A stretch of DNA of 64,000 nucleotides from a virus. The notes under the pieces were generated by a model that did no database searches, was not told the origin of the DNA, and worked only from the letters and a program-made list of their open reading frames with translations. Below are positions 1 through 64,000 of this stretch, in pieces (position 1 is the stretch's first letter; each line of letters begins with the position of its first letter). Made by a program: the position numbers and the translations under genes. The DNA lies in UHGV virus genome UHGV-1430452. One strand, given 5' to 3'.

Positions 1-107
1 GATTTCAAAATATCTTTCATGGTTAACAGCCCCTTCATTTTTTGTAATAAATCTTTCTTTACCGGAAGAGCAGGTTTTTCTTTAGTTAAATAAAAATAAG
101 TTACCAT
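1..107 (-). CDS. hypothetical protein, N-terminal part only (ORF runs off the window start)
   Basis: ATG at 105-107 on minus strand preceded by GAAAGGAA; frame stays open to position 1. Confidence 0.25.
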   Translation of the reverse strand, partial: MVTYFYLTKEKPALPVKKDLLQKMKGLLTMKDILK

Positions 108-124
108 AGACATTCCTTTCATTT

Positions 125-337
125 CTAATCCGTATATTCATGAACTGTATTTAGAACTTTACTAGCACCAGAACAACCGCCTATTTCGATAGATAACGTG
201 GCTAAATGTTCTGTTAAATACGTCGCAGCTTCAATATCGTTAACGTATTTGTTACATATGATCTGACAGGCTGCGATTCGTTTAAGCAATTCGTCCTGTT
301 TATTTTTAGTTAATAGTTTCATAACCTCTCCTTTCAT
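125..337 (-). CDS. hypothetical small protein
   Basis: 70-aa ORF, translationally coupled to upstream gene. Confidence 0.4.
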   Translation of the reverse strand: MKGEVMKLLTKNKQDELLKRIAACQIICNKYVNDIEAATYLTEHLATLSIEIGGCSGASKVLNTVHEYTD

Positions 338-705
338 TTGTATTCAAATAGCACTTGCGTATCTGGACTGCATTCTTTTCGTTCTTCTTTTTCGCAATAT
401 GGGCAACCAAACTTGTCGTAGTTTAGATGCTTACAAAATTCACAAGTTCTTAAAAACGGAACTGGAAAATTACCAAAATCCCAGAAAGATATCTCCCCGC
501 ACTTAGAACATTTATACTTAATGATTCCGTCATTATCCTCTATAAATTGTCCATTTTTAATAAGTTCGTTGATGCACTTAGGACAATATATGAAGGTATG
601 TTGTTTGTTCTTATTTCCATGTTTGATAATGAAGTCTAACATTATAGACCACACCATAATGATTATCACTGCTATTAAAATATCAATCATACTTACTCCT
701 TTCAT
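334..705 (-). CDS. membrane-anchored Cys-rich zinc-ribbon protein
   Basis: N-terminal hydrophobic helix then several CxxC pairs (CPKC, CSKC, CEFC, CPYC). Confidence 0.45.
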   Translation of the reverse strand: MKGVSMIDILIAVIIIMVWSIMLDFIIKHGNKNKQHTFIYCPKCINELIKNGQFIEDNDGIIKYKCSKCGEISFWDFGNFPVPFLRTCEFCKHLNYDKFGCPYCEKEERKECSPDTQVLFEYK

Positions 706-1205
706 CTATGCTGATCGCAGCACCCATTATCGTAATCGAATTCTTCTCGATCTAATGCGCAGTAATAGCCAGATATGTTATCGCAAGTCTCTTCATCATA
801 ATAGTCTTCAAAATCACAATGAACACACTCCCCGCAGCAATGTTTTTCTCTAATATCTTCAACATTCGCATACTCATCATCTCCGGTTAAACGTAATAAT
901 TCTTTAATCTCATCGTCTGTTAAATCGAGTTCACCAGAGTTAAGTCTACTTCTCAAATATTCTGAAAATACAACATCCGAATTACTTGTATAATCAGAAA
1001 TGATATCACCTAACTTGTCATAAGCATCCGGTCCTTCTCCATATTCCTCAGCACATTTCTTACTATTCGGAATATAGTACATACACTGATCTCCGGAAAC
1101 ATCACAATAGTATCTTCCTTCATCCGGATCAAATTTTGCAGCTTTACAAGACATAGTTTTCTCCTTTCTACAATTAACAAAATTCAAGTCCATACCAAGT
1201 ATCAT
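702..1205 (-). CDS. acidic Cys-rich hypothetical protein
   Basis: 167-aa ORF with multiple CxxC/CC motifs. Confidence 0.45.
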   Translation of the reverse strand: MILGMDLNFVNCRKEKTMSCKAAKFDPDEGRYYCDVSGDQCMYYIPNSKKCAEEYGEGPDAYDKLGDIISDYTSNSDVVFSEYLRSRLNSGELDLTDDEIKELLRLTGDDEYANVEDIREKHCCGECVHCDFEDYYDEETCDNISGYYCALDREEFDYDNGCCDQHR

Positions 1206-1458
1206 TGATTTTAGTTACTTTTAATTTGTCTTCATAATACTCGTTTTTATAATTATCAATCAGCTTCTTTTTAGCTTTTGATAAATTTGTAAACCATTCC
1301 TTATCATACATATCGTAATCCCATTCCCAACTGTCTGGTTCAGTCGCTGTACCGAAGCTATCAATAATAAAGCTATCCTTGCCTAAGAACCCGACAGTAT
1401 CGACTAAGATACCATCGTCGTAAATACAATATACTTTTCTACCAAGCTTTGGTTTCAT
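1174..1458 (-). CDS. hypothetical protein
   Basis: 94-aa ORF. Confidence 0.4.
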   Translation of the reverse strand: MKPKLGRKVYCIYDDGILVDTVGFLGKDSFIIDSFGTATEPDSWEWDYDMYDKEWFTNLSKAKKKLIDNYKNEYYEDKLKVTKINDTWYGLEFC

Positions 1459-1471
1459 AGTTTCCCCTTTC

Positions 1472-1615
1472 CTATTTATTGCTCTTTAATTCGTTAGATA
1501 ACGATAACACGATAAGTCCAGCAAATATCAACCAAGCATCCGGTGAAATATTTGAAGTCTGTGCGTTAGTTCCAAAGACAAAACATAAAATTAATAGTAT
1601 TAATATAGTAATCAT
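1472..1615 (-). CDS. small hydrophobic peptide (47 aa)
   Basis: Hand-translated MITILILLILCFVFGTNAQ...; RBS GGAAAGGA upstream; below ORF-track size cutoff. Confidence 0.3.
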   Translation of the reverse strand: MITILILLILCFVFGTNAQTSNISPDAWLIFAGLIVLSLSNELKSNK

Positions 1616-1643
1616 ATATTTATTCGAATCCTTTCCGTAAAAA

Positions 1644-1690
1644 TAAAACAAAAGAGTCTCAACTAAATATCAATCTAGTTAAGACTCCTT
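1644..1690 (-). terminator. intrinsic terminator hairpin
   Basis: Minus-strand GGAGTCTTAACT...AGTTGAGACTC stem followed by TTTTGTTTT, downstream of gene 1702..1917. Confidence 0.55.
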
Positions 1691-1701
1691 TGTGTGATAA
1701 A

Positions 1702-1917
1702 TCATCTTTTTTTAGTAATCGGAATATTCAAATTCATACCACTCTCTTTCAAATCCTTACGGACATTATCGAATTCCTCTTTCCACTTATCAGTCCAGTC
1801 TCCGGCCTTTGTCTTTTCAGGTCTTGTGAACCTGATTTTAGACAGATCGCATCCCTTTTCTTTAAGTCCGTTTGCTACTTCGATAATTTCCTTAATAATT
1901 TTTCCATCAGTATTCAT
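1702..1917 (-). CDS. hypothetical protein
   Basis: 71-aa ORF with AGGAGG RBS. Confidence 0.45.
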   Translation of the reverse strand: MNTDGKIIKEIIEVANGLKEKGCDLSKIRFTRPEKTKAGDWTDKWKEEFDNVRKDLKESGMNLNIPITKKR

Positions 1918-1950
1918 TTCAATTCCTCCTTTAATAAAAAAATGTTTTAT

Positions 1951-1977
1951 TTCATTAAAGTAGATGTTTTTTACGCG
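1951..1977 (-). promoter_or_regulatory. conserved early-gene motif copy (promoter-like)
   Basis: ttcattaaag...ttttttacgcg, divergent member of the repeated motif family; upstream of gene 1702..1917. Confidence 0.35.
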
Positions 1978-2235
1978 TTATTTCCTAATAAACTGTCCAC
2001 ATGATCCGCAATAATGATCATACTCAGCTGTAGGTATTGGTGCCTCGCATGTCGGACATAATTTAAGAGATCCCTGGTCTGGATCGTCCGCCACTCGATA
2101 TTTTAATTCACTAACTACTTCTGTAAAAAGATCGGCGTTAGGTCCACCGTTTTTAATTTCCAAATCTCTAAGTTCTCTCATTCTATTTACAATATTGATT
2201 ACTCTCTGATTTCTTTCTTCTAAATATTTTTTCAT
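1978..2235 (-). CDS. zinc-ribbon protein
   Basis: 85 aa; C-terminal CPTC...CGSC. Confidence 0.45.
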   Translation of the reverse strand: MKKYLEERNQRVINIVNRMRELRDLEIKNGGPNADLFTEVVSELKYRVADDPDQGSLKLCPTCEAPIPTAEYDHYCGSCGQFIRK

Positions 2236-2236
2236 C

Positions 2237-2851
2237 TTATTTCTCCTTTCTTACTACCCTAGCTCTCTCAAAAATATAATTGTTAATATTATCAGGACCG
2301 TTACCATAGCGTTGTACATATGGCACTCCTAAAACATTTCTACCATTTACAAATCTATGTTCTCCGATCCCGATAACTTCGTGTTTCTCATATCGTCCAC
2401 TACTATTCATAATGAACACAATATCACCGACTTTAATCTCATTTACTGGAGTTTCTACAGCATCTAGGAATTCTCCGAGCTGTTCTTTTAATGGTTGACG
2501 AATATCAATCTCTTTAAGGAATTCGTCTAGATCATAACCTTCATGATAGTCTTCACCACCAACATGTCTAACAATATCCCAGTCTTTTACGACATAAATA
2601 CCATTATCCAACCAGTAATCCTCGACTTCACTTTCCCTTACATCAGTCTCAATTCCGATAGATAAGTTTCCACCAAAGAAATTACCTACGACCTGACAGA
2701 ATCTAGCCATACCGTAGGAATCATCAAATCCTCTATGCTCTTTTAACTCACAGTATTTAAGAAATGCAGTAACGCTATCAATACCTCCATTCCAATGCAA
2801 ATATACTCCGATGTCTTTTCCTTCTGGTTTTACGATAGCTCTGTTACCCAT
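2237..2851 (-). CDS. hypothetical protein
   Basis: 204-aa ORF. Confidence 0.45.
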   Translation of the reverse strand: MGNRAIVKPEGKDIGVYLHWNGGIDSVTAFLKYCELKEHRGFDDSYGMARFCQVVGNFFGGNLSIGIETDVRESEVEDYWLDNGIYVVKDWDIVRHVGGEDYHEGYDLDEFLKEIDIRQPLKEQLGEFLDAVETPVNEIKVGDIVFIMNSSGRYEKHEVIGIGEHRFVNGRNVLGVPYVQRYGNGPDNINNYIFERARVVRKEK

Positions 2852-2874
2852 GTTAAGTCAGCTCCTAAGTTGAT

Positions 2875-3075
2875 TTATTTTAAAATGCCTTTATGTCTAC
2901 ATAACTCTAGCAACATTTCATTCTCTTCTTGTAAAGCCTCTAATTTATCGGCAGCATTCTTACAGTAAATATGAATCGCATTAGACATTTTATCCGTTTC
3001 ATCCAACGGAACTTTCGTTAATGGAAACATATTTACAAGCCAACGTAGAGACTTAGCTTCTGGTACTTCTTTCAT
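2875..3075 (-). CDS. hypothetical protein
   Basis: 66-aa ORF. Confidence 0.35.
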   Translation of the reverse strand: MKEVPEAKSLRWLVNMFPLTKVPLDETDKMSNAIHIYCKNAADKLEALQEENEMLLELCRHKGILK

Positions 3076-3281
3076 TCGTTTCTCCTTTCAAATATCAGCT
3101 CCTAATTTAGTCTATCTTTACTATTTGTTCTATGCCGCCATCCCTAAGCTCACGATTTACAACTTGTGCTCCGTAAATTTCAAAATAGTCTGATTCTACA
3201 ATTTGCAAATCCTTTGGCAATTGTTCTAAAATATCGATAAGTTCACCTACTGTCATTTAGTTTCTCCTTTCAAATATCAAC

Positions 3282-3632
3282 TCACAAATCCTCATAGCTA
3301 TGAGCAATCAATGCGTAAATACTTTTATCTAAAACAAACGCATTATCGCCATCATTTCCGAAACCGATTACTCTATGATTCTTCAAGTTGTCACCGTGGA
3401 ATTTCGCATCAATACAACTTTCATCTTTGCTAGTCTGCATAACACAAAAAGTGACATAATTATCGTTAGGAAGTTTTATAGATATAGTGTTCATCCAGTC
3501 TTTAGATTTATGGTCCAAATGAGACATATCAACTGTATAGTGATTACATTTGTTGAATGTCGGATAACCTAATTTCTCAGCTTCCTCGATTGAACATTTA
3601 GTAAATATCAATTCTTTTTGTGTTGCTTCCAT
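3282..3632 (-). CDS. hypothetical protein
   Basis: 116-aa ORF. Confidence 0.4.
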   Translation of the reverse strand: MEATQKELIFTKCSIEEAEKLGYPTFNKCNHYTVDMSHLDHKSKDWMNTISIKLPNDNYVTFCVMQTSKDESCIDAKFHGDNLKNHRVIGFGNDGDNAFVLDKSIYALIAHSYEDL

Positions 3633-3721
3633 TGTTGGTCAGCTCCCTAAGTTAGTTTTAATGCTTAACATTAAATATAAAAAGAAGAAGCCCCAGCTAA
3701 ATATAGCCAGAGCTTCATACT

Positions 3722-3976
3722 TTACTTGCAATGAAATCCCATTACTACTTTTTCTTCAGATTCATTTTCCTTATTTTCTTCCGGTTCAACTTTGATTTTC
3801 GCTTTCTCGCATACCTCCTGTGCGATTTCGTTACCTTCTTTAGCAGCAAACTTCAATGTACCAAGGCCGATACCTGTAATAACTGCCTGAGCCATTTCCG
3901 CTGCAAACTTACCCATAGCAACTCCAAATGACACTGCAAATGCTGCTTTGCGTAAATCTTTAAATTGTCCATTCAT
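3722..3976 (-). CDS. small membrane-associated protein
   Basis: 84 aa, glycine-rich hydrophobic helices; AGGAGG RBS. Confidence 0.4.
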   Translation of the reverse strand: MNGQFKDLRKAAFAVSFGVAMGKFAAEMAQAVITGIGLGTLKFAAKEGNEIAQEVCEKAKIKVEPEENKENESEEKVVMGFHCK

Positions 3977-4006
3977 TTTAAGTTCCTCCTTTAAGAAATA
4001 TAGACT

Positions 4007-4037
4007 TCATTCCATTAAAGGCGATGTTTATGTCGCG
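4007..4037 (-). promoter_or_regulatory. conserved early-gene motif copy (promoter-like)
   Basis: ttcattccattaaaggcgatgtttatgtcgcg; ~30 nt upstream of the RBS of 3722..3976. Confidence 0.45.
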
Positions 4038-4039
4038 TA

Positions 4040-4369
4040 TTATCTATTTTTCTTACCGTAAGCGGAATAATCCCTACGCTTTGGAGTTACTGGTGCTTCT
4101 GGTTTTTCCGGACTTTCTTCCACCACCTCAACAGCATCGACGGGAGTGTCTGGCTTCTCTTCTTTTTTGACTTCTCCGTATGCGCTGCTAGTCTCGACTT
4201 TCTTACCGTTAACTCTTTTCTTCCATTCACAATCAAACTCTTCATCGATGCCAGACTTGTAAGAAAACGTGCAAATATACTCCTGTCCTGTTTTTGAATC
4301 TGTGTAAATATCACCGATAGCTCCTTCTGTTCTTCTTGTTGGTGCTCCTACTCCTGTTAATTTAGCCAT
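4040..4369 (-). CDS. hypothetical protein
   Basis: 109-aa ORF, Lys/Glu/Pro-rich tail. Confidence 0.4.
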   Translation of the reverse strand: MAKLTGVGAPTRRTEGAIGDIYTDSKTGQEYICTFSYKSGIDEEFDCEWKKRVNGKKVETSSAYGEVKKEEKPDTPVDAVEVVEESPEKPEAPVTPKRRDYSAYGKKNR

Positions 4370-4388
4370 TGATATTATCCTCCATAAT

Positions 4389-4607
4389 TTAAACTTTTTC
4401 TATTTTGCATTCATCACTGAGTAACCAGTTAAGACTTACTCCAGATAAACAAGGGTGTGGTGCAAAACCAGGTAATTTGATTAATGAACCCTGCTTACTA
4501 TCGAAATAATAAATATCGTTACTCTTCTGATTTGTAAATCTGAAGTATTCAGACGGCCCAATACCGAGCCGCCTTCTGATTAAAAATATAATTAATCTAT
4601 TTAACAT
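4389..4607 (-). CDS. hypothetical protein
   Basis: 72-aa ORF. Confidence 0.3.
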   Translation of the reverse strand: MLNRLIIFLIRRRLGIGPSEYFRFTNQKSNDIYYFDSKQGSLIKLPGFAPHPCLSGVSLNWLLSDECKIEKV

Positions 4608-4622
4608 ATCGCTCCTTTCTGA

Positions 4623-5120
4623 TTACTCTTCCGGATGTTCCTCCGCTGCAAATCTGGATGAGAATCTGTCAATATCCTGAGTTACACACATTGACTGCAA
4701 ATATGCTGCACGGAATGGTTTACCGTTAATCTCAGAATCATACGGTCTGATATCAAGATCGACACTTGCAATATCAATTTCGTCGAGCATGGATACTGTT
4801 TCTTCATCAAGTTTGACTCTATTTCTACCAGACTGAAGATATACAATAGGGCCTCTGTCGTTAAATTTGACTTTAACTGGAAGATAGATAAATGGTTCAT
4901 CTCCATCTTCTCTTGGCGGTTTGATCTTTACATTCCATCCTGCTCCAAACTTATTTACATCATTCTGCAAAGCTTCTGCCATTTCTTCGTTAGGGATAAT
5001 CAAAGCGAAGTTACGGTCTCCTTCTTTGTTGAATTTACCGCCTTCTCCTCTGAAGTTTCTGAAAATGATTCTTGCGTCATCGATCTGTAATACTCCTCTT
5101 GGTGCGAATGTTAATTCCAT
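4623..5120 (-). CDS. hypothetical protein (possible ssDNA-binding protein)
   Basis: 165 aa next to the replicase; the function is a guess from context. Confidence 0.3.
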   Translation of the reverse strand: MELTFAPRGVLQIDDARIIFRNFRGEGGKFNKEGDRNFALIIPNEEMAEALQNDVNKFGAGWNVKIKPPREDGDEPFIYLPVKVKFNDRGPIVYLQSGRNRVKLDEETVSMLDEIDIASVDLDIRPYDSEINGKPFRAAYLQSMCVTQDIDRFSSRFAAEEHPEE

Positions 5121-5230
5121 AATGTTAATCTCCTTTTAAATAAATATAGTTTTTAATGGATTTGATTTAATTGCTGCGTTGGACTTTTGTTTAACTTCCT
5201 CGCATATGATTGCTCCTTTCTTGTGATAGA

Positions 5231-5270
5231 AAAACAAAAAGAGTCTCAACCATAATCGGTCAAGACTCCT
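5231..5270 (-). terminator. intrinsic terminator/attenuator hairpin
   Basis: Minus-strand GGAGTCTTGACC...GGTTGAGACTC + TTTTTGTTTT; near-duplicate of the hairpin at 1644..1690. Confidence 0.5.
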
Positions 5271-5277
5271 TATCTCT

Positions 5278-5305
5278 TCATTAAAGCCGTTGTATTTTTC
5301 GCGAT
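5278..5305 (-). promoter_or_regulatory. conserved early-gene motif copy, here immediately followed by a terminator hairpin
   Basis: ttcattaaagccgttgtatttttcgcga; lies between the stop of 5311..5601 and the hairpin at 5231..5270. Confidence 0.4.
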
Positions 5306-5310
5306 TCGTA

Positions 5311-5601
5311 CTATCGTAAAGATTTTGGGACAAGGCTTTTGATAATCTTTTTCTGATGCTCGTCCAGATCGTGATATAGAGTGAAACCCGTTGCCCCATT
5401 ATACTCATCGCCAAACTGTTTGTAGTACATAGATTGTTTCCATAACTCCGGATACTCTTTTTTGTACTTTGCGAGTTCTTTTGCTTTCTTGTCATACTGT
5501 TTATCCGAAATTATATTATTATCTAACTCGTAATAAATATATGAATGAAGTATGATATATCTTTGCAAGTAATCTATGTATTCGAGGGTTGTTAGTTCCA
5601 T
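5311..5601 (-). CDS. hypothetical protein
   Basis: 96-aa ORF. Confidence 0.4.
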   Translation of the reverse strand: MELTTLEYIDYLQRYIILHSYIYYELDNNIISDKQYDKKAKELAKYKKEYPELWKQSMYYKQFGDEYNGATGFTLYHDLDEHQKKIIKSLVPKSLR

Positions 5602-8600
5602 GGCAGCTCTACATCTTCATCATCGAATGGAATTTCCTCAGGAGATCCTTCCGGTATGTTCATGAAGTCTGGTAAATGAGAATCTCTAAAAGGAGGTTCA
5701 TGCCGATCTGAAGCATCCCAAGGCGGAGTACCAACATATGGATCGTCTGATATGAACCACTCAGCGTCTCCGTATTGACCAATAGTTTCAAGAGCATCAT
5801 CCACAAGCTTTCGATAATATGAACGATCAATATTTTCTTCATTTCCCGGAGACATCATTAACTCGGATTCAAGCCAACGGAAACCAGTTGTTCCTGTAGC
5901 TGCATAATATTTACCGTTCTGTTCTCGCATCAATAGTCCTCCACCCTTTCCAGGCTTAACCGGACAAAATTGCCCAACTTTACCTACGAAATGATAGTCA
6001 TGACCTTCAGCTATTAAATCGTTTAATCTTCGACACTCACTTTCGAAAGTTGTGTCCGATAACTTACCTTTCCTGTACTTATCTTCAAGTTTGGATAGTT
6101 CTTTTTCATACTCGGATACATCTGGAAGTTTTTCGTTCATATCCAAATATAAAGCAGATTTTACTGAGAATGCTTCGCACATATCTTTCAACTCAATTGG
6201 TTCTTTACTGAACAGTGTTTTAAATACATACGGAACTGCAAACTGTTTTCCAGTAGCTGTCCATTCTCCGGCATTCTTTCCATCTTTAAACCTAGCCACG
6301 TACACAGCATCATTTACTAAACAGAATTTTTCAAAGTTAGCCTCTGTTTCAAATGTATATCCGTATTCTTTACCGAATTTGGTTACGAAATCAATAATAT
6401 CAGGAGTAGCATCGGGTATCTTTATGGAATCTGTCTTGATATGACAAACAGTAAATCCTCGTTTCTGAACTTCTCTTTTCAATAATGTCATGAAGAGAGC
6501 TCCTCTTTTGGCAACAATGTTATCCTTATTTCTAGGATCTCTAAATTCATTTACGAAGCCAGCTGATGTCAAACCATAAATGGAATTGATAACAATCTTA
6601 AGTGCCTGCGCTAAATCAGCAGCCTGTTCTTCATTTAAGTATGGTTTCAACGCTCCACCTAATAATTGTCCAGCTGTTTCAAAGTCTTTATGCTTAATTG
6701 CAACACGAGCTTTTACAATATCCTCAAACCGTTTTGTATATTCTGGTCCAAATAGACATTCGAATATAATACTGTGAGGATGCTGAGAAGCAATGTCTCC
6801 ATCCCATACATTACCGTAATGCCCAGGTTCAGAGTAAACCCGACCGCCTTCTCCAATGGCTTCGCCTAAATATGTTGATTTACCAAACTCAAAAGTATAG
6901 CCTTTAAAGAATGGAAGAATGCTATAACCTTCTGGAAGCTTTTCGCCAGGAACGTAAGATCGATATAATGGAAGACCCTCAGAATCAAATACTCTGAAAT
7001 CATAATCATCTCCGAATTTAATTCTATATTCATCATAACGATCTGAGCTAACCGGTTCCGCCAAGTATCTATAGTTGAATACATTCTGCGGTTTTTTATT
7101 ATTTCCAAATATAATTCTTTTAGAAAGAGTATTTGTCGTATCATTAACTGTAACGTTTGTAATATCATGTAAGAGTTTTACAAGATCAACCTGAATCTGT
7201 CTAGCAACAAAGTCTGCTTTTCTTGCATTGAATACAGCTTCCGTCGCAATGACATCATTATCGCAATACTCAGCAACCTTTGCCCATAATTCTTCTGGAA
7301 CTGGTTGATCCCAAGGAAGACCAAGCTCTTGATGATGAATACCCAGTTCAATCTCCCATTTCTTTAAACTCTGTTTCACAGTTGACATATCATATACATC
7401 AATGTAACCAAGATTATATGCCTCACCAAACATGCCATTATCACGGCTTCCCTTTGGAGCATTAATAATTCTTTGAGATAACTTATATATTTCCTCATTT
7501 GTGTATCCCATAAGTCTAGCATAAATGATATGTCTGTCGTATTTACGTCCATTAAAATCAACAAGTTTAAACTTTAGAAGATTTTCTATTTCTGCTGGTG
7601 TAGGATTAATTAATCTAACTACTGTTTTTCCTTCTCCAGCAAACTTATAGTTTACCAAAAATAAATTTGGGAATACCTCACAATCATAGAATACAAGATC
7701 GTCAGTATCACCCTCATTACTTGTCTCTGAAGCCTCTTCACTCTTAAACGCCATCTGATTAACTAACTTCAAACACTCATCAGCCTGGTTACTACTACTC
7801 GCCGCCAAAGCAAATACAGCATTTTTCATATCAGACACATCATATCCAATACCACTCTCATAAGCCTCATCCAAAAGTTTCTTAATCATTTGAATACTTG
7901 GAGCTGTGTTACCCATAATTTCTTTATTCAGATGTTTCTTAAGAACGGATCTCAAATATTTCTCATTCTTAATACCATCAAAGTTAATCACATTTTTCAC
8001 CTCTTTCAACGGAAGACCTGAGCTAATTGTACGAATAACAAGATTGACACACTTAGTAAGTTTTCTTCTAAGAGATGTTTTACCGGTAAATACCTTAATC
8101 TCGATATCCTCATCAAATATACGACTTAATTCACTCACATCACCGTTATAAATATAATGAAGATGAATACCTCCACCACTTTTGCTTAACTCAGCATATG
8201 TTGGAGGCCATTTACTAGCTGCTTCAAGATTCTTCTCGAAACATTTATTACCATTCTCGTCCTTAATATCAAAGTCAATAACTACATGATTTTCAGGGAC
8301 CTTGACGTAATGAAGTTTTGATGTGTCAAGTTCTGATAGGGTAGTTGAAACTTCATCCCATGGCTTCGTCGGAGTTTCTTTTGAAGTAGCATATTGAGCT
8401 GGACAATCAGAACATTCTTTATCAAAAATAGACTCCTGTTCTTCAAATATAAGCCAGCTCTCAGTTTTCTCATCTCCAATAGGTTTCTCTGCTTTAACCT
8501 TTTTCTTCCCACCAATAGAGTCTTCGAAAATATCAGTCTTAAAACCGTCGTAATAACTCAGCAGCTTACTTCCATCTTCTTTCTCCACCTTCTCATCAAA

Positions 8601-9818
8601 TTCCAAAAAATAGTTTCTCAACTCGTCTTTGAATTTTGTCTTAGAAAATGGATACGGCACTTTTGCTTCCTCACAGTAGTTTTTATACATCTCCCATGCT
8701 GCTTTTAGCGTAGTACCATCTTCTTTCTTGAAGACACTGAATGAATCACATACGAAGTTATAAAAGTCATTAGAAGCCATAAGCATGTCCTTCGGAGCGT
8801 AAGTATCGTAATACTCTGGATCTTCTTTAAAGACTTGTAAACAATGATATGCGATTGCTCCCAACTCAAAATCAACCTGTTTGGTCAATCTACGATATTC
8901 TCGAATCGGTATCTTGTTTCCAGTAGGACGAACGTCAATCAAACGCCTTAGTAAACCAGACTTAGCATCAGTGATCTTAACAGGTGTGTTTGTACCCATA
9001 AATAAAAAACATTTGAATCTTGTTTCATATTGTCCTTTAAATTTTTCATTCATGGTCATTATCTCGTGTGAAATCACCGAGTTTAAGCGCGTATTATCTT
9101 CGATTTTTGATAAATCACCATCATGTTGTATCGCTACAAGAGGGTTATTCTTAAACGGTTCCAGAGCGAAAACATTATTCGGATTACCCAAAGCTTTTGC
9201 GTCAAAAGAACAACAATATCCTTCAAATAATTTCTCGATAATATTTATGATAGTTGATTTACCAGTACCACCAGCTCCGTAAAGCACCAGGAACTTTTGA
9301 AGTATTTTTGATTCCCCAGATACAACGGAGCCGATAGCCCATTCTATTTTACGTCGTTCTTCTTCGGAATATAGAGTACCGATGAGTTTATCCCATGCAG
9401 AAATATCGCCAGGTTCGAGAGGATACGGGAGTCTCTTGCTTGCGAAATTCTCTCTGCTTAATTCTGTGTTTGAAAATATAAGTTCATCATCGAGTACAGC
9501 AAAGTTATCACGCATCTGTTTCTGACAATATTTATGGAACTTATCGATTGAGCCACTGTCAGCATCCCACATATACTTAATTACAGGAGTACCTTCAAGA
9601 CGTCCTTCATTTTCAGCGACATATCTATCAAGTTCTCTATCTACAAGACGGGTTACATCGTCTTCATCTGTACTCCACATCTTTCGATCTTCATCCCAGA
9701 TAGCGTAAAAGTCCCTACCTCGAATCATGAGATCTTTAGATTTCAACATTTTGAACTTAGGAGAAACATCAACACTGCTTTTATTCGTCTTCGTTGATAC
9801 TGTCATGAAGTCCAACAT
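5592..9818 (-). CDS. fused replication protein: SF3-type P-loop helicase + AEP primase-like + family-B DNA polymerase with 3'-5' exonuclease
   Basis: Walker A LVLYGAGGTGKST; primase-like VIDFDIKD and GGGIHLHYIYNG; exo-like FYDCEVF and YCDNDV; PolB motif B KIVINSIYG; motif C HIKTDSIKI. Confidence 0.8.
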   Translation of the reverse strand: MLDFMTVSTKTNKSSVDVSPKFKMLKSKDLMIRGRDFYAIWDEDRKMWSTDEDDVTRLVDRELDRYVAENEGRLEGTPVIKYMWDADSGSIDKFHKYCQKQMRDNFAVLDDELIFSNTELSRENFASKRLPYPLEPGDISAWDKLIGTLYSEEERRKIEWAIGSVVSGESKILQKFLVLYGAGGTGKSTIINIIEKLFEGYCCSFDAKALGNPNNVFALEPFKNNPLVAIQHDGDLSKIEDNTRLNSVISHEIMTMNEKFKGQYETRFKCFLFMGTNTPVKITDAKSGLLRRLIDVRPTGNKIPIREYRRLTKQVDFELGAIAYHCLQVFKEDPEYYDTYAPKDMLMASNDFYNFVCDSFSVFKKEDGTTLKAAWEMYKNYCEEAKVPYPFSKTKFKDELRNYFLEFDEKVEKEDGSKLLSYYDGFKTDIFEDSIGGKKKVKAEKPIGDEKTESWLIFEEQESIFDKECSDCPAQYATSKETPTKPWDEVSTTLSELDTSKLHYVKVPENHVVIDFDIKDENGNKCFEKNLEAASKWPPTYAELSKSGGGIHLHYIYNGDVSELSRIFDEDIEIKVFTGKTSLRRKLTKCVNLVIRTISSGLPLKEVKNVINFDGIKNEKYLRSVLKKHLNKEIMGNTAPSIQMIKKLLDEAYESGIGYDVSDMKNAVFALAASSSNQADECLKLVNQMAFKSEEASETSNEGDTDDLVFYDCEVFPNLFLVNYKFAGEGKTVVRLINPTPAEIENLLKFKLVDFNGRKYDRHIIYARLMGYTNEEIYKLSQRIINAPKGSRDNGMFGEAYNLGYIDVYDMSTVKQSLKKWEIELGIHHQELGLPWDQPVPEELWAKVAEYCDNDVIATEAVFNARKADFVARQIQVDLVKLLHDITNVTVNDTTNTLSKRIIFGNNKKPQNVFNYRYLAEPVSSDRYDEYRIKFGDDYDFRVFDSEGLPLYRSYVPGEKLPEGYSILPFFKGYTFEFGKSTYLGEAIGEGGRVYSEPGHYGNVWDGDIASQHPHSIIFECLFGPEYTKRFEDIVKARVAIKHKDFETAGQLLGGALKPYLNEEQAADLAQALKIVINSIYGLTSAGFVNEFRDPRNKDNIVAKRGALFMTLLKREVQKRGFTVCHIKTDSIKIPDATPDIIDFVTKFGKEYGYTFETEANFEKFCLVNDAVYVARFKDGKNAGEWTATGKQFAVPYVFKTLFSKEPIELKDMCEAFSVKSALYLDMNEKLPDVSEYEKELSKLEDKYRKGKLSDTTFESECRRLNDLIAEGHDYHFVGKVGQFCPVKPGKGGGLLMREQNGKYYAATGTTGFRWLESELMMSPGNEENIDRSYYRKLVDDALETIGQYGDAEWFISDDPYVGTPPWDASDRHEPPFRDSHLPDFMNIPEGSPEEIPFDDEDVELPWN

Positions 9819-10029
9819 TCATCTTATGGCCTCCTTTCATTTTTTTAATATATGATTCTAATGTTTCATAGCACCAGTCATAAAAATTATGGTAAGTAAA
9901 AACAAAATCCGAGCCGCTTTTTATGCGAACTCGGACACTATCTTTACCGTTGGGGAACCAGTCTTCTACATGAATTGCAATTTCCGGAAATTGTTTGCTA
10001 AATTGTTTATATACATCTTCGTGCTTCAT
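9781..10029 (-). CDS. hypothetical protein
   Basis: 82-aa ORF. Confidence 0.4.
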   Translation of the reverse strand: MKHEDVYKQFSKQFPEIAIHVEDWFPNGKDSVRVRIKSGSDFVFTYHNFYDWCYETLESYIKKMKGGHKMNVGLHDSINEDE

Positions 10030-10038
10030 ATCTTACCT

Positions 10039-10593
10039 CTAAACAAAAGTATCTAAATACCATAACATTTGAATCCAGATTTCAAATTTACGTAAGTCAT
10101 GATCGCAATTCTTAACTCTGAATAATCCACCGCGGCCGTCGGGTTCATATTCACGTTTGAGAAATGTGTTGATCACTTCTCTAACATACTTTTTATCAAA
10201 CCTGGAATCATACATACCGCCCAAACCGAGATTTACGATCATCTTCCAGAACCATTGTCCTGTTCTATCGCCGACACTCGGATCGTCCATAATATCTTCG
10301 CAACGAATTGCAAGAGCTATTATCATTTCTAGGATACTACATGGACGAGATAACATATCGACGATAACTTCTCGGCTTTCAGGGCTGTATATTTCATAAG
10401 CAAACCGACTTCTCAGATTTTCTCCGTCAGTTTCTCTGTTCTCATCTTTTGGGATGCTGTATCTGAATTCAATCTCATGTAAATATTCCAAAAGCTTTTT
10501 ATATGAATTTGCTTTGGCATATCTACCACTGCATACCAGATTATACATCCACTCGAAATATTCTATCTCAATTTCAGTCCTCGTCACCGCCAA
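10039..10593 (-). CDS. hypothetical protein
   Basis: 184-aa ORF. Confidence 0.45.
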   Translation of the reverse strand: MAVTRTEIEIEYFEWMYNLVCSGRYAKANSYKKLLEYLHEIEFRYSIPKDENRETDGENLRSRFAYEIYSPESREVIVDMLSRPCSILEMIIALAIRCEDIMDDPSVGDRTGQWFWKMIVNLGLGGMYDSRFDKKYVREVINTFLKREYEPDGRGGLFRVKNCDHDLRKFEIWIQMLWYLDTFV

Positions 10594-11167
10594 CTACCTC
10601 GCTGTAACTTCCGTAATCTCTAAGGATTTCGTAATATGACTTAAAATTAGGATTTTTGATATACACAGTATCGTCTTCATACTCTCCGAAATGGGAAGCG
10701 AAATCCTCTCCTACCATCTCGTCAATATTACCAATTATTCTGTCACGTTCATCCGCGAGCACTCCATCACCTTCATAATATGTCAGAGTGATCATCGGAT
10801 AATCCTGCTCCCATGTCTCTTCTGGAGCAATTACTTCAGGTCCGCCCATGTCATCTGCTTCCTCCTTTTCTTTCTCTTTCATAGCCTGCTCGTTAATATA
10901 ACCGAGCTCCTGTACTTTATCTCTGATTTCCTGAACAGTAAGTTTATCCGGATTTTCAATACCATCTTTTAAACCTTCCGTTAAAGCCTCTCCAACTTTT
11001 TTACAAGCTTTGCTCTCAGAATAGCGATCCCTAAGGAATTCATTCTCTTCGGTTTTGTCAGCAATGATCTGCTCGTACTTGGTTTTAACTAACTTCCATG
11101 TTACTACCGAACCGATTGCACCTCCAGCTAAGAATATCATTCCTTTAATTAATAAATTCTTGTTCAT
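10574..11167 (-). CDS. membrane-anchored acidic protein
   Basis: N-terminal TM helix (IFLAGGAIGSVVTW) then acidic soluble region. Confidence 0.45.
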   Translation of the reverse strand: MNKNLLIKGMIFLAGGAIGSVVTWKLVKTKYEQIIADKTEENEFLRDRYSESKACKKVGEALTEGLKDGIENPDKLTVQEIRDKVQELGYINEQAMKEKEKEEADDMGGPEVIAPEETWEQDYPMITLTYYEGDGVLADERDRIIGNIDEMVGEDFASHFGEYEDDTVYIKNPNFKSYYEILRDYGSYSEVVGGDED

Positions 11168-11179
11168 TTGTTTCTCCTT

Positions 11180-11377
11180 TCACTCAGAGTATATAAGTTC
11201 GTACTCACCGCTATCATTTTGTTCCTCGTTTGGATCAGTCTTTACCGATAACACCGTCACTGCTAGTCCACCGAATAACAGTGAAATACTCATAAGAATC
11301 CCTCCTGCGATATGACGTCTTTTCTTTGTATTTAACGAATGGTCTATCATTGATAGAATTCTTCCGAGCTTCTCCAC
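11180..11377 (-). CDS. small membrane protein
   Basis: 65 aa with TM segment GGILMSISLLFGGLAVTVL. Confidence 0.35.
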   Translation of the reverse strand: MEKLGRILSMIDHSLNTKKRRHIAGGILMSISLLFGGLAVTVLSVKTDPNEEQNDSGEYELIYSE

Positions 11378-11396
11378 TTATATCTCTCCCTTTGTT

Positions 11397-11525
11397 TTAT
11401 TTAGTTGCTGTTGTAGTTTTTAAAATATGCGAATTCCCCTCAATAGGATGAGTAAGAATCATAAGTCCACTGACAAAACAAATCCCAGCAATAGTGGCAA
11501 ACGTAATTGATAACTTTTCTTTCAC
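11397..11525 (-). CDS. small hydrophobic peptide (42 aa, GTG start)
   Basis: Hand-translated KEKLSITFATIAGICFVSGLMILTH...; RBS AAAGGA; below ORF-track cutoff. Confidence 0.25.
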   Translation of the reverse strand: MKEKLSITFATIAGICFVSGLMILTHPIEGNSHILKTTTATK

Positions 11526-11773
11526 GTTAAGTCAGTCCTTTCATTCTTTTCGAACGGATTTGGTTGCAACGCTAAAACAAAGTAGTCATCGACGATTTTA
11601 GCACCTTTTACTTTGCCGATTTCAATCATTGCTTTAACTGTTGCAGTTCCACAATTCCATCTCACAGCTGCTTTTTCTGCTGAGATAAATAACGGCGTAA
11701 GATTCTGACTGAATAACTCTTTGTCTTCCAAACCGTTCTCCAAAATATAAATGATTAACTCTCTACCGGTCAT
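11522..11773 (-). CDS. HTH-like small DNA-binding protein
   Basis: 83 aa; helix-turn-helix-like stretch AEKAAVRWNCGTATVKAMIEIG. Confidence 0.4.
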   Translation of the reverse strand: MTGRELIIYILENGLEDKELFSQNLTPLFISAEKAAVRWNCGTATVKAMIEIGKVKGAKIVDDYFVLALQPNPFEKNERTDLT

Positions 11774-11925
11774 AAATCTCTCTCCATTTTTGATATATAC
11801 TCTTCAGGAAATATGGAATCGATAGACTTCAAGATGTCATTTAGATCATCTTCATCCATCGGTTCACTTAGAGTACAGGCTACTGCAATTTTTAAGTTAT
11901 TGAGTCTTTCTCGTAAATCGGTCAT
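11770..11925 (-). CDS. small acidic protein (51 aa)
   Basis: Hand-translated MTDLRERLNNLKIAVACTLSEPMDEDD...; AAGGAG RBS; ATGA overlap with next gene. Confidence 0.3.
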   Translation of the reverse strand: MTDLRERLNNLKIAVACTLSEPMDEDDLNDILKSIDSIFPEEYISKMERDL

Positions 11926-12028
11926 TCAATTCTCCTTATACTTACCCTCAGCCTCATGCACGAAGCCAAGGGTAGTCAAACATATCTCTGTAGGGATTCC
12001 CAGACCCGAGATTATCGAGTCCTGACAT

Positions 12029-12967
12029 TCAAATCATGTTGAGAATATCCCCATCCACATTGAAATCAAGAAGAATAGTTCTCTCATAACCGTTCACGAA
12101 GTTACGATTTGCCTCGTTGTAAGTGTTATAGATTCCGAAATCTACGAAATTATCACCTACTGGATGTTTCTCGTCATAAATCCATCCAACAATCTGACCT
12201 GCCTGTGTACGCGGGATTCCGAGCATATCATATACTTCATTCAGGAACAGATGACCTTTCGTTTTCAACATGTCATTTGCATAACGCTGCTGATCTTTAA
12301 GGAACATTAGATTGAATTCAGGATCTTTAGTCCATCCTGTACATCCATCATCGAAGAATTTAGCATAATCGCTGTAACTGTCGAGAGTTGCTACATTTGC
12401 TGTTTTCTTAACAGTAGTTTCTGTACCATCTTCATTTACAACAGTCTCTTCGATTTCTTTTGCTTTGATGTTGTACTTCAGTTCTTTATCAAGCTCTTCA
12501 CCAAATCTCTCAATAACACGACCACGATATTCCTTGAAGCCTTTGTCAATAGTTGCATAAGCGGCTGCAAGTGCTAAGTTACGTTTACGAAGAATATGAT
12601 GACCACTAAGAATAGCAGCGATAGAAACTGTTCCAAGGATTACTGCTGGAGCATAAAGTTTTGCTACCTTTACGGCTGTTTGAGTATACATGATAGTTAA
12701 ATCTTTCTTACCATCTTCTTCTGTGTACTCTTTACCTTCTGGAACCATATCTGGATTTTCCATAAATTCATGAATTTTCTCGATTTTTTCTTTTGGCTCA
12801 GCGAGCACCTCATCGAGTTTAGTAGTTGCTTTACATGCCATTACAGCAGAGCCAACTACACCAACAATACCTGCGCCAACCAAGATTTCAGGGCTATGCT
12901 TTTTAAATTTAAAACCTACACGATGGAGGCTTCTAGTTACTGTGTTCATAATTTCTAATTTTGCCAT
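12029..12967 (-). CDS. membrane-anchored protein, paralogue family member A
   Basis: 312 aa; shares the N-terminal block (SPEIL..G.GI.G..S.V.A.KAT.K..E) and the YAPAVILG...RxLALAAAY block with 15042..15869 and 17330..18106. Confidence 0.5.
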   Translation of the reverse strand: MAKLEIMNTVTRSLHRVGFKFKKHSPEILVGAGIVGVVGSAVMACKATTKLDEVLAEPKEKIEKIHEFMENPDMVPEGKEYTEEDGKKDLTIMYTQTAVKVAKLYAPAVILGTVSIAAILSGHHILRKRNLALAAAYATIDKGFKEYRGRVIERFGEELDKELKYNIKAKEIEETVVNEDGTETTVKKTANVATLDSYSDYAKFFDDGCTGWTKDPEFNLMFLKDQQRYANDMLKTKGHLFLNEVYDMLGIPRTQAGQIVGWIYDEKHPVGDNFVDFGIYNTYNEANRNFVNGYERTILLDFNVDGDILNMI

Positions 12968-12969
12968 GA

Positions 12970-13416
12970 TTATTTACTCTCCTTTTCTAATTCTTTACAA
13001 AATTCCATTAAACTTTTACCGCGAATAAGAATATCGTTTGGTGTTAAAACAATATCAGGTTCCTTGCTCTTATTCGGATTCTCAACATATTCAATAAGCC
13101 TATTGAGATACCACTGAGCTTTCTTTAAGTCCTCAATGCCGTTTTTCTTTTTCCAGCGACATAAATACTTCATTGCATTACCTGTACAAAATGCTTCTAA
13201 TCCGTTAAGACCATCACAAAAGGCCTCGATAACGTCGATAGTTTCGAGACCTGATTTTGACTGATAATGATCCGGATGATTCACCATATCGTTTTTGGCA
13301 ACCCATTGTGTCGGAATACAAAAAGGATCATCGCTCGTTATACAGTGTTTACAAGCTTCCGATCCCATTGTACGACCACAATTGTCACAATCATATTTGC
13401 TTTTTGTTATACTCAT
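12970..13416 (-). CDS. DUF3310-like phage protein
   Basis: HPDHYQ...GLETIDVIEAF...NAMKYLCRWKKKNGIEDLKKAQWYLNRLIE pattern recalled from the DUF3310 family. Confidence 0.5.
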   Translation of the reverse strand: MSITKSKYDCDNCGRTMGSEACKHCITSDDPFCIPTQWVAKNDMVNHPDHYQSKSGLETIDVIEAFCDGLNGLEAFCTGNAMKYLCRWKKKNGIEDLKKAQWYLNRLIEYVENPNKSKEPDIVLTPNDILIRGKSLMEFCKELEKESK

Positions 13417-13426
13417 AGTTTTCCTT

Positions 13427-13735
13427 TCAAATATAATCTTTTACCTTCTTGCCAGTGTTATAAATCTCTCGTTCGATTCCTAGACCAAAAGGTAATCTAA
13501 CACTCTCTAATTCAGACAGCATTACATAACCCCATTCCCATTCAAAAAGATGACAATAACCGTATAATAACCAGTCACCGTCATCTTGTTTTTCACCTTC
13601 TGTAATTAACCAGGTACCTGTTCCAGTTGGATTAAAATACTTAACTACTACATCAGCTTCTTCCATCTTTCCTTCCTGAGAACCAATCGGATAATTTTCA
13701 AAAGTTTTCTCCAATTCATCGGTCATTAGTAGCAT
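13427..13735 (-). CDS. hypothetical protein
   Basis: 102-aa ORF, Trp-rich. Confidence 0.4.
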   Translation of the reverse strand: MLLMTDELEKTFENYPIGSQEGKMEEADVVVKYFNPTGTGTWLITEGEKQDDGDWLLYGYCHLFEWEWGYVMLSELESVRLPFGLGIEREIYNTGKKVKDYI

Positions 13736-13767
13736 CGTAACGACACATCCTTATTGTGTATTTTTAT

Positions 13768-14376
13768 TTAGTCAATTGGCATAGCTTTTGGCAACTTAAG
13801 AACATATCCATCTTTAATTCTCACAGTCTCGGCAGTACGAATGTTTGTCCATCCGTATTTGTTACTTGTATACGGTGCTGGAAGAGCAGCCATATCATAC
13901 ATATCAGCTACAGTAACAAAGCCATATGTGTCTATAAGATCTACCATCTGTTCTCTTACAGCCTCACATTCACCGCGAGAATCAAACACAAGATCATCAT
14001 AATCAAACCGGCCTTTTGCACGTAGACCACCATCACGTCGATCGTCTTTCTTATCGTCATAATAACTTCGGTAAGATATCTTGTTCCCAGTCTTACGCTT
14101 ATTACTTCCAGAACCGCCGTAAAGAATCATGTCGGCACCATCAGTAACAATATCCAAGATTGCTTTCTTAATTGCTGGAATCAAAACATCCAAGACAATA
14201 TATGATTTAACATTAGCTGCATCTTCGGAAATGAACATGCTTGCTAATTTACGTCCTTCGTTTTTCTTCGTTTTCACTTTACCATTAACAACTTTCTGCA
14301 CCCTCTTTTCTTTCGTAGGCGCTTCAGTTGCTTTTTCTTCTTTGCTCTTATGAGAATTCGGTTGATATTCTCTCAT
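13768..14376 (-). CDS. hypothetical protein
   Basis: 202-aa ORF with basic N-terminus. Confidence 0.45.
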   Translation of the reverse strand: MREYQPNSHKSKEEKATEAPTKEKRVQKVVNGKVKTKKNEGRKLASMFISEDAANVKSYIVLDVLIPAIKKAILDIVTDGADMILYGGSGSNKRKTGNKISYRSYYDDKKDDRRDGGLRAKGRFDYDDLVFDSRGECEAVREQMVDLIDTYGFVTVADMYDMAALPAPYTSNKYGWTNIRTAETVRIKDGYVLKLPKAMPID

Positions 14377-14390
14377 TTTCTTATCACCTC

Positions 14391-14594
14391 TTAATTAACC
14401 ATTTTGATTTCACCAGGCAATGTTATCCTCACACCTGGCAATAAATTTAATTGTTTCTTAGCCTGATAAGTTAAGTTACTCCTGGCTTTTTGTTTTGATG
14501 AAGCACTTGTTTCACCCTTCCAACGATCGATCATGCATTTATCAAACGACATTACAGGACCTTCGTATGTGTATTTGTCATACTCTTCGTTCAT
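14391..14594 (-). CDS. hypothetical protein
   Basis: 67-aa ORF. Confidence 0.35.
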   Translation of the reverse strand: MNEEYDKYTYEGPVMSFDKCMIDRWKGETSASSKQKARSNLTYQAKKQLNLLPGVRITLPGEIKMVN

Positions 14595-14666
14595 TGTTAC
14601 CTCCTAGAAACAAAAAGAGAAGAGTCCCATAATTGAGACCCGTCTCTTTTTCGAATACTTTAAATG

Positions 14667-14972
14667 TTATTTCTCGGCTGCTTCCTCGTCGATTTCTTCC
14701 TCGATAACGGATTCATCTTCAGGTTCATCAACCTCTTCAACCTCGACCCATTTCAGTCTTTTCTTGGCTTTCTTCTTTTTAGGCTGCTCGTCTTTCTTTT
14801 TGGATTTGATTTTCTTGTAAGCTGCTGCTCCTAATGCAACTGCTCCAGCAATCAATCCTACTGTCAGACCGATAGCCTTTCCAGATCCACCTTCTTCTAC
14901 TGAATAGTCTTCCGGCTCCAGGTCAATAACCTCAACCTCGTTATCCATTACTTCGTCTTTGATTTCGCTCAT
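14667..14972 (-). CDS. acidic membrane protein (start moved to the ATG with an RBS)
   Basis: AGGAGG 8 nt upstream of the ATG at 14970-14972; central TM helix; the ORF-track start at 15014 overlaps the motif. Confidence 0.45.
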   Translation of the reverse strand: MSEIKDEVMDNEVEVIDLEPEDYSVEEGGSGKAIGLTVGLIAGAVALGAAAYKKIKSKKKDEQPKKKKAKKRLKWVEVEEVDEPEDESVIEEEIDEEAAEK

Positions 14973-15009
14973 AGCAAGATCCTCCTTTAAAATAATTTTA
15001 AGTATTTTC

Positions 15010-15036
15010 TTCATAAAGCACTGTGTATTTTTCGCG
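15010..15036 (-). promoter_or_regulatory. conserved early-gene motif copy (promoter-like)
   Basis: ttcataaagcactgtgtatttttcgcg upstream of 14667..14972. Confidence 0.45.
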
Positions 15037-15041
15037 TATGA

Positions 15042-15869
15042 TTAATAGTAGCTATCGAAACCATATTCCGGAGGCATCAGATGATCAATAACAATACACG
15101 GTTCATTATCTTCCGTAATTTGAGCACTATATCTCACATCGATTTTGCCTTTATCGATTCTCCAACCGATGCTATTACCAACTTCGGTATGCTTAAGACC
15201 AATTTCGTCATAGAAATCATTCAGAGAAATATACATCTCGTTACCGTTGATCATTCTCTCATTAAGAGTAAGAACAGCATTTTTAATCTTGTCGATATCC
15301 GATCTGAAATATCTGTCGGAATGACTGTCATAACACAACGTGTTACCTTTACCTGTCATGATAATCTGAGTGTCTGCAACCGGATGTTCTTCAACTTGCT
15401 TCTTAGCGACTTTATCTCTGATGTTATTTTCCTTCTTCTCTCCGATAGTCTCTACCACTTTCTCTCTGTAGTCAGACAGTGCTGTTGTAGATAACTGATA
15501 TGCTGTTGCCAATGCTGCGTTACGTCTTACATGTACGGAATTAGCACCGATAAGACAAGCGACTGACGCAATGCCAGTGATAGCTGCTGGAATATAAGGT
15601 TTCCAAGCTGCTTTTACTGTTTCGACAGGTGTGAGATTTAAAGCGTTTCTTTCGTCTTCTTCTGTGAAAATACCGCCTTCATGAGCTTCTTTCTCTTTAA
15701 ACTTCTTCTCTTCCTCGATTAACTCCATAGCTTTTGGTGTTGCTTTTACTGCAAGCACAACAGTAGATATCATACCTGCGATACCAATGCCAGTAAGAAT
15801 TTCCGGACTGCGTTTTTTCATTACATATTTTGCAGTGTTTAAAAATTTTGTTACATTTGGTTTGTTCAT
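15042..15869 (-). CDS. membrane-anchored protein, paralogue family member B
   Basis: 275 aa; same N-terminal and central blocks as 12029..12967 and 17330..18106. Confidence 0.5.
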   Translation of the reverse strand: MNKPNVTKFLNTAKYVMKKRSPEILTGIGIAGMISTVVLAVKATPKAMELIEEEKKFKEKEAHEGGIFTEEDERNALNLTPVETVKAAWKPYIPAAITGIASVACLIGANSVHVRRNAALATAYQLSTTALSDYREKVVETIGEKKENNIRDKVAKKQVEEHPVADTQIIMTGKGNTLCYDSHSDRYFRSDIDKIKNAVLTLNERMINGNEMYISLNDFYDEIGLKHTEVGNSIGWRIDKGKIDVRYSAQITEDNEPCIVIDHLMPPEYGFDSYY

Positions 15870-15958
15870 TTTTTATCTCCTTTCATGAACAGTTAAATTG
15901 TTTTTACCAAAAATCCCACTCGGGAAAATTTTGATCTTGAAAAAATAGAAATCGAAAA

Positions 15959-16030
15959 GAAACAGTGTAGGACTCGAACCCACAACCTACAGATATAAGT
16001 CTGTTGCTCTACCAATTGAGCTAACTGTTT
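15959..16030 (-). tRNA. tRNA with non-canonical 6-nt anticodon loop (anticodon unresolved; UAU or UUA are the options)
   Basis: Minus-strand fold: 7-bp acceptor AAACAGT/ACTGTTT, D-arm GCTC-AATTGGTA-GAGC, T-arm GTGGG-TTCGAGT-CCTAC; anticodon stem ACAGA/TCTGT encloses only CTTATA. Confidence 0.6.
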
Positions 16031-16080
16031 CTTCTCATAATAGCGCTTGTAAATTTCGCGAATATAGATCTTCAGAAACA

Positions 16081-16106
16081 AAAAAGAAGAACCCCGAAGG
16101 ATTCTC
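16081..16106 (-). terminator. intrinsic terminator
   Basis: Minus-strand GAAUCC-UUCG-GGGUUC hairpin followed by UUCUUUUUUG, between small gene and tRNA. Confidence 0.5.
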
Positions 16107-16277
16107 CTAGACTTTCTTCTGAAGCTCAGAAACTGCTTTCTTCAACTCTTCAAACTCCTTTTCTTTTTTCTGATCTGATAATGCACCTGCTATAGCCATA
16201 ATACCTGTTACTACAACACCTGCATATTTTCCGACAGACTTCAGAAGCGGATTATTGATAATACCTTTGAATTTCAT
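16107..16277 (-). CDS. small membrane peptide (56 aa)
   Basis: Hand-translated MKFKGIINNPLLKSVGKYAGVVVTGIMAIAGALSDQKKEKEFEELKKAVSELQKKV; GGAGA RBS. Confidence 0.4.
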   Translation of the reverse strand: MKFKGIINNPLLKSVGKYAGVVVTGIMAIAGALSDQKKEKEFEELKKAVSELQKKV

Positions 16278-16295
16278 TTTTCTCGTCTCCTTTCT

Positions 16296-16327
16296 TCATT
16301 CCATTAAAGGAAATGTTTTTGTCGCGA
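16296..16327 (-). promoter_or_regulatory. conserved early-gene motif copy (promoter-like)
   Basis: ttcattccattaaaggaaatgtttttgtcgcga. Confidence 0.45.
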
Positions 16328-16364
16328 TACCGGTTTCGCTATATCAAAATATCATCGTTTATCG

Positions 16365-16853
16365 TCACCCGTGTATGGGTAAATCCATTTTGATTTTGTC
16401 AGGATTCATAATGAGGATACTATCGCAGTCCCAGCCATACAGATCCCAATATAACTGATGATCAGCTGATAAATTTAACTCGATGGCATCATAGCCAAGT
16501 TCAATGCATTTCTCGAAATCTATCAGTGTACTTATTGATTTCCATACCGGGTCAGCAATTGTTGGAAGTTCCTTTAATTTTTCTACGGAATCTATAACGA
16601 ATATATTGGCTTCCGGAAGAGTGAATATGAAACTATTTTCTTCAATACATTCACGAAAATTTTCTCTTTCACACCAGTCTTTCCAACCTAATTTGGCATC
16701 TATCGGACTAGCCCAAAGACCTCCTCTAGGTTTAACCCAGCATTGCTCATTTTGAATAGGTTTAAATAAGTTTGGATTAAAAGTTGCATGTCCGTAATGA
16801 ATATAAATCTTGTCTTGCATATTACTATCCTTTCGTTCAAAAACATATGTCAC
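16365..16853 (-). CDS. hypothetical protein
   Basis: 162-aa ORF. Confidence 0.45.
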   Translation of the reverse strand: MTYVFERKDSNMQDKIYIHYGHATFNPNLFKPIQNEQCWVKPRGGLWASPIDAKLGWKDWCERENFRECIEENSFIFTLPEANIFVIDSVEKLKELPTIADPVWKSISTLIDFEKCIELGYDAIELNLSADHQLYWDLYGWDCDSILIMNPDKIKMDLPIHG

Positions 16854-16878
16854 TTAGTAACAAAAAGAAAAGAGGCCC

Positions 16879-17082
16879 CTATTTCAGGACCTCAAATTTC
16901 TCTTTTTTATTTTTCTTGATTTTATTCTCAACGGATTCTTTCCATTGATTCGCTTTAGTTGCCACTGCCTGTCTGACTTCTGGAATAGCAAGTGCCGAAC
17001 CGACAACCGTTACTGCCGGCACAACAATCTGTCCAATCCAAAGTCTTACTTCTCTCATAGCATCAATATTTTTGCGTTTCAT
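16879..17082 (-). CDS. small membrane protein
   Basis: 67 aa with TM helix; AGGAGG RBS. Confidence 0.4.
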   Translation of the reverse strand: MKRKNIDAMREVRLWIGQIVVPAVTVVGSALAIPEVRQAVATKANQWKESVENKIKKNKKEKFEVLK

Positions 17083-17112
17083 AGTTTTATCCTCCTTTAA
17101 AAATATAATCTT

Positions 17113-17140
17113 TTCATTAAAGGCGTTGTTTATTTAGCGA
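17113..17140 (-). promoter_or_regulatory. conserved early-gene motif copy (promoter-like)
   Basis: ttcattaaaggcgttgtttatttagcga. Confidence 0.45.
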
Positions 17141-17316
17141 GTGTAATGGATATGCTCATTGTTTAATTCGTCGAGATGTTTAATAAAATCTAAATATCTT
17201 TTATTTCGTCTATTCTCCACAAAGTTTATAACTAACCAAGCAATCCCTACGATAGGCAAGCCAACGAATACTAATAGAAATAGTAAGCATGTAATCATAG
17301 AAACAAGCGTATTCAT
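17134..17316 (-). CDS. small membrane protein (start moved to ATG with RBS)
   Basis: AAAGGAG RBS before MNTLVSMITCLLFLLVFVGLPIVGIAWLV... Confidence 0.4.
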   Translation of the reverse strand: MNTLVSMITCLLFLLVFVGLPIVGIAWLVINFVENRRNKRYLDFIKHLDELNNEHIHYTR

Positions 17317-17329
17317 AAATCTTCTCCTT

Positions 17330-18106
17330 TCAATACTCTTCGTAATCAATGAACGGCTCTGTGAAATCTACAATATAACATTCAATACCGTCGTCCATTT
17401 CTACTTTTGTATGGTGGAAATATAGCCAACCATCCCAGTACATTTCATACATCTGAGCTGCGGACCAACCCATAAATTCACCGTAATCCTGTCGATCAAT
17501 CTCTAGTAAATCGTAATAATCGTTTAAAGATGCACCACCGGATTGAGATAGCATTTTATTAATCTCATACTCTGCTCTCAATTGAGTTTCTTTCGTCACA
17601 CGGTAATAACGTTTGGAATATTCATCGTAGAATAGTGTTTTGCCATCCTCGTATTCGTCGTCATATTCTTCTTTGTCTTCTTCCTCGTAATGGTCTTTTG
17701 CTACAGCAGCACGAATGAGTTTGTCTCCGTCTTCACCATATAACTTTTTAACTTTGTTTTTGTACTCTTTGTGAGTTTGGTCTAGTAAGGCATAAGCAGA
17801 TGCGATGGCTGCTTGGGAATGTTTGTTTAATAGATTCGCGCCAAATATGCAAGCTAGGGTTCCTGTTCCAATCAATAAGGAAGGAATATATGTTGGTCCT
17901 GCTACTCGAATAGTCTCCCATTTTGTTAATTCATCTCCTTTCTCTTCTTCAGCTAGTTCAATAAGTTCCATTGCTTTCGGAGTAGCTTTAACCGCCATTA
18001 CAGCTGTACCTACCACTCCGGCAGCTCCTAATACTGTTAATATAGTAGAGCTGTTTTTCTTTACGAATCTTTTCGAAACTGTTAGTAAGTCATTCATTTC
18101 CAGCAC
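17330..18106 (-). CDS. membrane-anchored protein, paralogue family member C
   Basis: 258 aa; N-terminal block KKNSSTILTVLGAAGVVGTAVMAVKATPKAMELIE matches members A and B. Confidence 0.5.
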   Translation of the reverse strand: MLEMNDLLTVSKRFVKKNSSTILTVLGAAGVVGTAVMAVKATPKAMELIELAEEEKGDELTKWETIRVAGPTYIPSLLIGTGTLACIFGANLLNKHSQAAIASAYALLDQTHKEYKNKVKKLYGEDGDKLIRAAVAKDHYEEEDKEEYDDEYEDGKTLFYDEYSKRYYRVTKETQLRAEYEINKMLSQSGGASLNDYYDLLEIDRQDYGEFMGWSAAQMYEMYWDGWLYFHHTKVEMDDGIECYIVDFTEPFIDYEEY

Positions 18107-18216
18107 GCTCCTTGGCGATAAATTTGGTAAAAATAAAAAGAGAAAGAAAAGAGTCAGCTTGTTGTGTAAACCAAGTCTAACTCAATTCTTTTTGTCATTA
18201 TCCGAAATAACAATAT

Positions 18217-18246
18217 CCCATAACAGGTGATGTAATTTTCGCGAAT
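18217..18246 (-). promoter_or_regulatory. conserved early-gene motif copy (promoter-like)
   Basis: cccataacaggtgatgtaattttcgcgaat. Confidence 0.45.
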
Positions 18247-18248
18247 CC

Positions 18249-18470
18249 CTACTGCTCAAAAAATAAAACTACATCTACCGGATCTTTGAAGTGCTGCTCC
18301 TCCACTACTTCTTTAAATTCTTCAAATGATTCCGGTTCGTATTCTTGTAAATATAAAATCTGTTCAAGCAATCTTCCGTAAAATCCTTGAGAATTAGATA
18401 GCATTTTTACCACACCAATGACTTGTTCAACATCATAACCGTCTGCTTTCTTTTCCATAGCGTTTGCCAT
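18249..18470 (-). CDS. small acidic protein (start moved to ATG)
   Basis: AAAGGAG RBS 7 nt before the ATG at 18468-18470; the ORF-track start is a GTG upstream. Confidence 0.4.
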   Translation of the reverse strand: MANAMEKKADGYDVEQVIGVVKMLSNSQGFYGRLLEQILYLQEYEPESFEEFKEVVEEQHFKDPVDVVLFFEQ

Positions 18471-18645
18471 TTTGAACACTCCTTTAATTGGTTTTTGATA
18501 AAAATAAAAAGAGAATACAATGACTTCAGGGTCGGCCCAACGAAAACCGTTGCCCGGTGGGTAGCATGTTTTATTACGTTATTACGTGCCGCTACGCCTT
18601 CGTGTCTCACCACTGGATTTCCACCAGTATCTATCCATTGCTTTC

Positions 18646-18675
18646 TCTCATAATAGGTGATGTAATTTTCGCGAA
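18646..18675 (-). promoter_or_regulatory. conserved early-gene motif copy (promoter-like)
   Basis: tctcataataggtgatgtaattttcgcgaa. Confidence 0.5.
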
Positions 18676-18702
18676 TAGAAAAAGAAAATGCCTAGTTTTT
18701 AA

Positions 18703-18966
18703 CTAGACAAATTCTTTAATAATTATTGTTCCACCAACTACATCGATTTTTATTTTATTCATCGCTTTCAACATACTAGCCACTTTTTGCACTGGTAACT
18801 TACTTGTGAAACCATAGAACACCAAGTCGCCCATGGTATATACATGCCCTACTGAATACTTAACTTCAATATCGGCTGTATATTTGCCAAGGCAATCCAT
18901 TGCTCCTAAATTTTTCACAACTTCGTTTTTATTCGCGCATAAAGTAATTTCATATTTAGTAAACAT
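18703..18966 (-). CDS. hypothetical protein
   Basis: 87-aa ORF; AGGAGG RBS. Confidence 0.45.
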   Translation of the reverse strand: MFTKYEITLCANKNEVVKNLGAMDCLGKYTADIEVKYSVGHVYTMGDLVFYGFTSKLPVQKVASMLKAMNKIKIDVVGGTIIIKEFV

Positions 18967-18997
18967 ATAAATTCCTCCTTATTCGATTTCATTGTTT

Positions 18998-19028
18998 TTC
19001 TCATAATAGGTGATGTAATTTTCGCGAA
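18998..19028 (-). promoter_or_regulatory. conserved early-gene motif copy (promoter-like)
   Basis: ttctcataataggtgatgtaattttcgcgaa. Confidence 0.5.
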
Positions 19029-19050
19029 AACAAAAGAGAAAGGGCCCATG

Positions 19051-19191
19051 TTACTGAGCCACTTTCGCTTTCTTATGATTTTTAACTGCTTTCTTAGAAA
19101 CCTCTACTGCTTTATTCACTGCATCACTTGCCAAACTACCGACTACCAATCCGCCAGCAATCTCAATAATGTGTCTAACTAAAACATTCAT
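19051..19191 (-). CDS. small membrane peptide (46 aa)
   Basis: Hand-translated MNVLVRHIIEIAGGLVVGSLASDAVNKAVE...; AGGAGG RBS 8 nt upstream. Confidence 0.4.
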   Translation of the reverse strand: MNVLVRHIIEIAGGLVVGSLASDAVNKAVEVSKKAVKNHKKAKVAQ

Positions 19192-19224
19192 TTTAGATTC
19201 CTCCTGTTAAGCAATTTATTATCT

Positions 19225-19255
19225 TTCCATAATAGGACTTGTAATTTTCGCGAAT
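19225..19255 (-). promoter_or_regulatory. conserved early-gene motif copy (promoter-like)
   Basis: tttccataataggacttgtaattttcgcgaa. Confidence 0.5.
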
Positions 19256-19284
19256 TAAAAGAAAAGACACCGTGTTTCAGGTGC

Positions 19285-19512
19285 CTAATCCTCTGAATCA
19301 ACCATTTGTTCAATTTTCAGTAATACTTTCTGATCAATTTCTCCATCCGCATTGATATGAAATCGTATTTTACCATCCTTCATCTCAGCTTCTATCTCAC
19401 TAATACGGATGTCTGGTTTGACTCCAATATTTTTGTATATAGCTCTAGATATAAGTTTGGCTACCATACCTCTCATAAATCTAGTAGATAATTTAATTTT
19501 CATTTCGTCCAT
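19285..19512 (-). CDS. hypothetical protein
   Basis: 75-aa ORF; AGGAGG RBS. Confidence 0.45.
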   Translation of the reverse strand: MDEMKIKLSTRFMRGMVAKLISRAIYKNIGVKPDIRISEIEAEMKDGKIRFHINADGEIDQKVLLKIEQMVDSED

Positions 19513-19525
19513 AATTACCTCCTCC

Positions 19526-19557
19526 TTCTAGGTTGTTTCCTATAATAGGGGAAGTTT
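19526..19557 (-). promoter_or_regulatory. conserved early-gene motif copy (promoter-like)
   Basis: tttcctataataggggaagtttaagtcgcgaa. Confidence 0.5.
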
Positions 19558-19598
19558 AAGTCGCGAAAACAAAAGAAAGAGCAGTGGGTGACACCGCT

Positions 19599-19706
19599 CT
19601 AACTGTTTCTCAAAAATCGAATGAGAATCCATACAAGCCATAATCCTCCGGTTGCAAATACTAATACAAAGTCGATAAGCAATCCGAATAATCCACGCTT
19701 TTTCAT
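19599..19706 (-). CDS. small hydrophobic peptide (35 aa)
   Basis: Hand-translated MKKRGLFGLLIDFVLVFATGGLWLVWILIRFLRNS; AGGAGAAG RBS. Confidence 0.35.
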   Translation of the reverse strand: MKKRGLFGLLIDFVLVFATGGLWLVWILIRFLRNS

Positions 19707-19731
19707 GATTATCTTCTCCTTTCATTTTCTT

Positions 19732-19758
19732 TTCACAATAGGAGAAGTTTTTATCGCG
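19732..19758 (-). promoter_or_regulatory. conserved early-gene motif copy (promoter-like)
   Basis: ttcacaataggagaagtttttatcgcg. Confidence 0.45.
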
Positions 19759-19809
19759 TGCATTATCAGTTCCTTCAAATACAAAATAAAAGAGACCAAT
19801 CGGCCTCTC

Positions 19810-19959
19810 TTACATGTTTCGTTTAGAAAGTTCTTCTGCTACCTTCTTTGCAATCTTTTCATCCAATAACTTATCTGTACTTTGTTTCCCTGCGAATGTT
19901 AATCCCGCACTAACAATAGCTGTTATAAGCTTTGCAATTCTAATTACTTTTGGTGACAT
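19810..19959 (-). CDS. small membrane peptide (49 aa)
   Basis: Hand-translated MSPKVIRIAKLITAIVSAGLTFAGKQSTDKLLDEKIAKKVAEELSKRNM; AGGAGG RBS. Confidence 0.4.
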   Translation of the reverse strand: MSPKVIRIAKLITAIVSAGLTFAGKQSTDKLLDEKIAKKVAEELSKRNM

Positions 19960-19972
19960 AAATATACCTCCT

Positions 19973-20000
19973 TTCTATAATAGAAGAGGTTTAAATCGCG
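19973..20000 (-). promoter_or_regulatory. conserved early-gene motif copy (promoter-like)
   Basis: ttctataatagaagaggtttaaatcgcg. Confidence 0.45.
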
Positions 20001-20350
20001 CGTCTATCGAAGCAAGTTTCCCATCGTTCTCGCTTAACTGGCTTCATTTTCATAGTCCACATCATTTGTCGGACCGTTACGGTGGGATATAAACCGTTCT
20101 CAGGTTCTCCCGATCTATCCTCGAAGAACTCCAGGAATCTTTCATGTAAATATAAAGTGTCTGTCAGCCACGGATCAATCTCGCCCCACCAGGTATTTTT
20201 CGTCGCTGGATCATATCGCTGCTGAATAACAGCTAGTCCTTTTCGTCCCATTTTGAATAAAGTACATTTACTGTAAACTGGATGATCACATTCATAAGTT
20301 TCTCCGTACATCGATACATAAACTTTTGGCTTTTCGTAGTGATAACGCAT
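19991..20350 (-). CDS. hypothetical protein
   Basis: 119-aa ORF. Confidence 0.45.
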   Translation of the reverse strand: MRYHYEKPKVYVSMYGETYECDHPVYSKCTLFKMGRKGLAVIQQRYDPATKNTWWGEIDPWLTDTLYLHERFLEFFEDRSGEPENGLYPTVTVRQMMWTMKMKPVKRERWETCFDRRAI

Positions 20351-20378
20351 ATTACTATTATCCTTTCTTTAACTTTAG

Positions 20379-20408
20379 TTATATAACTTTTGTTTAAACT
20401 CTCGCGTT
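20379..20408 (-). promoter_or_regulatory. degenerate copy of the early-gene motif
   Basis: Minus-strand AACGCGAGAGTTTAAACAAAAGTTATATAAC keeps the CGCGA, AAACA and TTATAT elements. Confidence 0.3.
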
Positions 20409-20446
20409 AGGAAATATAAAAGAAGAAAAAAAAAGAAAAGACTATG

Positions 20447-20523
20447 GGAATAGCGCGGGATTCGAACCCACGACGTTGAGTTTCCTCTTATTCTTCCATT
20501 AGAACTAACCGTCTTAACTATTC
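20447..20523 (-). tRNA. tRNA-like element (good acceptor and T-arm; no canonical anticodon stem found)
   Basis: Minus-strand GAATAGT/GCTATTC acceptor, T-arm GTGGG-TTCGAAT-CCCGC, D-arm-like AGA-CGGTTAGT-TCT; central 29 nt purine-rich with only a short GAG-GAAA-CTC hairpin. Confidence 0.4.
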
Positions 20524-20570
20524 CAGAGACTTCTTCCGATATATTGCTATACGGGAATTGTTCTCTTCTT

Positions 20571-20600
20571 TTCTATAATAGGAAATGTTTATTTAGCGAA
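20571..20600 (-). promoter_or_regulatory. conserved early-gene motif copy, upstream of the tRNA-like element
   Basis: ttctataataggaaatgtttatttagcgaa, ~45 nt from the 5' end of the tRNA-like element. Confidence 0.45.
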
Positions 20601-20643
20601 AGAAAATAGCCCAGGCGTTTAACCCGAGCTAATTCTCTTAAAC

Positions 20644-21012
20644 TTATTCGTTACCATTGAGTTTCTCAATAGCTTCAACCTTCCTGCTGTCAAACATCGT
20701 AGAATTTACAATACTCATCACAGCTTTGTAATATGTTTTCGGCTGATCCTTCTTGAGCAACTCTATCGCCTGAACTTTACGACTATCAAACATGCTGCTG
20801 TTCATTATCGAAGCTACCGCACTGTCATAATCTGCTGTGCTAAATATATCCGCTAATAAATCAACTTCATATGTGTCCTGTTTTCGTTTCTTTTCACGCA
20901 ATACAACTGCCACAATTGGAATCGCAATACCAATCCCATTTGCTACATATTCTGTGATTTTCCATAAACTCTCTTTTGTTTTCTCGCTAGTTAAAACTTC
21001 TTTGATTTTCAT
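20644..21012 (-). CDS. membrane protein with internal duplicated segment
   Basis: 122 aa; TM helix; SIMNSSMFDSRKVQAIELL and SIVNSTMFDSRKVEAIEKL repeats. Confidence 0.45.
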   Translation of the reverse strand: MKIKEVLTSEKTKESLWKITEYVANGIGIAIPIVAVVLREKKRKQDTYEVDLLADIFSTADYDSAVASIMNSSMFDSRKVQAIELLKKDQPKTYYKAVMSIVNSTMFDSRKVEAIEKLNGNE

Positions 21013-21035
21013 ATCAATAACCTCCTATAAGTTTA

Positions 21036-21066
21036 TTCTCATAACAGGCGTTGTAATAATAGCGAA
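21036..21066 (-). promoter_or_regulatory. conserved early-gene motif copy (promoter-like)
   Basis: ttctcataacaggcgttgtaataatagcgaa. Confidence 0.45.
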
Positions 21067-21112
21067 AAAGAAGAGCCTAAGTCATTTCGACTCAAGCCCT
21101 TCCATTTTGAAA

Positions 21113-21496
21113 TTACTTTTTTGGGAGTAACTTCTGAATGAATCCTCGACCCATTATTGTTGTGATGGTTCCAGTCTCTTCGAATTTGATAGACTTGATT
21201 GTGCCCCAGATAGTAACCGCTGTCGGTATAACAATACCCGCTCCTGTTAAGCAATTCTTAACAACTCGATCTTTTCGTTCATCTTTAAGCTGCTCTGCTC
21301 TTAATTCAGCATCAACATTTTGCTGATCCTTTTTAAGTTCTTGTTCAGCCTTAATTTTCTCAAGTTCGATTGCTCGATCACATAACTTTGTCAGGCCGTC
21401 TACCGTATTTTTGTACTTATCTGTACCTACTTCAAGTTTTCCTAACTCTTCGAATTCGTCCTGAATCTCATCTTTTAATAATGTTTCAATACTCAT
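21113..21496 (-). CDS. membrane protein with coiled-coil N-terminus (start moved to ATG with RBS)
   Basis: AGGAGG before MSIETLL...; C-terminal TM helix. Confidence 0.45.
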   Translation of the reverse strand: MSIETLLKDEIQDEFEELGKLEVGTDKYKNTVDGLTKLCDRAIELEKIKAEQELKKDQQNVDAELRAEQLKDERKDRVVKNCLTGAGIVIPTAVTIWGTIKSIKFEETGTITTIMGRGFIQKLLPKK

Positions 21497-21520
21497 TTTG
21501 AACTCCTCCTTATATTCGTA

Positions 21521-21549
21521 TTTCATAATAGGGAATGTTATTTTTGCGA
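21521..21549 (-). promoter_or_regulatory. conserved early-gene motif copy (promoter-like)
   Basis: tttcataatagggaatgttatttttgcga. Confidence 0.45.
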
Positions 21550-21747
21550 CAGATCTACTCTAAGCATTACGTGTTTATCTTTTCGTAGCTTATATGCCTT
21601 ACCACTATCTATTTCTAAAAATAAATACGGTGCTGAGTCTGGATCTGAGCTGTCTACTTTCAGTGTGCCGATTGGCTTTTTTACTAAGAGTGTCGTTGCC
21701 ACAACTGCACCTATCAGCATACCTACTAATAAAAATAAAAGTTCCAC
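21538..21747 (-). CDS. small membrane protein (GTG start)
   Basis: GGAGG RBS then GTG; ELLFLLVGMLIGAVVATTLLVKK... Confidence 0.35.
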   Translation of the reverse strand: MELLFLLVGMLIGAVVATTLLVKKPIGTLKVDSSDPDSAPYLFLEIDSGKAYKLRKDKHVMLRVDLSQK

Positions 21748-21766
21748 TACGCTACTTCCTCCTTTC

Positions 21767-21789
21767 TTCAATAGAATTGTTTTATCGAA
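21767..21789 (-). promoter_or_regulatory. weak copy of the early-gene motif
   Basis: ttcaatagaattgttttatcgaa. Confidence 0.3.
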
Positions 21790-21907
21790 AACTCCCTCCC
21801 GGGAAATTTTCACTTTAGAATTTTAATATTGTTTCCTGTCACCTATGTACGGAATATCTATTCTAGATTAGAGTTTGTTTTAATCTAGGTTAAAGAAAAA
21901 AGAGAGC

Positions 21908-22144
21908 CTAAGCCCTCTTATCTGTCATAAAACTTGGTAACTGAAGTTCTGGTTTATAAGTCATTAACTCTGCTTCATATAGCCTCATGATAATAGCTAT
22001 CTCATCTTCATGAATACTTTTTATCAACTTAAAGACTTTATCATAATCAACATCTGATTTATTCTTCATTTGACAAATATAATCCACGAGTCTGGTATAC
22101 TTATCATCCGCAGTTCCTATCATTGCCGCAAATTTAACTTCCAT
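21908..22144 (-). CDS. hypothetical protein
   Basis: 78-aa ORF; AGGAGG RBS. Confidence 0.45.
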   Translation of the reverse strand: MEVKFAAMIGTADDKYTRLVDYICQMKNKSDVDYDKVFKLIKSIHEDEIAIIMRLYEAELMTYKPELQLPSFMTDKRA

Positions 22145-22176
22145 AATTTATCCTCCTTAAATTTAAAGTTTTATGT

Positions 22177-22206
22177 TTCTATAAAGTAGTATGTATTTTT
22201 GGCGAA
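22177..22206 (-). promoter_or_regulatory. conserved early-gene motif copy (promoter-like)
   Basis: ttctataaagtagtatgtatttttggcgaa. Confidence 0.45.
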
Positions 22207-22225
22207 AAAGAAAAGAAGAGACCGA

Positions 22226-22426
22226 TTAGGCCTCCTCTTTAAATAACTCAGGGTATTTCTCCATCAGTTCTTTTCTGTCTCGTTCAATGTCTTTTTCTAT
22301 ATGCTCGATTTCTGCTTCCAATTTACCTGTGCTTTTACCTAAACGGTAACCCAGATAAGATCCTACAGCATAAACCAATCCGGCATATAAACCAAAACCT
22401 AAACCAGCTTTTAAATTAGCTTTCAT
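22226..22426 (-). CDS. small glycine-zipper membrane protein
   Basis: 66 aa; AGLGFGLYAGLVYAVGSYLG then a charged helix. Confidence 0.45.
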   Translation of the reverse strand: MKANLKAGLGFGLYAGLVYAVGSYLGYRLGKSTGKLEAEIEHIEKDIERDRKELMEKYPELFKEEA

Positions 22427-22447
22427 GATAGATCACTCCTATAATTT

Positions 22448-22477
22448 ATTCTCATAATAGGCGTTGTTTTAGTCGCG
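22448..22477 (-). promoter_or_regulatory. conserved early-gene motif copy (promoter-like)
   Basis: ttctcataataggcgttgttttagtcgcga. Confidence 0.5.
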
Positions 22478-22657
22478 ATCATCAAACGGTACTTCTATGT
22501 TTTCAATCTCGTCAGAAATAATCTCCCCGTCACCGATAAGTAGTTCTCTTTTGTTTATTTGATTAACGCTAGTTCGATATATACCCTCAGCTACTGCTAG
22601 TCCGATAAATGTACTTACTCCCCAAAGAATTCCTTTGATTAATTTATTAGTATCCAT
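22469..22657 (-). CDS. small membrane protein (start moved to ATG)
   Basis: GAGAGGAAA RBS before MDTNKLIKGILWGVSTFIGLAVAEG... Confidence 0.4.
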   Translation of the reverse strand: MDTNKLIKGILWGVSTFIGLAVAEGIYRTSVNQINKRELLIGDGEIISDEIENIEVPFDDRD

Positions 22658-22737
22658 TTTGAATTTTCCTCTCATGATATATTCTCTATTGGAAATCAAA
22701 AGGAAGAGTATCTGCATAGATACCCGCCTTTTTGTTT

Positions 22738-22953
22738 TTAATTATTGCTTGTGGTCCAACCCATGTTGTTCTGTGTGAATGAGTTGTTAATGCCGTTGAT
22801 AGTTCTTACTCTATCCTCGTACAATGAATTGTCGCTAATGATGCTAACTCCGAATTTCCATTTGAAGTCTGGAATTTCGTTAGCTGCTTTCATAGCTTCA
22901 TCCCATTTCTCAAGGAAGACTTCTATCGCATATCCTCTCTCTACACTATCCAT
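22738..22953 (-). CDS. hypothetical protein
   Basis: 71-aa ORF; GGAGGG RBS. Confidence 0.45.
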   Translation of the reverse strand: MDSVERGYAIEVFLEKWDEAMKAANEIPDFKWKFGVSIISDNSLYEDRVRTINGINNSFTQNNMGWTTSNN

Positions 22954-22987
22954 GTCGTTACCCTCCTTTATAATAATTTTCTATAAA

Positions 22988-23017
22988 GGAGCGTGTAATT
23001 TTCGCGAATATCTAATC
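22988..23017 (-). promoter_or_regulatory. conserved early-gene motif copy (promoter-like)
   Basis: ttctataaaggagcgtgtaattttcgcgaa. Confidence 0.5.
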
Positions 23018-23056
23018 CCGTGCATTAATCAACTTCAGATTCTCACTTCGTTCTAA

Positions 23057-23476
23057 TCAATCCCTAGCATTCGATAGCAGCCAAAAGAACCTTCTGTACC
23101 TGTCGTAATACATGTCTCTACCGCACGGAATATCTAACTTTGACCGCAGGTAAGTATACGATAAACCCTCTGTAACCGCTTTTAAAATGTAATCGTACAA
23201 ATAACGGTCTGCATCCAAAGCTATCCTCTCGATTAGATCGATTTTCTCTTTATAATAAGCTCTCAAGATTGCTCTCTTACCTGTTGGATCACCAGGCATA
23301 TTGCTCGTTGGGATTTTCTCGATCATGGATAACGGTACAGAATGATCGTTAAAAGCAGCATAAGCACTCTTCCATATCGGATACTGTAAACAAAAATGTT
23401 TTAGTTCGTAATATCGATGTTTGCTAATCCAGTATTTGTTGTTCTCAGACAGCTCTGGACGTATTCTTGTTGCCAT
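23057..23476 (-). CDS. hypothetical protein (possible transcription regulator)
   Basis: 139 aa, third gene of the Cro-side operon; regulator role is a guess from context. Confidence 0.3.
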   Translation of the reverse strand: MATRIRPELSENNKYWISKHRYYELKHFCLQYPIWKSAYAAFNDHSVPLSMIEKIPTSNMPGDPTGKRAILRAYYKEKIDLIERIALDADRYLYDYILKAVTEGLSYTYLRSKLDIPCGRDMYYDRYRRFFWLLSNARD

Positions 23477-23615
23477 TTTGATTTTTCTCCTTCAATTTAT
23501 TCTTCCTGCATTTATCTGCTTTCTTCATAAATTTAACAGTGGCTTTTTCCAACTTCTCTCTATCAACTTCTCCATAAACATTAACGATAGCATTCTTATA
23601 ACGGTATGTTTCCAT
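23445..23615 (-). CDS. small basic protein (56 aa)
   Basis: Hand-translated METYRYKNAIVNVYGEVDREKLEKATVKFMKKADK...; coupled to the stop of the Cro-like gene; weak RBS. Confidence 0.25.
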   Translation of the reverse strand: METYRYKNAIVNVYGEVDREKLEKATVKFMKKADKCRKNKLKEKNQNGNKNTSRAV

Positions 23616-23617
23616 CA

Positions 23618-23827
23618 CTATTTACTCCGTGATAAGAATATGTCCAATGCTTCTAGGTTAGTTAATCCAAGAACCTCTTTTAACTTAGCCGCTTCATTTA
23701 CCGTAAATGCATCAAATCCATTTAGCTTACGATAAAAAGAAGATCTGTTGATGTCGATCAGATCAGCGGTCTTAGCCACGTTCAATCCCTTTTCGACTAT
23801 CTTGCCTTTTAATTTATTCGCATTCAT
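23618..23827 (-). CDS. Cro/excisionase-like HTH protein
   Basis: HTH LNVAKTADLIDINRSSFYRKL; divergent from the XRE repressor gene; GAGAGGTG RBS before MNANK. Confidence 0.6.
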   Translation of the reverse strand: MNANKLKGKIVEKGLNVAKTADLIDINRSSFYRKLNGFDAFTVNEAAKLKEVLGLTNLEALDIFLSRSK

Positions 23828-24052
23828 GCACATCACCTCTCGCTGTATTTGTCGCTTATCTGCAACAACACGAGAATATCACCAGCTTACTTTTTCTGTC
23901 AATAACTTTTTCGCATAAAACGAAAACGATTTATTCTAGAATACAATTTATTTGCATATATGCGATTTTGTGTGTATCATATGGATTGATAAGAGAAGAA
24001 TAAGAAAGAGTCCTAAGACTCATCTTCGCGATAGTATAAAGGAGTTAACCGA
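23828..24052. promoter_or_regulatory. lysis/lysogeny switch region with divergent promoters and palindromic operator candidates
   Basis: Between divergent HTH genes; palindrome GCATATATGC at 23954-23963, TGTGTATCATATGG -10-like element, GAGTC-CTAA-GACTC hairpin at 24009-24022. Confidence 0.5.
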
Positions 24053-24649
24053 ATGACAATAGGACAAAAAATAAAAGAATTACGCAATCAACTTAATATG
24101 TCGGTGGATGATCTTGCTGTGAAACTGGGTAAGAACCGTGCGACTATCTACCGCTATGAACGAGGAGATATCGAGAACCTCCCTCTCGATGTACTAGAAC
24201 CATTAGCAAATGCTCTTGAGACCACACCTGGTTATTTAATGGGATGGGAAGAAACTACGAAAAAGAAAGAGCCTTCAATTATCGATGAAGTTACCATGGG
24301 TGACGTTTTTAAAGCGTTACGTCTAGGAAGTAATTTATCGATAGAGGAATTTTCGCATGAGATTGGATTATCTGCCCAAGACATAAGCAATTATGAAGCA
24401 GGAAAGACTCCTATACCTGTAAATATAATTAATCTTGTTGCTGATTTCTTTGGCATATCAATAGCGGAAATAGTTAAGGCACACAAAAACAGCGAAAATA
24501 GAACGCCTTCTGGTTTCGAAATGAAAAAGGAACGATTTGAACGTTTTAAAGTTTGGAATAAAGAGTTTGGACGAATACATTTTACTGATGAAGAAATCAA
24601 TAAAATAATGGAATATACAAGGTTCTTACTTAGCCAAAGAAGACAGTAA
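24053..24649 (+). CDS. XRE-family repressor with two tandem HTH domains
   Basis: IKELRNQLNMSVDDLAVKLGKNRATIYRYERG and FKALRLGSNLSIEEFSHEIGLSAQDISNYEAG. Confidence 0.8.
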   Translation: MTIGQKIKELRNQLNMSVDDLAVKLGKNRATIYRYERGDIENLPLDVLEPLANALETTPGYLMGWEETTKKKEPSIIDEVTMGDVFKALRLGSNLSIEEFSHEIGLSAQDISNYEAGKTPIPVNIINLVADFFGISIAEIVKAHKNSENRTPSGFEMKKERFERFKVWNKEFGRIHFTDEEINKIMEYTRFLLSQRRQ

Positions 24650-24734
24650 GTCTACATAGGTTTACTCTATTTAAAGGAGGTGATGCCTGAATTCAGTTCA
24701 TCGTAGAATTTACATCAAAGGAAAGGTGGAACCA

Positions 24735-26312
24735 ATGACAACGTTTGATATGAACAACGCTGTAGACAATGCGTTCGGTATGGACGTATATGCTATCTAT
24801 CTTCGGAAAAGTCGAGCCGATGTAGAAGCAGAAAAACTTGGAGAAGGAGAAACACTAGCAAGGCATAGAAAGATACTAACAGAACTTGCTGCTAGAAAAG
24901 GATTGTATATCGGTAAGATTTACGAGGAAATTGTATCTGGTGAAACAATCGAAGCTAGACCTGAAATACAAAAACTGATAGAAGATTGTTATAAAGGGAA
25001 ATATAGAGGAATCCTAATAGTAGAAGTTACTCGTCTATCTCGTGGTAATCAAGGAGACGCTCAAAAAATACTCGACTGTCTCAAATATTCGAATAGAAAC
25101 AATGGTGTATTAGTTATCACTCCTACTAAGACTTATGACGTTGCACACAGCCAAGAAGACGAAGAATATATGGAGTTTGAATTGTTTATGTCTCGTCGAG
25201 AATATAAGATGATTCAAAAGCGTATGGATCGTGGCCGTAAACAAGCAGTCGTAGAAGGAAACTTCATGGGTAGTTACCGTCCCTATGGATATGACATCTT
25301 AAAAACCAAGACCGGACGAACACTTATACCGAATGAAGATGAAGCTCCTATCGTGAAAATGATTTACGAATGGACAGTTAACGATAATTTATCTCCTTTC
25401 AAGATAGCTGAGCGTTTAACTAATATGGGTGTTCCTACTTATTATGGTGAGAAGGATTGGTCTAAAGAAACAGTTAAAACCATTTTGACGAATCAGACAT
25501 ACATGGGTAAAGTTCGTTGGAATGATCGAATGACTGTTAAGACTATGGTCGACGGAGAACTTAAAGCTACACGACCTCGTTCAAATCATTCCGATCACTT
25601 CATGCTATATGATGGAAAACATATGAAACACGCACTCGTCGACGAAGAAACATTCAAAGCAGCCTCCTCTCGCTTTCATAACGATAGGACAAGATCAAAT
25701 CTAAAACTTGTTAATCCTCTTGCAGGACTTCTATTTTGTAAGAAATGTGGTAAATCTATGGGTTATCAATCATATAGACATAAGAAAAACGGACCAATGG
25801 ATCGATACAATCATAGACAGTCTGCTAATGGATGCAAGGTTAAGTCAGCAGTTGCTGAGGATGTTATAAAAGCTGTTATACATGCTTTGAAACTTTATAT
25901 AGAAGATTTCGAATTTAAGTTAGACAACACTCCAGATGTTGACGAAAATTCAATCAATACGCAGCTCGAAGCTTTACAAAAAGAAATACGAAAATCCGAA
26001 CGAAAACTTGCTAAGCTATTCGATTCTTGGGAAGATGAGAAGATAACAGATAATGAATTTGTTCAAAGGAAAGCCGTCCATAATCAGAAGATAGAAAATA
26101 TAAAGAGGCAAATGGAAGAACTCGAATATTCGATACCAGAAAGAGAAGAATATGAGGATAAAATAATATTGCTGTCTGAAGCACTTGTCGCTATCACAGA
26201 CGAATCGCTTGACGCAGATATTAAGAACGAGTATCTTAAAAGAATCATTGATAGAATAGAGTTTAGTAGAGAGAATAACTCAGAGTTTATACTAGATATA
26301 GACTTATGCTAA
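24735..26312 (+). CDS. int: large serine recombinase (integrase)
   Basis: N-terminal catalytic region YLRKSRAD...ARHRKIL; recombinase domain; zinc ribbon CKKCGKSMG...CKVKS; C-terminal coiled-coil; ~525 aa. Confidence 0.85.
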   Translation: MTTFDMNNAVDNAFGMDVYAIYLRKSRADVEAEKLGEGETLARHRKILTELAARKGLYIGKIYEEIVSGETIEARPEIQKLIEDCYKGKYRGILIVEVTRLSRGNQGDAQKILDCLKYSNRNNGVLVITPTKTYDVAHSQEDEEYMEFELFMSRREYKMIQKRMDRGRKQAVVEGNFMGSYRPYGYDILKTKTGRTLIPNEDEAPIVKMIYEWTVNDNLSPFKIAERLTNMGVPTYYGEKDWSKETVKTILTNQTYMGKVRWNDRMTVKTMVDGELKATRPRSNHSDHFMLYDGKHMKHALVDEETFKAASSRFHNDRTRSNLKLVNPLAGLLFCKKCGKSMGYQSYRHKKNGPMDRYNHRQSANGCKVKSAVAEDVIKAVIHALKLYIEDFEFKLDNTPDVDENSINTQLEALQKEIRKSERKLAKLFDSWEDEKITDNEFVQRKAVHNQKIENIKRQMEELEYSIPEREEYEDKIILLSEALVAITDESLDADIKNEYLKRIIDRIEFSRENNSEFILDIDLC

Positions 26313-26373
26313 ATGGTGGCTTTGCTGCCTGTAAGACCTGCACTAAAATGGTGTAGGTAACTTTTTCCCCGAC

Positions 26374-26421
26374 ATATATATCATGGTTGTGTTTCTTTTA
26401 TATCGCCACCATGATATATAT
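26374..26421. repeat. 14-bp perfect inverted repeat with 20-bp spacer (candidate attP core or operator)
   Basis: ATATATATCATGGT at 26374-26387 and its reverse complement ACCATGATATATAT at 26408-26421. Confidence 0.4.
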
Positions 26422-26468
26422 CACAGGGAAACTATTCTAAACGTTGATATATCAAGGAGGAGATATAC

Positions 26469-26720
26469 ATGAGAATAGTATGGAAAGACAGTGCGCCTAA
26501 AACAAAACCTTGGTTGACGTTCAAATATAGAGAACATATCGTTAGCCAATATGGAGATGGATGGATTACCGATATACCTGGTGATAACAATATCTATTTT
26601 CCGAGAGAGTGTGCTTATAATGCAATCGATAAGTCTCTAGGTGGAAAGACACGAAAAGCTAATCCTCAAAGACATAAATTAGGAATAAAAGTTATTGGTA
26701 GAAAGGACGATGTATCATGA
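26469..26720 (+). CDS. small protein, tandem paralogue 1
   Basis: 83 aa MRIVWKDS...GDNN.Y...NAID; GGAGG RBS. Confidence 0.55.
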   Translation: MRIVWKDSAPKTKPWLTFKYREHIVSQYGDGWITDIPGDNNIYFPRECAYNAIDKSLGGKTRKANPQRHKLGIKVIGRKDDVS

Positions 26721-26968
26721 GAATCGTATGGAAAGATAGTCATAAGCCAAAAGAATATGAACCTATGAAATATCGAAATATTTACATCTTCGGTACTCCT
26801 GAAGGATGGGAAGTAAATATAAAAGGAGATAATAATCTATACAAGACTCATTACTGTGCTATGAATGCGATTGATGATTACTTTGGAGATTTTGGAGAAC
26901 GTGGTACAGAAAAACGTAAACGATATGGAATACAAATAATAGGTAAGAAAAATGATGAGACTGCATGA
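26717..26968 (+). CDS. small protein, tandem paralogue 2
   Basis: 83 aa, also starts MRIVWKDS; ATGA overlap with paralogue 1. Confidence 0.55.
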   Translation: MRIVWKDSHKPKEYEPMKYRNIYIFGTPEGWEVNIKGDNNLYKTHYCAMNAIDDYFGDFGERGTEKRKRYGIQIIGKKNDETA

Positions 26969-26977
26969 ATCTCAAAA

Positions 26978-27011
26978 GCCACTTCCTTTTCTGGAGGTGG
27001 CATATTTTTAT
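26978..27011. terminator. bidirectional terminator between convergent genes
   Basis: GCCACTTCC-TTTTCT-GGAGGTGGC hairpin + ATATTTTTA. Confidence 0.5.
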
Positions 27012-27016
27012 CTAGG

Positions 27017-27568
27017 TTAGACATTTCTATTTTCGTATGACGTAAATTTTACATTTGTGTACTCGTTAACCAAAAAGCTACATGCTTCATTAACTGTTTT
27101 AACGACGGATTCCCCTTCTATATAACTCTGATAATTCCTTCTTTGATTTTCAAATTTAAGATCAGGTTCAACCATGGTATCTACACTTAACCATATTAGT
27201 TCCGTAGTATAGTCTTCGGTAAAATATCCTTTTATAAAAACCTCTTTCTTTCCAACCGTTCCGATTAGTTTTATAAACGACATATCATGCTTCGTCAGAT
27301 TAAACGCATATCTTATTCCTTTTACATATTGCCCGCCAAGTTTCCTCGACTTAATTGTTTCATAGTAATTATCTTTATTGTTGTTCTTTTTATGCCACTC
27401 ATCCGATATACAAATCCACATTAAAAGTTCGCTTAAAGTTGCAACCATGGATATGCTATTTTGTTTGTCGCTTGTGCTTAAATATTCATGAAATCTTTTA
27501 TGAGATTCTCTTAATCCATGGTTTATATACATTAGCCTAAATTCTTCGACACTATTCATTATCTGCAT
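27017..27568 (-). CDS. moron-like hypothetical protein
   Basis: 183 aa, visibly AT-rich, bracketed by terminators at 27632-27662 and 26978-27011, GGAGG RBS. Confidence 0.5.
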   Translation of the reverse strand: MQIMNSVEEFRLMYINHGLRESHKRFHEYLSTSDKQNSISMVATLSELLMWICISDEWHKKNNNKDNYYETIKSRKLGGQYVKGIRYAFNLTKHDMSFIKLIGTVGKKEVFIKGYFTEDYTTELIWLSVDTMVEPDLKFENQRRNYQSYIEGESVVKTVNEACSFLVNEYTNVKFTSYENRNV

Positions 27569-27631
27569 TCCTCCTTTTATCGTAATATTCGACCATATAG
27601 GAGAAATTTCCTTTTAACCATATGAAGAAAA

Positions 27632-27662
27632 ATAAAAGGGGCTGTTTTATTCGCCCCAATTA
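27632..27662 (-). terminator. intrinsic terminator
   Basis: GGGGC-N10-GCCCC hairpin flanked by A/T runs. Confidence 0.6.
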
Positions 27663-27664
27663 TT

Positions 27665-27973
27665 TTACATCTTGTGTGAAATCTCCTCGCAATGCTTTTC
27701 CAATGATTTGATTCGTTCTTCGTGACCCTGATTTTGAATTTTCAGCTCGTCTATTTCAGATCCATGATTCGTAACCCGAGTCTTCAAGTTATTAATCATC
27801 TCGGTCAAGAAGTTTATAGTCGCGTTGAGTTTGATTATGTTTTCGTTTAGCTTTTCGATAGGCTCATTTTTAGAATGTTCTTCCTGAGTAATATCCTTCC
27901 TCAGTTTCATATAGAAAGCGAACACTGAGCCTATGACTGTTAAGACAATGATTATAACTTGATTCTCTGCCAT
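27665..27973 (-). CDS. membrane-anchored coiled-coil protein (lysis-associated?)
   Basis: N-terminal TM helix VIIIVLTVIGSVFAFYM then coiled-coil; next to holin. Confidence 0.35.
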   Translation of the reverse strand: MAENQVIIIVLTVIGSVFAFYMKLRKDITQEEHSKNEPIEKLNENIIKLNATINFLTEMINNLKTRVTNHGSEIDELKIQNQGHEERIKSLEKHCEEISHKM

Positions 27974-27975
27974 AG

Positions 27976-28269
27976 TTATTTTTCCTTCGCTGTATTATTA
28001 TCGTCTTTCTTACCTTCTACAAATCTACTAAATCCCTGATGTAGACCTGTAGATGCCAGACCCATAACTGCACCATATACGATGGAATCGACAGAGATGC
28101 CGCTTACTGCCGTATTCAATGCTGCGCCGACAACAGCCAGGATGACTGGAATATCGTCGTTAGGGATACGTTTTAAAAAAGTCGCATGTTTGATGATATA
28201 TCCAACCACCAGACAAGCGACCATTACTACAAGTACGAAATGTTCAGTTAAAATTTTTGCGAAATCCAT
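27976..28269 (-). CDS. holin
   Basis: 97 aa with two to three TM helices and a charged C-terminal tail. Confidence 0.6.
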   Translation of the reverse strand: MDFAKILTEHFVLVVMVACLVVGYIIKHATFLKRIPNDDIPVILAVVGAALNTAVSGISVDSIVYGAVMGLASTGLHQGFSRFVEGKKDDNNTAKEK

Positions 28270-28293
28270 TTTGAATTACCTTCCTTTCTTTTA

Positions 28294-28929
28294 CTAATTA
28301 ACTTTTTCCCATCCAGCAGGATATGCCTCAGGGGAGTACACGTTGTTATCGATAAGTGAAACGTACTTCTCGTTATTGAATGTTATCTTATCTCCCTTTT
28401 TATATGCCGTCTCAGCGTTGATCGGCTGTTTAAATTCTGGATACTCAACGTTAGGATCTGAGATTTCAACATACAAGGACGGAGAAACATCCGGCTTCCA
28501 TTCTTCAGTAGATGTGAACGGATCTGACGCGACAACCTTATAGAATTTATCCTGATAGATAAAGCGATCTCCTTTGCTATATGTAACTCCCACAACATAT
28601 TCCGGATACATATATCTCATAATATAAGCATCTTTGTCAGAAGCTTGTTTAAGTGTAAGATCGAACTGCAACTCTTCAAGTTTCTTAGTTCCTTCTTCGA
28701 TAGCTGCTTCTTTTTCTTTTTCTTTCAGGATATTATTGTAATGCTCTTCGTCATAAACTAGATGGTATTTCTTATCCTCTTCGTTAAGTTTCAAAGCATA
28801 ACAATGTAATTTGGAAAGATCCACAACAGTATCATCGAGAATCGCACAAATATAATTATTGCGTAATTGACGAAGAGAAATGTTAGTTATCTCTCCATTG
28901 ACGTTTTCCGCTTCAACATAAACATTCAT
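28294..28929 (-). CDS. hypothetical protein with C-terminal YxKGD repeats
   Basis: 211 aa; YSKGDRFIYQDKFYKV and YKKGDKITFNNEKYVS repeats. Confidence 0.4.
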   Translation of the reverse strand: MNVYVEAENVNGEITNISLRQLRNNYICAILDDTVVDLSKLHCYALKLNEEDKKYHLVYDEEHYNNILKEKEKEAAIEEGTKKLEELQFDLTLKQASDKDAYIMRYMYPEYVVGVTYSKGDRFIYQDKFYKVVASDPFTSTEEWKPDVSPSLYVEISDPNVEYPEFKQPINAETAYKKGDKITFNNEKYVSLIDNNVYSPEAYPAGWEKVN

Positions 28930-28945
28930 TGCTCATCACCTCCCC

Positions 28946-29281
28946 TTAAACATCAACAGCCCCCGTATAGGAAGGCTGAGTTTTTAACCAATCGTATGCA
29001 TTTTGAATTAGATCGCCTATAAGTAGTTTCTGAGCCTCATCCCATTCAATGCTAAGATAATCCATGTTGGTGTATGGAAAAGATGGCTCTCCTATGATTC
29101 TACCAGCCATATAATCCTTATCGTATTGACGACCTTCTTTATCAATGTACGATTCTACAATAATAGTAGCTCGCTGATTAATTTCTACGTTAATGGCGGC
29201 AATATGATGATAGCTTACTACTACACCATTAGCGGTTTTAATGTTTACTTCTATAGCCAAAATATCACTCCTAAACTCCAA
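28946..29281 (-). CDS. small protein downstream of the fibre gene (possible fibre chaperone), paralogue of 31724..32005
   Basis: 111 aa; shares the SYIDKEG/SYIDEHAR and YDWLKTQP/YEYLKTLP blocks with 31724..32005. Confidence 0.4.
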   Translation of the reverse strand: MEFRSDILAIEVNIKTANGVVVSYHHIAAINVEINQRATIIVESYIDKEGRQYDKDYMAGRIIGEPSFPYTNMDYLSIEWDEAQKLLIGDLIQNAYDWLKTQPSYTGAVDV

Positions 29282-31703
29282 TTACTTGTCTAAGAACAAA
29301 CCTGTTATTGGTATAAGCAACTCCATTGTTTCCCTGTCCGGTATAGTTATTTTCAACCCCACCGGTGAGTTTGCCATCAGATATGTTCAATACTTTAACA
29401 CTCGCATATCCGCAAACTTCAGACATAAGCGTGAAACACCACGGTTTTCCTGAGTATGTAGAAACAGCGCTTTTAGGCACGAAGAAGCTATGTAATCTTG
29501 TATTAGTAGCAGACCCATTATAATAGTCAGAGAATATCAATACGATTCCATGAGGTTGATTTGATACAGGGCTACTAAAAGTTATGGTATGAGTATTACT
29601 CGGCCATAAACTTCCGGTCCATAGTGTATTATTTGTAAACCTTTCGGTAACTGAACCTCTTACAAAGCCATTATCAGCAGTAAACGTCATAGCAGTTCTG
29701 ATACTGTGAGGGGAATATGAATCTGTTGGGGTCATGAGAAAATAATTTTCGCTACTCCCATCAACTTTTCTAGCAAACATTTTTACTGTAGGACTGACTC
29801 CTCCTCTATCCCCTTTAACGCTAACATAAGAAGCCACACCATCGTGTGACTCAAAATTTGCTAACATATCAGCAATATCTGCTCTTAATACCACGCGATA
29901 CTCTCCATCATAGCGGCTAGTGTAAATTGTTTCAGTAGTTGAGGCAGCATTAGCTTCGTATGTAATGATTGGATCATCATCATCTTCGAAATAAACGAGA
30001 ACATCGTCTGTAAATGCTTCATCGTTTTCGATGACTAAAGTACCTTTTACAGTAGATATCTTACCTCTACCGTTATTCATGGATATTACTGTATTATCTG
30101 AATTTTTCCCGAGATCTATTAACGATTCACCAAAAGTAGCCAACTCAGTAATTCCGTTTCTCATTTCGATGTCTGTACTACTAATAAGAATATTTCTGCC
30201 AAGAGTTGATGTTCTCTTATCAGCAACCATAAGTCCATTAGCATCGAAACCGAGGAAGTTTGTAGCGGTTTTAGCAGCTTCTACAGCCTGACCATAAGGA
30301 TCAATCCAGCTACTCCATGTTGAAGTTGAAGTTCCAACACGCCAATATTCTTTTCCAGTACCTTCGACTTTGGCTGTCTGTCTCGGATATCCTCCGCTAG
30401 TATCTTTGTACGGCATATCAGTTCGTAAATGACAGTAAGTCCCTACTCCAGACAATCCTATAGTAGAACAATACTTGAATTCGGCAACTGATGTACTAGG
30501 ATAATTATTTATGTAATATAGCGGCGGGTAATTCGAATTTTTGGTATCTTTTACGTCAAGTCCGTCGCCTTTTGGTCCTTGTGGTCCAGTAGGTCCTTGT
30601 GGTCCTGTTGCGCCTGTACTACCAGTTTCTCCTCGTGGTCCAGTAGGTCCTTGTGGTCCAGTGGCTCCTGTGGCTCCGGTGTTACCAGTAATACATACAC
30701 CATTAGATGATGGAGTATATGATGTAGTGTTGTCTGTGTACGTTACCAGTGTTCTTCTCCAAATATACTTTCCATCAGCCCACGTAGGTTGACTCGTACT
30801 CCATGATCCACCTGTTAATGTTGTCGGGGAATTGGATGAATAGAACTGTTCTTGTGTACTTTTTATGGTAGAACCCAGTGTTACGCTCAATCCATTAGCA
30901 GTCTGTTCTAGAGTAGAGACCTCGCCTTCCAAATCTGTTACTTTCGAACTTAAACCACTGGCAGTCTGTTCTACCGTACTAACCCTGTTTCCAAGAGAAG
31001 TAGTTTCCTGTACATTTGCTTCTATTCTGTCAGCATTTTGATCGATACTGGATTTAGCGTTTGTTAGATCTGTAGTGAGCTTCGATACATCCGAAGTTAA
31101 GCCATCAGCAGTCTGTTCAAGCGTGCTTGTCCTGACACCTAATTCATTTGTGGCGTTCACATTTGCTGTAATACGTTCTCTTTCTATGTTCAGATCAGCT
31201 TCGTACTCCGTTCTGAGGTCATTCACGGCTTCCCATGAACTATCACAAACTGGGCTTGTGTATGCATTTGACGTTGGGTTCTTATACGTAATGAGATATC
31301 TCGTCCATAAATACATACCAGTAGACCAGGTAGGCATGGAAGTTACCCATGACCCGCCTGTCTGTGTTGTTTTGGAAGTGCTTAAATAATATTGCTGAGT
31401 GATGCTATCAATGCCAGTACCAGTAGGACCCTGAGATCCTGTTGCCCCGTCGGTTCCATTCTTAGGTATGTAAGATACTGAATATGTTGTAGATGTATCA
31501 CCCTCTGTATATGTAATGACGGTTCTGCTCCACAAATACTGTCCAGGTGATACAGAGGGGATTGTCGTACTCCATGTACCGTTTGGAGGATTTGTGCCTG
31601 ACGTACCAGCCTGATAAGTTATGACTGTGGATGTAATTCCCTTGCCGTCTATTCCGTCTATAATGTCCGAGATAGTAACCTCGGCTTTAGCTATCACAGC
31701 CAA
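29271..31703 (-). CDS. tail fibre protein with collagen-like Gly-X-Y repeats
   Basis: 810 aa; GATGSQGPTGTG and GATGATGPQGPTGPRGETGSTGATGPQGPTGPQGPKGDG; heptad-like segments. Confidence 0.65.
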   Translation of the reverse strand: MAVIAKAEVTISDIIDGIDGKGITSTVITYQAGTSGTNPPNGTWSTTIPSVSPGQYLWSRTVITYTEGDTSTTYSVSYIPKNGTDGATGSQGPTGTGIDSITQQYYLSTSKTTQTGGSWVTSMPTWSTGMYLWTRYLITYKNPTSNAYTSPVCDSSWEAVNDLRTEYEADLNIERERITANVNATNELGVRTSTLEQTADGLTSDVSKLTTDLTNAKSSIDQNADRIEANVQETTSLGNRVSTVEQTASGLSSKVTDLEGEVSTLEQTANGLSVTLGSTIKSTQEQFYSSNSPTTLTGGSWSTSQPTWADGKYIWRRTLVTYTDNTTSYTPSSNGVCITGNTGATGATGPQGPTGPRGETGSTGATGPQGPTGPQGPKGDGLDVKDTKNSNYPPLYYINNYPSTSVAEFKYCSTIGLSGVGTYCHLRTDMPYKDTSGGYPRQTAKVEGTGKEYWRVGTSTSTWSSWIDPYGQAVEAAKTATNFLGFDANGLMVADKRTSTLGRNILISSTDIEMRNGITELATFGESLIDLGKNSDNTVISMNNGRGKISTVKGTLVIENDEAFTDDVLVYFEDDDDPIITYEANAASTTETIYTSRYDGEYRVVLRADIADMLANFESHDGVASYVSVKGDRGGVSPTVKMFARKVDGSSENYFLMTPTDSYSPHSIRTAMTFTADNGFVRGSVTERFTNNTLWTGSLWPSNTHTITFSSPVSNQPHGIVLIFSDYYNGSATNTRLHSFFVPKSAVSTYSGKPWCFTLMSEVCGYASVKVLNISDGKLTGGVENNYTGQGNNGVAYTNNRFVLRQVIGV

Positions 31704-31723
31704 ATAACATCACTGTCCTTTCT

Positions 31724-32005
31724 CTAAATATCTGTAGCTCCCTCGAATTCAGGAAGTGTTTTAAGATACTCATATGCAAGTTCAATTGTCATATTAGGAC
31801 TATAATCTGTCTCATAAGTCTTGCTCTTTTTATAAGCAACAGAATCGAATGTGTCTTTTTCGTCATTCCTTGCATGTTCATCAATGTATGAGAGAACCGC
31901 TATGGAATTCTGCCGATTGATTGTCGACTGAATAAATAAGATTCTATGATAGTTTGTAGTAACGCCGTCCAGTTGTTTAATAGCTTTACATAATGCCATA
32001 ATCAT
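31724..32005 (-). CDS. small protein downstream of a fibre gene (possible fibre chaperone)
   Basis: 93 aa; paralogue of 28946..29281. Confidence 0.4.
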   Translation of the reverse strand: MIMALCKAIKQLDGVTTNYHRILFIQSTINRQNSIAVLSYIDEHARNDEKDTFDSVAYKKSKTYETDYSPNMTIELAYEYLKTLPEFEGATDI

Positions 32006-32013
32006 CAGTCTCC

Positions 32014-33798
32014 TTAACTAAAAGTAATCTTTCCGTCCCAATATATACCAATAGCATCATTGTTTGTTACATTTGTTGTGTTAGTAAAAACTACTTTAAT
32101 ATAAACACCAACTCCATATGTAGCGTACGTATCATATGAATCGGGTTTCACATAAACAGAAGCAGCCGATCCGTGTGTATACTTAGTGTTCTGCCTTAAT
32201 ACAAAACCGTCCAAACTGGTAGCCGTTGCAGTTGGTGATCCTATTATTGGTTTTGACATAGGAACCCAGAATGAAATATCTCTGCCGGAATTAGTCACAT
32301 AACCAGCAGTTCGTAATGTTATCGAAATGGTATCTCCACGCGAATAATATGGTTTGTATGTACCTGGACTAGCCAAGTCACTAATACCAAATGTTATGTT
32401 ATGACCATAAATATTCGTGTTGCCCGTTCTAGCATCCCAGTTTCCATACCCGACAATAGTATTACCATATTGGTTCTGAGCCTGGAATGCTTCGTGATAA
32501 GTCCCATCGGTAGCATTTTTAGCTATAATGGAATTCGGAGAATCCAGAACCACATCTTGCCTAAAATAAGCTTTATAATTAACATCAAAAGCGTCATTTA
32601 ACTCAGCTGGTTTACCAATTGATACACCTTTTCCTCCAGCTTTAAAGTCGATAGGAAATCTAGCACCACCAAGAGTTTTCTTAACCGATGTAGTACCATT
32701 CTTACTATCAGTTACTTTAATTGTGAATTCATAAGATTTATCAACGTTTAACGCATTATCTCCTACTACTACAGAAGCGCTTCCACTATTACCAGATGCA
32801 GAGATGGTTTTCGTGTTGGTCAACCATGACACAGTTACTGATGTTACCGGGTTTGATCCGGTTAACTGACTACAAGACCAATTAAATGTAATCTTACAAT
32901 AAGTTCCGGTTTCCTGTGTCGTACCGCTTGAATTACAACGAGTAACTTTCACGCTTGATATAGTTGGAGGCTTATACGCAAGTTCCCATACAGCGTAAAG
33001 AGTAATAGCAGCATTTGAAGTATAGTTAGCTCCTGCCGCATAAGCTACAGCACCTGTCGCAGACTTAGCCCAACCTTTAAAGTTATAGTTCGTCCTGGTA
33101 GGTTTAGTAGTTGATAATTTAAGAGTTACACCGTACGTTTTCGTTTGCTGTGCAGGTGCTCCACTTCCTCCGTTAGCATTATAAGTAACTTTGTAAGTGA
33201 TAGCCTGCCATACCGCATAAAGAGTAACACTCGCATTTGCTGTATAACTTGCCCCAGCAGCATAAGCCACACCCCCAGTAGAAGATGTGGCCCAACCTTT
33301 AAATGTATATCCTGTTCTCGTAGGTTTTGTAGACGATAATGTAATGTTTGTTCCATGCCATTTTGTCTGTTGAGATGGAGCACCTGAACCTCCGTTTGCG
33401 TTATAACTAATCTTATAGGAAGTTTTAGCCGCAACCGAGATCGATCCACTGGCAGTCTTAGTTCCAGCGTAGGTTCCGCTCCATGTGAAATTCATTTCAA
33501 AGGAGAACCACAAAGCGATAGATCTTGCTGATGTTCCCTTTGTAATAGTTACGGTTCCACTTGTAATTGTCTGAGAACTTTTACCACCTATGGAGAATGT
33601 TCCAGATTTAACAACTTTACCATCTATTTTGACACTGTAATTTTTCGCAACGCTAGAGTTAACAGTATATCCATGAGTTACCCATTTGAGTGTCCAAGAA
33701 AGTGTGGCAGTGGTTGCAGTACTACTTGACTGAGTTACTACAAGTTGAACCTGCGGACAGGATGAACTACCAAATTGTGCCGTTGTTAAAGTTGCCAT
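32014..33798 (-). CDS. tail/receptor-binding protein with two Listeria-Bacteroides (Flg_new-type) repeats
   Basis: Two copies of Y.(I/V).YNANGGSGAP.QQTK...KPTRT.Y.FKGWA.S.TG.VAYAAGA.YT.NA..TLYAVW. Confidence 0.55.
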   Translation of the reverse strand: MATLTTAQFGSSSCPQVQLVVTQSSSTATTATLSWTLKWVTHGYTVNSSVAKNYSVKIDGKVVKSGTFSIGGKSSQTITSGTVTITKGTSARSIALWFSFEMNFTWSGTYAGTKTASGSISVAAKTSYKISYNANGGSGAPSQQTKWHGTNITLSSTKPTRTGYTFKGWATSSTGGVAYAAGASYTANASVTLYAVWQAITYKVTYNANGGSGAPAQQTKTYGVTLKLSTTKPTRTNYNFKGWAKSATGAVAYAAGANYTSNAAITLYAVWELAYKPPTISSVKVTRCNSSGTTQETGTYCKITFNWSCSQLTGSNPVTSVTVSWLTNTKTISASGNSGSASVVVGDNALNVDKSYEFTIKVTDSKNGTTSVKKTLGGARFPIDFKAGGKGVSIGKPAELNDAFDVNYKAYFRQDVVLDSPNSIIAKNATDGTYHEAFQAQNQYGNTIVGYGNWDARTGNTNIYGHNITFGISDLASPGTYKPYYSRGDTISITLRTAGYVTNSGRDISFWVPMSKPIIGSPTATATSLDGFVLRQNTKYTHGSAASVYVKPDSYDTYATYGVGVYIKVVFTNTTNVTNNDAIGIYWDGKITFS

Positions 33799-35171
33799 TA
33801 TGAATCACTTCCTTTCCAAATGAGACCCATGTTACCGTTACTGCGCTCTGCAAATGCAAATCCGCCAAATGCTAATTCATCCTCAACTTCTGCTTTTCCG
33901 ATTTTTAACGATTGGTTAGTTACATATGCCGGGACGGTTGTACCATCCATGAATTTTATAGCTGTATTGGTGATTAGAACTTTAAACGAACTCTCATTTC
34001 CAAGCTCAATGCACGGTTCGTCTCCATCAGTTGTGATTCGAATATAATTCGTTAACTCTTCCAAACCTGTCACAGCATTTTCCAATGCAGTGATATCTCC
34101 ACCTTGAGCGTCAATATCATTCTCCAAAGACTTTATTCCATCAATAGCATTCTGTAATTGAGTTAAAGTCTCACCCATAGAAAATATCCATCCACTTGAT
34201 GTTTGCTCCATTAACGAAGCTCCGCTACCGTCAACAACCATGGTAGATATTGAATCAGCTATCTGTGAAATCCTAGATTCTGCTTGTTCGATACGTTCAG
34301 TCAATCTATCGGCTGCATCTTGAGCAGCATTTTCCGCTGCTTCTAAGCCATTAGATGACGCTAAATCTTCCGGAGCCGGTGTCCAGTCGGTTGCTTTGTT
34401 TCCGAGTTCGAATTTAACATTTCGAATTTTGCAACCTACCTGTGTTGGACAATATATCTCTATTTTGTTACTACTAATCAAGTCAGTTCCTTCTTCTCCT
34501 TTATCAGCAACGGTAATGTCCAATTCTTGATGTACCCAAGTAGTTCCAACAGCCTGGATTGAATTGTTTATAGTCATTACATATCTGGGTGTTCCGTTCG
34601 TATTATATACATTGCAAGTTGTACTTCCGTTTGGACTAACGATATCAAAACTCATTTTGACTTTTTCCCCAACGAAGTTACTCATAGGAACTGTCAGATT
34701 ATAAAATTGTGAAAAAGAACCTGTATCTTGATATGTTGCTAAGACATATTCATTATTTTCATCAAATGGTAAACCACTACGACCATCACCATCATAATCA
34801 ACGTCTCTTGTTCCGAAATAGTTTCTTCCTCCTATTTCAAGTCCGTCAATCTTATTATTAGTGCTATTCGCAGTGTTCTGTGCATTAACCGCTTTGTTGT
34901 ATGCCTGCTTCGCCGCTTCATACGAGCTCGATTTCGAAACTGACGAATATCTAAAATTCCCATTTGTAAATACAGTACAATCCACGAAATATAAAGTATT
35001 AGTAGATCCAGCACTGTATGAAGGTTCCGTCAATGACCAATTACCGCCTGGCGGATTACTTGTGGGTTTGGCCGGGATGTTGGTAGTAGACGATTGTAAC
35101 AGATAATATCGAGTTACAGATTCTATATCAACGATATGGGATATTGTTATCTCGGCCTTCCCCCTAATCAT
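33798..35171 (-). CDS. tail fibre / baseplate protein
   Basis: 457 aa in the fibre block; coiled-coil segment. Confidence 0.45.
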   Translation of the reverse strand: MIRGKAEITISHIVDIESVTRYYLLQSSTTNIPAKPTSNPPGGNWSLTEPSYSAGSTNTLYFVDCTVFTNGNFRYSSVSKSSSYEAAKQAYNKAVNAQNTANSTNNKIDGLEIGGRNYFGTRDVDYDGDGRSGLPFDENNEYVLATYQDTGSFSQFYNLTVPMSNFVGEKVKMSFDIVSPNGSTTCNVYNTNGTPRYVMTINNSIQAVGTTWVHQELDITVADKGEEGTDLISSNKIEIYCPTQVGCKIRNVKFELGNKATDWTPAPEDLASSNGLEAAENAAQDAADRLTERIEQAESRISQIADSISTMVVDGSGASLMEQTSSGWIFSMGETLTQLQNAIDGIKSLENDIDAQGGDITALENAVTGLEELTNYIRITTDGDEPCIELGNESSFKVLITNTAIKFMDGTTVPAYVTNQSLKIGKAEVEDELAFGGFAFAERSNGNMGLIWKGSDS

Positions 35172-35181
35172 ATTAAGCTCC

Positions 35182-36306
35182 TTACTGCTCTAACTGAGCG
35201 GTATAAACTACAGAATTAGTAACCTCAGCCGCTGATACGCTCAATGTCTTACTGGTTTTAATTGCTGTAGTTGATCCCTGTTTATACCATTTAATACTTC
35301 CAAGAGATCCGCATACTCCGGCGTCCGTGATTGACTGTTCAATAGCGCCTTTAAATACATGAGCTGTTAATACAGTAGAGCCGGAATTGTTCTTAAATAT
35401 AGTTCCGTTTGAGGAAGTAATGGTAATTGTAATAGCATCAGCTCCAGCATTACCCTGAGCACCTGTTGCTCCATGAGTTCCGATGATTGCTGGAGTAGAA
35501 GAAGCTGTCTGACCATTTGTATATGTAGTCTTCTGATATGACCAAATATATTTGTTTGTTGTTGTAGTTGCTGTCGGTGTAGTTGACCATCCACTTGTAG
35601 ATGTAGTCACTCCACTTGATGCGGATGTTGTAAGGTAGAAAGTTTCAACCTTCGATATGCCATTACCTGTAGCACCTGTCTGACCTGTAGCTCCTGTTGC
35701 CCCATGAGTACCAATAATGACAGGTGTGGTTGTGGTCGGAGAACCTGTAGTATACGAAATTTTCTGATAACTCCACAAATATTTGTTAGTTGTTGTAGTG
35801 GACTGCATTGATGTTGTCCATCCGGTAGTAGAAGTAGTAACACCAGAAGGAGATGATGAAGCCAGGTAGTAGGTTTCAACTCCCGTAATACCTTTTCCCG
35901 GAGATCCAGTAGCTCCTGTCTGTCCAGTTGCTCCTGTCTGCCCCTTCATCGCTACCGCAAACGAGAACTTCTTATTTACGGTGATTCCATCCACTACTAC
36001 AGGTATTGTAGCCTCACAAGCTTCTGTAATTGCAGCTGTTGTTGTGAATGTTATTTTCACGGCTGATGTTCCACTGTTTGCCACAGATGCACTAATTCCT
36101 TCTGGACAAGTTATATTAGCTGCTGTAACACTAACCGATGAACACTGATTTGTTCCGCAGAATGCAACAGCTTCTGTAGTACAAGTCAGACCAGTAGCTG
36201 TACCGCTAGTACCTCCAACAAAAGTGTAAGCTTCACTAGTTAACATGACTGAATACGCGTCTGTAACGTCTATAATCGTAATCTGATCAGCTGATCTAAT
36301 TGCCAT
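35182..36306 (-). CDS. tail fibre protein with GxT repeats and internal duplication
   Basis: 374 aa; GQTGATGQTGATG; duplicated block YLWSYQKISYTTG...IIGTHGATGATGQTGATG. Confidence 0.5.
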   Translation of the reverse strand: MAIRSADQITIIDVTDAYSVMLTSEAYTFVGGTSGTATGLTCTTEAVAFCGTNQCSSVSVTAANITCPEGISASVANSGTSAVKITFTTTAAITEACEATIPVVVDGITVNKKFSFAVAMKGQTGATGQTGATGSPGKGITGVETYYLASSSPSGVTTSTTGWTTSMQSTTTTNKYLWSYQKISYTTGSPTTTTPVIIGTHGATGATGQTGATGNGISKVETFYLTTSASSGVTTSTSGWSTTPTATTTTNKYIWSYQKTTYTNGQTASSTPAIIGTHGATGAQGNAGADAITITITSSNGTIFKNNSGSTVLTAHVFKGAIEQSITDAGVCGSLGSIKWYKQGSTTAIKTSKTLSVSAAEVTNSVVYTAQLEQ

Positions 36307-36324
36307 TTTGATTTTCCTCCCTTA

Positions 36325-37899
36325 TTAAACAATTAATTGACATAGAAATGTGATTTTTGTATCGACGTCTTCAGGACTTAGTGTGAAGGTAAAACCATCG
36401 TTGCCAAGTCGCTCATCGTCGGCTGATATAACTCCAAATGAATCGTCATTAAGTCGTTGCCAGCTCCATTCAAGGTATGCACCAGGACCAACTGCCTCTT
36501 TAAGGGTTTTCATATCTGTAATTCTTCTGCTTCCACGATAAATAACCGCCGATAATACGGTGGCTACTTGATCGTTCTTAAATACAGTTCCTCTCGATGA
36601 TTCAATCCTCAAAAGAGTTGTTACTTCATCCTCAATCTGGGTCATATGATTTTTGATGCTATCAATCTCTTCTTGAAGACTTGGACCGCTGCTACCACCA
36701 GCAGACATTGATATGCTGTTTGCTGATATTTCGAGCTTATAAGTACCGTCTTCTGTTTTATAATATTTCAAGAAATTGCTAGAGTCTCCGAAAGCTATTT
36801 GCCCCTCATTATCGAGATAAATACCACGAGTATTGTTATCTACAGTCTCTTTAACTCCAGAATATATGGAATTGTTTGTTATATTAAGTCCACCAATAGT
36901 TGCGCCAAAAGCAACCAAATCGCTAACTGATATCTTCTCTGCTGTTACTGATTTCGCTCTAATGACTTGTCCATTAAGGCTGTTATAATCAGTTTGTTCG
37001 GCTTCTGTGGTAACTCCATCTGTATTAAGTTTGTAATATAGACCGTCTTCACCTTTCACCACTAACTTATCAGCAACAATAGTATTGGCTTCAATCATGT
37101 CACCACGGATAGTAACACCGACCAACTCTCCTGTGAGCGTTTGATCTCCTACAACCAAATCTTTAATAAGACCACTTTCAGTAAATAAGTTTGTAATAGC
37201 AGCTTTTCCGATATTGGAAAAATCGATATTGGCATATTTACCGTCAAGGTTGGCAATTGTAGCGTTGATGGCAGTTAAATCCTCTGTGGTAAGATTCTTG
37301 AAGTTACCAAAGTCAGATTCTAAATTATGAATATTAGCGTCGACAGCTTCCAGACTTCCTATTGTCGCGTATTTAATATCAGCTATATCGGCATCGAGTT
37401 TCTTAGCGTTTAAGTTTTCTATTTCCGCAGAATTAGCGGTTAGTTTCCCTTCAATTGTTGCATCATTGGCTTTTAATGTTTCAATATCGGCTTTGCTAGC
37501 AGTCAATGTATCTTTAATAGTCACATTATCACTGACTAAGTCATCGATACGACCCATCTGAGCATCGAATTCTTTAGTACTTACTTTGTCAGCAATTACT
37601 ATTTCGAATTCTGATATTTGATCACCAATTTCCGTAACAACTTTATTACTAGCCGACGGGGATGACGTGCTACCAGTGACAGTCGCAGAATGGTCTTTAA
37701 TTGTCACAATAACTCGGTCACCGTTTTCTACTACTGTAGTAGATTTCATAGGTGTTAATAGATCAGACCCATCAAGCTTTACAAATTTCTCACCATTGTA
37801 ATCGACTATTGTTCCAAAAGAGGTGCTTTCGGAAGGTTCCTTTTTGGTATCTTTAGTCGCTTTTACGAATTGTGATATCAAATCGCTAGAGAGTCCCAT
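36325..37899 (-). CDS. minor tail structural protein (coiled-coil)
   Basis: 524 aa; long coiled-coil, position in tail block. Confidence 0.45.
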   Translation of the reverse strand: MGLSSDLISQFVKATKDTKKEPSESTSFGTIVDYNGEKFVKLDGSDLLTPMKSTTVVENGDRVIVTIKDHSATVTGSTSSPSASNKVVTEIGDQISEFEIVIADKVSTKEFDAQMGRIDDLVSDNVTIKDTLTASKADIETLKANDATIEGKLTANSAEIENLNAKKLDADIADIKYATIGSLEAVDANIHNLESDFGNFKNLTTEDLTAINATIANLDGKYANIDFSNIGKAAITNLFTESGLIKDLVVGDQTLTGELVGVTIRGDMIEANTIVADKLVVKGEDGLYYKLNTDGVTTEAEQTDYNSLNGQVIRAKSVTAEKISVSDLVAFGATIGGLNITNNSIYSGVKETVDNNTRGIYLDNEGQIAFGDSSNFLKYYKTEDGTYKLEISANSISMSAGGSSGPSLQEEIDSIKNHMTQIEDEVTTLLRIESSRGTVFKNDQVATVLSAVIYRGSRRITDMKTLKEAVGPGAYLEWSWQRLNDDSFGVISADDERLGNDGFTFTLSPEDVDTKITFLCQLIV

Positions 37900-37905
37900 T
37901 AAATA

Positions 37906-38982
37906 TCACCCCCATAATTTAGTTGTAAATACAGCTTTCTCTGTAACTGGACATCCAGGCTCACATTTGATAGATTGACTAACAACTTTGGCTTTTATGT
38001 TACTTATTCCAGCTCGTTTATAGTTAAGACGTACACAATCATTTAACCGTACAGGACAATACGCGTGAGTATATGTCACCGTATATTCAAGGCAGGACAC
38101 TTCACGGAGTAATTGCTCTGCATATTTTTGAATCTGTGATTCGGTCGGTATACCTGACAAGCTAGGATTAGTCACTCGATGTAAAATCTCTCGACCGCGA
38201 TTGATAGTAGAAGTTGGACTATTTTCGTCGTCATTAACTGCCCTACCGTAATAAATATCGTTAGCGTCAGAGTATACTACCTCAACAACATTCGGTATTC
38301 CGTACAGATCATGATTTACTGTTATCTCAGGATACAAGATAGAACTATTATTATCATCATAGGTATGAACAGGTTGCAAAGAGGCCGTATCCTGATCGGG
38401 AGCGAAAAGAATACGACCTAATTCGTCTAAACTAAGTTTATATTTTGCATTTGATATCAAATCCGAAGTAAATGTTATCCAAGTATCATCCGTGTTTGCT
38501 ACAAAATCGTTATATAATTCAGTCTCATTGTCTGCTTTTATAACTGGTGCTCTTACGTTGTCACGACATATCTGATAGGCCATTTTCATGATGTTCTCGC
38601 CTTTTAATATGGAATATCCAAGAGGTGGTGGATTCTCCTTTAACTCAATCAGTGGTGTGTAAGCGTCAAGAGTGTTGTCTTGTTTCTTACCGTCGAATGA
38701 TGAGGATGGGGTTTGAACTAAGTAAGTGCCTAGAGGATGTTTCTCAGTTAATCCATTTTGAATCGTAATGAGATAAACCCTCACATAGCACTCACCGATA
38801 GTTTCCGTAATATCTAATGTAGCTGATCCAAGTGTTTCAGCCCCTGAGTCTCTGGAAATAGAACACGATTTCACGGTATCTATTCGTTTCATATCTTTCC
38901 ATGTGCCTGGATCGACTATATAGTATTCAAATGTCTGTTCCATCGACTTAGTCCAATCTGGCATATCAGATACCTCCTTCAA
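37906..38982 (-). CDS. tail/baseplate component
   Basis: 358 aa directly after the distal-tail-like gene. Confidence 0.4.
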   Translation of the reverse strand: MKEVSDMPDWTKSMEQTFEYYIVDPGTWKDMKRIDTVKSCSISRDSGAETLGSATLDITETIGECYVRVYLITIQNGLTEKHPLGTYLVQTPSSSFDGKKQDNTLDAYTPLIELKENPPPLGYSILKGENIMKMAYQICRDNVRAPVIKADNETELYNDFVANTDDTWITFTSDLISNAKYKLSLDELGRILFAPDQDTASLQPVHTYDDNNSSILYPEITVNHDLYGIPNVVEVVYSDANDIYYGRAVNDDENSPTSTINRGREILHRVTNPSLSGIPTESQIQKYAEQLLREVSCLEYTVTYTHAYCPVRLNDCVRLNYKRAGISNIKAKVVSQSIKCEPGCPVTEKAVFTTKLWG

Positions 38983-41545
38983 CTCTTGTTATGTCTAGAG
39001 TAACCGGAATAGTGACATCGGAATGTTTCTGATTAAAAGATACAGTGATGTTTGCCCAATAGCCGCTTCCGGACGGTTCCCTAACATACACATCACCCAT
39101 CCATACGGATAAACGCCGTAATGCATAAAGAGTCTCTTTGTCTTCCTTAGGAATAACCATATTCCAAGTTGCAGAAGCGCCAACATGAGTGCCATAATAA
39201 CTAACCGGATACTTTCTTCCGATATAATTTACGAGTGTACTATCCGGTTTGTTATTGTCTGATACATCAATGTTGTAAGGGATTTTCAGCATCGAACCTA
39301 CCCATGGAGGAGTTTCGAGTTCTTCGTCTTCAGTTGTGTTAAAATTGGTCCATTCATCGTCCCACTGAATTATTACGGAATTGCCTCCTACTGGATACCC
39401 AGGTGGATCATAGTAACTAACAGAACCTGTACTTTTCGATGTGGCGACAATTCTATATCGCGCGTAATCTAAAGCTGGGTGTGGATCAGTTACGTATGAT
39501 TCATCTAAAGGAGATAGACCGGTAGCTAGCTCGGTAAATGTTCCATCAAACTCTTTCCTATAAACCGATAGCTCAACATCGGCCACAGCTTCCGACATTT
39601 CGTTCAAACAATATGGACTTATGTATGCTGTGTATGTTTCTTCGTCAATTCCTATTTCTGCATCCGGTTCATATGTGAATTCAGTCCATGATACATCGAA
39701 TTCTAATTCCGCTTCTGACGTAAGACCGGAATCCATAGAAGCAGTGCATTTAACTGTATAGCTGATGGCATTTTCGAGATCTATACTATGTGCAGAGATC
39801 TCCAATAACAACTGCTCTTTAGTGTCAAAGTACTGAGAATATAATGCTTCTCCTGCGTTTATTATTTTCTCATTGCCTATTTCATCAACTGTTGTGTAAA
39901 CTTCATTCGATGTTATTTCAACATGATATCCAATTGGCATCTGAGTGTTAGGACCAGTTTCACACTTAAGATAAATAGGAAACGAATTTACTGTAGTGAT
40001 AATATTATTTTGATTATCAGTCAAATTCATGGACAATGTGGCCGGAGCATAAACGTTAACTGTTCTCTGTATCGACCAATCGCCATACTGTTTAGTTACA
40101 CCAGCAGTTCTAACTCGCCACTTTATAACAGTGCCTTCTTTGTATTGGGTAGTATCCACAGAATAGAAACTGGTTCTATCTTTATCTTCTTCGACATTGG
40201 TATTTTCTATAGTGTGGGTTATTTTTTCTTCATCATAATATATCTCTAATTCAGCAAACGTCTGACTAGAGCCGTCTTCCGCATTATGAACCCAATATAG
40301 AAGTAACTCTTCCCCAGTAATCGCGGTAGTTGTTGAAGACCATGTTGTAGGAGCTGATGGACTTTTACCAATAACTATGGATTTAATCGATGTCCATGAC
40401 GATTCTCCATTATCGTTTACAGCTCGTACTCTAAAGAAATATTCCTGTCCTGATTCCATCCCGGTTATCTGAGCATATTGGTAAGCAGTAGATGTCACGC
40501 TTTTAACCTCTCCAGGATTTTGATCGAAATACGATTGTTTTGTTGTATATTCGATAGTAAAGCTTGTAGCATTCTCTACTTTTTCCCATTTAAGCTGCAC
40601 AGACGTGTCCGACGTAGCCTTGATGAAAATTATTTCTTTAGGAGCTGCTGGTACTGTTCCTGCTGAATTCGAGTAATCAGACCATTCGCCATAGATTTTA
40701 TCGCTTCCGTATAGGTTCACTGCTCTACAACGAACTCTGTAGTCTGAACCTGGATTAATAGTAAAAGACGCCACAGCTCTACAGGTCTGAACCTTTACTG
40801 TCGACGTCTTAAACCGAGTTGCCCCACTATAAACTTCAAAAGCGATCTGGTCAGTTCTAGGATCATCAATGTTATCGATAGTTGCTGTTAATGTGTACTT
40901 ATCGATTTTTACACTTGGTGCATTAGGCTTAGCAGGAGGATTACCTGCAAAATTCAAGTATGCACTAGCTTTAGTGGCAGTCCAATAAGCAACGTCTTTA
41001 CCATTCACCTTATGCTTTTTAGCGACAGGTTTAACATATACCATGACACTTATCGCATTTGACGGGACGGTGTATGTAGATTGGTGTACTTTTTCTTGTG
41101 AATTACTTCCTACAAAAAATATTCCATCACCAGTGCTATAACGCCATTCAACTTGATAATAATCTACATAAGAGGTAGCTCTTGGTGCTGCGAAAAAAGA
41201 TACTGACCTGGTTCCATCACCGAAGTCAGTACCACTTCCATCTTTTATCAGATATCCGACATTTATAGCGGACTGAATATTATGAGTACCACTTTTATTC
41301 CTGCCTAGAACAGCTCTTGCTCCTTTAATCTGAGTAATTTTCCATGTCTCATTAAAAACCCAGGAGGAAATGCTAACACCGTTATACCATGTAGCACCAC
41401 TTTGAATTGTTACCCATTCGCCTACTCGATAGTTTCCAATTTGTTCTGCATATATTTTTGCCGGTTCTTTAAAGTCCCATGTAGCGTAATATGTACTATC
41501 TGTACCAGACTGAAGCGCTAATTTAAGATTGGTAACTGACGCCAT
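38966..41545 (-). CDS. tail tip protein with fibronectin-III-like domains (distal tail protein-like)
   Basis: 859 aa immediately after tape measure; FN3-like segments (SVQLKWEKV...YFFRVRAVNDNGESSW). Confidence 0.45.
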   Translation of the reverse strand: MASVTNLKLALQSGTDSTYYATWDFKEPAKIYAEQIGNYRVGEWVTIQSGATWYNGVSISSWVFNETWKITQIKGARAVLGRNKSGTHNIQSAINVGYLIKDGSGTDFGDGTRSVSFFAAPRATSYVDYYQVEWRYSTGDGIFFVGSNSQEKVHQSTYTVPSNAISVMVYVKPVAKKHKVNGKDVAYWTATKASAYLNFAGNPPAKPNAPSVKIDKYTLTATIDNIDDPRTDQIAFEVYSGATRFKTSTVKVQTCRAVASFTINPGSDYRVRCRAVNLYGSDKIYGEWSDYSNSAGTVPAAPKEIIFIKATSDTSVQLKWEKVENATSFTIEYTTKQSYFDQNPGEVKSVTSTAYQYAQITGMESGQEYFFRVRAVNDNGESSWTSIKSIVIGKSPSAPTTWSSTTTAITGEELLLYWVHNAEDGSSQTFAELEIYYDEEKITHTIENTNVEEDKDRTSFYSVDTTQYKEGTVIKWRVRTAGVTKQYGDWSIQRTVNVYAPATLSMNLTDNQNNIITTVNSFPIYLKCETGPNTQMPIGYHVEITSNEVYTTVDEIGNEKIINAGEALYSQYFDTKEQLLLEISAHSIDLENAISYTVKCTASMDSGLTSEAELEFDVSWTEFTYEPDAEIGIDEETYTAYISPYCLNEMSEAVADVELSVYRKEFDGTFTELATGLSPLDESYVTDPHPALDYARYRIVATSKSTGSVSYYDPPGYPVGGNSVIIQWDDEWTNFNTTEDEELETPPWVGSMLKIPYNIDVSDNNKPDSTLVNYIGRKYPVSYYGTHVGASATWNMVIPKEDKETLYALRRLSVWMGDVYVREPSGSGYWANITVSFNQKHSDVTIPVTLDITRVEGGI

Positions 41546-41549
41546 TAGC

Positions 41550-44500
41550 TTATATCCTCCTTTCTATCACGGCTGCTCTTACAATTTCTTTAACAGCTTC
41601 TGTAATATTGCTTCCATCATCATAAGTAAGACCGTTAATGTTATATGAAACACCACCAACATTACCTAAGTCTTTACGAAGTCTGTTTATTGCTGAAACA
41701 ACATCATCCATAGATCCATTTTGAATTCTTTCACCCATCATAGAATTTATGGTGTTTAGTCTTGACATTACTCCCAATGTAGGAGTTCCATTCAACATGC
41801 CGTTAATTGCACTAGCTCCAGATTTAATATCAGACAAATCAAGGACTGGTCTTATTGTCGGCTGAGTGTTGATATCTCCGTCAAGAAGACTCGAAATTCT
41901 CGACATTGCTGTTTGAGTACTGTTAACAGCGTTATCGGACATTCTAGAAATAGATTGTTTCACTAATCCTCCGAACATACCGATACCCTTAGCAAATCCA
42001 ATAGGAACATATGAACCTATTTTCATGAACACCCTTGAAGGTGAATGAATAGCAAGATTAGCCCTAGCTGCTGCCGATGCTGCCGCTGCCATTGAAGCTG
42101 CTGCATTTGCCGCCGACCAAATGTTCGCTTGAATACCTGCTACAAATCCGCTAGCTACATAAGATCCAGAACTATAAAAGCTTGAATAATATCCTCTAGT
42201 AGAAGATACTGCTGAAGACAATATCGACGTTGTTGTGTTCACAACACTTGAAGCTCTACTTCGCATACCGTTTACGAATTGTGTCATTAAAGCAACGCCA
42301 TTAGTTCCAAATACGGATCTTTTACTGCTAATAGCTTTAAGCATCGAGTTGATAATATTGGTAGCTGTTGATGTTACCAATGCTTGTTTTGATTTCAAAC
42401 CATTAGAGAAAGATGTAATTAAGTTCGATCCAATGTTCGACATCTTAGACGTTGAACCACTAAATGATTTAGTAATACTATTCATAGAAGTTTGACCCAA
42501 AGTAGATACAGCAGTTTTAAACGATGCTACGCCGCTTGTGTTAAGTCCGGCCAAACTACTAATAAAATTCTTAATCTTAGTAGCCGCTGTTATAGAGCTA
42601 GATATTGATCCGACATTTATACCTGCAACAGAATCAGAGTAACTTTTTAAAGTACTTCCGATAGTTCCTATCTTAAAGTTTGAAACTCCACTAGAATCCA
42701 AACTTGATAGTCCCTGAATAAAAGTCTTTAATCTATTTGCCGCAGTAACAGAAGATGTAACTTTACCAGAGTCCACATTTTCAACCGACTTAGAGTAGCT
42801 CTTCAAAGTAGTTCCAATAGATCCTATTTTGAAGTTACTAACACCACTACTATCCAATCCCGTAAGACTTGATACAAAATTTCTAAGTCTATTTGCTGAT
42901 GATATGGATGATGAGACTATACCCGGGTCCATATCTTTAACGGAGTTTCCGTAGTCCTGCATAGCCTTACCTATGGAATTAATCTTGAAGTTTTCAATAC
43001 CGCTTGTATCAAGACCCACCAGACTAGCTATTAAACTCTTAAGTCTTAAAGCTACTGAGACTGCTGTGTTTACTTTAGCGATATCGATATCGGCTACAGA
43101 TTCTCCGAACTTACCTATAGCCTGTCCAATATTAACCAAATGACCGTCTCCGGCTCCAACACCTGCAAAGCTACTAACACCACTTGCATCGAGATCGGCT
43201 AAAGCGGTAATCAGGTTTTTAATCCTATAAGCGGCTGTTATGGCGGTGTTTATACCATCAGAGTTTATGTTTGCAGCGTCTGTTGAGAATGTAGTCATGG
43301 CCGAGCTGAATTTTTCGACGTATTTTGAGAATTCCTCAAGATTCATCTTACCGTCAAACCAGCCTTCTTCTGGAAGGGCTTCTTGAAGAGCTATAATAGC
43401 GCTACCTGCATTCGTTACGGATGTTACGACTGCTTCCGATATACCGTCCTCTCCCATTCCGGTTTTAAGTTTGCCCATAGCTGTAGCAAATTGACCTATG
43501 TTTTCGCCAAAAGTTCCTAAGTCATCTTTTCCGGTAAACCAGTCGATTACTCCTCCCATATTCTCAAGAGAAGATTGTAATCCAGCAAGTTTAGTAGCCG
43601 CATTTATAATAGAAGTAATTGAATCATCATCTATTTTTGTATCTCCTAAATCGGCAAAAGCAGTTTTCATCGATCCCATAAAGCTAGCGACACTAGACCC
43701 AAAAGTCCCTAAGTCGTCCCTTCCAGTGAACCAGTCAACCACTCCTCCTATATTTTCAAGCGATGACTGCAAGCCTGATAATTTAGTAGCTGCGTCGATG
43801 ATTATGCCGATTGCTTCGGTATTTATTTTGACTCCGTCTAAGCTTGAAAATGCTTTTGTCATAGATCCTATAAATAGACCTATATTTACACCAAATGTGC
43901 CGAGGTCGTCTCTACCTTTAAACCAGCTTATTACTCCACCTATTGGTTCGAGTGCTGACTGCAATCCTGCTAATTTAGTTGATCCATCGATAATGGTAGT
44001 CAAAGCTTCAGAATTAAATTCAACACCATCAAGACTCTGAAAAGCAGTTTTCATAGAGAATATAAATTGAGCTACGTTTGTTCCAAAAGTTCCAAGATCA
44101 TCTCTACCTTTAAACCAACTTATTACTCCGCCTATAGGTTCCAATGACGATTGTAAATTAGCTAGAATAGTAGTAGCACTTATTATTGCGGTTAATCCTT
44201 CTGTGTTTAAAGTAATTCCTTCTAGATCAGAGAACGCAACTTTCATGGAAGATATGAATTCTCCTACACTTTCTCCAAATGTGCCGAGGTCGTCTCTACC
44301 TTTAAACCAGCTTATTACTCCGCCTATTGGTTCAAGGCTAGATTGAAGTTTACTCAGTTCAGCAGCTCCAGTAATGATCGATGTTAAAGCTTCCGTATTG
44401 AAGGATACTCCGTCAAGACCTAGAAAAGCATTCTTCATTGAGAATATAAATTGACCGACGTTAGTTCCGAAAGTCGCGAGGTCATCCCTGCCAGAGAACC

Positions 44501-47500
44501 AATCCATAACACCGCCTATAGGCTCCAATGACGATTGTAATTCGCTAAGTTTCGTTGCTACATTTATCACAGCGCCCATTGCCGCCTCGTCTATTGTGAT
44601 TCCAGCAGAAGCTTGCGATATCGCTTTCATAGCATTGAAGAACGCAACACCATCGGTCTCAAACTTCTCCATAGAAGTACCACCGAGAGTGAATATGTCA
44701 GCGATAGAAGTACCAACTGTTGTAAATCCTATCTCTGCCATAGCACTCATTAAATCGGACACGCCATCGAAAGATCCTGATTTAATACCACTAGCATTTT
44801 CGCTTGCTATAGCTAGTTTGTCCATGAAATCAGCAATATTTTGACCTATTTCCGGTAAACTTCCGGTAATACCTTCTCCGATTCCTCCTATGAATGCTCC
44901 GATTCCTTTGCCGATTGCGTTTCCTATTTTTCCTAATAATCCACCGCCAGCTTCAACAAGGGACGAAAAACCTGGAATTTTAGATAACCCACCGATTGCT
45001 GCCAGAAGTACTGCTATCTCAGCTATTACAGCACCAACGGCTAATACTCCGGTCATTGCTGGGCCGGCTAAAGCTCCAGCTCCGGCGAATACTTTCATCA
45101 ATATTCCGATTACTCCGAATGCACCTATGCCTTTTAGCATAGTATCCATATCTAAATTGCCTATCGAATCGACGATACCTTTGACAACTTGTCCGACAAA
45201 ATTCATTATTGCCGATATTAATTCTGGAGTATGCTCGGCAAGACTATTAATAACTCCGATTATAAAACCGAGAAGTGAATCGACAATCTGTGGTGCATAC
45301 TGTTCTAATGCGTCTAAAACGCCTAAGAGCAGTTTCAGAAAACTTTCAGCCAATTGAGGTGCATATTCTCCTATAACTTTTGCGATTTCGACGATACCTC
45401 GACCTATTACTTCAGCAATTTGTGGAATCAATCCTAAAATACCGGTGATTATAACTGTTATTGATGCGACAAGCGCTGTGGCACCAGCAGTTCCAGCAGT
45501 AGCAAGAGCTGTGAATCCAGCTGATAGAGCAAGTATACCAACGCCAATTCCAGCTATAGCTACAGCAAATATAGCCATCGCAGCGGATAAACCAAGTATT
45601 GCCGGAGTGAGTGGACTCAGAAGAGCTCCAGCTACTCCTATTACTACAAAGGCTCCAGCAAGAGTTACGAGACCTTTTACTATGCTCTCCCAACTCATAG
45701 ATCCTAATGATTTCAATACAGGTGTTAAAATTGCTAATCCAGCAGCTGCAACAACTAATGCGGCAGACCCCTTAAGAGATCCACTCATGGCTTTTAATCC
45801 AATAGATAGCTCGACCAAAGCTATTCCAAGTACAACGAGTCCTTTTCCTATACTCTCCCAGCTCATCGATCCTAATGATTTTAAGACTGGAGTTAATATA
45901 GCAAGTGCTGACGCCATCAAAAGCATTTGACCGCCGAACTTAGCGATAGATCCACTACCCTTGCTCATAATTTTAGAAGCTAACACCAGCATTGTAACAA
46001 TACCTAATATTCCAGCTCCACCTTTAGCTAATTCGTTCCAACTCATAGAACCCAAACTCTTACCAACAGCAGCCAAAATGCCAACCGCAGCTGACATGAT
46101 AAGCATCTGTCCAGCAAATTTGGTTATAGACTTACTTTCAGTATTCATGAGTTTGGCAGCACCAACTAATATAGCGACTATTCCTAATATTCCGGCCCCA
46201 CCTTTGGCTAATTCTTCCCAACTCATTGAACTGAGAATTTTAGCGACTCCAGATAACGCTGCTATTGCTGCTGATAATATAAGCATCTGTCCAGCAAATT
46301 TGGTTATAGACTTACTTTCGGTATTCATAAGTTTAGCAGCCGCGACGAGTATAGCTACCATTCCACCAATACCAACGAGGCCTTTTGCTACACCGTTCCA
46401 ATCAAGTCCAGCTATAATTTTCATAGCGCCTGCTAATATAAGAATAGCTGCTCCGAGTCCAATCATCTGAACAGTTCTAGCTATACCTGACAAACTTGAT
46501 ACTATACCAGATAAAGGTTTGACACTTTTGCTGTTTATTTTTTCAAGCACTGCTAATGCAGATATCAACTCTACAAACAAACCGCCTATTGCGCCTAAAG
46601 AACTTCCGAGTTTATCCTCGTCTATTCCAGATATGACAAAAAGAGCCGCTGCCAGTATTCCAATAGCACCCGCTATTTTTAGCAATGTTCCGGCTTTAAG
46701 ATTCTGTTGCCATGATTCCAAACTTCCCTTAACGCCATCAAGTATTTTTTTAACGTTATCTAAGAAACTTATTTTTTCGAATGGATCAGATAATCCTTTA
46801 ATAAAGTTTCTTATGGCTAGTAATATTCCAGCAAACAATCCGCTGTTTAATACTTCGAAAATATCGCCTTTACCAAAGGCATCGGCTATCATATTACCTA
46901 TATCGGAAAAAGCTTCTCCGATGGCCGCGCCAACCGACTTTATAGTGTTCCATAGACCGGAAAAGAAGCCAAGAAAACCTTGAAGTGTAGGAGAAATCTT
47001 AAAACTCTCAATAAGTGAGCGTCCAAACTCTGCTATTTTTGAAATCCCGTTGCTAAGAAATCCAACAATTTTATCAACTGCGTCGCCAAACAGATTTCCT
47101 TCTACTATGGAGTCTCTCACATTCGAGATAAAATCTCCAAAAGAACTCGTTGCATCCAGTATTCCTCCACCAAGTCCGGTGAAGTTTCCAATAATATCTA
47201 GAGCGCCTTTTCCAACAGCTTTAAAAGCCTCTATAACAATATCGATAGCGGAAAAGATTCCTTTAAATGTAGATTTTATTTTAGATGCAGCGCCTTCACT
47301 TACTTTTAAAGTATCAGTGAAAGCTTTGAATCTATCAATCATACTTACTACTTGGTCGACTGTAGTAGGTGGAAATATCTCTCTAAAAGCTTCTTTTATC
47401 GGTTTTATTATATCTCCAAGGAATTTGAATATATTTTTCAAACCCTCTATAATTTTTTCTCTACCGCCAAGCTCGGTTATTCCATCGATAAGACCATCTA

Positions 47501-49097
47501 TGTTGTCTTTTAATTTATTCGTAGATTCGTTTGCTTCATTTAGCGCTTTTAATGTAGCGTCATCAACGATACCTGTTATTTCTAAATCGTTAGCTTCCTG
47601 AAAAGCTTTAATAGCTGACTCTGTGGCACTTCCGAAAATTCCATCAGCACCAGAATCGCCAATATCATAGTTAAGGCTTTGTAATGCTTTTTGTACTTTT
47701 GTTACGTCGTCTCCTGTATTACCTTTCGATAAACCGGCTTCGACTCCACTTAAATCTACAAGTTCGCCTTTTAATCCGCTAACAGCTTCTTTTAAAATAT
47801 CAGAAGATATGGCACCAGATTGAAAAGCTTTTTCTAGAGAACCATATTTTTTTATGATCTCGTCCATATTAACGCCATGGTCCTCAGCAATCGATCTAAC
47901 TTTTTCCTCAAAAGTATCGGTTTCTACACCAGCTTCATTTATTTTTTTTACAAGCTTATCCCAGTTAGAAGACATCGCGCCTTCCAATAATTCGTTACGA
48001 GATTTCGCTGATGATTCAACCATCTTTCCAATGGTATCTGAAATTCCAGTGAACAATTCTTTGGAGTCTTCAAAATCACCGACAAGTATTCTCCAAGTTT
48101 GACCCCATCCAGATTGGAGAGATTCTTTTACCGTATCTATCAGCTGTGTGAATGTTTTTACTTTTGTAGCAGCGTCTTCAGCGTCCTTCGCTAAAGCCAT
48201 AATATCGTTTGCTTGAGATTCGCTATAACCTTGGGCAATAAGATCGGCCTTACTATATGCGCCAGACAATTGGTTAAGAGTTTCAGTTAATACCTCGGTC
48301 GTTAACCATTCACCTTTTGTTAGGCTTTCTCTAAAGCTGCCATATGTATCAATAGCTTGTTTAGCGCCTGTTCCCAAAAGTTCAGACGTTCTAACAAGTG
48401 CGTCCTGAAATACCTTACCACCCATACCGGCATTAACAACTGAGTTCCAGTCCATAAGACTAACTTTACCTGCCGCCAATGCCTGAGAAAGCTGATACAT
48501 CGCAGTAGATGCCTGTTGAGAAGTTGATCCAGAAACTGCGGCCAAGTTCGCAATACCTTTAATAGCATTAACTGAGGTATCAAGTTTTACACCAGCTGCT
48601 GTAAACGTACCGATATTACGAGTCATTTCCGTAAAATTGTAAATCGTCTTATCGGCATATGTATTTAGCTCATCTAAAGCCTTATTTACAATATCAACAT
48701 TAGTGCCTTCCTGCCTTGTATTGGATAGAATTGTCTGAATAGCACCAATCTGAGTTTCGTATTCTTGGAAACCGCTTTTAACCGGATCTATAGTTAATGC
48801 TGATATCATACGTTTACCAGTGTTAACAGCCTGGTTAGTGATGTTTGCTAAAGCAGTTACACCAGCGACCTGTAGTGCTGAAAATTTAGCCTGAACTGTC
48901 TCTATACCACTGCTCATTCCTGCAAAGCTAACACCTTTAGCAGCCTTACCGACATTCTCCAACCCTTTGGAGGCACCAGATAGATTTAACTTTTGTTTGA
49001 GCTTATCGAGAGTTGACATACTGGTTGCGACTCCGCTCTCAAACTGCTTATTGTCGAACCGCATCTCCAAGACTCTGTTGTCAATAGTCGTACTCAT
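41550..49097 (-). CDS. tape measure protein (2515 aa) with internal repeats and a peptidoglycan-binding domain
   Basis: N-terminal tape-measure domain (GFQEYETQIGAIQ...MYQLSQALAAGKVSLMDWNS); PG_binding_1-like segment DDVTKVQKALQSLNYDIGDSGADGIFGSATESAIKAFQ; repeated ISWFKGRDDLGTFG and TM-rich blocks. Confidence 0.85.
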   Translation of the reverse strand: MSTTIDNRVLEMRFDNKQFESGVATSMSTLDKLKQKLNLSGASKGLENVGKAAKGVSFAGMSSGIETVQAKFSALQVAGVTALANITNQAVNTGKRMISALTIDPVKSGFQEYETQIGAIQTILSNTRQEGTNVDIVNKALDELNTYADKTIYNFTEMTRNIGTFTAAGVKLDTSVNAIKGIANLAAVSGSTSQQASTAMYQLSQALAAGKVSLMDWNSVVNAGMGGKVFQDALVRTSELLGTGAKQAIDTYGSFRESLTKGEWLTTEVLTETLNQLSGAYSKADLIAQGYSESQANDIMALAKDAEDAATKVKTFTQLIDTVKESLQSGWGQTWRILVGDFEDSKELFTGISDTIGKMVESSAKSRNELLEGAMSSNWDKLVKKINEAGVETDTFEEKVRSIAEDHGVNMDEIIKKYGSLEKAFQSGAISSDILKEAVSGLKGELVDLSGVEAGLSKGNTGDDVTKVQKALQSLNYDIGDSGADGIFGSATESAIKAFQEANDLEITGIVDDATLKALNEANESTNKLKDNIDGLIDGITELGGREKIIEGLKNIFKFLGDIIKPIKEAFREIFPPTTVDQVVSMIDRFKAFTDTLKVSEGAASKIKSTFKGIFSAIDIVIEAFKAVGKGALDIIGNFTGLGGGILDATSSFGDFISNVRDSIVEGNLFGDAVDKIVGFLSNGISKIAEFGRSLIESFKISPTLQGFLGFFSGLWNTIKSVGAAIGEAFSDIGNMIADAFGKGDIFEVLNSGLFAGILLAIRNFIKGLSDPFEKISFLDNVKKILDGVKGSLESWQQNLKAGTLLKIAGAIGILAAALFVISGIDEDKLGSSLGAIGGLFVELISALAVLEKINSKSVKPLSGIVSSLSGIARTVQMIGLGAAILILAGAMKIIAGLDWNGVAKGLVGIGGMVAILVAAAKLMNTESKSITKFAGQMLILSAAIAALSGVAKILSSMSWEELAKGGAGILGIVAILVGAAKLMNTESKSITKFAGQMLIMSAAVGILAAVGKSLGSMSWNELAKGGAGILGIVTMLVLASKIMSKGSGSIAKFGGQMLLMASALAILTPVLKSLGSMSWESIGKGLVVLGIALVELSIGLKAMSGSLKGSAALVVAAAGLAILTPVLKSLGSMSWESIVKGLVTLAGAFVVIGVAGALLSPLTPAILGLSAAMAIFAVAIAGIGVGILALSAGFTALATAGTAGATALVASITVIITGILGLIPQIAEVIGRGIVEIAKVIGEYAPQLAESFLKLLLGVLDALEQYAPQIVDSLLGFIIGVINSLAEHTPELISAIMNFVGQVVKGIVDSIGNLDMDTMLKGIGAFGVIGILMKVFAGAGALAGPAMTGVLAVGAVIAEIAVLLAAIGGLSKIPGFSSLVEAGGGLLGKIGNAIGKGIGAFIGGIGEGITGSLPEIGQNIADFMDKLAIASENASGIKSGSFDGVSDLMSAMAEIGFTTVGTSIADIFTLGGTSMEKFETDGVAFFNAMKAISQASAGITIDEAAMGAVINVATKLSELQSSLEPIGGVMDWFSGRDDLATFGTNVGQFIFSMKNAFLGLDGVSFNTEALTSIITGAAELSKLQSSLEPIGGVISWFKGRDDLGTFGESVGEFISSMKVAFSDLEGITLNTEGLTAIISATTILANLQSSLEPIGGVISWFKGRDDLGTFGTNVAQFIFSMKTAFQSLDGVEFNSEALTTIIDGSTKLAGLQSALEPIGGVISWFKGRDDLGTFGVNIGLFIGSMTKAFSSLDGVKINTEAIGIIIDAATKLSGLQSSLENIGGVVDWFTGRDDLGTFGSSVASFMGSMKTAFADLGDTKIDDDSITSIINAATKLAGLQSSLENMGGVIDWFTGKDDLGTFGENIGQFATAMGKLKTGMGEDGISEAVVTSVTNAGSAIIALQEALPEEGWFDGKMNLEEFSKYVEKFSSAMTTFSTDAANINSDGINTAITAAYRIKNLITALADLDASGVSSFAGVGAGDGHLVNIGQAIGKFGESVADIDIAKVNTAVSVALRLKSLIASLVGLDTSGIENFKINSIGKAMQDYGNSVKDMDPGIVSSSISSANRLRNFVSSLTGLDSSGVSNFKIGSIGTTLKSYSKSVENVDSGKVTSSVTAANRLKTFIQGLSSLDSSGVSNFKIGTIGSTLKSYSDSVAGINVGSISSSITAATKIKNFISSLAGLNTSGVASFKTAVSTLGQTSMNSITKSFSGSTSKMSNIGSNLITSFSNGLKSKQALVTSTATNIINSMLKAISSKRSVFGTNGVALMTQFVNGMRSRASSVVNTTTSILSSAVSSTRGYYSSFYSSGSYVASGFVAGIQANIWSAANAAASMAAAASAAARANLAIHSPSRVFMKIGSYVPIGFAKGIGMFGGLVKQSISRMSDNAVNSTQTAMSRISSLLDGDINTQPTIRPVLDLSDIKSGASAINGMLNGTPTLGVMSRLNTINSMMGERIQNGSMDDVVSAINRLRKDLGNVGGVSYNINGLTYDDGSNITEAVKEIVRAAVIERRI
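43300..46400. repeat. in-frame tandem repeats inside the tape measure gene
   Basis: Recurrent protein blocks (PIGGVISWFKGRDDLGTFG x5-6; GILGIVAILVGAAKLMNTESKSITKFAGQMLI x2-3) and matching DNA periodicity; boundaries approximate. Confidence 0.5.
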
Positions 49098-49471
49098 ATC
49101 TTAGTAACCTCCCTCCAGGCCTCTTCTGCCATTTTGTCAAAAATAGGCTGAATCGCAGGATTGATATAATCTCTCCCTTGAACCCAGCCTCCAGTACCAG
49201 TCCCATGACCATATTGCAAAATAATAGCGATTGGTACACCTTTATTAATGTTAGAGTTTGTAAAAGTAATCTTTGCTGATCCGGATGTATTCTCAATTTC
49301 GTATCCCCACGATTTAGCAGTCAATCCAGATTCTACAGGAGTAGCAGACATAAGAGCAGCCACCCCTTCCCGACCATATTTGTCGAGTACGCTGAGCTTT
49401 GCATTCCCTTTAAGTTTCTCAAAATATCGAGTAACTTTAGAGAAGTCTCCCTTATGTCTGAAACTAATCAT
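49094..49471 (-). CDS. tail-module hypothetical protein
   Basis: 125 aa, 4-nt overlap with the tape measure start. Confidence 0.35.
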   Translation of the reverse strand: MISFRHKGDFSKVTRYFEKLKGNAKLSVLDKYGREGVAALMSATPVESGLTAKSWGYEIENTSGSAKITFTNSNINKGVPIAIILQYGHGTGTGGWVQGRDYINPAIQPIFDKMAEEAWREVTKI

Positions 49472-49486
49472 TTTGATCTTTCTCCT

Positions 49487-51205
49487 TTACAGTAGCTCGT
49501 TAACTCGATCCTGAATTTTCTGAATCATGTTGTGATCGTATCCAGCTTTTGCGAGGGCATTAATTCGTGCATCTCCATTACCGTATTTTCCGGCAATGAC
49601 ATCACGGGCTACATTATCAATCACTATCTGATTTACTTTCTTCTGCACAGTGTCTGGATTATAACCAGCTTTCTTGAGAGCAGACACACGAGCATCACCA
49701 TTACCCCATTTTCCAGCTAAAACCTCTTTAGCTACTTCATCGATAGATTTAGTAGGTTTTGCAGGAGCTTTAAGTAGTTCATTCACTTTCTTCTGTACAG
49801 TGTCTGGATTATAACCAGCTTTCTTGAGAGCAGACACACGAGCATCACCATTACCCCATTTTCCAGCTAAAACCTCTTTAGCTACTTCATCGATAGATTT
49901 AGTAGGTTTTGCAGGAGCTTTAAGTAGTTCATTCACTTTCTTCTGTACAGTGTCTGGATTATAACCAGCTTTCTTGAGAGCAGACACACGAGCATCACCA
50001 TTACCCCATTTACCGGCGATTACTTCTTTAGCAATTTCATCGATAGATTTGGTCGGTTTTGGCGTAGATGTAGGTTTAGATGTTGGTGCTGGTGTGGAAG
50101 AACTTTTCGCATATTTTGGTCTAGCAAAACCACGAATCATACCCCAGCCAACCGGAATGGTACGTCTTGCTACTGCTTCTCCTCTGTTACCTTCAATCGC
50201 TGTGATTTGTCCGTTTGAAACAGATTCCACATACCCGATATGATCAGAATATCCGTCGTTTGGCTGAGTCTTATCATCCCAGTTATAAACAATTACATCA
50301 CCAGGTTTCGGAGTAATGGTGCCGTCCTCGACCCAAATGCCTTTCTGCTTAAAAATCTTAATATGTTCCTCACAACCAACTTCTGTACCGATGAGATCGA
50401 CTGCTCCGGATTTGATAGCTGCTGCTGATACTGTACAATCACACCATTCATCATTAGGTTTAATAGCGTATCCGCGAGCCAAAGGTTTGTGAGAATTATA
50501 GATGTTAAGAATCTCAATATATTTACCGTTAGCTTCAGAATAACCGAGCCAACTTCTCATAACATTAAGAACGTCCTGTGCTGTTACACCCAATTCCGTA
50601 TCCTCCTGTTTTCCGTAAAAATAGTTCATGTCGACTTTACCTTTAATACCGCCTACAGTTCCGGAACTCGTATACTGATGAACCAAACAACCGTAATCTG
50701 CTTTTCCGTTATAATCAGCGAGCCAGAATTTGTACTGTTTAATCAGATCATGATTATACCAATTTCGATAGTAGTCGATATTTGCGTAGATTCCAGCTTT
50801 GTATCCCTGAGATTCTACGTACTCACAAAAGATTCTTGTAAAGTTATTACATTCATTTTTACCAAGTCTCACACCTTTTGCAGCTGCTTTCTTGACTGTG
50901 TCATATTCGAAATCTGCGAAGATGATTGTGTTTTTATCAAGACCAGCTTTTCTAACAACATCAACACAGAATTTTGCTTCGTCAAGTGCGCCCTGTTCGT
51001 TTAAGGCATAAATAAAATGGTAAGTTCCTATAATCGGAATCTTGTTGTTTTTACACCCATTGACATACTCATAGAATTTTGAATCTACTGTCTTCCTGTA
51101 AGAAGATCTAAGAATCGCGAACTCTATTCCGGAGGACTTGACTTTAGAAAAATCTACATCTCCCTGCCAATAGCTGATATCAATTCCTTTCTTCACAATC
51201 ATCAT
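49487..51205 (-). CDS. peptidoglycan hydrolase: GH25 muramidase + CHAP-like domain + four CW_7 cell-wall-binding repeats
   Basis: GIDISYWQG GH25 N-terminus; Cys/His segment DEWCDCTVSAA...SDHIGYV...IEGN; 4x IDE(V/I)AKEV(L/I)AGKWGNGDAR(V/I)SALKKAGYNPDTVQKKVN. Confidence 0.8.
   Translation of the reverse strand: MMIVKKGIDISYWQGDVDFSKVKSSGIEFAILRSSYRKTVDSKFYEYVNGCKNNKIPIIGTYHFIYALNEQGALDEAKFCVDVVRKAGLDKNTIIFADFEYDTVKKAAAKGVRLGKNECNNFTRIFCEYVESQGYKAGIYANIDYYRNWYNHDLIKQYKFWLADYNGKADYGCLVHQYTSSGTVGGIKGKVDMNYFYGKQEDTELGVTAQDVLNVMRSWLGYSEANGKYIEILNIYNSHKPLARGYAIKPNDEWCDCTVSAAAIKSGAVDLIGTEVGCEEHIKIFKQKGIWVEDGTITPKPGDVIVYNWDDKTQPNDGYSDHIGYVESVSNGQITAIEGNRGEAVARRTIPVGWGMIRGFARPKYAKSSSTPAPTSKPTSTPKPTKSIDEIAKEVIAGKWGNGDARVSALKKAGYNPDTVQKKVNELLKAPAKPTKSIDEVAKEVLAGKWGNGDARVSALKKAGYNPDTVQKKVNELLKAPAKPTKSIDEVAKEVLAGKWGNGDARVSALKKAGYNPDTVQKKVNQIVIDNVARDVIAGKYGNGDARINALAKAGYDHNMIQKIQDRVNELL
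49530..50130. repeat. 150-bp tandem DNA repeat (about 4 copies, two identical) encoding the CW_7 repeats
   Basis: Copies starting 49681 and 49831 are identical over ~150 bp; flanking copies diverged. Confidence 0.8.
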
Positions 51206-51762
51206 CCTTTCGAATTGAATTTCTTTCTTCGAGCTGCATTCATTTCAGCATAACGACTCATTAATTCTCGCTTACTTGTCTGTTTAGGTGGCTCATTGTG
51301 AGCACTACATACCCTTATCAAAGTAATAAGTCTATTAAGATGCCATTTTTCACACTCAAATGGAATATTGTTTGCAATCATCCAATAATATATAAGCTCT
51401 GACGTTATGATCTCTCGATTTTTCTTTCCAGATCTTCTGTCATTGATAGTAGTTGCTGTCATTGGAGCATAAATATAGTCAGTTATTTGCTTTAAGTTAT
51501 CTTCACTTAACCGACCATACACACTTGGATCAACATTCTTATTGAGTGTCATACACCTTATGTAATCTATTGTTTCTTCAATGGTTTTCTCTTTATTTGT
51601 ATAAAAAGGTTTACACCATTTTGATTCCCATTTTGAAAGAGAGATGAGTGAATGTTCTAATTGTAGTGTCTGCTCTTTCTGAGCTGGCACGGGTATAAAC
51701 ACTTGATTTCCTTCATCCCATAATTCGTCAGCTTCTCTAGCAGGTACTATAATCTGAATCAT
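51202..51762 (-). CDS. tail-module hypothetical protein
   Basis: 186 aa; GGAGGG RBS. Confidence 0.4.
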   Translation of the reverse strand: MIQIIVPAREADELWDEGNQVFIPVPAQKEQTLQLEHSLISLSKWESKWCKPFYTNKEKTIEETIDYIRCMTLNKNVDPSVYGRLSEDNLKQITDYIYAPMTATTINDRRSGKKNREIITSELIYYWMIANNIPFECEKWHLNRLITLIRVCSAHNEPPKQTSKRELMSRYAEMNAARRKKFNSKG

Positions 51763-51791
51763 TACTCATCCCTCCATTGTGTTCGAATTTA

Positions 51792-52205
51792 TTAAGCTCC
51801 TGGAAGCAGATTCTTTGAATTAGCTTCCTGTGCAACATCAGCCGGAACGATGCCGTTAATAAATGCCGCTGCTGCTTCTGCGTCTGTAGCAAGTTCCATG
51901 AAGAGTGTGGAATAAGCTTCTGTCTGTGAAAACTTTCTTGACAGTGGTCTTCCGTCCTCATCAAGTTTCATGAAACCTTTACCATCCGGAGCCTTTTCTC
52001 CATATGCTTTAAGAATAAGATCTTTAAAGATAGCTACGATTGTCGGAGTATCCTGTGCTGCCACGACTTTCTCAATCATCTCAGCGAATCCACCAACTGT
52101 AGATAATTCCATCTCCATAATTTCTGCTTTAGAAAGGTTGAAGTAATATGTATCTTCTCTTTCTACTCCGTTGTAATCTGTGTATTTAATAGCTTTTTTT
52201 AACAT
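51792..52205 (-). CDS. putative tail assembly chaperone
   Basis: 137 aa acidic protein directly after the major tail protein gene. Confidence 0.4.
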   Translation of the reverse strand: MLKKAIKYTDYNGVEREDTYYFNLSKAEIMEMELSTVGGFAEMIEKVVAAQDTPTIVAIFKDLILKAYGEKAPDGKGFMKLDEDGRPLSRKFSQTEAYSTLFMELATDAEAAAAFINGIVPADVAQEANSKNLLPGA

Positions 52206-52241
52206 GTTGTTCTCCTTTCAATTTTTCAACGTTTAATAATT

Positions 52242-52276
52242 AAAAAAAAAGACCCCACCTATTGCTAAGCGGGGCC
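52242..52276 (-). terminator. intrinsic terminator after major tail protein gene
   Basis: Minus-strand CCCCGC/GGUGGGG stem followed by a run of 9 U. Confidence 0.6.
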
Positions 52277-52301
52277 TATCGTTATTCCATTACTTAGTTA
52301 C

Positions 52302-52967
52302 TTACGCACCTGTCGTAGTTTTCATCATAGTAGCAACCTCATCCGGGAGTGGAAGTCTTGCTTCTGTATCCTCGTCACCGTAAAGAACTGCCTCCAGTGC
52401 TGCCAGTTTAGTTGGATCAGCTGTGGTAGAGTCGATTATGAGATGAGATGTAGGTTTGAAATTAGCTACAGATACCGGAGTAGTACTACACTCCCAGGAC
52501 ATAGTAGCCGCTTCCGGACTATCATTTACAGTCGCACGAGATACTTCGGAAGGAGCTGCAAGAGCACCGTATACCAGATGCAGTTTGTAACCATGTGATT
52601 CGCCCTCTGTATCATTACCAATAAGGCTTCGATAAGATAAACCGAAATTTTTACGTTTCTGCTGTCCAATCTTAACGCCGGTTGCAATTTCTCCTTCACC
52701 GTTACATTCTGCGAATTCATCGGGATACATATAAGCTTCGATTGTGAAACCAAATTCCTCAGCGGACATAAGTGTCACATACTTAATGTTATCTGCATAG
52801 AGCGGTGTCGGTTCTGCTCCAGATGGTGATTCTGTTACAGCTGTAAGACCATTCCATGCTGCTCCTTTCGGATAGTTTCCATCAGTTCCCATTGGATAAA
52901 TTACGCCATGATCGACGCCAGTTTCAAACAAACGTTCGCCTGTTGCGTCCCATACAAGTTTAGCCAT
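52302..52967 (-). CDS. major tail protein
   Basis: 221 aa, position between head-tail genes and chaperone, followed by a strong terminator. Confidence 0.5.
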   Translation of the reverse strand: MAKLVWDATGERLFETGVDHGVIYPMGTDGNYPKGAAWNGLTAVTESPSGAEPTPLYADNIKYVTLMSAEEFGFTIEAYMYPDEFAECNGEGEIATGVKIGQQKRKNFGLSYRSLIGNDTEGESHGYKLHLVYGALAAPSEVSRATVNDSPEAATMSWECSTTPVSVANFKPTSHLIIDSTTADPTKLAALEAVLYGDEDTEARLPLPDEVATMMKTTTGA

Positions 52968-52981
52968 ATTTGATTTCCTCC

Positions 52982-53302
52982 TTAATAATATAGCGTTAAT
53001 ACATCGTGATTGAGATTATCGGCTTTATACAGCCTATCGTAAGAGCAGTATGGAAGTTCCATAAGCTTCTGTATAACAGGATTATCCGGTAATTTACTAA
53101 TCACGGTAATGTCATATTTCCTACGTGTTAAATATGTTGAGTTGTTAGCTTTCATGGTTTCGATATCACTTAATGAATACACAATAGCTGGATAACTCAT
53201 TTGAAGTGACGCTGGGGGTTGATAGAAAACCTGGTTACTACCAAGAAGTTCTTCAAGTTTCGCTTGTAGTTCTAATCTACTAGCCACGCCACACACCCCC
53301 AA
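52982..53302 (-). CDS. head-tail joining protein (putative)
   Basis: 106 aa between capsid and tail genes. Confidence 0.35.
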   Translation of the reverse strand: MGVCGVASRLELQAKLEELLGSNQVFYQPPASLQMSYPAIVYSLSDIETMKANNSTYLTRRKYDITVISKLPDNPVIQKLMELPYCSYDRLYKADNLNHDVLTLYY

Positions 53303-53597
53303 TCGATAATATCAGTCTAGGATACTGAACTTCGACGTCTGTCACTTTCCATTTCTCATTTGAGAATTCAATCCAAGTCATGGCAGATACATGATCTCTG
53401 GCGTAGGGATCGGCCACTATACTAATCTGGTTTGAGATATTAATATCATCGTTAACGTTTCCAGAATTCTGCCGTTTCCACCGATTGCTCATGATATCAC
53501 CAAAATACTGACGTTCGACGATTTCATCTTCTATCCAGACACCAGGCTCAACCTCGCCAGTATAAGTAAATCCGATCTTCCCACACCATTTATTCAT
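53280..53597 (-). CDS. head-tail joining protein (putative)
   Basis: 105 aa directly after the capsid gene. Confidence 0.35.
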   Translation of the reverse strand: MNKWCGKIGFTYTGEVEPGVWIEDEIVERQYFGDIMSNRWKRQNSGNVNDDINISNQISIVADPYARDHVSAMTWIEFSNEKWKVTDVEVQYPRLILSIGGVWRG

Positions 53598-53621
53598 GTT
53601 CTATCACTCCATTTTGAATTG

Positions 53622-55559
53622 TTAGGCAGTTTCTTTCACGAATTCAAGAGCTACTGCGGAATACGGTTTAACAAGTGTACCGGAGCAACGTGTCTCCATA
53701 AGATACTTCTGCTTGTTGTAATCGATATCGAAATCATCGAAGAAGTTGATTTCTCCACCCTTATCTGTACCTACGTTGTAATCTTTAAGATTTACATAGA
53801 TACCAGCAAGCTCATATGTCTTATTTTCATCGTCTGTTCTTGTAAGACCTTCCATTACCGGAACCGGAACGATTTCTCTTACGCGAAGAGATGCTGCAAG
53901 TTTCTGTACGCTATCATAGATAACACGTCCGTTTGTATCTTCAATGAGCAAGCAATCTGTAAGCATATCCTCAGACATGAACATATCAGGGTTGCCAGAT
54001 CCTTTATAATTCTTTCTGGATTTGATGCAAGCTTTGATGAATGCCTTAGCTTTCTCTTCAGCAGTAGCGGAATCGCTTACATTGATAGCTGCTTTAACTG
54101 TGAAAAGATCTTCCATCTTCCAGATAGGTCTGATGCAGTCCTCATTGATTTTATCGTTAGCCTCTTCAACCGGATCTCTTCCATCACCGATAAGGAATGC
54201 GCGAGCAAGTTCCTCATCAAGCATCATACGAACTTCTCTCTTCAGCCATGGAAGAATATCGAAATCTGTAATATCAAGCATGTCATCGCGATCTAATGCC
54301 TGTTTCTTGTATACAGTTGTTGGATTTGTTACACGTTTGAGAAGCTTAAATACTTCTTCAATTTTAAGTTTGCCTTTCTGGTATCCCTTTGCTCTAGCCT
54401 GTGCTGCTGTGATGTCAGCAAAGATAGTTTTGATACGGGAGAACGGTGTGTGATGTACTCCGCCAAGTACTTTTGATACCCAATCGTCATTACGTTTGAT
54501 AAATTCCGGTTCATTGTTAAGATTCTTTGCATCCGGGAATAAGATGTCAATGTCTGTGATACCATGAGCAAGCACTGCCTCTTTAAGAGAACCTGAGCGT
54601 TTCGCATCTTCGAAAATCGCAGTCATCTCGGAGTGTGTAAGCACATCATCTGCCATAGGGGTTTCATTGTCGAATACGTTGTGTTTCATATTTTTGTTTC
54701 CTCCTTCATTTTCATCATCTTCTTCGGTTTCAACACCAGCATCTTCTAATGCCTGTCCGATCATAGCGTACACAACAGTTTTCTGTTTCTCAGAAAGAGT
54801 GTTGAATACATCAGCTACAGTTTCTTCTTTGTTTTCTCCCTTTGTTTCTTCCTCGGCATGTTTTACTTCTTCCTCAGAATGGGTTACTTCTTCTTTGTCT
54901 GGTTTATCATCGTTTTCTTCTTTGATACCAGCATCTTCTAATGCCTGTCCGATCATAGCGTACACAACAGTTTTCTGTTTTTCAGAAAGAGTGTTGAATA
55001 CATCAGCTACAGTTTCGTCCTTATTTTCTTCGGCATTATGTTTTTTGGTTTCTTCTGCCATTTTTTCTTCTCCTTTCTCAGAAGTATCTGCGTGGAACAA
55101 TGACTCCACATTTTCGATATATTCGCCTGAGCTGATATATCCCTCTTCATAAGAATCTTCGCCATGCATCATGACAGACTCTATTACTGCGCCTGGATTA
55201 GCACCAGCTAAAACCAAACTAAGCTCACGAATGACTCCGTGAACTACATTACTTCCCTGCTGTTTAAGTCTGTTGGCATATATGGAAAATCTATTCACAT
55301 CACCATGCTGAACCAGCAATTTAGCATTCTGCCCTGATTCCGTATCGTTAAATGTGCAATATGCATACACACCTTCGTCCCTGTTTTCCAGCAAGGCATG
55401 ACCGAGCACTTCATCTACGCTATTATGCTGATGATTCCAAACTAACGGTACAGTTTCACCATCGCACTCTTTGAATGCATCTTTCATGATGACTCTACCG
55501 TCCGCACACAGCATGTCAGCTTTAGTAGCCCAGCCAGAACAATCATATGACTTAGCCAT
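53622..55559 (-). CDS. prohead protease - scaffold-like linker - major capsid protein fusion
   Basis: N-terminal prohead-protease-like region (VPLVWNHQ...FSIYA...ELSLVLAGANPGAVI); acidic linker with duplicated ETVADVFNTLSEKQKTVVYAMIGQALEDAG; ~350-aa C-terminal capsid-like domain. Confidence 0.6.
   Translation of the reverse strand: MAKSYDCSGWATKADMLCADGRVIMKDAFKECDGETVPLVWNHQHNSVDEVLGHALLENRDEGVYAYCTFNDTESGQNAKLLVQHGDVNRFSIYANRLKQQGSNVVHGVIRELSLVLAGANPGAVIESVMMHGEDSYEEGYISSGEYIENVESLFHADTSEKGEEKMAEETKKHNAEENKDETVADVFNTLSEKQKTVVYAMIGQALEDAGIKEENDDKPDKEEVTHSEEEVKHAEEETKGENKEETVADVFNTLSEKQKTVVYAMIGQALEDAGVETEEDDENEGGNKNMKHNVFDNETPMADDVLTHSEMTAIFEDAKRSGSLKEAVLAHGITDIDILFPDAKNLNNEPEFIKRNDDWVSKVLGGVHHTPFSRIKTIFADITAAQARAKGYQKGKLKIEEVFKLLKRVTNPTTVYKKQALDRDDMLDITDFDILPWLKREVRMMLDEELARAFLIGDGRDPVEEANDKINEDCIRPIWKMEDLFTVKAAINVSDSATAEEKAKAFIKACIKSRKNYKGSGNPDMFMSEDMLTDCLLIEDTNGRVIYDSVQKLAASLRVREIVPVPVMEGLTRTDDENKTYELAGIYVNLKDYNVGTDKGGEINFFDDFDIDYNKQKYLMETRCSGTLVKPYSAVALEFVKETA
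54736..55018. repeat. ~90-bp duplicated module inside the capsid fusion gene
   Basis: Near-identical DNA at 54736-54825 and 54929-55018. Confidence 0.7.
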
Positions 55560-55598
55560 TTTGATTTTCTGCCTCCTTTTTAATTAACTTAAACTGCA

Positions 55599-55865
55599 TT
55601 AAACCGAAGCAGTGAAAGTAACAGCTGTTGAACTTCCATCACTAGCGATAAGACCAGTAGACTTAAGGCATACCGGTTTGTAATATGTATCTGTCATGTA
55701 AACAGTTACTCCTTTAAGGAATAACTCCTGGAGATCTTCCTTCATGACTTTCTCCGCTTTTGCTTCCTTATCGTAGAACAGAACTTTTGAAGAATTTGCA
55801 TATAAAACAACTGTTTTTACAAACTTTTCATCATATGCTGCATTAACTGTTTCTCTTTTAGCCAT
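55599..55865 (-). CDS. hypothetical head protein (start moved to ATG with RBS)
   Basis: GGAGG RBS before MAKRETVNAAYDEK... Confidence 0.35.
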   Translation of the reverse strand: MAKRETVNAAYDEKFVKTVVLYANSSKVLFYDKEAKAEKVMKEDLQELFLKGVTVYMTDTYYKPVCLKSTGLIASDGSSTAVTFTASV

Positions 55866-55908
55866 AATTATTTTCCTCCATTTGTTAATAATGTGTATTG
55901 TTTCACAA

Positions 55909-57180
55909 TCATAGGTCCGAAATTGGTGTGTCACCTAATGAGGGTTCTTCCTCTGGTGGAATATCTTCTTCACTTATATCCGGAGTTGGATTCAATCCAG
56001 TTCCTGTTTGATTGATGTTGCTATTTACTAACTGGTCAGCTTTTGGATCATCTGATGGTTTCATACCAATAATCTGTCGAACCTCATTAGCTGTAAGTAT
56101 TTCATTCTGCGTAAACACTCCAGCGATTTCAGCCAGTTTACTAAGAGGAACGAGTCTAAACGAATCTCTGAAGAATTTGATAGTCTGATTCTGAGATCGT
56201 GCTGTCTTTGTTAAAAACTTGCGTTTCATCTCATCGACGATTGCTGCGACAATTGGCTCAATAGTCCTTGAATAGTAGTTCAGCATTTCTTCTTCGCTCG
56301 CTGATCCATCGAGTATCGCCTGTGTGATTCCAAGCTGGCTGTATAGTTGAGCAGTTAGATATTCCACTTGTTTCATCAGGTTATTGTCGAGAGGTCTGTT
56401 TAACTGCACTATCTTTTCAGTTCCATCAACATAGCCAATACCGTAAGTGGAACCGCTTAGCTGTTGCTCCAGGTCCGCACGTCTTTCATTAGCTAGTTTT
56501 CGCCGAGCTTCAGATTTAATAGAATATGGTAGCTGAATAATCATGTCCAATTTTCCACTACTGATACGTTCGTCCATTCTATCGAGAAGGGCAAGTTTTC
56601 GCGTAAGACGCTGCATGGTAGAATTATGCTCATTGATAACCGCATATAAAGGATTCTCAACTATAGCTACCATTTTCTTTTCAAGCTTAATGTCTTCTCG
56701 TTCTCCTGTTCGTTCATTGTAAACTCTAACTTTCACATGGTTTGGATACCATTCAAGAATTTTACCAGTTCGCATGGAAAGTATTTTATATGATTCAGTT
56801 TGAGATGGATCTATATCTGTATCAACAGGAACTATTGCTACACAGCCCTCGTCAAGCATAGACATAACGATATCTTGTGTGAATGCTCTACCAGTCTGAT
56901 CGATATTCGCTTCAAGATTCAGACATTTATTAAGAGTCGAATCAATCTTTTCTATAAATCTACCGTTACTGTCTATACGACAGTGATTAATATTTATAGA
57001 AGAGACATCCAAAGCTATTCGATTAAAAATAGCAGTAACAACAGATCGCTCATTACCCCTAGTGAATCTCGGCCTATCCGGTCTATTTGAATATCCTGGA
57101 CCAATGTTACGAGAGTCATATGTCGGATCTCGGTTCATGAAAGCATTCCACGAATGCCGAAGTCTATCTATAAAATCCAT
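55909..57180 (-). CDS. portal protein
   Basis: 423 aa, between terminase and capsid genes; acidic C-terminus. Confidence 0.55.
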   Translation of the reverse strand: MDFIDRLRHSWNAFMNRDPTYDSRNIGPGYSNRPDRPRFTRGNERSVVTAIFNRIALDVSSININHCRIDSNGRFIEKIDSTLNKCLNLEANIDQTGRAFTQDIVMSMLDEGCVAIVPVDTDIDPSQTESYKILSMRTGKILEWYPNHVKVRVYNERTGEREDIKLEKKMVAIVENPLYAVINEHNSTMQRLTRKLALLDRMDERISSGKLDMIIQLPYSIKSEARRKLANERRADLEQQLSGSTYGIGYVDGTEKIVQLNRPLDNNLMKQVEYLTAQLYSQLGITQAILDGSASEEEMLNYYSRTIEPIVAAIVDEMKRKFLTKTARSQNQTIKFFRDSFRLVPLSKLAEIAGVFTQNEILTANEVRQIIGMKPSDDPKADQLVNSNINQTGTGLNPTPDISEEDIPPEEEPSLGDTPISDL

Positions 57181-57194
57181 TTTGATTTTACCTC

Positions 57195-57791
57195 CTATGG
57201 TGTTGATGGATTAAGACTTTCAGCGATTTTAGCGTCTATGTATGAATGTATTTCAGCTATATCCGCTTCCGTCCAATAATCAGTACCTCTGACAGGTGTC
57301 TTCCCATCAGTACCAGGATCTCCTTTTGGTCCAGCATCACCAGTATCACCTTTTGGTCCCTGAACACCCTGTTCACCTTGAGGTCCGGTTAATCCTGTAT
57401 CTCCCTTTGGACCCTGAATACCTTGTTCACCTTGAGGTCCAGTAGCTCCGGTATCACCTTTTGGTCCCTGGATACCCTGTTCACCTTTCGGGCCTGTAGC
57501 TCCGGTATCACCTTTCGGACCTTTAAGACTAGCTAACCATTCAGTCTCGCTTCCTTCGAAACCAGTAGAAAGCGCTACTTGATAAGCAGAATCACCTGGA
57601 TCTCCTTTTTCACCAGGAGGGCCAGGAGTGGTTGAACCAGTTCCTCCGTTAGTAATGAGCTCGCATAATTCCCAAAGCAATTCTTCAGCTCTAGACTGAG
57701 GTCTCGGCAATCCTTCAGTACCTTTCTGTAAGATAGTATTTTTCATATATTCTTCAAATCTACTATCCGGTATGTATGTTTCATCGATCAT
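57195..57791 (-). CDS. collagen-like repeat protein
   Basis: 198 aa; GPKGDTGATGPKGEQGIQGPKGDTGATGPQGEQGIQGPKGDTGLTGPQGEQGVQGPKGDTGDAGPKGDPG. Confidence 0.55.
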   Translation of the reverse strand: MIDETYIPDSRFEEYMKNTILQKGTEGLPRPQSRAEELLWELCELITNGGTGSTTPGPPGEKGDPGDSAYQVALSTGFEGSETEWLASLKGPKGDTGATGPKGEQGIQGPKGDTGATGPQGEQGIQGPKGDTGLTGPQGEQGVQGPKGDTGDAGPKGDPGTDGKTPVRGTDYWTEADIAEIHSYIDAKIAESLNPSTP

Positions 57792-57809
57792 TTTGTCACC
57801 TCTAAGTGC

Positions 57810-58055
57810 TTAGAGTTCAATTCCTTCAATGGCTGCTCTTACCTCAAGACATCTGAGATACTCGCCCATGTAACGTTTCTGCTCCTGAAGTTTTGCTATC
57901 GGGCAAGTTGGTTTGAAGTCGAGAACTCCTGCTTCATGTTTTACAAGCATCTGATGTAATTTGTCATATCGAATCTTTGTCTGATAATACTCAGCTTTAA
58001 AACGATCTTTATAATCGGAACTATTCATAAGTTCAATCGTGTCTTTTAACTCCAT
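57810..58055 (-). CDS. hypothetical protein
   Basis: 81-aa ORF; AAGGAGG RBS. Confidence 0.4.
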   Translation of the reverse strand: MELKDTIELMNSSDYKDRFKAEYYQTKIRYDKLHQMLVKHEAGVLDFKPTCPIAKLQEQKRYMGEYLRCLEVRAAIEGIEL

Positions 58056-58144
58056 TTTGAATTTACCTCCTTATCTTATTTACGGCCGCCTTTCTTACCG
58101 CCTTTTCCTTTACGTCCACCTTTACATGCCATAGTTTTTCACCT

Positions 58145-59878
58145 CTATTCAAAAGCATCCTTGTTCAGTTTATAAGCAACGAACGCATCCATAAGTGCTG
58201 CAACGCAGTCAATCTTATGCTCTCGTTTGCGTTTATAAAGTTTTCTGTTACCGTTGGTGTCTTCAAGGGTGATACAGTTTCCCATAGCAAACGACATGAT
58301 CTCTTCATCGAATCGAAGCATTCTCTCTTCAGAAAGGTTCTTTAATTCTCCAAGAGGAATAGATTCTGTCTTTGCTCCCTGAATTACTTTCTCAATACCA
58401 AACGGACCATTCTCGGTTTCCCATCTATTAACAAATTCCTTTGCTCCATACGGGTCAAAGCCGAAACACCGAACATCGTAATCACTATCGATAATATGTT
58501 TATCCAGATCGTCGTAAACTTGCATCATATCGAGGATCGCACCGTCGAGAACTATCAAACTACCTTCATTCATAAACTGATCGTATTTCGTCCGCATAGC
58601 TGCTGGTAATTTCATCAGAGTTAATGAAGAAATATAGTTTCTAGTCTTAATACCGAACGTTCCATCCTGTAAAGGGAACATAAATGAGAATGAGCAAAAG
58701 TCGTCTCCCTGCGATAAGTCTGCTCCCATAGCACAAGGTAATCCCCAGTAATCTCTACGTCTATGAGGTATTGTCTCTTCATAAGTAAAGTAATAGGTAT
58801 AACCTTCCAACGGGATTCCAAATCTTTTCGCAAGAATATCGTTCTTTGCTGCTGGGTTCTGTTCGGCTCTTTCCACGTCAAGCTGATATGCTTCAGGGCT
58901 AACGGTCTTTCCAATATTCGGATTAGCCTTAAGCCACATTTCTGGATTTCCTACTTCCTCAATATCATCGAGCTTATACCACCAGATTGATACGTGAGGA
59001 TTAGTGTACTCGTCTCGAAGAATCTTAGATAATTCCATTTTGATTGTGTCGCCGCTACCATTTCGTACAGTACCTTCTGAACTGGTTGCCACAATAAGAT
59101 AATCATCATTTTTTGAGGCACCCTGTTCAACAGCACCAACGACGTCTTCTCGTACATCTCCTGATAGCCATTCATCTATAGTGGAGATCTTATCTCTTCG
59201 TGACTGCAATTTATCGATGGACATTGGTAGAACTTCGATTATTGAATTTGTAAGGAAGTTCTCTACACCCTTTTTCGTACTAGCTAACTTCTGTCGATTC
59301 GCCCTTGAGCCTGTAGTATTCTGTAAAGAGCCCTCTGTTAAGAATTTAAACAAAGGACCTCTAGCTCTTGCTATAGCTGTACGAATAGGAGCTAATGTTG
59401 CTTCTGATTGTCTCATTGTCGGCGCGGTTACTAATTGCTGAGTAGTACTCGTGTCGACATTTAAAAAATAAGCCTGAATACATGCCGCATACATCGATTT
59501 AGCAGCACCTCTGGCTACGATCAAATACTGTTTGTTAACCAGTCGTTTCTTAATTCTCTTGGTAACATATCGTCCTTCGTCGTAGTCATAGACTGATCGT
59601 TCAACGAAGTAATACCAACCGAAAATCTGTTCCGCCCAAAGTTTAAACGAATCAAGTAAATGTAGATCTTCGCCATCAGTTAATGTGAGTTCGTTCTCAC
59701 AATAATTAATAAAACCCTGGATCGCTTGGTCGTCATACCAAATTCCAGGGTTAGCTATAAGATCATCTATTCGATTCATCTCCATCGAGATTTCTTTACA
59801 TATTGGGATTTCTCCTCGCATGACCGCCTCTCTAAAGCGGCCGTAATATTTCGGAACAGCCGTGTTTGAAAGACTCAT
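58145..59878 (-). CDS. terL: terminase large subunit
   Basis: 577 aa; Walker A-like LIVARGAAKSMYAA; ATPase and nuclease halves in the usual order. Confidence 0.8.
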   Translation of the reverse strand: MSLSNTAVPKYYGRFREAVMRGEIPICKEISMEMNRIDDLIANPGIWYDDQAIQGFINYCENELTLTDGEDLHLLDSFKLWAEQIFGWYYFVERSVYDYDEGRYVTKRIKKRLVNKQYLIVARGAAKSMYAACIQAYFLNVDTSTTQQLVTAPTMRQSEATLAPIRTAIARARGPLFKFLTEGSLQNTTGSRANRQKLASTKKGVENFLTNSIIEVLPMSIDKLQSRRDKISTIDEWLSGDVREDVVGAVEQGASKNDDYLIVATSSEGTVRNGSGDTIKMELSKILRDEYTNPHVSIWWYKLDDIEEVGNPEMWLKANPNIGKTVSPEAYQLDVERAEQNPAAKNDILAKRFGIPLEGYTYYFTYEETIPHRRRDYWGLPCAMGADLSQGDDFCSFSFMFPLQDGTFGIKTRNYISSLTLMKLPAAMRTKYDQFMNEGSLIVLDGAILDMMQVYDDLDKHIIDSDYDVRCFGFDPYGAKEFVNRWETENGPFGIEKVIQGAKTESIPLGELKNLSEERMLRFDEEIMSFAMGNCITLEDTNGNRKLYKRKREHKIDCVAALMDAFVAYKLNKDAFE

Positions 59879-59921
59879 GATGTTTTTCTCCTGTTTTATT
59901 TTGTGTTCTATTTAGCACACT

Positions 59922-60494
59922 TTAACGACCATAACGAGCATTGTTCAATATTCTTGACACATAGGTTCGTCCAGTCTTTTTGTATGCTTCTTGAGATTCG
60001 AGCAACATAGCATCTGCCTTATCAGATAATCTTGAAGCATCTTCGAACATTTTATTATACTCCTTAGCATCTGCTGTTTTGTTCTGTGCAGAAGCTATAA
60101 ATCTTGAAACTGCGTTTTTACCAAGTTTCTTGCGCTGCTCTTTAACCTGATTCCACTTTGCATCAGCAACATCACTAGCTTTTGATGCTGCATCAACCTT
60201 TTTAGAATAATCTTTTACTGCTGATTTTTTGGCATCTACTTTCGCTTTCTTTATGTCGGCTTTTGCTTCTCTTAAAGAAGCCTTAGCTGCATCTCTTTGG
60301 ATCTTATTACCTTTTCGAATAGCTCCAATACCGTTCAACTGACCAGAATTCCTAGCTGCTTTACGAGCTTCTAATCCATCAGCTCTGGCTTTCTTAGAGG
60401 CTTGTCTAAAGGTCGGCTGATCGCTTCTCCTTCTAACTCCCCACTTCATGCCTTTTACACCGTAGTGCATTAATTTGTCATCATAGTATCCCAT
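59922..60494 (-). CDS. leader-sharing paralogue 4 (190 aa, Lys/Ala-rich coiled-coil)
   Basis: N-terminus LMHYGVKGMKWGVRRR shared with the three genes upstream; sits in the usual small-terminase slot. Confidence 0.5.
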   Translation of the reverse strand: MGYYDDKLMHYGVKGMKWGVRRRSDQPTFRQASKKARADGLEARKAARNSGQLNGIGAIRKGNKIQRDAAKASLREAKADIKKAKVDAKKSAVKDYSKKVDAASKASDVADAKWNQVKEQRKKLGKNAVSRFIASAQNKTADAKEYNKMFEDASRLSDKADAMLLESQEAYKKTGRTYVSRILNNARYGR

Positions 60495-60523
60495 TTTGAA
60501 TTTTCACCTCTTATCTCAAATAG

Positions 60524-61660
60524 TTATGTGTTCCCGGACAGCATCCCAATGATTTCTCTATCCGATAGTTTCGTGTTCGGATGTTGTTTACGATAATTAT
60601 TTATCGCTTTTGTGTTAAAAGCATATGATACTCCTACTGGAACAGTTGCTCCCAAAGCATACGTAGCTCCCTTTTTTGAGCCAGTTATTATTTTGTTGAC
60701 GTAGTCTTCAGCTTTCTGTATTTTCTTAGCTTGATCAAGATTCTTTGAAATCTCATCAACCGTTAATTCTCTAAAATTAGTTACAGAAATCTTTCCTTTC
60801 GCATCAAATACTATGAGAGGATTTTTTGTCTTGTAGTCATTAAACTTCATATCGTTAATGTCTTGAATAGCATTATATCCTTTTGATTTCATAGCACTAT
60901 AAAATGTTTTGGATGAATATGAATCATGATTCCCAGCTAATTTAGAATTGAAATTTTCATACAGTTTTGATAACTCACTATCTGTATACGTTCCGAATTT
61001 AGCAAATCTTATAGGCTTTTCATTCGAACTTATAGAGCTTGGTAGATTATGTACATACTCTGCGAACTTTTTATCATTCTTATAAAGATCTTTGAATACT
61101 TTCTTCGCATTATTCTTAGAAGCAACTTTGACATCATCTTTAACTAATAAAGACATCACATATGCTTTTCCAGTCTGTTGATATCGTTCTCTACCAAGTT
61201 TACCTGCATATTTTATGTTATCGGTTTTCTTGTATGAAGCGAAGAAATTATCGTATAACTTTCCTCCGGTATCTTTCATCTCTACTCGTTGCAACAACTT
61301 TCCAGACTTTATAGTTTTATCACAGTAATCTTTAATGTACTTATTTGTTGCATATGCAGCTATCGAAGCAACTGTGATACCGGCTGTTATGGCTATGATT
61401 TTCTCAGTTTTGATACGTCTATCAGCCGCCATCTTAGCCTGTTTAGGACTCATCCCTTTGCTAATATACTTAGATTCAATCCTCGATCTGTGACTCGATC
61501 TATTTGTGCTCTTATCGGATTCGTTTTGGTATTTATTCTTTCCAGCATTAGTGAGAGAACCGTCTTTATTTTGGTAACGTCTTATTCCCCATTTCATGCC
61601 TTTTACACCGTAATGGTAGAGTTCATCTGTAGAAGTTATTCTTGAAATTGCATACTCCAT
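60524..61660 (-). CDS. leader-sharing paralogue 3 (378 aa)
   Basis: N-terminus ELYHYGVKGMKWGIRRYQNKDGSLT; C-terminal block homologous to paralogue 2. Confidence 0.5.
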   Translation of the reverse strand: MEYAISRITSTDELYHYGVKGMKWGIRRYQNKDGSLTNAGKNKYQNESDKSTNRSSHRSRIESKYISKGMSPKQAKMAADRRIKTEKIIAITAGITVASIAAYATNKYIKDYCDKTIKSGKLLQRVEMKDTGGKLYDNFFASYKKTDNIKYAGKLGRERYQQTGKAYVMSLLVKDDVKVASKNNAKKVFKDLYKNDKKFAEYVHNLPSSISSNEKPIRFAKFGTYTDSELSKLYENFNSKLAGNHDSYSSKTFYSAMKSKGYNAIQDINDMKFNDYKTKNPLIVFDAKGKISVTNFRELTVDEISKNLDQAKKIQKAEDYVNKIITGSKKGATYALGATVPVGVSYAFNTKAINNYRKQHPNTKLSDREIIGMLSGNT

Positions 61661-61677
61661 TTTGACTCACCTACCTC

Positions 61678-62736
61678 TTAACTCAAATACTTATCAAGTT
61701 TACGGTTCACATAAGAATCGCACTCCGACACACTCTTCGTTCCGAGCTTAGATACGAAACCAACTGTATTAGCTCCGATTTCCTTAACGATTCTTTCTGA
61801 ATTGTATTTTCGATACAGCTTGTCTACAATTTTAGGATTCGCTTCGGTTACAGACTGAAGTTTCACCGAATCTGTATCAAACACAATCATAGGTCTTTTC
61901 GCATGATAACTTGAATACTCCTTATCGTTATAGTCAAGTAAAGCATTATAACCTTTCTTCTTTAACTCTGAGTAGAAACGATTTTGTGCAGCTATCTCTT
62001 GTTGATTATGGTTTACAAGGGATAGATTCAGAGCCTTATAGATAGCCACCTTTTCAGAATTTCTAAGTTTACTTGGATCTTTCTCCAAAGCATTTTGAGC
62101 TTGTTTAAATAGAACCTGTTGAGTAGGTCGCCGCATCTTCTCTTTAGAGTCAGCTATCGAAGCCTCTACATTCTTCTTAAACTCTGGCTCTTTCAATAAG
62201 TTTGCGGTTATGTAGCCAGCGTTCTCATCTGACGGAACTTTCAACTTCTTCACAGTTTCCAGTTTCAACTGATAAACCTTCATATTATTGCTTTTATCTC
62301 TTAGAGATTTTGCAACGTTGAAATCTTCCTCACTGCCGGTTGCCTCAGCCTGTTTCTCAGCACGTCTTGCATCCGAAGCAGCTCTACTCGTAAGATTCTT
62401 ACCAAATAATCCGAGATACTTATCCATGTCTTTCTTTTTATATGTAGCGTAGAATGCGAAATTCTCGAATTCTTTTGAAGTCTGGATTCGAGCGAATGTA
62501 GTACCTTTTCTTAAATATGTATCAACGTACTGCTTACCTGTGACTTGAGTTTTGACAGTGTTTTTTAATTCAGAAACTTTCATACTCATTAACGTAGTCT
62601 TTTTCTGTGTGATATGAGTATCTGAAGAATTCTGATATCGTTTCTTACCAGATGGTGTCAATGTTCCGTCAGCATACTGATATCTCCTAACACCCCACTT
62701 TTGACCTTTAACGCCGTGATGATAAAGTTCTTCCAT
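61678..62736 (-). CDS. leader-sharing paralogue 2 (352 aa)
   Basis: N-terminus MEELYHHGVKGQKWGVRRYQYADGTLT. Confidence 0.5.
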   Translation of the reverse strand: MEELYHHGVKGQKWGVRRYQYADGTLTPSGKKRYQNSSDTHITQKKTTLMSMKVSELKNTVKTQVTGKQYVDTYLRKGTTFARIQTSKEFENFAFYATYKKKDMDKYLGLFGKNLTSRAASDARRAEKQAEATGSEEDFNVAKSLRDKSNNMKVYQLKLETVKKLKVPSDENAGYITANLLKEPEFKKNVEASIADSKEKMRRPTQQVLFKQAQNALEKDPSKLRNSEKVAIYKALNLSLVNHNQQEIAAQNRFYSELKKKGYNALLDYNDKEYSSYHAKRPMIVFDTDSVKLQSVTEANPKIVDKLYRKYNSERIVKEIGANTVGFVSKLGTKSVSECDSYVNRKLDKYLS

Positions 62737-62739
62737 AAC

Positions 62740-63285
62740 TTACTTACCACTTAGCGCTTTGATGGCTAAAGCAATGCTTAATGCCGACCCGGTTACTGCT
62801 AAAACATCACCGGTGGTTTCTAGCATTCTACTAGCATACTCGCGTCCTTTCGTGGTTTTTTGAGGAGCAAACATATCATTATATTGTTTCTCCAAAAGAG
62901 CTCTATTAATCTGATCACGCATTTCTTTATCGGTCATGTTGCTTAAGTCCATCTTTTGTTTCGGATTATTTCTGATAGACTTATCGGTCATGGTCTTTAT
63001 ATTACGGCTCAGTCCAGCAGTAGCATCGGTCAAAGATTTGGTTCTTTCCAAGTCTTCTTTAACATATCGTCTAGCATCTGCTATGTTGTCAGTTCGACCG
63101 TTCTTTTTAGACTGCTTATAATAAGTACCAGTAGACTCATCATACTTATTAAATTCTTTTTCTCTAGAGTCTCTTTCATATCTCTTCTGACCTTTTTCAG
63201 TAAGAGTACCATCCTTGTTCTGGTATCTTCTTACTCCCCATTTCATGCCTTTAATTCCATGATGATAGAGTTCATTATTGTCCAT
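62740..63285 (-). CDS. leader-sharing paralogue 1 (181 aa)
   Basis: N-terminus NELYHHGIKGMKWGVRRYQNKDGTLT; C-terminal hydrophobic helix. Confidence 0.5.
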   Translation of the reverse strand: MDNNELYHHGIKGMKWGVRRYQNKDGTLTEKGQKRYERDSREKEFNKYDESTGTYYKQSKKNGRTDNIADARRYVKEDLERTKSLTDATAGLSRNIKTMTDKSIRNNPKQKMDLSNMTDKEMRDQINRALLEKQYNDMFAPQKTTKGREYASRMLETTGDVLAVTGSALSIALAIKALSGK

Positions 63286-63640
63286 TTTGAATTACCTCCT
63301 TTCCAGTTTGTTCTGCCTCCACATTAAGTCTCCATTCAAGCTCGTTGATCATCTGTTTCATGGCTTCCATTACAGCAGAGCTAAGAGGAGGATCGAAAAT
63401 AAGTCTAACCTTTAGATACATATAGGTTTTTACAGCCTCGAAGTTTTTGTTATCGGTCGGAAGAAATTCATCCCATGTAGTAAACTTATCCGTGATATGA
63501 AATCCATTACTAGGACCAACTCCCAACTGACTAAGTATCATGAATACAGAATTGATATGCATGATGATATCAGAATCAAAGTGCTCATAATCTTCTGTTA
63601 TACCGAGCATCTTTTTAACTGATGTAAGTATACTTTCCAA
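63275..63640 (-). CDS. gp6-like head-tail connector / DNA-packaging family protein (putative)
   Basis: 121 aa; N-terminal pattern SVKKMLGITEDYEHFDSDIIMHINSVFMILSQ resembles the gp6-like connector family. Confidence 0.35.
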   Translation of the reverse strand: MESILTSVKKMLGITEDYEHFDSDIIMHINSVFMILSQLGVGPSNGFHITDKFTTWDEFLPTDNKNFEAVKTYMYLKVRLIFDPPLSSAVMEAMKQMINELEWRLNVEAEQTGKEVIQNGQ

Positions 63641-63657
63641 TATTCACACCTCCTTCG

Positions 63658-63951
63658 CTATCGTTTCCAGGGACAAGTGTCATTTGGTTTTCGTTCTATT
63701 GGTTCTGTTATAAGTAAGCTCTCGTCTCCGTAGTGAATAGCGTTGTGGGTATTGAGTGTTGTAGAAATTACATTCTCTGGATCGAATACTTTCGGATCTC
63801 GTAGAAGAACGTCTTCTACTGAAATTGGATTTATATGATGCACGAGGATCTTACCCACTATCTCATAACCTTCACAGGCCAAATCACAGCCATTATCTCG
63901 AATAATTATTTCGTTACGAAAGCGCTTCCATTCTGTCGTACGATAAAGCAT
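63658..63951 (-). CDS. HNH endonuclease
   Basis: 97 aa; Cys pair CDLACEGY, HHINPI, NTHNAIH; packaging-module position. Confidence 0.7.
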   Translation of the reverse strand: MLYRTTEWKRFRNEIIIRDNGCDLACEGYEIVGKILVHHINPISVEDVLLRDPKVFDPENVISTTLNTHNAIHYGDESLLITEPIERKPNDTCPWKR

Positions 63952-64000
63952 CTGATTTAAATATCGATCATAGCCGAATGTCTCAACACCAACTTGTCCG

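Follow-up and report, generated by a model that had tools for sequence, protein, structure and literature searches.

A putative collagen-like fibre gene in a hypervariable terminase-portal slot of a temperate phage of gut Clostridia

Introduction

Among the collagen-like proteins of cluster-A-type mycobacteriophages, L5 gp6 is a virion tail protein. Phage proteins that combine an anchor, a collagen-like stalk and a trimeriser are established as fibres, as in EPclA (PMC3368898) and in FibU of phage 80alpha (PMC7048315). EPclA and EPclB are fibres of E. coli O157:H7 prophages, in which an N-terminal globular domain is followed by a collagen stalk and a C-terminal domain (PMC3368898). The C-terminal PfC domain of EPclA trimerises and re-nucleates the triple helix, the collagen of EPclB is broken by a non-collagen repeat, and the length of the EPcl stalk varies in three-residue steps (PMC3368898). 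FibU of Staphylococcus phage 80alpha carries a small N-terminal docking domain ahead of a predicted collagen-like helix (PMC7048315). In phage SPP1, the collagen-like protein gp12 forms a trimeric, capsid-binding spike that contributes little to capsid integrity (reviewed in PMC7602432).

The present study concerns a collagen-like gene in a stretch of 64,000 nucleotides from the virus genome UHGV-1430452, hereafter called the window. The phage is temperate, and genes for a serine recombinase and a CI-type repressor are present. Its host is a Gram-positive member of the gut Clostridia. The endolysin is made up of GH25, CHAP and four CW_7 repeats, and relatives of the large terminase (TerL) are found in prophages of Clostridium leptum, [Ruminococcus] torques, Hungatella and Enterocloster. 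The gene upstream of the collagen-like gene encodes a member of the Sequestin family (PF21825), described as a sponge for 3'cADPR that counters type I Thoeris (bioRxiv 10.1101/2025.07.12.664507).

Results

Gene and protein architecture

The collagen open reading frame is a genuine gene: it is preceded by a Shine-Dalgarno sequence, has more than 60 homologue clusters and shows dN/dS values of 0.03-0.2. On the minus strand the gene order is TerL, Sequestin, collagen gene, portal, a 111-aa ORF and a prohead protease-major capsid fusion, whose C-terminal part is the capsid protein (Table 1). The window also encodes a connector (63275..63640) and a major tail protein (52302..52967). The collagen gene shares its strand and tight spacing with the late structural genes, and the portal gene starts 14 nt past its stop codon. 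Counts of promoter-like and terminator-like sites were at or below the shuffled expectation, and none sets the gene apart; it is therefore probably transcribed within the late operon. The original prediction had placed it between terminase and portal, which is correct, except that it does not abut the TerL gene, from which the 81-aa Sequestin gene separates it. The Sequestin and collagen ORFs lie 18 nt apart in the identical frame. A read-through fusion of the two, with the stop codon changed to Tyr (P0044), occurs on one 1.5-kb contig, and this single short case may stem from faulty sequencing. Searches of the rest of the window for paralogues of the collagen protein, or of any of its parts, found none.

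Table 1. Features of the collagen-like gene and its neighbours in the window.
Feature	Coordinates	Strand	Description
Large terminase TerL	58145..59878	-	Pfam TerL_nuclease and TerL_ATPase; phrog_9, E 3e-102; upstream border of the slot
Sequestin-family gene, 81 aa, PF21825	57810..58055	-	Pfam E 2.4e-20; other cargo of the slot
Shine-Dalgarno AGAGGTGA	57796..57803	-	4 nt 5' of the collagen gene ATG; read from the sequence
Collagen-like fibre CDS (putative)	57195..57791	-	198 aa plus stop; ORF list, Pfam Collagen, 64 homologue clusters
N-terminal domain, residues 1-48	57648..57791	-	two helices, each opening with a P-x-S-R-x-E capping motif
Gly/Thr-rich linker GGTGSTTP, residues 49-56	57624..57647	-	family alignment
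Collagen tract 1, residues 57-68	57588..57623	-	4 Gly-X-Y triplets
Non-collagen interruption (knot) AYQVALSTGFEGSETEWLASLK, residues 69-90	57522..57587	-	two short predicted helices
Collagen tract 2, residues 91-165	57297..57521	-	25 uninterrupted triplets, about four 18-residue units
C-terminal module PVRGTDYWTEADIAEIHSYIDAKIAESLNPSTP, residues 166-198	57198..57296	-	predicted amphipathic helix 175-193, low confidence
Portal	55909..57180	-	Pfam Phage_portal, E 6.5e-22; phrog_12; downstream border of the slot
Prohead protease-major capsid fusion	53622..55559	-	

The protein matches Pfam Collagen (PF01391) at E 1.9e-11, with 44 bits against a cut-off of 27.2, and this was the only Pfam family found in a scan at E up to 1. 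While the original prediction was right about a 198-aa protein with Gly-X-Y repeats, the count is 29 triplets (4 + 25) and not about 20. The chance of 25 glycines in register is ~4e-28 at 8% Gly. Position X of the triplets is mainly P, D or E, and position Y mainly T, Q or K. The DNA of the tract had been called perfectly periodic. Its tandem unit of 54 bp (18 aa) is in fact imperfect, with 3.2 copies and 84% matches, a 27-bp period is weaker (63%), and periodicity is perfect only at the Gly codon position. Taking about 0.29 nm per residue for a triple helix, tract 2 (75 residues) would measure ~21 nm and tract 1 (12 residues) ~3 nm. An AlphaFold2 (AF2) model of the full-length monomer reached a pLDDT of 42 and a pTM of 0.20, and was left out of the fold search.

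Inspection of the collagen protein sequence revealed neither a hydrophobic signal sequence at the N-terminus nor a membrane segment or an anchor to the cell wall. The lack of a signal sequence makes it plausible that the protein leaves the cell on or with virions. The window protein has no globular distal domain, an observation that speaks against reading it as a fibre.

Comparison with described collagen-like phage proteins

Judged by its domain plan, the window protein resembles phage collagen-like fibres and stands outside the EPcl families. Like the EPcl proteins it has an N-terminal domain, collagen, an interruption, more collagen and a cap, and its family varies in length by whole triplets. 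The EPcl domains PfN (PF08400), Pf2 (PF03406) and PfC (PF06820) were not found in it at E up to 1. It also differs in lacking PCoil, in its size (198 aa versus about 400-670 aa), in host phylum and in genomic position. FibU is similar in being an accessory (upper baseplate) fibre with a small N-terminal domain followed by collagen. Its anchor is however a BppU-like Ig domain where the window protein is helical, its gene belongs to the tail module, and it has a 180-residue distal part.

SPP1 gp12 is likewise small and encoded among head genes, and its Gly-X-Y repeats are followed by a short helix opening with 'TEA'. It differs in having 64 aa and 8 triplets, and nothing in it corresponds to the helical domain at the N-terminus or to the knot. 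Gene 12 of SPP1 lies between genes 11 and 13 (scaffold and major capsid), whereas the window gene lies between Sequestin/TerL and the portal. BLASTP of gp12 against the window protein gave E 5e-06 (single pair), mostly from collagen, the 'TEA' and a few helix positions, and no significant similarity beyond collagen was found. In E. coli phage AugustePiccard a collagen repeat protein is encoded between the genes for an outer capsid protein and the major capsid protein; it has collagen in common with the window protein, and no significant similarity at the termini.

A counterpart of the knot occurs in mycobacteriophage RhynO, whose gene 4 product shares the knot motif and collagen with the window protein (62% identity over residues 68-170, tblastn). 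Genes 4-5 of RhynO, annotated as collagen-like tail fibre, lie between the terminase subunits and far from the tail module. The collagen-like tail proteins of cluster-A-type mycobacteriophages have other N- and C-terminal parts, are larger (388 aa) and belong to phages of actinobacterial hosts. The expectation that collagen-like genes normally accompany tail fibres is thus partly right, since SPP1, AugustePiccard and RhynO provide examples from head and packaging regions.

Matches by tblastn to many phage tail fibre and minor tail proteins start at query residue 68, at the knot motif. Sequence searches with the knot gave no match in Pfam or the PDB. The PHROG 'tail fibre' matches of the window protein rest mostly on low-complexity collagen and the knot.

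Homologues and selection

A search of 5.8 billion proteins identified 64 clusters of full-length homologues of 128-198 aa. The family alignment shows hardly any variation in the N-terminal domain, interruption and C-terminal module, and S68, A69, Y70, G77, F78, G80, E82, W85 and L89 are invariant in the interruption region. Tract 1 is kept at 3-5 triplets across the family. Tract 2 ranges from 0 to 24 triplets in the homologues, and with 25 the window copy is the longest. Pairwise dN/dS, calculated for the window, L001, L005 and L090 with synonymous sites near saturation, came to 0.03-0.11 in the N-terminal domain, 0.06-0.21 in the interruption and 0.04-0.08 in the C-terminal part, so that both ends are under strong purifying selection. 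Constrained ends and knot combined with a free stalk length are the pattern expected of a peripheral fibre, and not of a strut or measuring device. A scan of GTDB genomes with the family alignment found no relative.

The C-terminal module follows the motif DGKTP(V/I)RGTDYWTEADIA.I..YIDAK(I/V)AE, which always stands within a few residues of the protein end. The same module follows a different N-terminus (MDMITYARAKKYADKAV...FDTLKEVADWI) in P0071, P0081, P0089, P0101 and P0103. Sequence search of the PDB with the module gave nothing meaningful. By analogy with the PfC domain of EPclA (PMC3368898), we propose it as a candidate trimerisation and registration cap.

The terminase-portal gap

The gap between the terminase and portal genes was compared among relatives whose TerL is 63-80% identical (80 IMG/VR loci and 65 GTDB genome loci), 125 of which have TerL and portal on one contig. 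None of these 125 carries the collagen gene. The gap ranges from 17 bp to 4.8 kb; it is empty (<150 bp) in 33 relatives, while 69 have at least one DUF7211 paralogue there, 1 has Sequestin, and ~22 have only other genes. A gap of 514 bp, common to ~35 loci, holds a 176-aa DUF7211 gene that overlaps the end of TerL, and an Rfam scan of this gap gave no match. The terminase-portal gap is thus a hypervariable cargo slot. As no relative among the 125 carries the collagen gene and 33 gaps are empty, the gene is dispensable for head assembly and packaging in this lineage, and this dispensability rules out a scaffold-type role. The absence from relatives and the direct adjacency of TerL and portal in 33 of them also bear out the suggestion that the gene is an accessory one, or moron.

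The collagen gene is limited to a subclade with TerL about 90% identical (L001-L006 and L090). The order TerL-Sequestin-collagen-portal is kept in L001-L006, with collagen homologues 58-65% identical. In L090 (TerL 90% identical) the collagen gene follows 13 bp after TerL without Sequestin, and L079 has Sequestin without the collagen gene; the two genes are therefore independent cargo.

Other fibre-like genes occupy the same slot. Directly after TerL, L097 (TerL 90%) encodes P0125, which has an N-terminal domain 92% identical to that of the window protein and the same knot and collagen. Its distal 450 aa match phrog_5302 'tail protein' (E 9e-80) and are 54% identical to gp58 of Faecalibacterium phage FP_Epona. 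FP_Epona gp58 is annotated as a BPP-1-like major tropism determinant/tail protein, and its gene lies after the baseplate genes, beside a reverse transcriptase; the window protein lacks such a distal domain. P0125 may be a target of a diversity-generating retroelement. The two ORFs after it showed no Avd or reverse transcriptase and one weak CBM_5_12 match, on a contig that ends after 3.4 kb. The slot of L096 (TerL 78%) holds a 446-aa protein in which the N-terminal domain precedes a His-rich fibre ending in a PF24243 phage tail tip domain, and also a 466-aa protein with weak beta-propeller matches. In sequence comparison, the alleles of the window, L097 and L096 show cassette exchange at one place within the fibre locus.

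The N-terminal domain

A phmmer search with residues 1-52 against 1.84 billion representatives identified 44 proteins that carry the N-terminal domain (N-domain) at their N-terminus. These carriers usually have one extra helix in front, so that the window N-domain has two of the three helices present in most members, followed by a Gly-rich linker (GGGG equivalents) and unrelated distal parts. The distal part is a BspA-type LRR/DUF285 in P0131, P0139, P0148 and P0158. In P0123 and P0129 the N-domain is followed by His-rich fibre segments ending in the PF24243 domain. The window N-domain was recovered by hmmsearch at E 7e-30 (profile A2) and at E 2e-19 with a profile built without the window sequence (A3), and HMM search found one copy only in the window.

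Profile searches also revealed many stand-alone N-domain proteins of 72-117 aa, whose genes are directly followed by a larger one. In L092 (TerL 79%) a 77-aa N-domain gene and a 689-aa repeat-rich protein, possibly a beta-propeller, are encoded between the portal and capsid genes. The pair consists of two separate genes, with a Shine-Dalgarno sequence between them, and is no read-through product. An unrelated 41-kb siphophage (L098) has an 82-aa N-domain gene and a 500-aa gene between portal and prohead protease. In the temperate siphophages L094/L095 and L099, the tail module closes with an N-domain gene of 77-79 aa followed by a gene of 192-298 aa, and the lysis genes come next. A weaker N-domain relative follows right after the major tail protein gene in L146 and L151. 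The stand-alone genes are a poor fit to a simple 'covalent anchor' picture. No other structural protein common to L094/L095 and the window was detectable by BLAST, so a common docking partner of the N-domain is not evident.

Neither Pfam nor PHROG annotates the N-domain family. AF2 predicts three helices for the stand-alone N-domain P0187, with a pLDDT of 75-80 over residues 1-60, and a Foldseek search of the PDB and BFVD with this model gave nothing below E 2.6. Pattern scans of IMG/VR with N-domain alignments yielded one contig only (L090/L091). A tblastn search for the N-domain in 50,697 records of isolated phages found no carrier. As judged by profile similarity, the N-domain is a previously unannotated family that heads modular proteins of unrelated phages. 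We propose it as a virion-docking module.

Discussion

The reading that we favour, with a probability of about 0.6, is that the product of the gene is a fibre of the virion, expressed late and not essential, which has a portable N-terminal anchor, is encoded at an exchangeable locus and does not determine capsid assembly. Three chains would be brought into register by the C-terminal helix and would then zip into a collagen triple helix of ~25 nm with one break at the 22-residue knot, and the small helical N-domains would plug the trimer into the particle. The N-domain would be a portable anchor that elsewhere bears other adhesins, or exists as a small protein of its own, encoded just upstream of one. 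The window gene would be a short, shaft-only allele of an exchangeable fibre locus in the terminase-portal gap of its subclade. Most likely such a fibre would provide weak, reversible, multivalent adhesion to the Clostridia cell surface or to gut material; alternatively it may act as a spacer. The adhesin-type role contained in the original prediction fits the relatives of the N-terminal domain.

Where the fibre docks bears on the best surviving alternative, namely that the trimers decorate the capsid and bind its shell (for example at hexamer centres) in the manner of SPP1 gp12 or the phi29 head fibres, with collagen spikes pointing outward. We regard this as possible, if unlikely. Within the operon the gene lies among packaging and head genes, and N-domain genes are found in the head module, between portal and capsid or protease genes, in two unrelated lineages (L092 and L098). 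SPP1 gp12 offers a precedent for a trimeric capsid binder in which collagen is followed by a 'TEA...' helix (PMC7602432), the AugustePiccard protein is encoded amid head genes, and decoration proteins are also dispensable. These pointers to the capsid are countered by the tail-type distal domains of alleles and relatives, and by N-domain genes in tail modules, at the module end in L094 and L099 and after the major tail protein gene in L146 and L151. Significant likeness to gp12 and to the AugustePiccard protein is moreover confined to collagen, and the position of RhynO genes 4-5 indicates that collagen-like tail fibre genes also occur amid packaging genes. On these comparisons we lean slightly towards the tail or neck, over the capsid shell, as the docking site of the putative fibre.

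The shaft might instead be an adaptor, with the C-terminal helix bearing a separately encoded distal receptor-binding protein. Several phages split the N-domain and the distal part into adjacent genes, which indicates that non-covalent joints occur; the C-terminal module also ends collagen proteins whose N-termini differ, with its sequence conserved, and other alleles of the slot have a large distal domain fused where this module would be. No candidate partner gene is present downstream, however, where the portal gene begins almost at once, and the module always ends the protein a few residues past the helix, like a simple trimerisation cap. An adaptor therefore appears improbable. Still less credit can be given to a partnership with the Sequestin anti-defence gene, or to another non-virion moron function in the cell or on the lysogen surface. 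The adjacency of the two genes in the window and in L001-L006, their common frame and close spacing, the P0044 fusion and the accessory nature of cargo in the slot are all compatible with such a link. Against it, the genes occur separately in L090 and L079, the fusion was seen once on a short contig that may contain an error, no intracellular role is known for a collagen stalk that bears fibre-type knots, and the protein lacks a signal peptide, membrane segment or cell-wall anchor. A head assembly factor needed for morphogenesis (a scaffold, portal accessory or head completion protein), for which the position between terminase and portal is the only support, is close to refuted: the gene is missing from every one of the 125 relatives that have TerL, portal and the protease-capsid fusion in common with the window, and 33 of them have an empty gap. 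Such a factor is further opposed by the unconstrained stalk length and by the lack of any scaffold or head match in Pfam and PHROG.

A joint reading of the fibre and of the N-domain family can be offered tentatively. The N-domain would be a portable docking module for swappable adhesins, and in this lineage the fibre would be borne on the capsid or neck. The adhesins would include a collagen spike, BspA-type LRR, beta-propeller and Mtd-like lectin, either fused to the N-domain or encoded with it as a two-gene pair. Attachment of the fibre to one of these two sites would be why the cassette sits in the packaging and head region. Its role would then be analogous to that of T4 Hoc or the phi29 head fibres, and the cassette would share a recombination hot spot with Sequestin.

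Considered in isolation, the gene adds another collagen-like fibre to those of phages and is ordinary in kind. Its location is of wider interest, marking the space between terminase and portal as a cargo slot in this widespread lineage of phages and prophages from gut Clostridia. The slot receives adhesin-type fibres or an anti-Thoeris sponge, and it may be useful for mining host-range and counter-defence genes. Through the N-domain, adhesin domains that differ widely are connected among phages without relation to one another. If the N-domain is a docking module, it would provide a handle to predict, and perhaps to engineer, what uncultured phages stick to.

A Sequestin-family gene beside the collagen-like gene

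The small gene next to the collagen-like fibre gene is assigned by Pfam match to PF21825 (Table), a family that a 2025 preprint (10.1101/2025.07.12.664507) named Sequestin and showed to be a phage sponge for 3'cADPR, which blocks type I Thoeris by sequestration. It lies within the late structural operon, with the large terminase (TerL) gene on one side and the collagen-like gene on the other. At the junction (57792-57812), only 18 nt separate the Sequestin stop codon (TAA) from the ATG of the collagen-like gene, and the two genes share a frame. The homologous protein P0044, encoded on one 1.5-kb metagenomic contig, is a 244-aa Sequestin-collagen fusion with Tyr in place of the stop codon; the fusion could be genuine or an artefact of sequencing error.

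Features of the window other than the collagen-like fibre gene
Feature	Position	Strand	Size (aa)	Match or content
DUF6353 paralogues (3)	12029-12967, 15042-15869, 17330-18106	-		E 1e-58 to 4e-89
CI-type HTH repressor; large serine recombinase	24053-26312	+	198; 528	
Tail-module protein	29271-31703	-	810	short collagen tract, residues 340-379, Pfam E 1.3e-06
Tail-module protein	35182-36306	-	374	short collagen tract, weak match
Endolysin	49487-51205	-	572	GH25, CHAP, four CW_7 repeats
Prohead protease-major capsid protein fusion, single ORF	53622-55559	-	645	phrog_3270 E 5e-224
Sequestin-family gene	57810-58055	-	81	PF21825 E 2.4e-20
DUF7211 paralogues (4, consecutive), upstream of TerL	59922-63285	-	190, 378, 352, 181	

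Other collagen-bearing genes

Short collagen tracts were also found in two tail-module proteins of the window, and neither of these proteins has a terminal domain in common with the gene under study. In the related locus L001, a second gene with a Pfam Collagen match encodes 185 aa and precedes a 621-aa ORF; the two together occupy 3475-5894, upstream of the genes for the connector and TerL.

Capsid, lysis and lifestyle genes

The protease-capsid fusion contains an acidic segment that is duplicated internally in the middle of the protein (ETVADVFNTLSEKQKTVVYAMIGQALEDAG, two copies), and this duplicated segment probably represents a scaffold or delta region built into the protein. The endolysin gene is located inside the tail gene block, immediately upstream of the gene for the 2515-aa tape measure protein, rather than closing the structural operon, and an Amidase_3 lysin occupies the equivalent position in two relatives (L001 and L005). 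In the non-structural part, the three DUF6353 paralogues are clustered within 6 kb. The window encodes a CI-type repressor and a large serine recombinase, on the strand opposite to that of the other features listed, which identifies the element as a temperate phage or prophage.

Long allele and DUF7211 cargo

In L097, a close relative, the slot between TerL and portal is occupied by a long allele (836-3315), whose distal domain is 54% identical to gp58 of Faecalibacterium phage FP_Epona (L166, 6923-9769). FP_Epona gp58 adjoins a reverse transcriptase gene; this arrangement, together with the similarity, suggests that a diversity-generating retroelement may target the distal domain of the long allele.

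Among relatives (L007-L164), DUF7211 is the family most often carried in the TerL-portal gap, being present in 69 of the 125 loci. The N-terminal motif YHHG(V/I)KG(M/Q)KWG(V/I)RRY is near-identical in all four DUF7211 paralogues of the window, and the sequence after it is divergent. This conserved N-terminal tag on variable bodies may be a targeting signal.

Follow-up and report, generated by a model that had tools for sequence, protein, structure and literature searches.

What is encoded by the four consecutive genes that stand, in this phage, at the usual site of the small terminase gene and that all begin with the same short peptide? The genes lie on the minus strand at 59922-63285 of the window, by which we mean the whole 64-kb stretch of DNA analysed, directly upstream of the gene for the terminase large subunit TerL (58145-59878, minus strand; Pfam TerL_nuclease and TerL_ATPase, phrog_9). 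The open reading frames (ORFs) of 181, 352, 378, and 190 aa, separated by 3-43 nt, and their shared leader were found at exactly the coordinates given in a preliminary description of this DNA. The upstream boundary of the array is a head-tail connector gene (63275-63640, minus strand; Phage_connect_2, Pfam PF24829, E 2.2e-42; phrog_4247), which by position and family is a homologue of orf6 of Lactococcus phage 1706 and overlaps the first gene of the array by 11 nt. Ahead of it is an HNH endonuclease gene of the conserved packaging block (63658-63951, minus strand; phrog_4321, E 7.5e-41), whose position is kept in 87 related loci. TerL is followed on the same strand by the portal gene (55909-57180; Pfam Phage_portal, E 6.5e-22) and by the gene for a fusion of prohead protease (S78) and major capsid protein (53622-55559; Pfam Peptidase_S78 and Phage_capsid). 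The order HNH, connector, four-gene array, TerL, portal, and protease-capsid fusion is the pattern of the 87 loci, which belong to the Lactococcus-1706/actinophage lineage, that is, 1706-like siphophages with hosts among Firmicutes and Actinobacteria. No solved virion of this lineage came up in PDB sequence searches with the connector, portal, and capsid fusion.

The common start of the four proteins is (E)LYH(H/Y)G(V/I)KG(M/Q)KWG(V/I)RR, in which H, G, K, G, K, W, G, R, and R are invariant among the four aligned leaders. All four proteins matched Pfam PF23847 (DUF7211), a 25-position HMM, above its gathering score of 27 bits (E 2.7e-6 to 3.4e-11). By the Pfam match coordinates, supported by alignments for the first protein, the motif covers aa 3-22 of the 181-aa protein (63220-63279), aa 2-20 of the 352-aa protein (62677-62733), aa 10-30 of the 378-aa protein (61571-61633), and aa 4-24 of the 190-aa protein (60423-60485), all on the minus strand. 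The 352-aa protein is borderline for DUF7211 at 27.1 bits, but reached 46.8 bits with a lineage-specific HMM. When all six frames of the window were searched with the leader HMM, exactly four matches were obtained (E 1.3e-15 to 8.5e-14), the next best having E 0.9. The family, which the preliminary description did not recognise, is thus already registered as DUF7211 and in several PHROGs (7502, 32444, 7021, 11022, and others), all of unknown function; among the PHROG matches only phrog_35934 carries a label, 'virion structural protein'. None of the four proteins gave a match in the NCBIfam search, and a literature search by name found no paper mentioning DUF7211.

The leader-encoding DNA of the four genes has diverged at synonymous sites, and a recent DNA repeat or gene conversion was therefore rejected as the source of the likeness; as judged from the sequences, selection works on the leader peptide. 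Conservation reaches over about 40 aa (..RRYQNKDGTLTxxGKKRY) in all but the 190-aa protein, which has the core motif alone. Across the family, the DUF7211 core consists of acidic residues at -8 to -4, followed by F/Y, L, x, H, an aromatic residue, G, V/I, K, G, M, K/R, W, G, V, R, and R/K. With the 42-aa leader as query, a word-indexed protein search retrieved nothing but short fragments (33-74 aa), uninformative as to architecture. Both AlphaFold2 (AF2) models give the leader low pLDDT; by itself it is therefore probably disordered, as a peptide that folds upon a partner would be.

The first gene of the array (62740-63285, minus strand; DUF7211 E 7.4e-11, 41.7 bits; phrog_32444, E 3.6e-27) encodes the 181-aa protein of pI 9.7, in which the leader is followed by a basic linker and the helix motif MTDKEMRDQINRALLEKQY; its C-terminal helix is hydrophobic and has many small residues, the strongest hydrophobic stretch being aa 161-179. 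Its AF2 model has helices only, at low confidence (pLDDT 64), with a disordered leader. A search for a small-terminase-like fold in this protein was dropped, the model (pTM 0.26) being too weak for a meaningful fold comparison. Using a leader-masked HMM, we detected this core module in 82 of the 87 related loci, usually directly after the connector; its gene is directly upstream of TerL in 57 cases and between TerL and portal in 17, and in actinophages the module is fused behind 2H enzymes. Probably, the 181-aa protein is an internal component with a structural or an ejection function.

The place of the core gene in those 57 cases, normal for a small terminase, counts against the capsid-loading function proposed below and raises an alternative, in which the core-type protein, possibly with others, is a packaging factor acting as or with the small terminase, the leader having DNA or TerL as its binding partner. 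The four proteins are all strongly basic (pI 9.7-10.2 by composition), and no small terminase is recognised in the window by Pfam, PHROGs, or NCBIfam, both in keeping with such a role. However, none of the four proteins matched a terminase-small-subunit family in these three collections, the low-confidence helices of the 181-aa model, the last of them hydrophobic, form neither a helix-turn-helix nor an oligomerisation barrel, and the 17 genes beyond TerL, the fusions behind 2H enzymes, and the structural label of the 1706 homologue described below all argue otherwise. Furthermore, a separate protein of about 115 aa (phrog_4259) is encoded upstream of HNH in nearly all loci. Of 50 aligned sequences, 49 have 47-73% identity with the copy of MT835495 (1706 orf4, 31%), and the protein shows a helix-turn-helix-like pattern followed by a coiled-coil-like pattern. 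This protein, whose place would be just beyond the window end, is a better small-terminase candidate than the DUF7211 genes, but a positional candidate only, because its identity as a small terminase has no Pfam, NCBIfam, or PDB support. We thus consider a packaging role for the core protein improbable. The suggestion of an expanded small-terminase-like family, one of two readings offered in the preliminary description, found no support in view of the lack of a profile match, the ADP-ribosyltransferase-like fold of two members, and the presence of such genes on both sides of TerL in relatives. For annotation, the DUF7211 genes should not be mistaken for the missing small terminase.

The 352-aa protein (61678-62736, minus strand; phrog_7502, E 1.1e-20) and the 378-aa protein (60524-61660, minus strand; DUF7211 40.4 bits; phrog_7502) are homologous over the whole length (29% identity, E 2e-28). 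The C-terminal block that they had been described as sharing, YNA..D.ND....Y..K.P.IVFD, is real and lies within this full-length homology. In the 378-aa protein a long helix, hydrophobic at aa 88-106, stands between the leader and the ADP-ribosyltransferase-like domain (aa 113-300, nt 60761-61324), and further helices follow at the C-terminus; the 352-aa protein has the ADP-ribosyltransferase-like globular domain at about aa 70-300, matches the domain HMM at E 1.6e-48, and has no hydrophobic helix. This ADP-ribosyltransferase-like fold is confidently modelled, and structure comparison recognised it as that of the superfamily, which has a split beta-sheet NAD-binding core. In an alignment of 48 sequences, the invariant or near-invariant polar residues are D114, K118, Q124, D147, Y151, K178, Y234, N238, K258, D267, N269, D270, and Y276, the invariant ones being kept by the 352-aa protein as a member of this alignment, and R125 is present in 43 of 48. 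Neither the catalytic signatures H-Y-E, R-S-E, or R-E-S nor an invariant His or Glu was found in the domain, no Pfam ADP-ribosyltransferase (ART) family was matched by any of the 48 members at E<=1, and PDB sequence searches gave nothing for the 378-aa protein and nothing relevant for the family profile. The long pair differs in this respect from ADP-ribosyltransferase toxins such as MbcT/RES, diphtheria toxin, Rhs-CT TreTu, Tse6/Tne2, and ART-PolyVal: there is no profile-level sequence match, and D147, Y151, and the seven conserved residues from Y234 to Y276 form no H-Y-E or R-S-E triad. The absence of these catalytic residues and of a sequence-level ART match counts against the loading of effectors. 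We propose that the 352- and 378-aa proteins are putative accessory effectors with a modelled ADP-ribosyltransferase-like fold, which may be enzymatically active.

The last gene of the array (59922-60494, minus strand; DUF7211 E 3.4e-11, 42.8 bits), immediately upstream of TerL here, encodes the Lys/Ala-rich 190-aa protein of pI 10.2, which is probably helical as judged from its composition. Its similarity to the 181-aa protein is confined to the leader, and no leader-independent homologue was found in the 87 loci. We propose that it is a fast-evolving basic accessory protein.

The arrangement was then compared across the lineage. The 87 related loci have a fixed order: small conserved protein, HNH, connector, 0-4 DUF7211 genes, TerL, 0-7 DUF7211 genes, portal, and protease-capsid fusion. 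The number of such genes before TerL, a comparison suggested in the preliminary description, is indeed variable, and the 78 complete loci carry 0-8 DUF7211 genes each. The motif was detected in 162 of the 237 ORFs between connector and portal, and in only 9 ORFs outside that interval, of which the portal gene is the downstream limit. After masking of the leader, the accessory content fell into 44 clusters, 32 of them singletons. Far from being lost in homologues, the leader is a conserved portable unit across relatives: an exhaustive search with the leader profile matched 40,172 representative proteins (clusters) at E<=1e-3, the top 150 having 2-5 motif copies at a median spacing of 208 aa. 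Stand-alone genes have the motif at the N-terminus, whereas fusions have it internally, with up to 5 per protein. Polyproteins with 2-5 copies fill the same slots as gene arrays, and the order of their modules is swappable; arrays and polyproteins are equivalent in this sense. The cargo of relatives includes 2H phosphoesterase, GNAT, and papain-fold glutamine deamidase toxin domains, as in gp15 of Secretariat (DUF7211-GNAT-DUF7211-Gln_amidase), and one polyprotein bears a CW_7 wall-binding repeat.

Two relatives illustrate the range, differing from the window array in module number, fusion state, and cargo. Lactococcus phage 1706 orf7 (462 aa) is a true homologue in the same slot, with two motif copies and the core module; it was deposited as 'structural protein', the neighbouring genes being labelled 'putative' or 'unknown'. 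Rhodococcus phage ReqiPepy6 has eight motif-bearing genes (gp013 and gp015-gp021) in the same slot, the majority lying between TerL and portal. One of their products, gp020, is homologous to the 378-aa protein over the full length and, like the homologue in Arthrobacter phage Qui, is annotated as a membrane protein; the annotation label of gp019 rests on similarity only.

On this basis the four genes may be taken as one case of a variable, lineage-wide array, in which the leader would act as a modular tag for loading effectors into the capsid or anchoring them there, a reading to which we give about even credence. The other reading of the preliminary description, a shared leader on differing capsid cargo, is borne out as to the portable leader, the unrelated cargo domains, the confinement to the head block, and the label of 1706 orf7; capsid targeting itself fits these observations. 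The leader would dock each module on an internal procapsid component, and the modules would be enclosed in the head and then released into the host with the DNA. Candidates for docking are the portal and the linker of the protease-capsid fusion (aa 141-300), which by composition is strongly acidic (pI 4.3); this linker could be one partner of the basic leader proteins, and the complementarity of charge would favor such docking. The acidic FNTLSEKQK repeat of the linker was also considered as docking site and set aside; by regex it is present in only 21 of 77 loci; its copy number correlated weakly with the number of DUF7211 genes (r = 0.35). Presence in the virion we infer from the deposited label of 1706 orf7. 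The cargo repertoire of relatives, matching that of known head-packaged effectors, adds to the case for loading.

One tag per polyprotein should suffice for targeting, so that a motif repeated ahead of each module is a hint of another or additional role. It might be a processing or junction element, for instance a site for the prohead protease, with the stand-alone genes as split versions that retain a redundant junction. The motif stands ahead of every module in the polyproteins of 2-5 copies, arrays and polyproteins are interchangeable in the same slots, and an S78 protease is fused to the capsid protein in this lineage, all as this alternative would have it. However, hundreds of stand-alone proteins keep the motif under selection at their very N-terminus, where it has no modules to part, and no scissile-type conserved residues flank it. 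In a logo of 358 internal motif instances, no conserved cleavage site was found upstream of the motif beyond position -8, and removal of the tag in the T4 style is therefore unsupported; cleavage may occur within the motif, e.g., after RR. In some polyprotein subfamilies the modules end in ..KHS or ..KHV. We judge a junction element unlikely as the explanation, although it is compatible with capsid loading and not exclusive of it.

The hydrophobic helices of the 181- and 378-aa proteins suggest yet another possibility, that these are ejection-conduit or membrane-acting proteins, with the leader serving mutual assembly or envelope attachment at DNA entry and the 'enzymes' acting at membrane or wall. 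The membrane-protein annotations of ReqiPepy6 gp020 and the Qui homologue and the CW_7 repeat agree with it, but the 352- and 190-aa paralogues have no hydrophobic segment, and ART-like, GNAT, 2H, and deamidase domains have cytoplasmic targets in known systems. A conduit is in our view unlikely, and it overlaps with capsid loading because such proteins would need packaging first. Very unlikely, we believe, is that the proteins are late intracellular factors for host takeover, anti-defence, or exclusion that are never packaged, the leader being a shared regulatory, oligomerisation, or localisation peptide. Accessory content as variable as that counted above is typical of conflict genes; against this stand the confinement between connector and portal, the tight coupling with head genes, of which the connector gene is overlapped by the array, the presence of the core module in nearly all loci, and the structural label of 1706 orf7.

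Returning to capsid loading, we tentatively put forward a wider proposal, possible but doubtful as a whole: DUF7211 would be a portable tag, about 21 aa long, that suffices to bring arbitrary proteins into capsids of the 1706-like supercluster for delivery into Gram-positive cells, a counterpart of the T4 capsid-targeting sequence on a larger scale (>40,000 protein clusters). It would also be the point of recombination and junction where phages exchange effector modules, among them a new family that is ADP-ribosyltransferase-like but catalytically atypical. A loading tag would account for something that is very common, yet unannotated, in phages of Firmicutes and Actinobacteria from gut and soil. 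If this is true, nearly every accessory gene between connector and portal in the lineage would encode an injected protein, virion-delivered effectors and anti-defence candidates could be found by a simple sequence rule, the ADP-ribosyltransferase-like proteins would be defined as a new effector family, and a short peptide would be at hand for engineering protein cargo into phages of Gram-positive bacteria.

The system resembles MuF fusions and polyvalent effectors (Iyer et al. 2017, PMC5512222; Iyer et al. 2022, PMC9503650) in combining a common head-associated unit with variable enzymes. ART, GNAT, and 2H are classes reported there as fused to MuF or portal or contained in polyvalent proteins (PMC5512222, PMC9503650), and DUF7211 cargo has all three in common with them, with the papain-fold deamidase in addition. 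The genes likewise lie beside terminase and portal, and relatives encode multi-module polyproteins. In contrast, the MuF (Phage_Mu_F) domain was not found in the four proteins, their relatives, or the neighbouring head genes, and the DUF7211 unit is a peptide of about 21 aa before each module, not a folded domain of about 100 aa. Unlike polyvalent proteins, the window modules are separate one-module genes, whereas relatives have 2-5 modules per protein. In T4 the capsid-targeting sequence attaches to the scaffolding core, and gp21 cuts it off at a defined site (PMC3012670, PMC9958956). The DUF7211 motif has no sequence similarity to it and no flanking cleavage consensus, and its carriers are, unlike T4, siphophages of Gram-positive bacteria. 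As in T4 IPI-III and the packaged ADP-ribosyltransferase Alt, however, a short shared N-terminal peptide is carried by otherwise unrelated basic proteins, and, as with Alt, one type of cargo has the ART fold and is encoded with the head genes.

Four consecutive ORFs for proteins of 181, 352, 378 and 190 amino acids (aa) were identified on the minus strand at 59922-63285, with 3-43 nt between them and an 11-nt overlap of the first ORF with the upstream connector gene. All four proteins start with (E)LYH(H/Y)G(V/I)KG(M/Q)KWG(V/I)RR and match PF23847 (DUF7211), a 25-position Pfam model without assigned function. When the six-frame translation of the 64-kb window was searched with the leader HMM, exactly four matches were obtained (E 1.3e-15 to 8.5e-14), the next-best being at E 0.9. 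The preliminary description of four minus-strand genes with a common leader was thus confirmed, with no fifth match in the window. Its remark that the family was not recognised stands in so far as no description of the motif was found, although the motif is already catalogued as DUF7211 and in several PHROGs. Synonymous positions have diverged among the four leader-coding DNAs, indicating that the peptide is conserved, not a DNA repeat. The leader was disordered in both AF2 models, and all four proteins are basic (pI 9.7-10.2). The 352-aa and 378-aa proteins are homologous from end to end (29% identity, E 2e-28), and the C-terminal block noticed earlier for this pair lies inside that homology; similarity between the 181-aa and 190-aa proteins is restricted to the leader.

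The head module of the window is that of the Lactococcus phage 1706 lineage, which also takes in Rhodococcus phages ReqiPepy6 and ReqiPoco6, Faecalibacterium phage FP_oengus, and phage clusters of Gordonia, Arthrobacter, Streptomyces and Microbacterium. Uncultured phages of the human gut, MT835495 among them, were the most similar to the window phage. The terminase large subunit (TerL) is 59-85% identical across the lineage hosts: that of the window shares 85% with the closest gut relative, 71-76% with Faecalibacterium, Rhodococcus, Gordonia and Streptomyces phages, and 59% with Lactococcus 1706. Such conservation across host phyla is unusually high. The window phage also carries a serine-recombinase lysogeny module; the sole plus-strand block (24053-26312), at which the GC skew changes sign, encodes a Cro/CI-type HTH protein and a large serine recombinase, and the phage is therefore probably temperate. 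Elsewhere, the tail block includes a gene (49487-51205), located between those for the tail assembly chaperone and the 2515-aa tape measure protein, for a 572-aa protein that combines GH25 muramidase and CHAP with four CW_7 repeats; this is an unusual site for a lysin. The non-structural region has two DUF6353 paralogues (312 and 275 aa; 12029-12967 and 15042-15869), separated by about 2 kb.

A tblastn search with the leader matched 94 of 50,697 phage records, every one in the 1706 lineage and often repeatedly per genome, showing that the leader is a conserved, portable unit in homologues. Motif-bearing genes number eight in ReqiPepy6, five in Streptomyces phage Bing, four in Gordonia phage Avazak, three in MT835495 and one in FP_oengus, and 1706 has one gene with two motif copies. 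We then surveyed 87 loci, 80 of them collected via TerL, together with the window. The gene order was invariant: small conserved protein, HNH, connector, 0-4 DUF7211 genes, TerL, 0-7 DUF7211 genes, portal and protease-capsid fusion. Gene number before terL thus varies among relatives, and four such genes upstream of TerL were seen in the window only. Among 78 complete loci, 2 had no DUF7211 gene, 23 had one, 34 two, 12 three, 6 four and one eight. Of the 237 ORFs of 60 aa or longer from connector to portal (TerL excluded), 162 carried the motif; only 9 ORFs with it lay outside this interval.

In the window, the HNH endonuclease (63658-63951), the connector of Phage_connect_2 type (63275-63640), the DUF7211 array and TerL (58145-59878) follow each other on the minus strand. 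Immediately after TerL, on the same strand, come an 81-aa crAss001_48-related protein (57810-58055), whose gene also follows TerL in 9 surveyed loci, and then a 198-aa collagen-repeat protein (57195-57791), which contains 54-nt tandem repeats at 57343-57515 and holds a slot occupied by a DUF7211 gene in close relatives. The minus-strand module is completed by the portal (55909-57180), a 111-aa ORF and a fusion of an S78 protease with the major capsid protein (53622-55559). Between its protease and capsid parts, this fusion has a strongly acidic linker (aa 141-300, pI 4.3). The linker includes two acidic units of about 64 aa, each with ETVADVFNTLSEKQKTVVYAMIGQALEDAG, at 54732-55013; in the MT835495 fusion one unit is conserved and one diverged.

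The modules behind the leader are diverse. Behind its leader, the 181-aa protein has a linker of basic character, then the helix motif (M/L)(S/T)DxELRxxxNRLxxExQY and lastly a hydrophobic helix with many small residues; its AF2 model was weak, with helices only. With the leader masked, this core module was detected in 82 of the 87 loci, usually directly 3' of the connector. It is the final module of most polyproteins, and in actinophages forms the C-terminal end of proteins starting with a 2H phosphoesterase. For the long pair, modelling supported a fold like that of ADP-ribosyltransferases (ART), any enzymatic activity being putative. No sequence-level link of this domain (aa 113-300 of the 378-aa protein) to ART families was found, and its invariant polar residues (D147, Y151, Y234, N238, K258, D267, N269, D270 and Y276), the same in the 352-aa paralogue as in the 378-aa protein, do not form a canonical catalytic triad. 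The domain occurs in 18 of the 78 loci; the 190-aa protein had no leader-independent homologue among the 87. In relatives the leader carries GNAT acetyltransferases, a papain-fold glutamine-deamidase toxin domain, 2H phosphoesterases and a CW_7 repeat, and leader-masked clustering of 186 proteins gave 44 clusters with 32 singletons. Gp15 of Gordonia phage Secretariat (5986-7539 of its locus) reads DUF7211, GNAT acetyltransferase, DUF7211, papain-fold glutamine deamidase toxin; its sole annotation is 'acetyltransferase'.

The position of the array before TerL had raised the possibility of an expanded small-terminase-like family. This reading is weak: neither profile nor fold supports it, DUF7211 genes occur both before and after TerL, and some phages have the core joined to enzymes. 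Moreover, in almost every one of the 87 loci the gene directly preceding HNH encodes a separate protein of about 115 aa (phrog_4259), for instance at 3029-3406, 1379-1729, 158-502 and 1386-1742 of the related loci L007, L003, L005 and L002. In an alignment of this protein, the MT835495 copy shared 47-73% identity with 49 of the 50 other sequences, from gut Firmicutes and actinobacterial phages, and 31% with 1706 orf4. A helix-turn-helix-like pattern is followed by a coiled-coil-like one; no annotation was found for this protein. By position it is the strongest small-terminase candidate. Its gene falls outside the window, which stops 49 nt past the HNH ORF, and is expected just beyond 64000.

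When 1.84 billion representative proteins were searched exhaustively with the leader profile, 40,172 matched at E<=1e-3. The best 150 of these are 220-1570 aa long and contain 2-5 copies of the motif, spaced at a median of 208 aa. Two polyproteins were mapped to contigs, one directly 3' of a Phage_connect_2 gene and the other directly 5' of a portal gene; the four-gene array is thus equivalent to a four-module polyprotein split into separate genes. Between the related four-module metagenomic polyproteins P0242 and P0243 (locus L089, 1002-3284), the two middle modules stand in opposite order, which suggests recombination at leader-coding segments. In a logo from 358 internal motif instances, covering -8 to +12, positions -8 to -4 are acidic and are followed by F/Y, L, E/A, H, an aromatic, G, V/I, K, G, M, K/R, W, G, V, R and R/K. 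The H, all three G and the W are invariant, and no conservation was seen upstream of -8 in these instances.

Orf7 of 1706, its motif-bearing homologue, is deposited as 'structural protein' in a record that labels other genes 'putative' or 'unknown'; the 1706 paper reportedly includes virion mass spectrometry. Taken together with the cargo classes, the T4 parallel, the basic proteins, the acidic linker and the disordered leader, this label leads us to favour, at roughly even odds, the leader as a docking tag. The leader would dock each module onto an internal procapsid component, and the docked modules would end up inside the head and leave it later along with the DNA; packaging, partner, cleavage and delivery are all inferred. 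The leader may instead be a protease junction, or the array proteins ejection-conduit components, both of which are compatible with packaging; the proteins may also be unpackaged late proteins.

The docking-tag reading has precedents. ART, GNAT and 2H domains, and also peptidases, are among the effector classes put into phage heads via MuF/portal fusions or polyvalent proteins (Iyer et al.; PMC5512222, PMC9503650), and the papain-fold deamidase cargo of the 1706 lineage resembles the peptidase class. T4 packages the ADP-ribosyltransferase Alt, and targets its internal proteins by a short N-terminal peptide (PMC3012670, PMC9958956). In contrast to MuF-type effectors, no MuF domain was found in the array proteins, DUF7211 relatives or neighbouring head genes. 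Packaged effectors on a common adaptor are already known as a concept, as is the motif as a Pfam and PHROGs entry. What appears new is that the adaptor is a peptide of about 21 aa repeated ahead of every module, together with the scale on which it occurs, its strict confinement within genomes, the equivalence between gene array and polyproteins, and an atypical ART-like cargo family.
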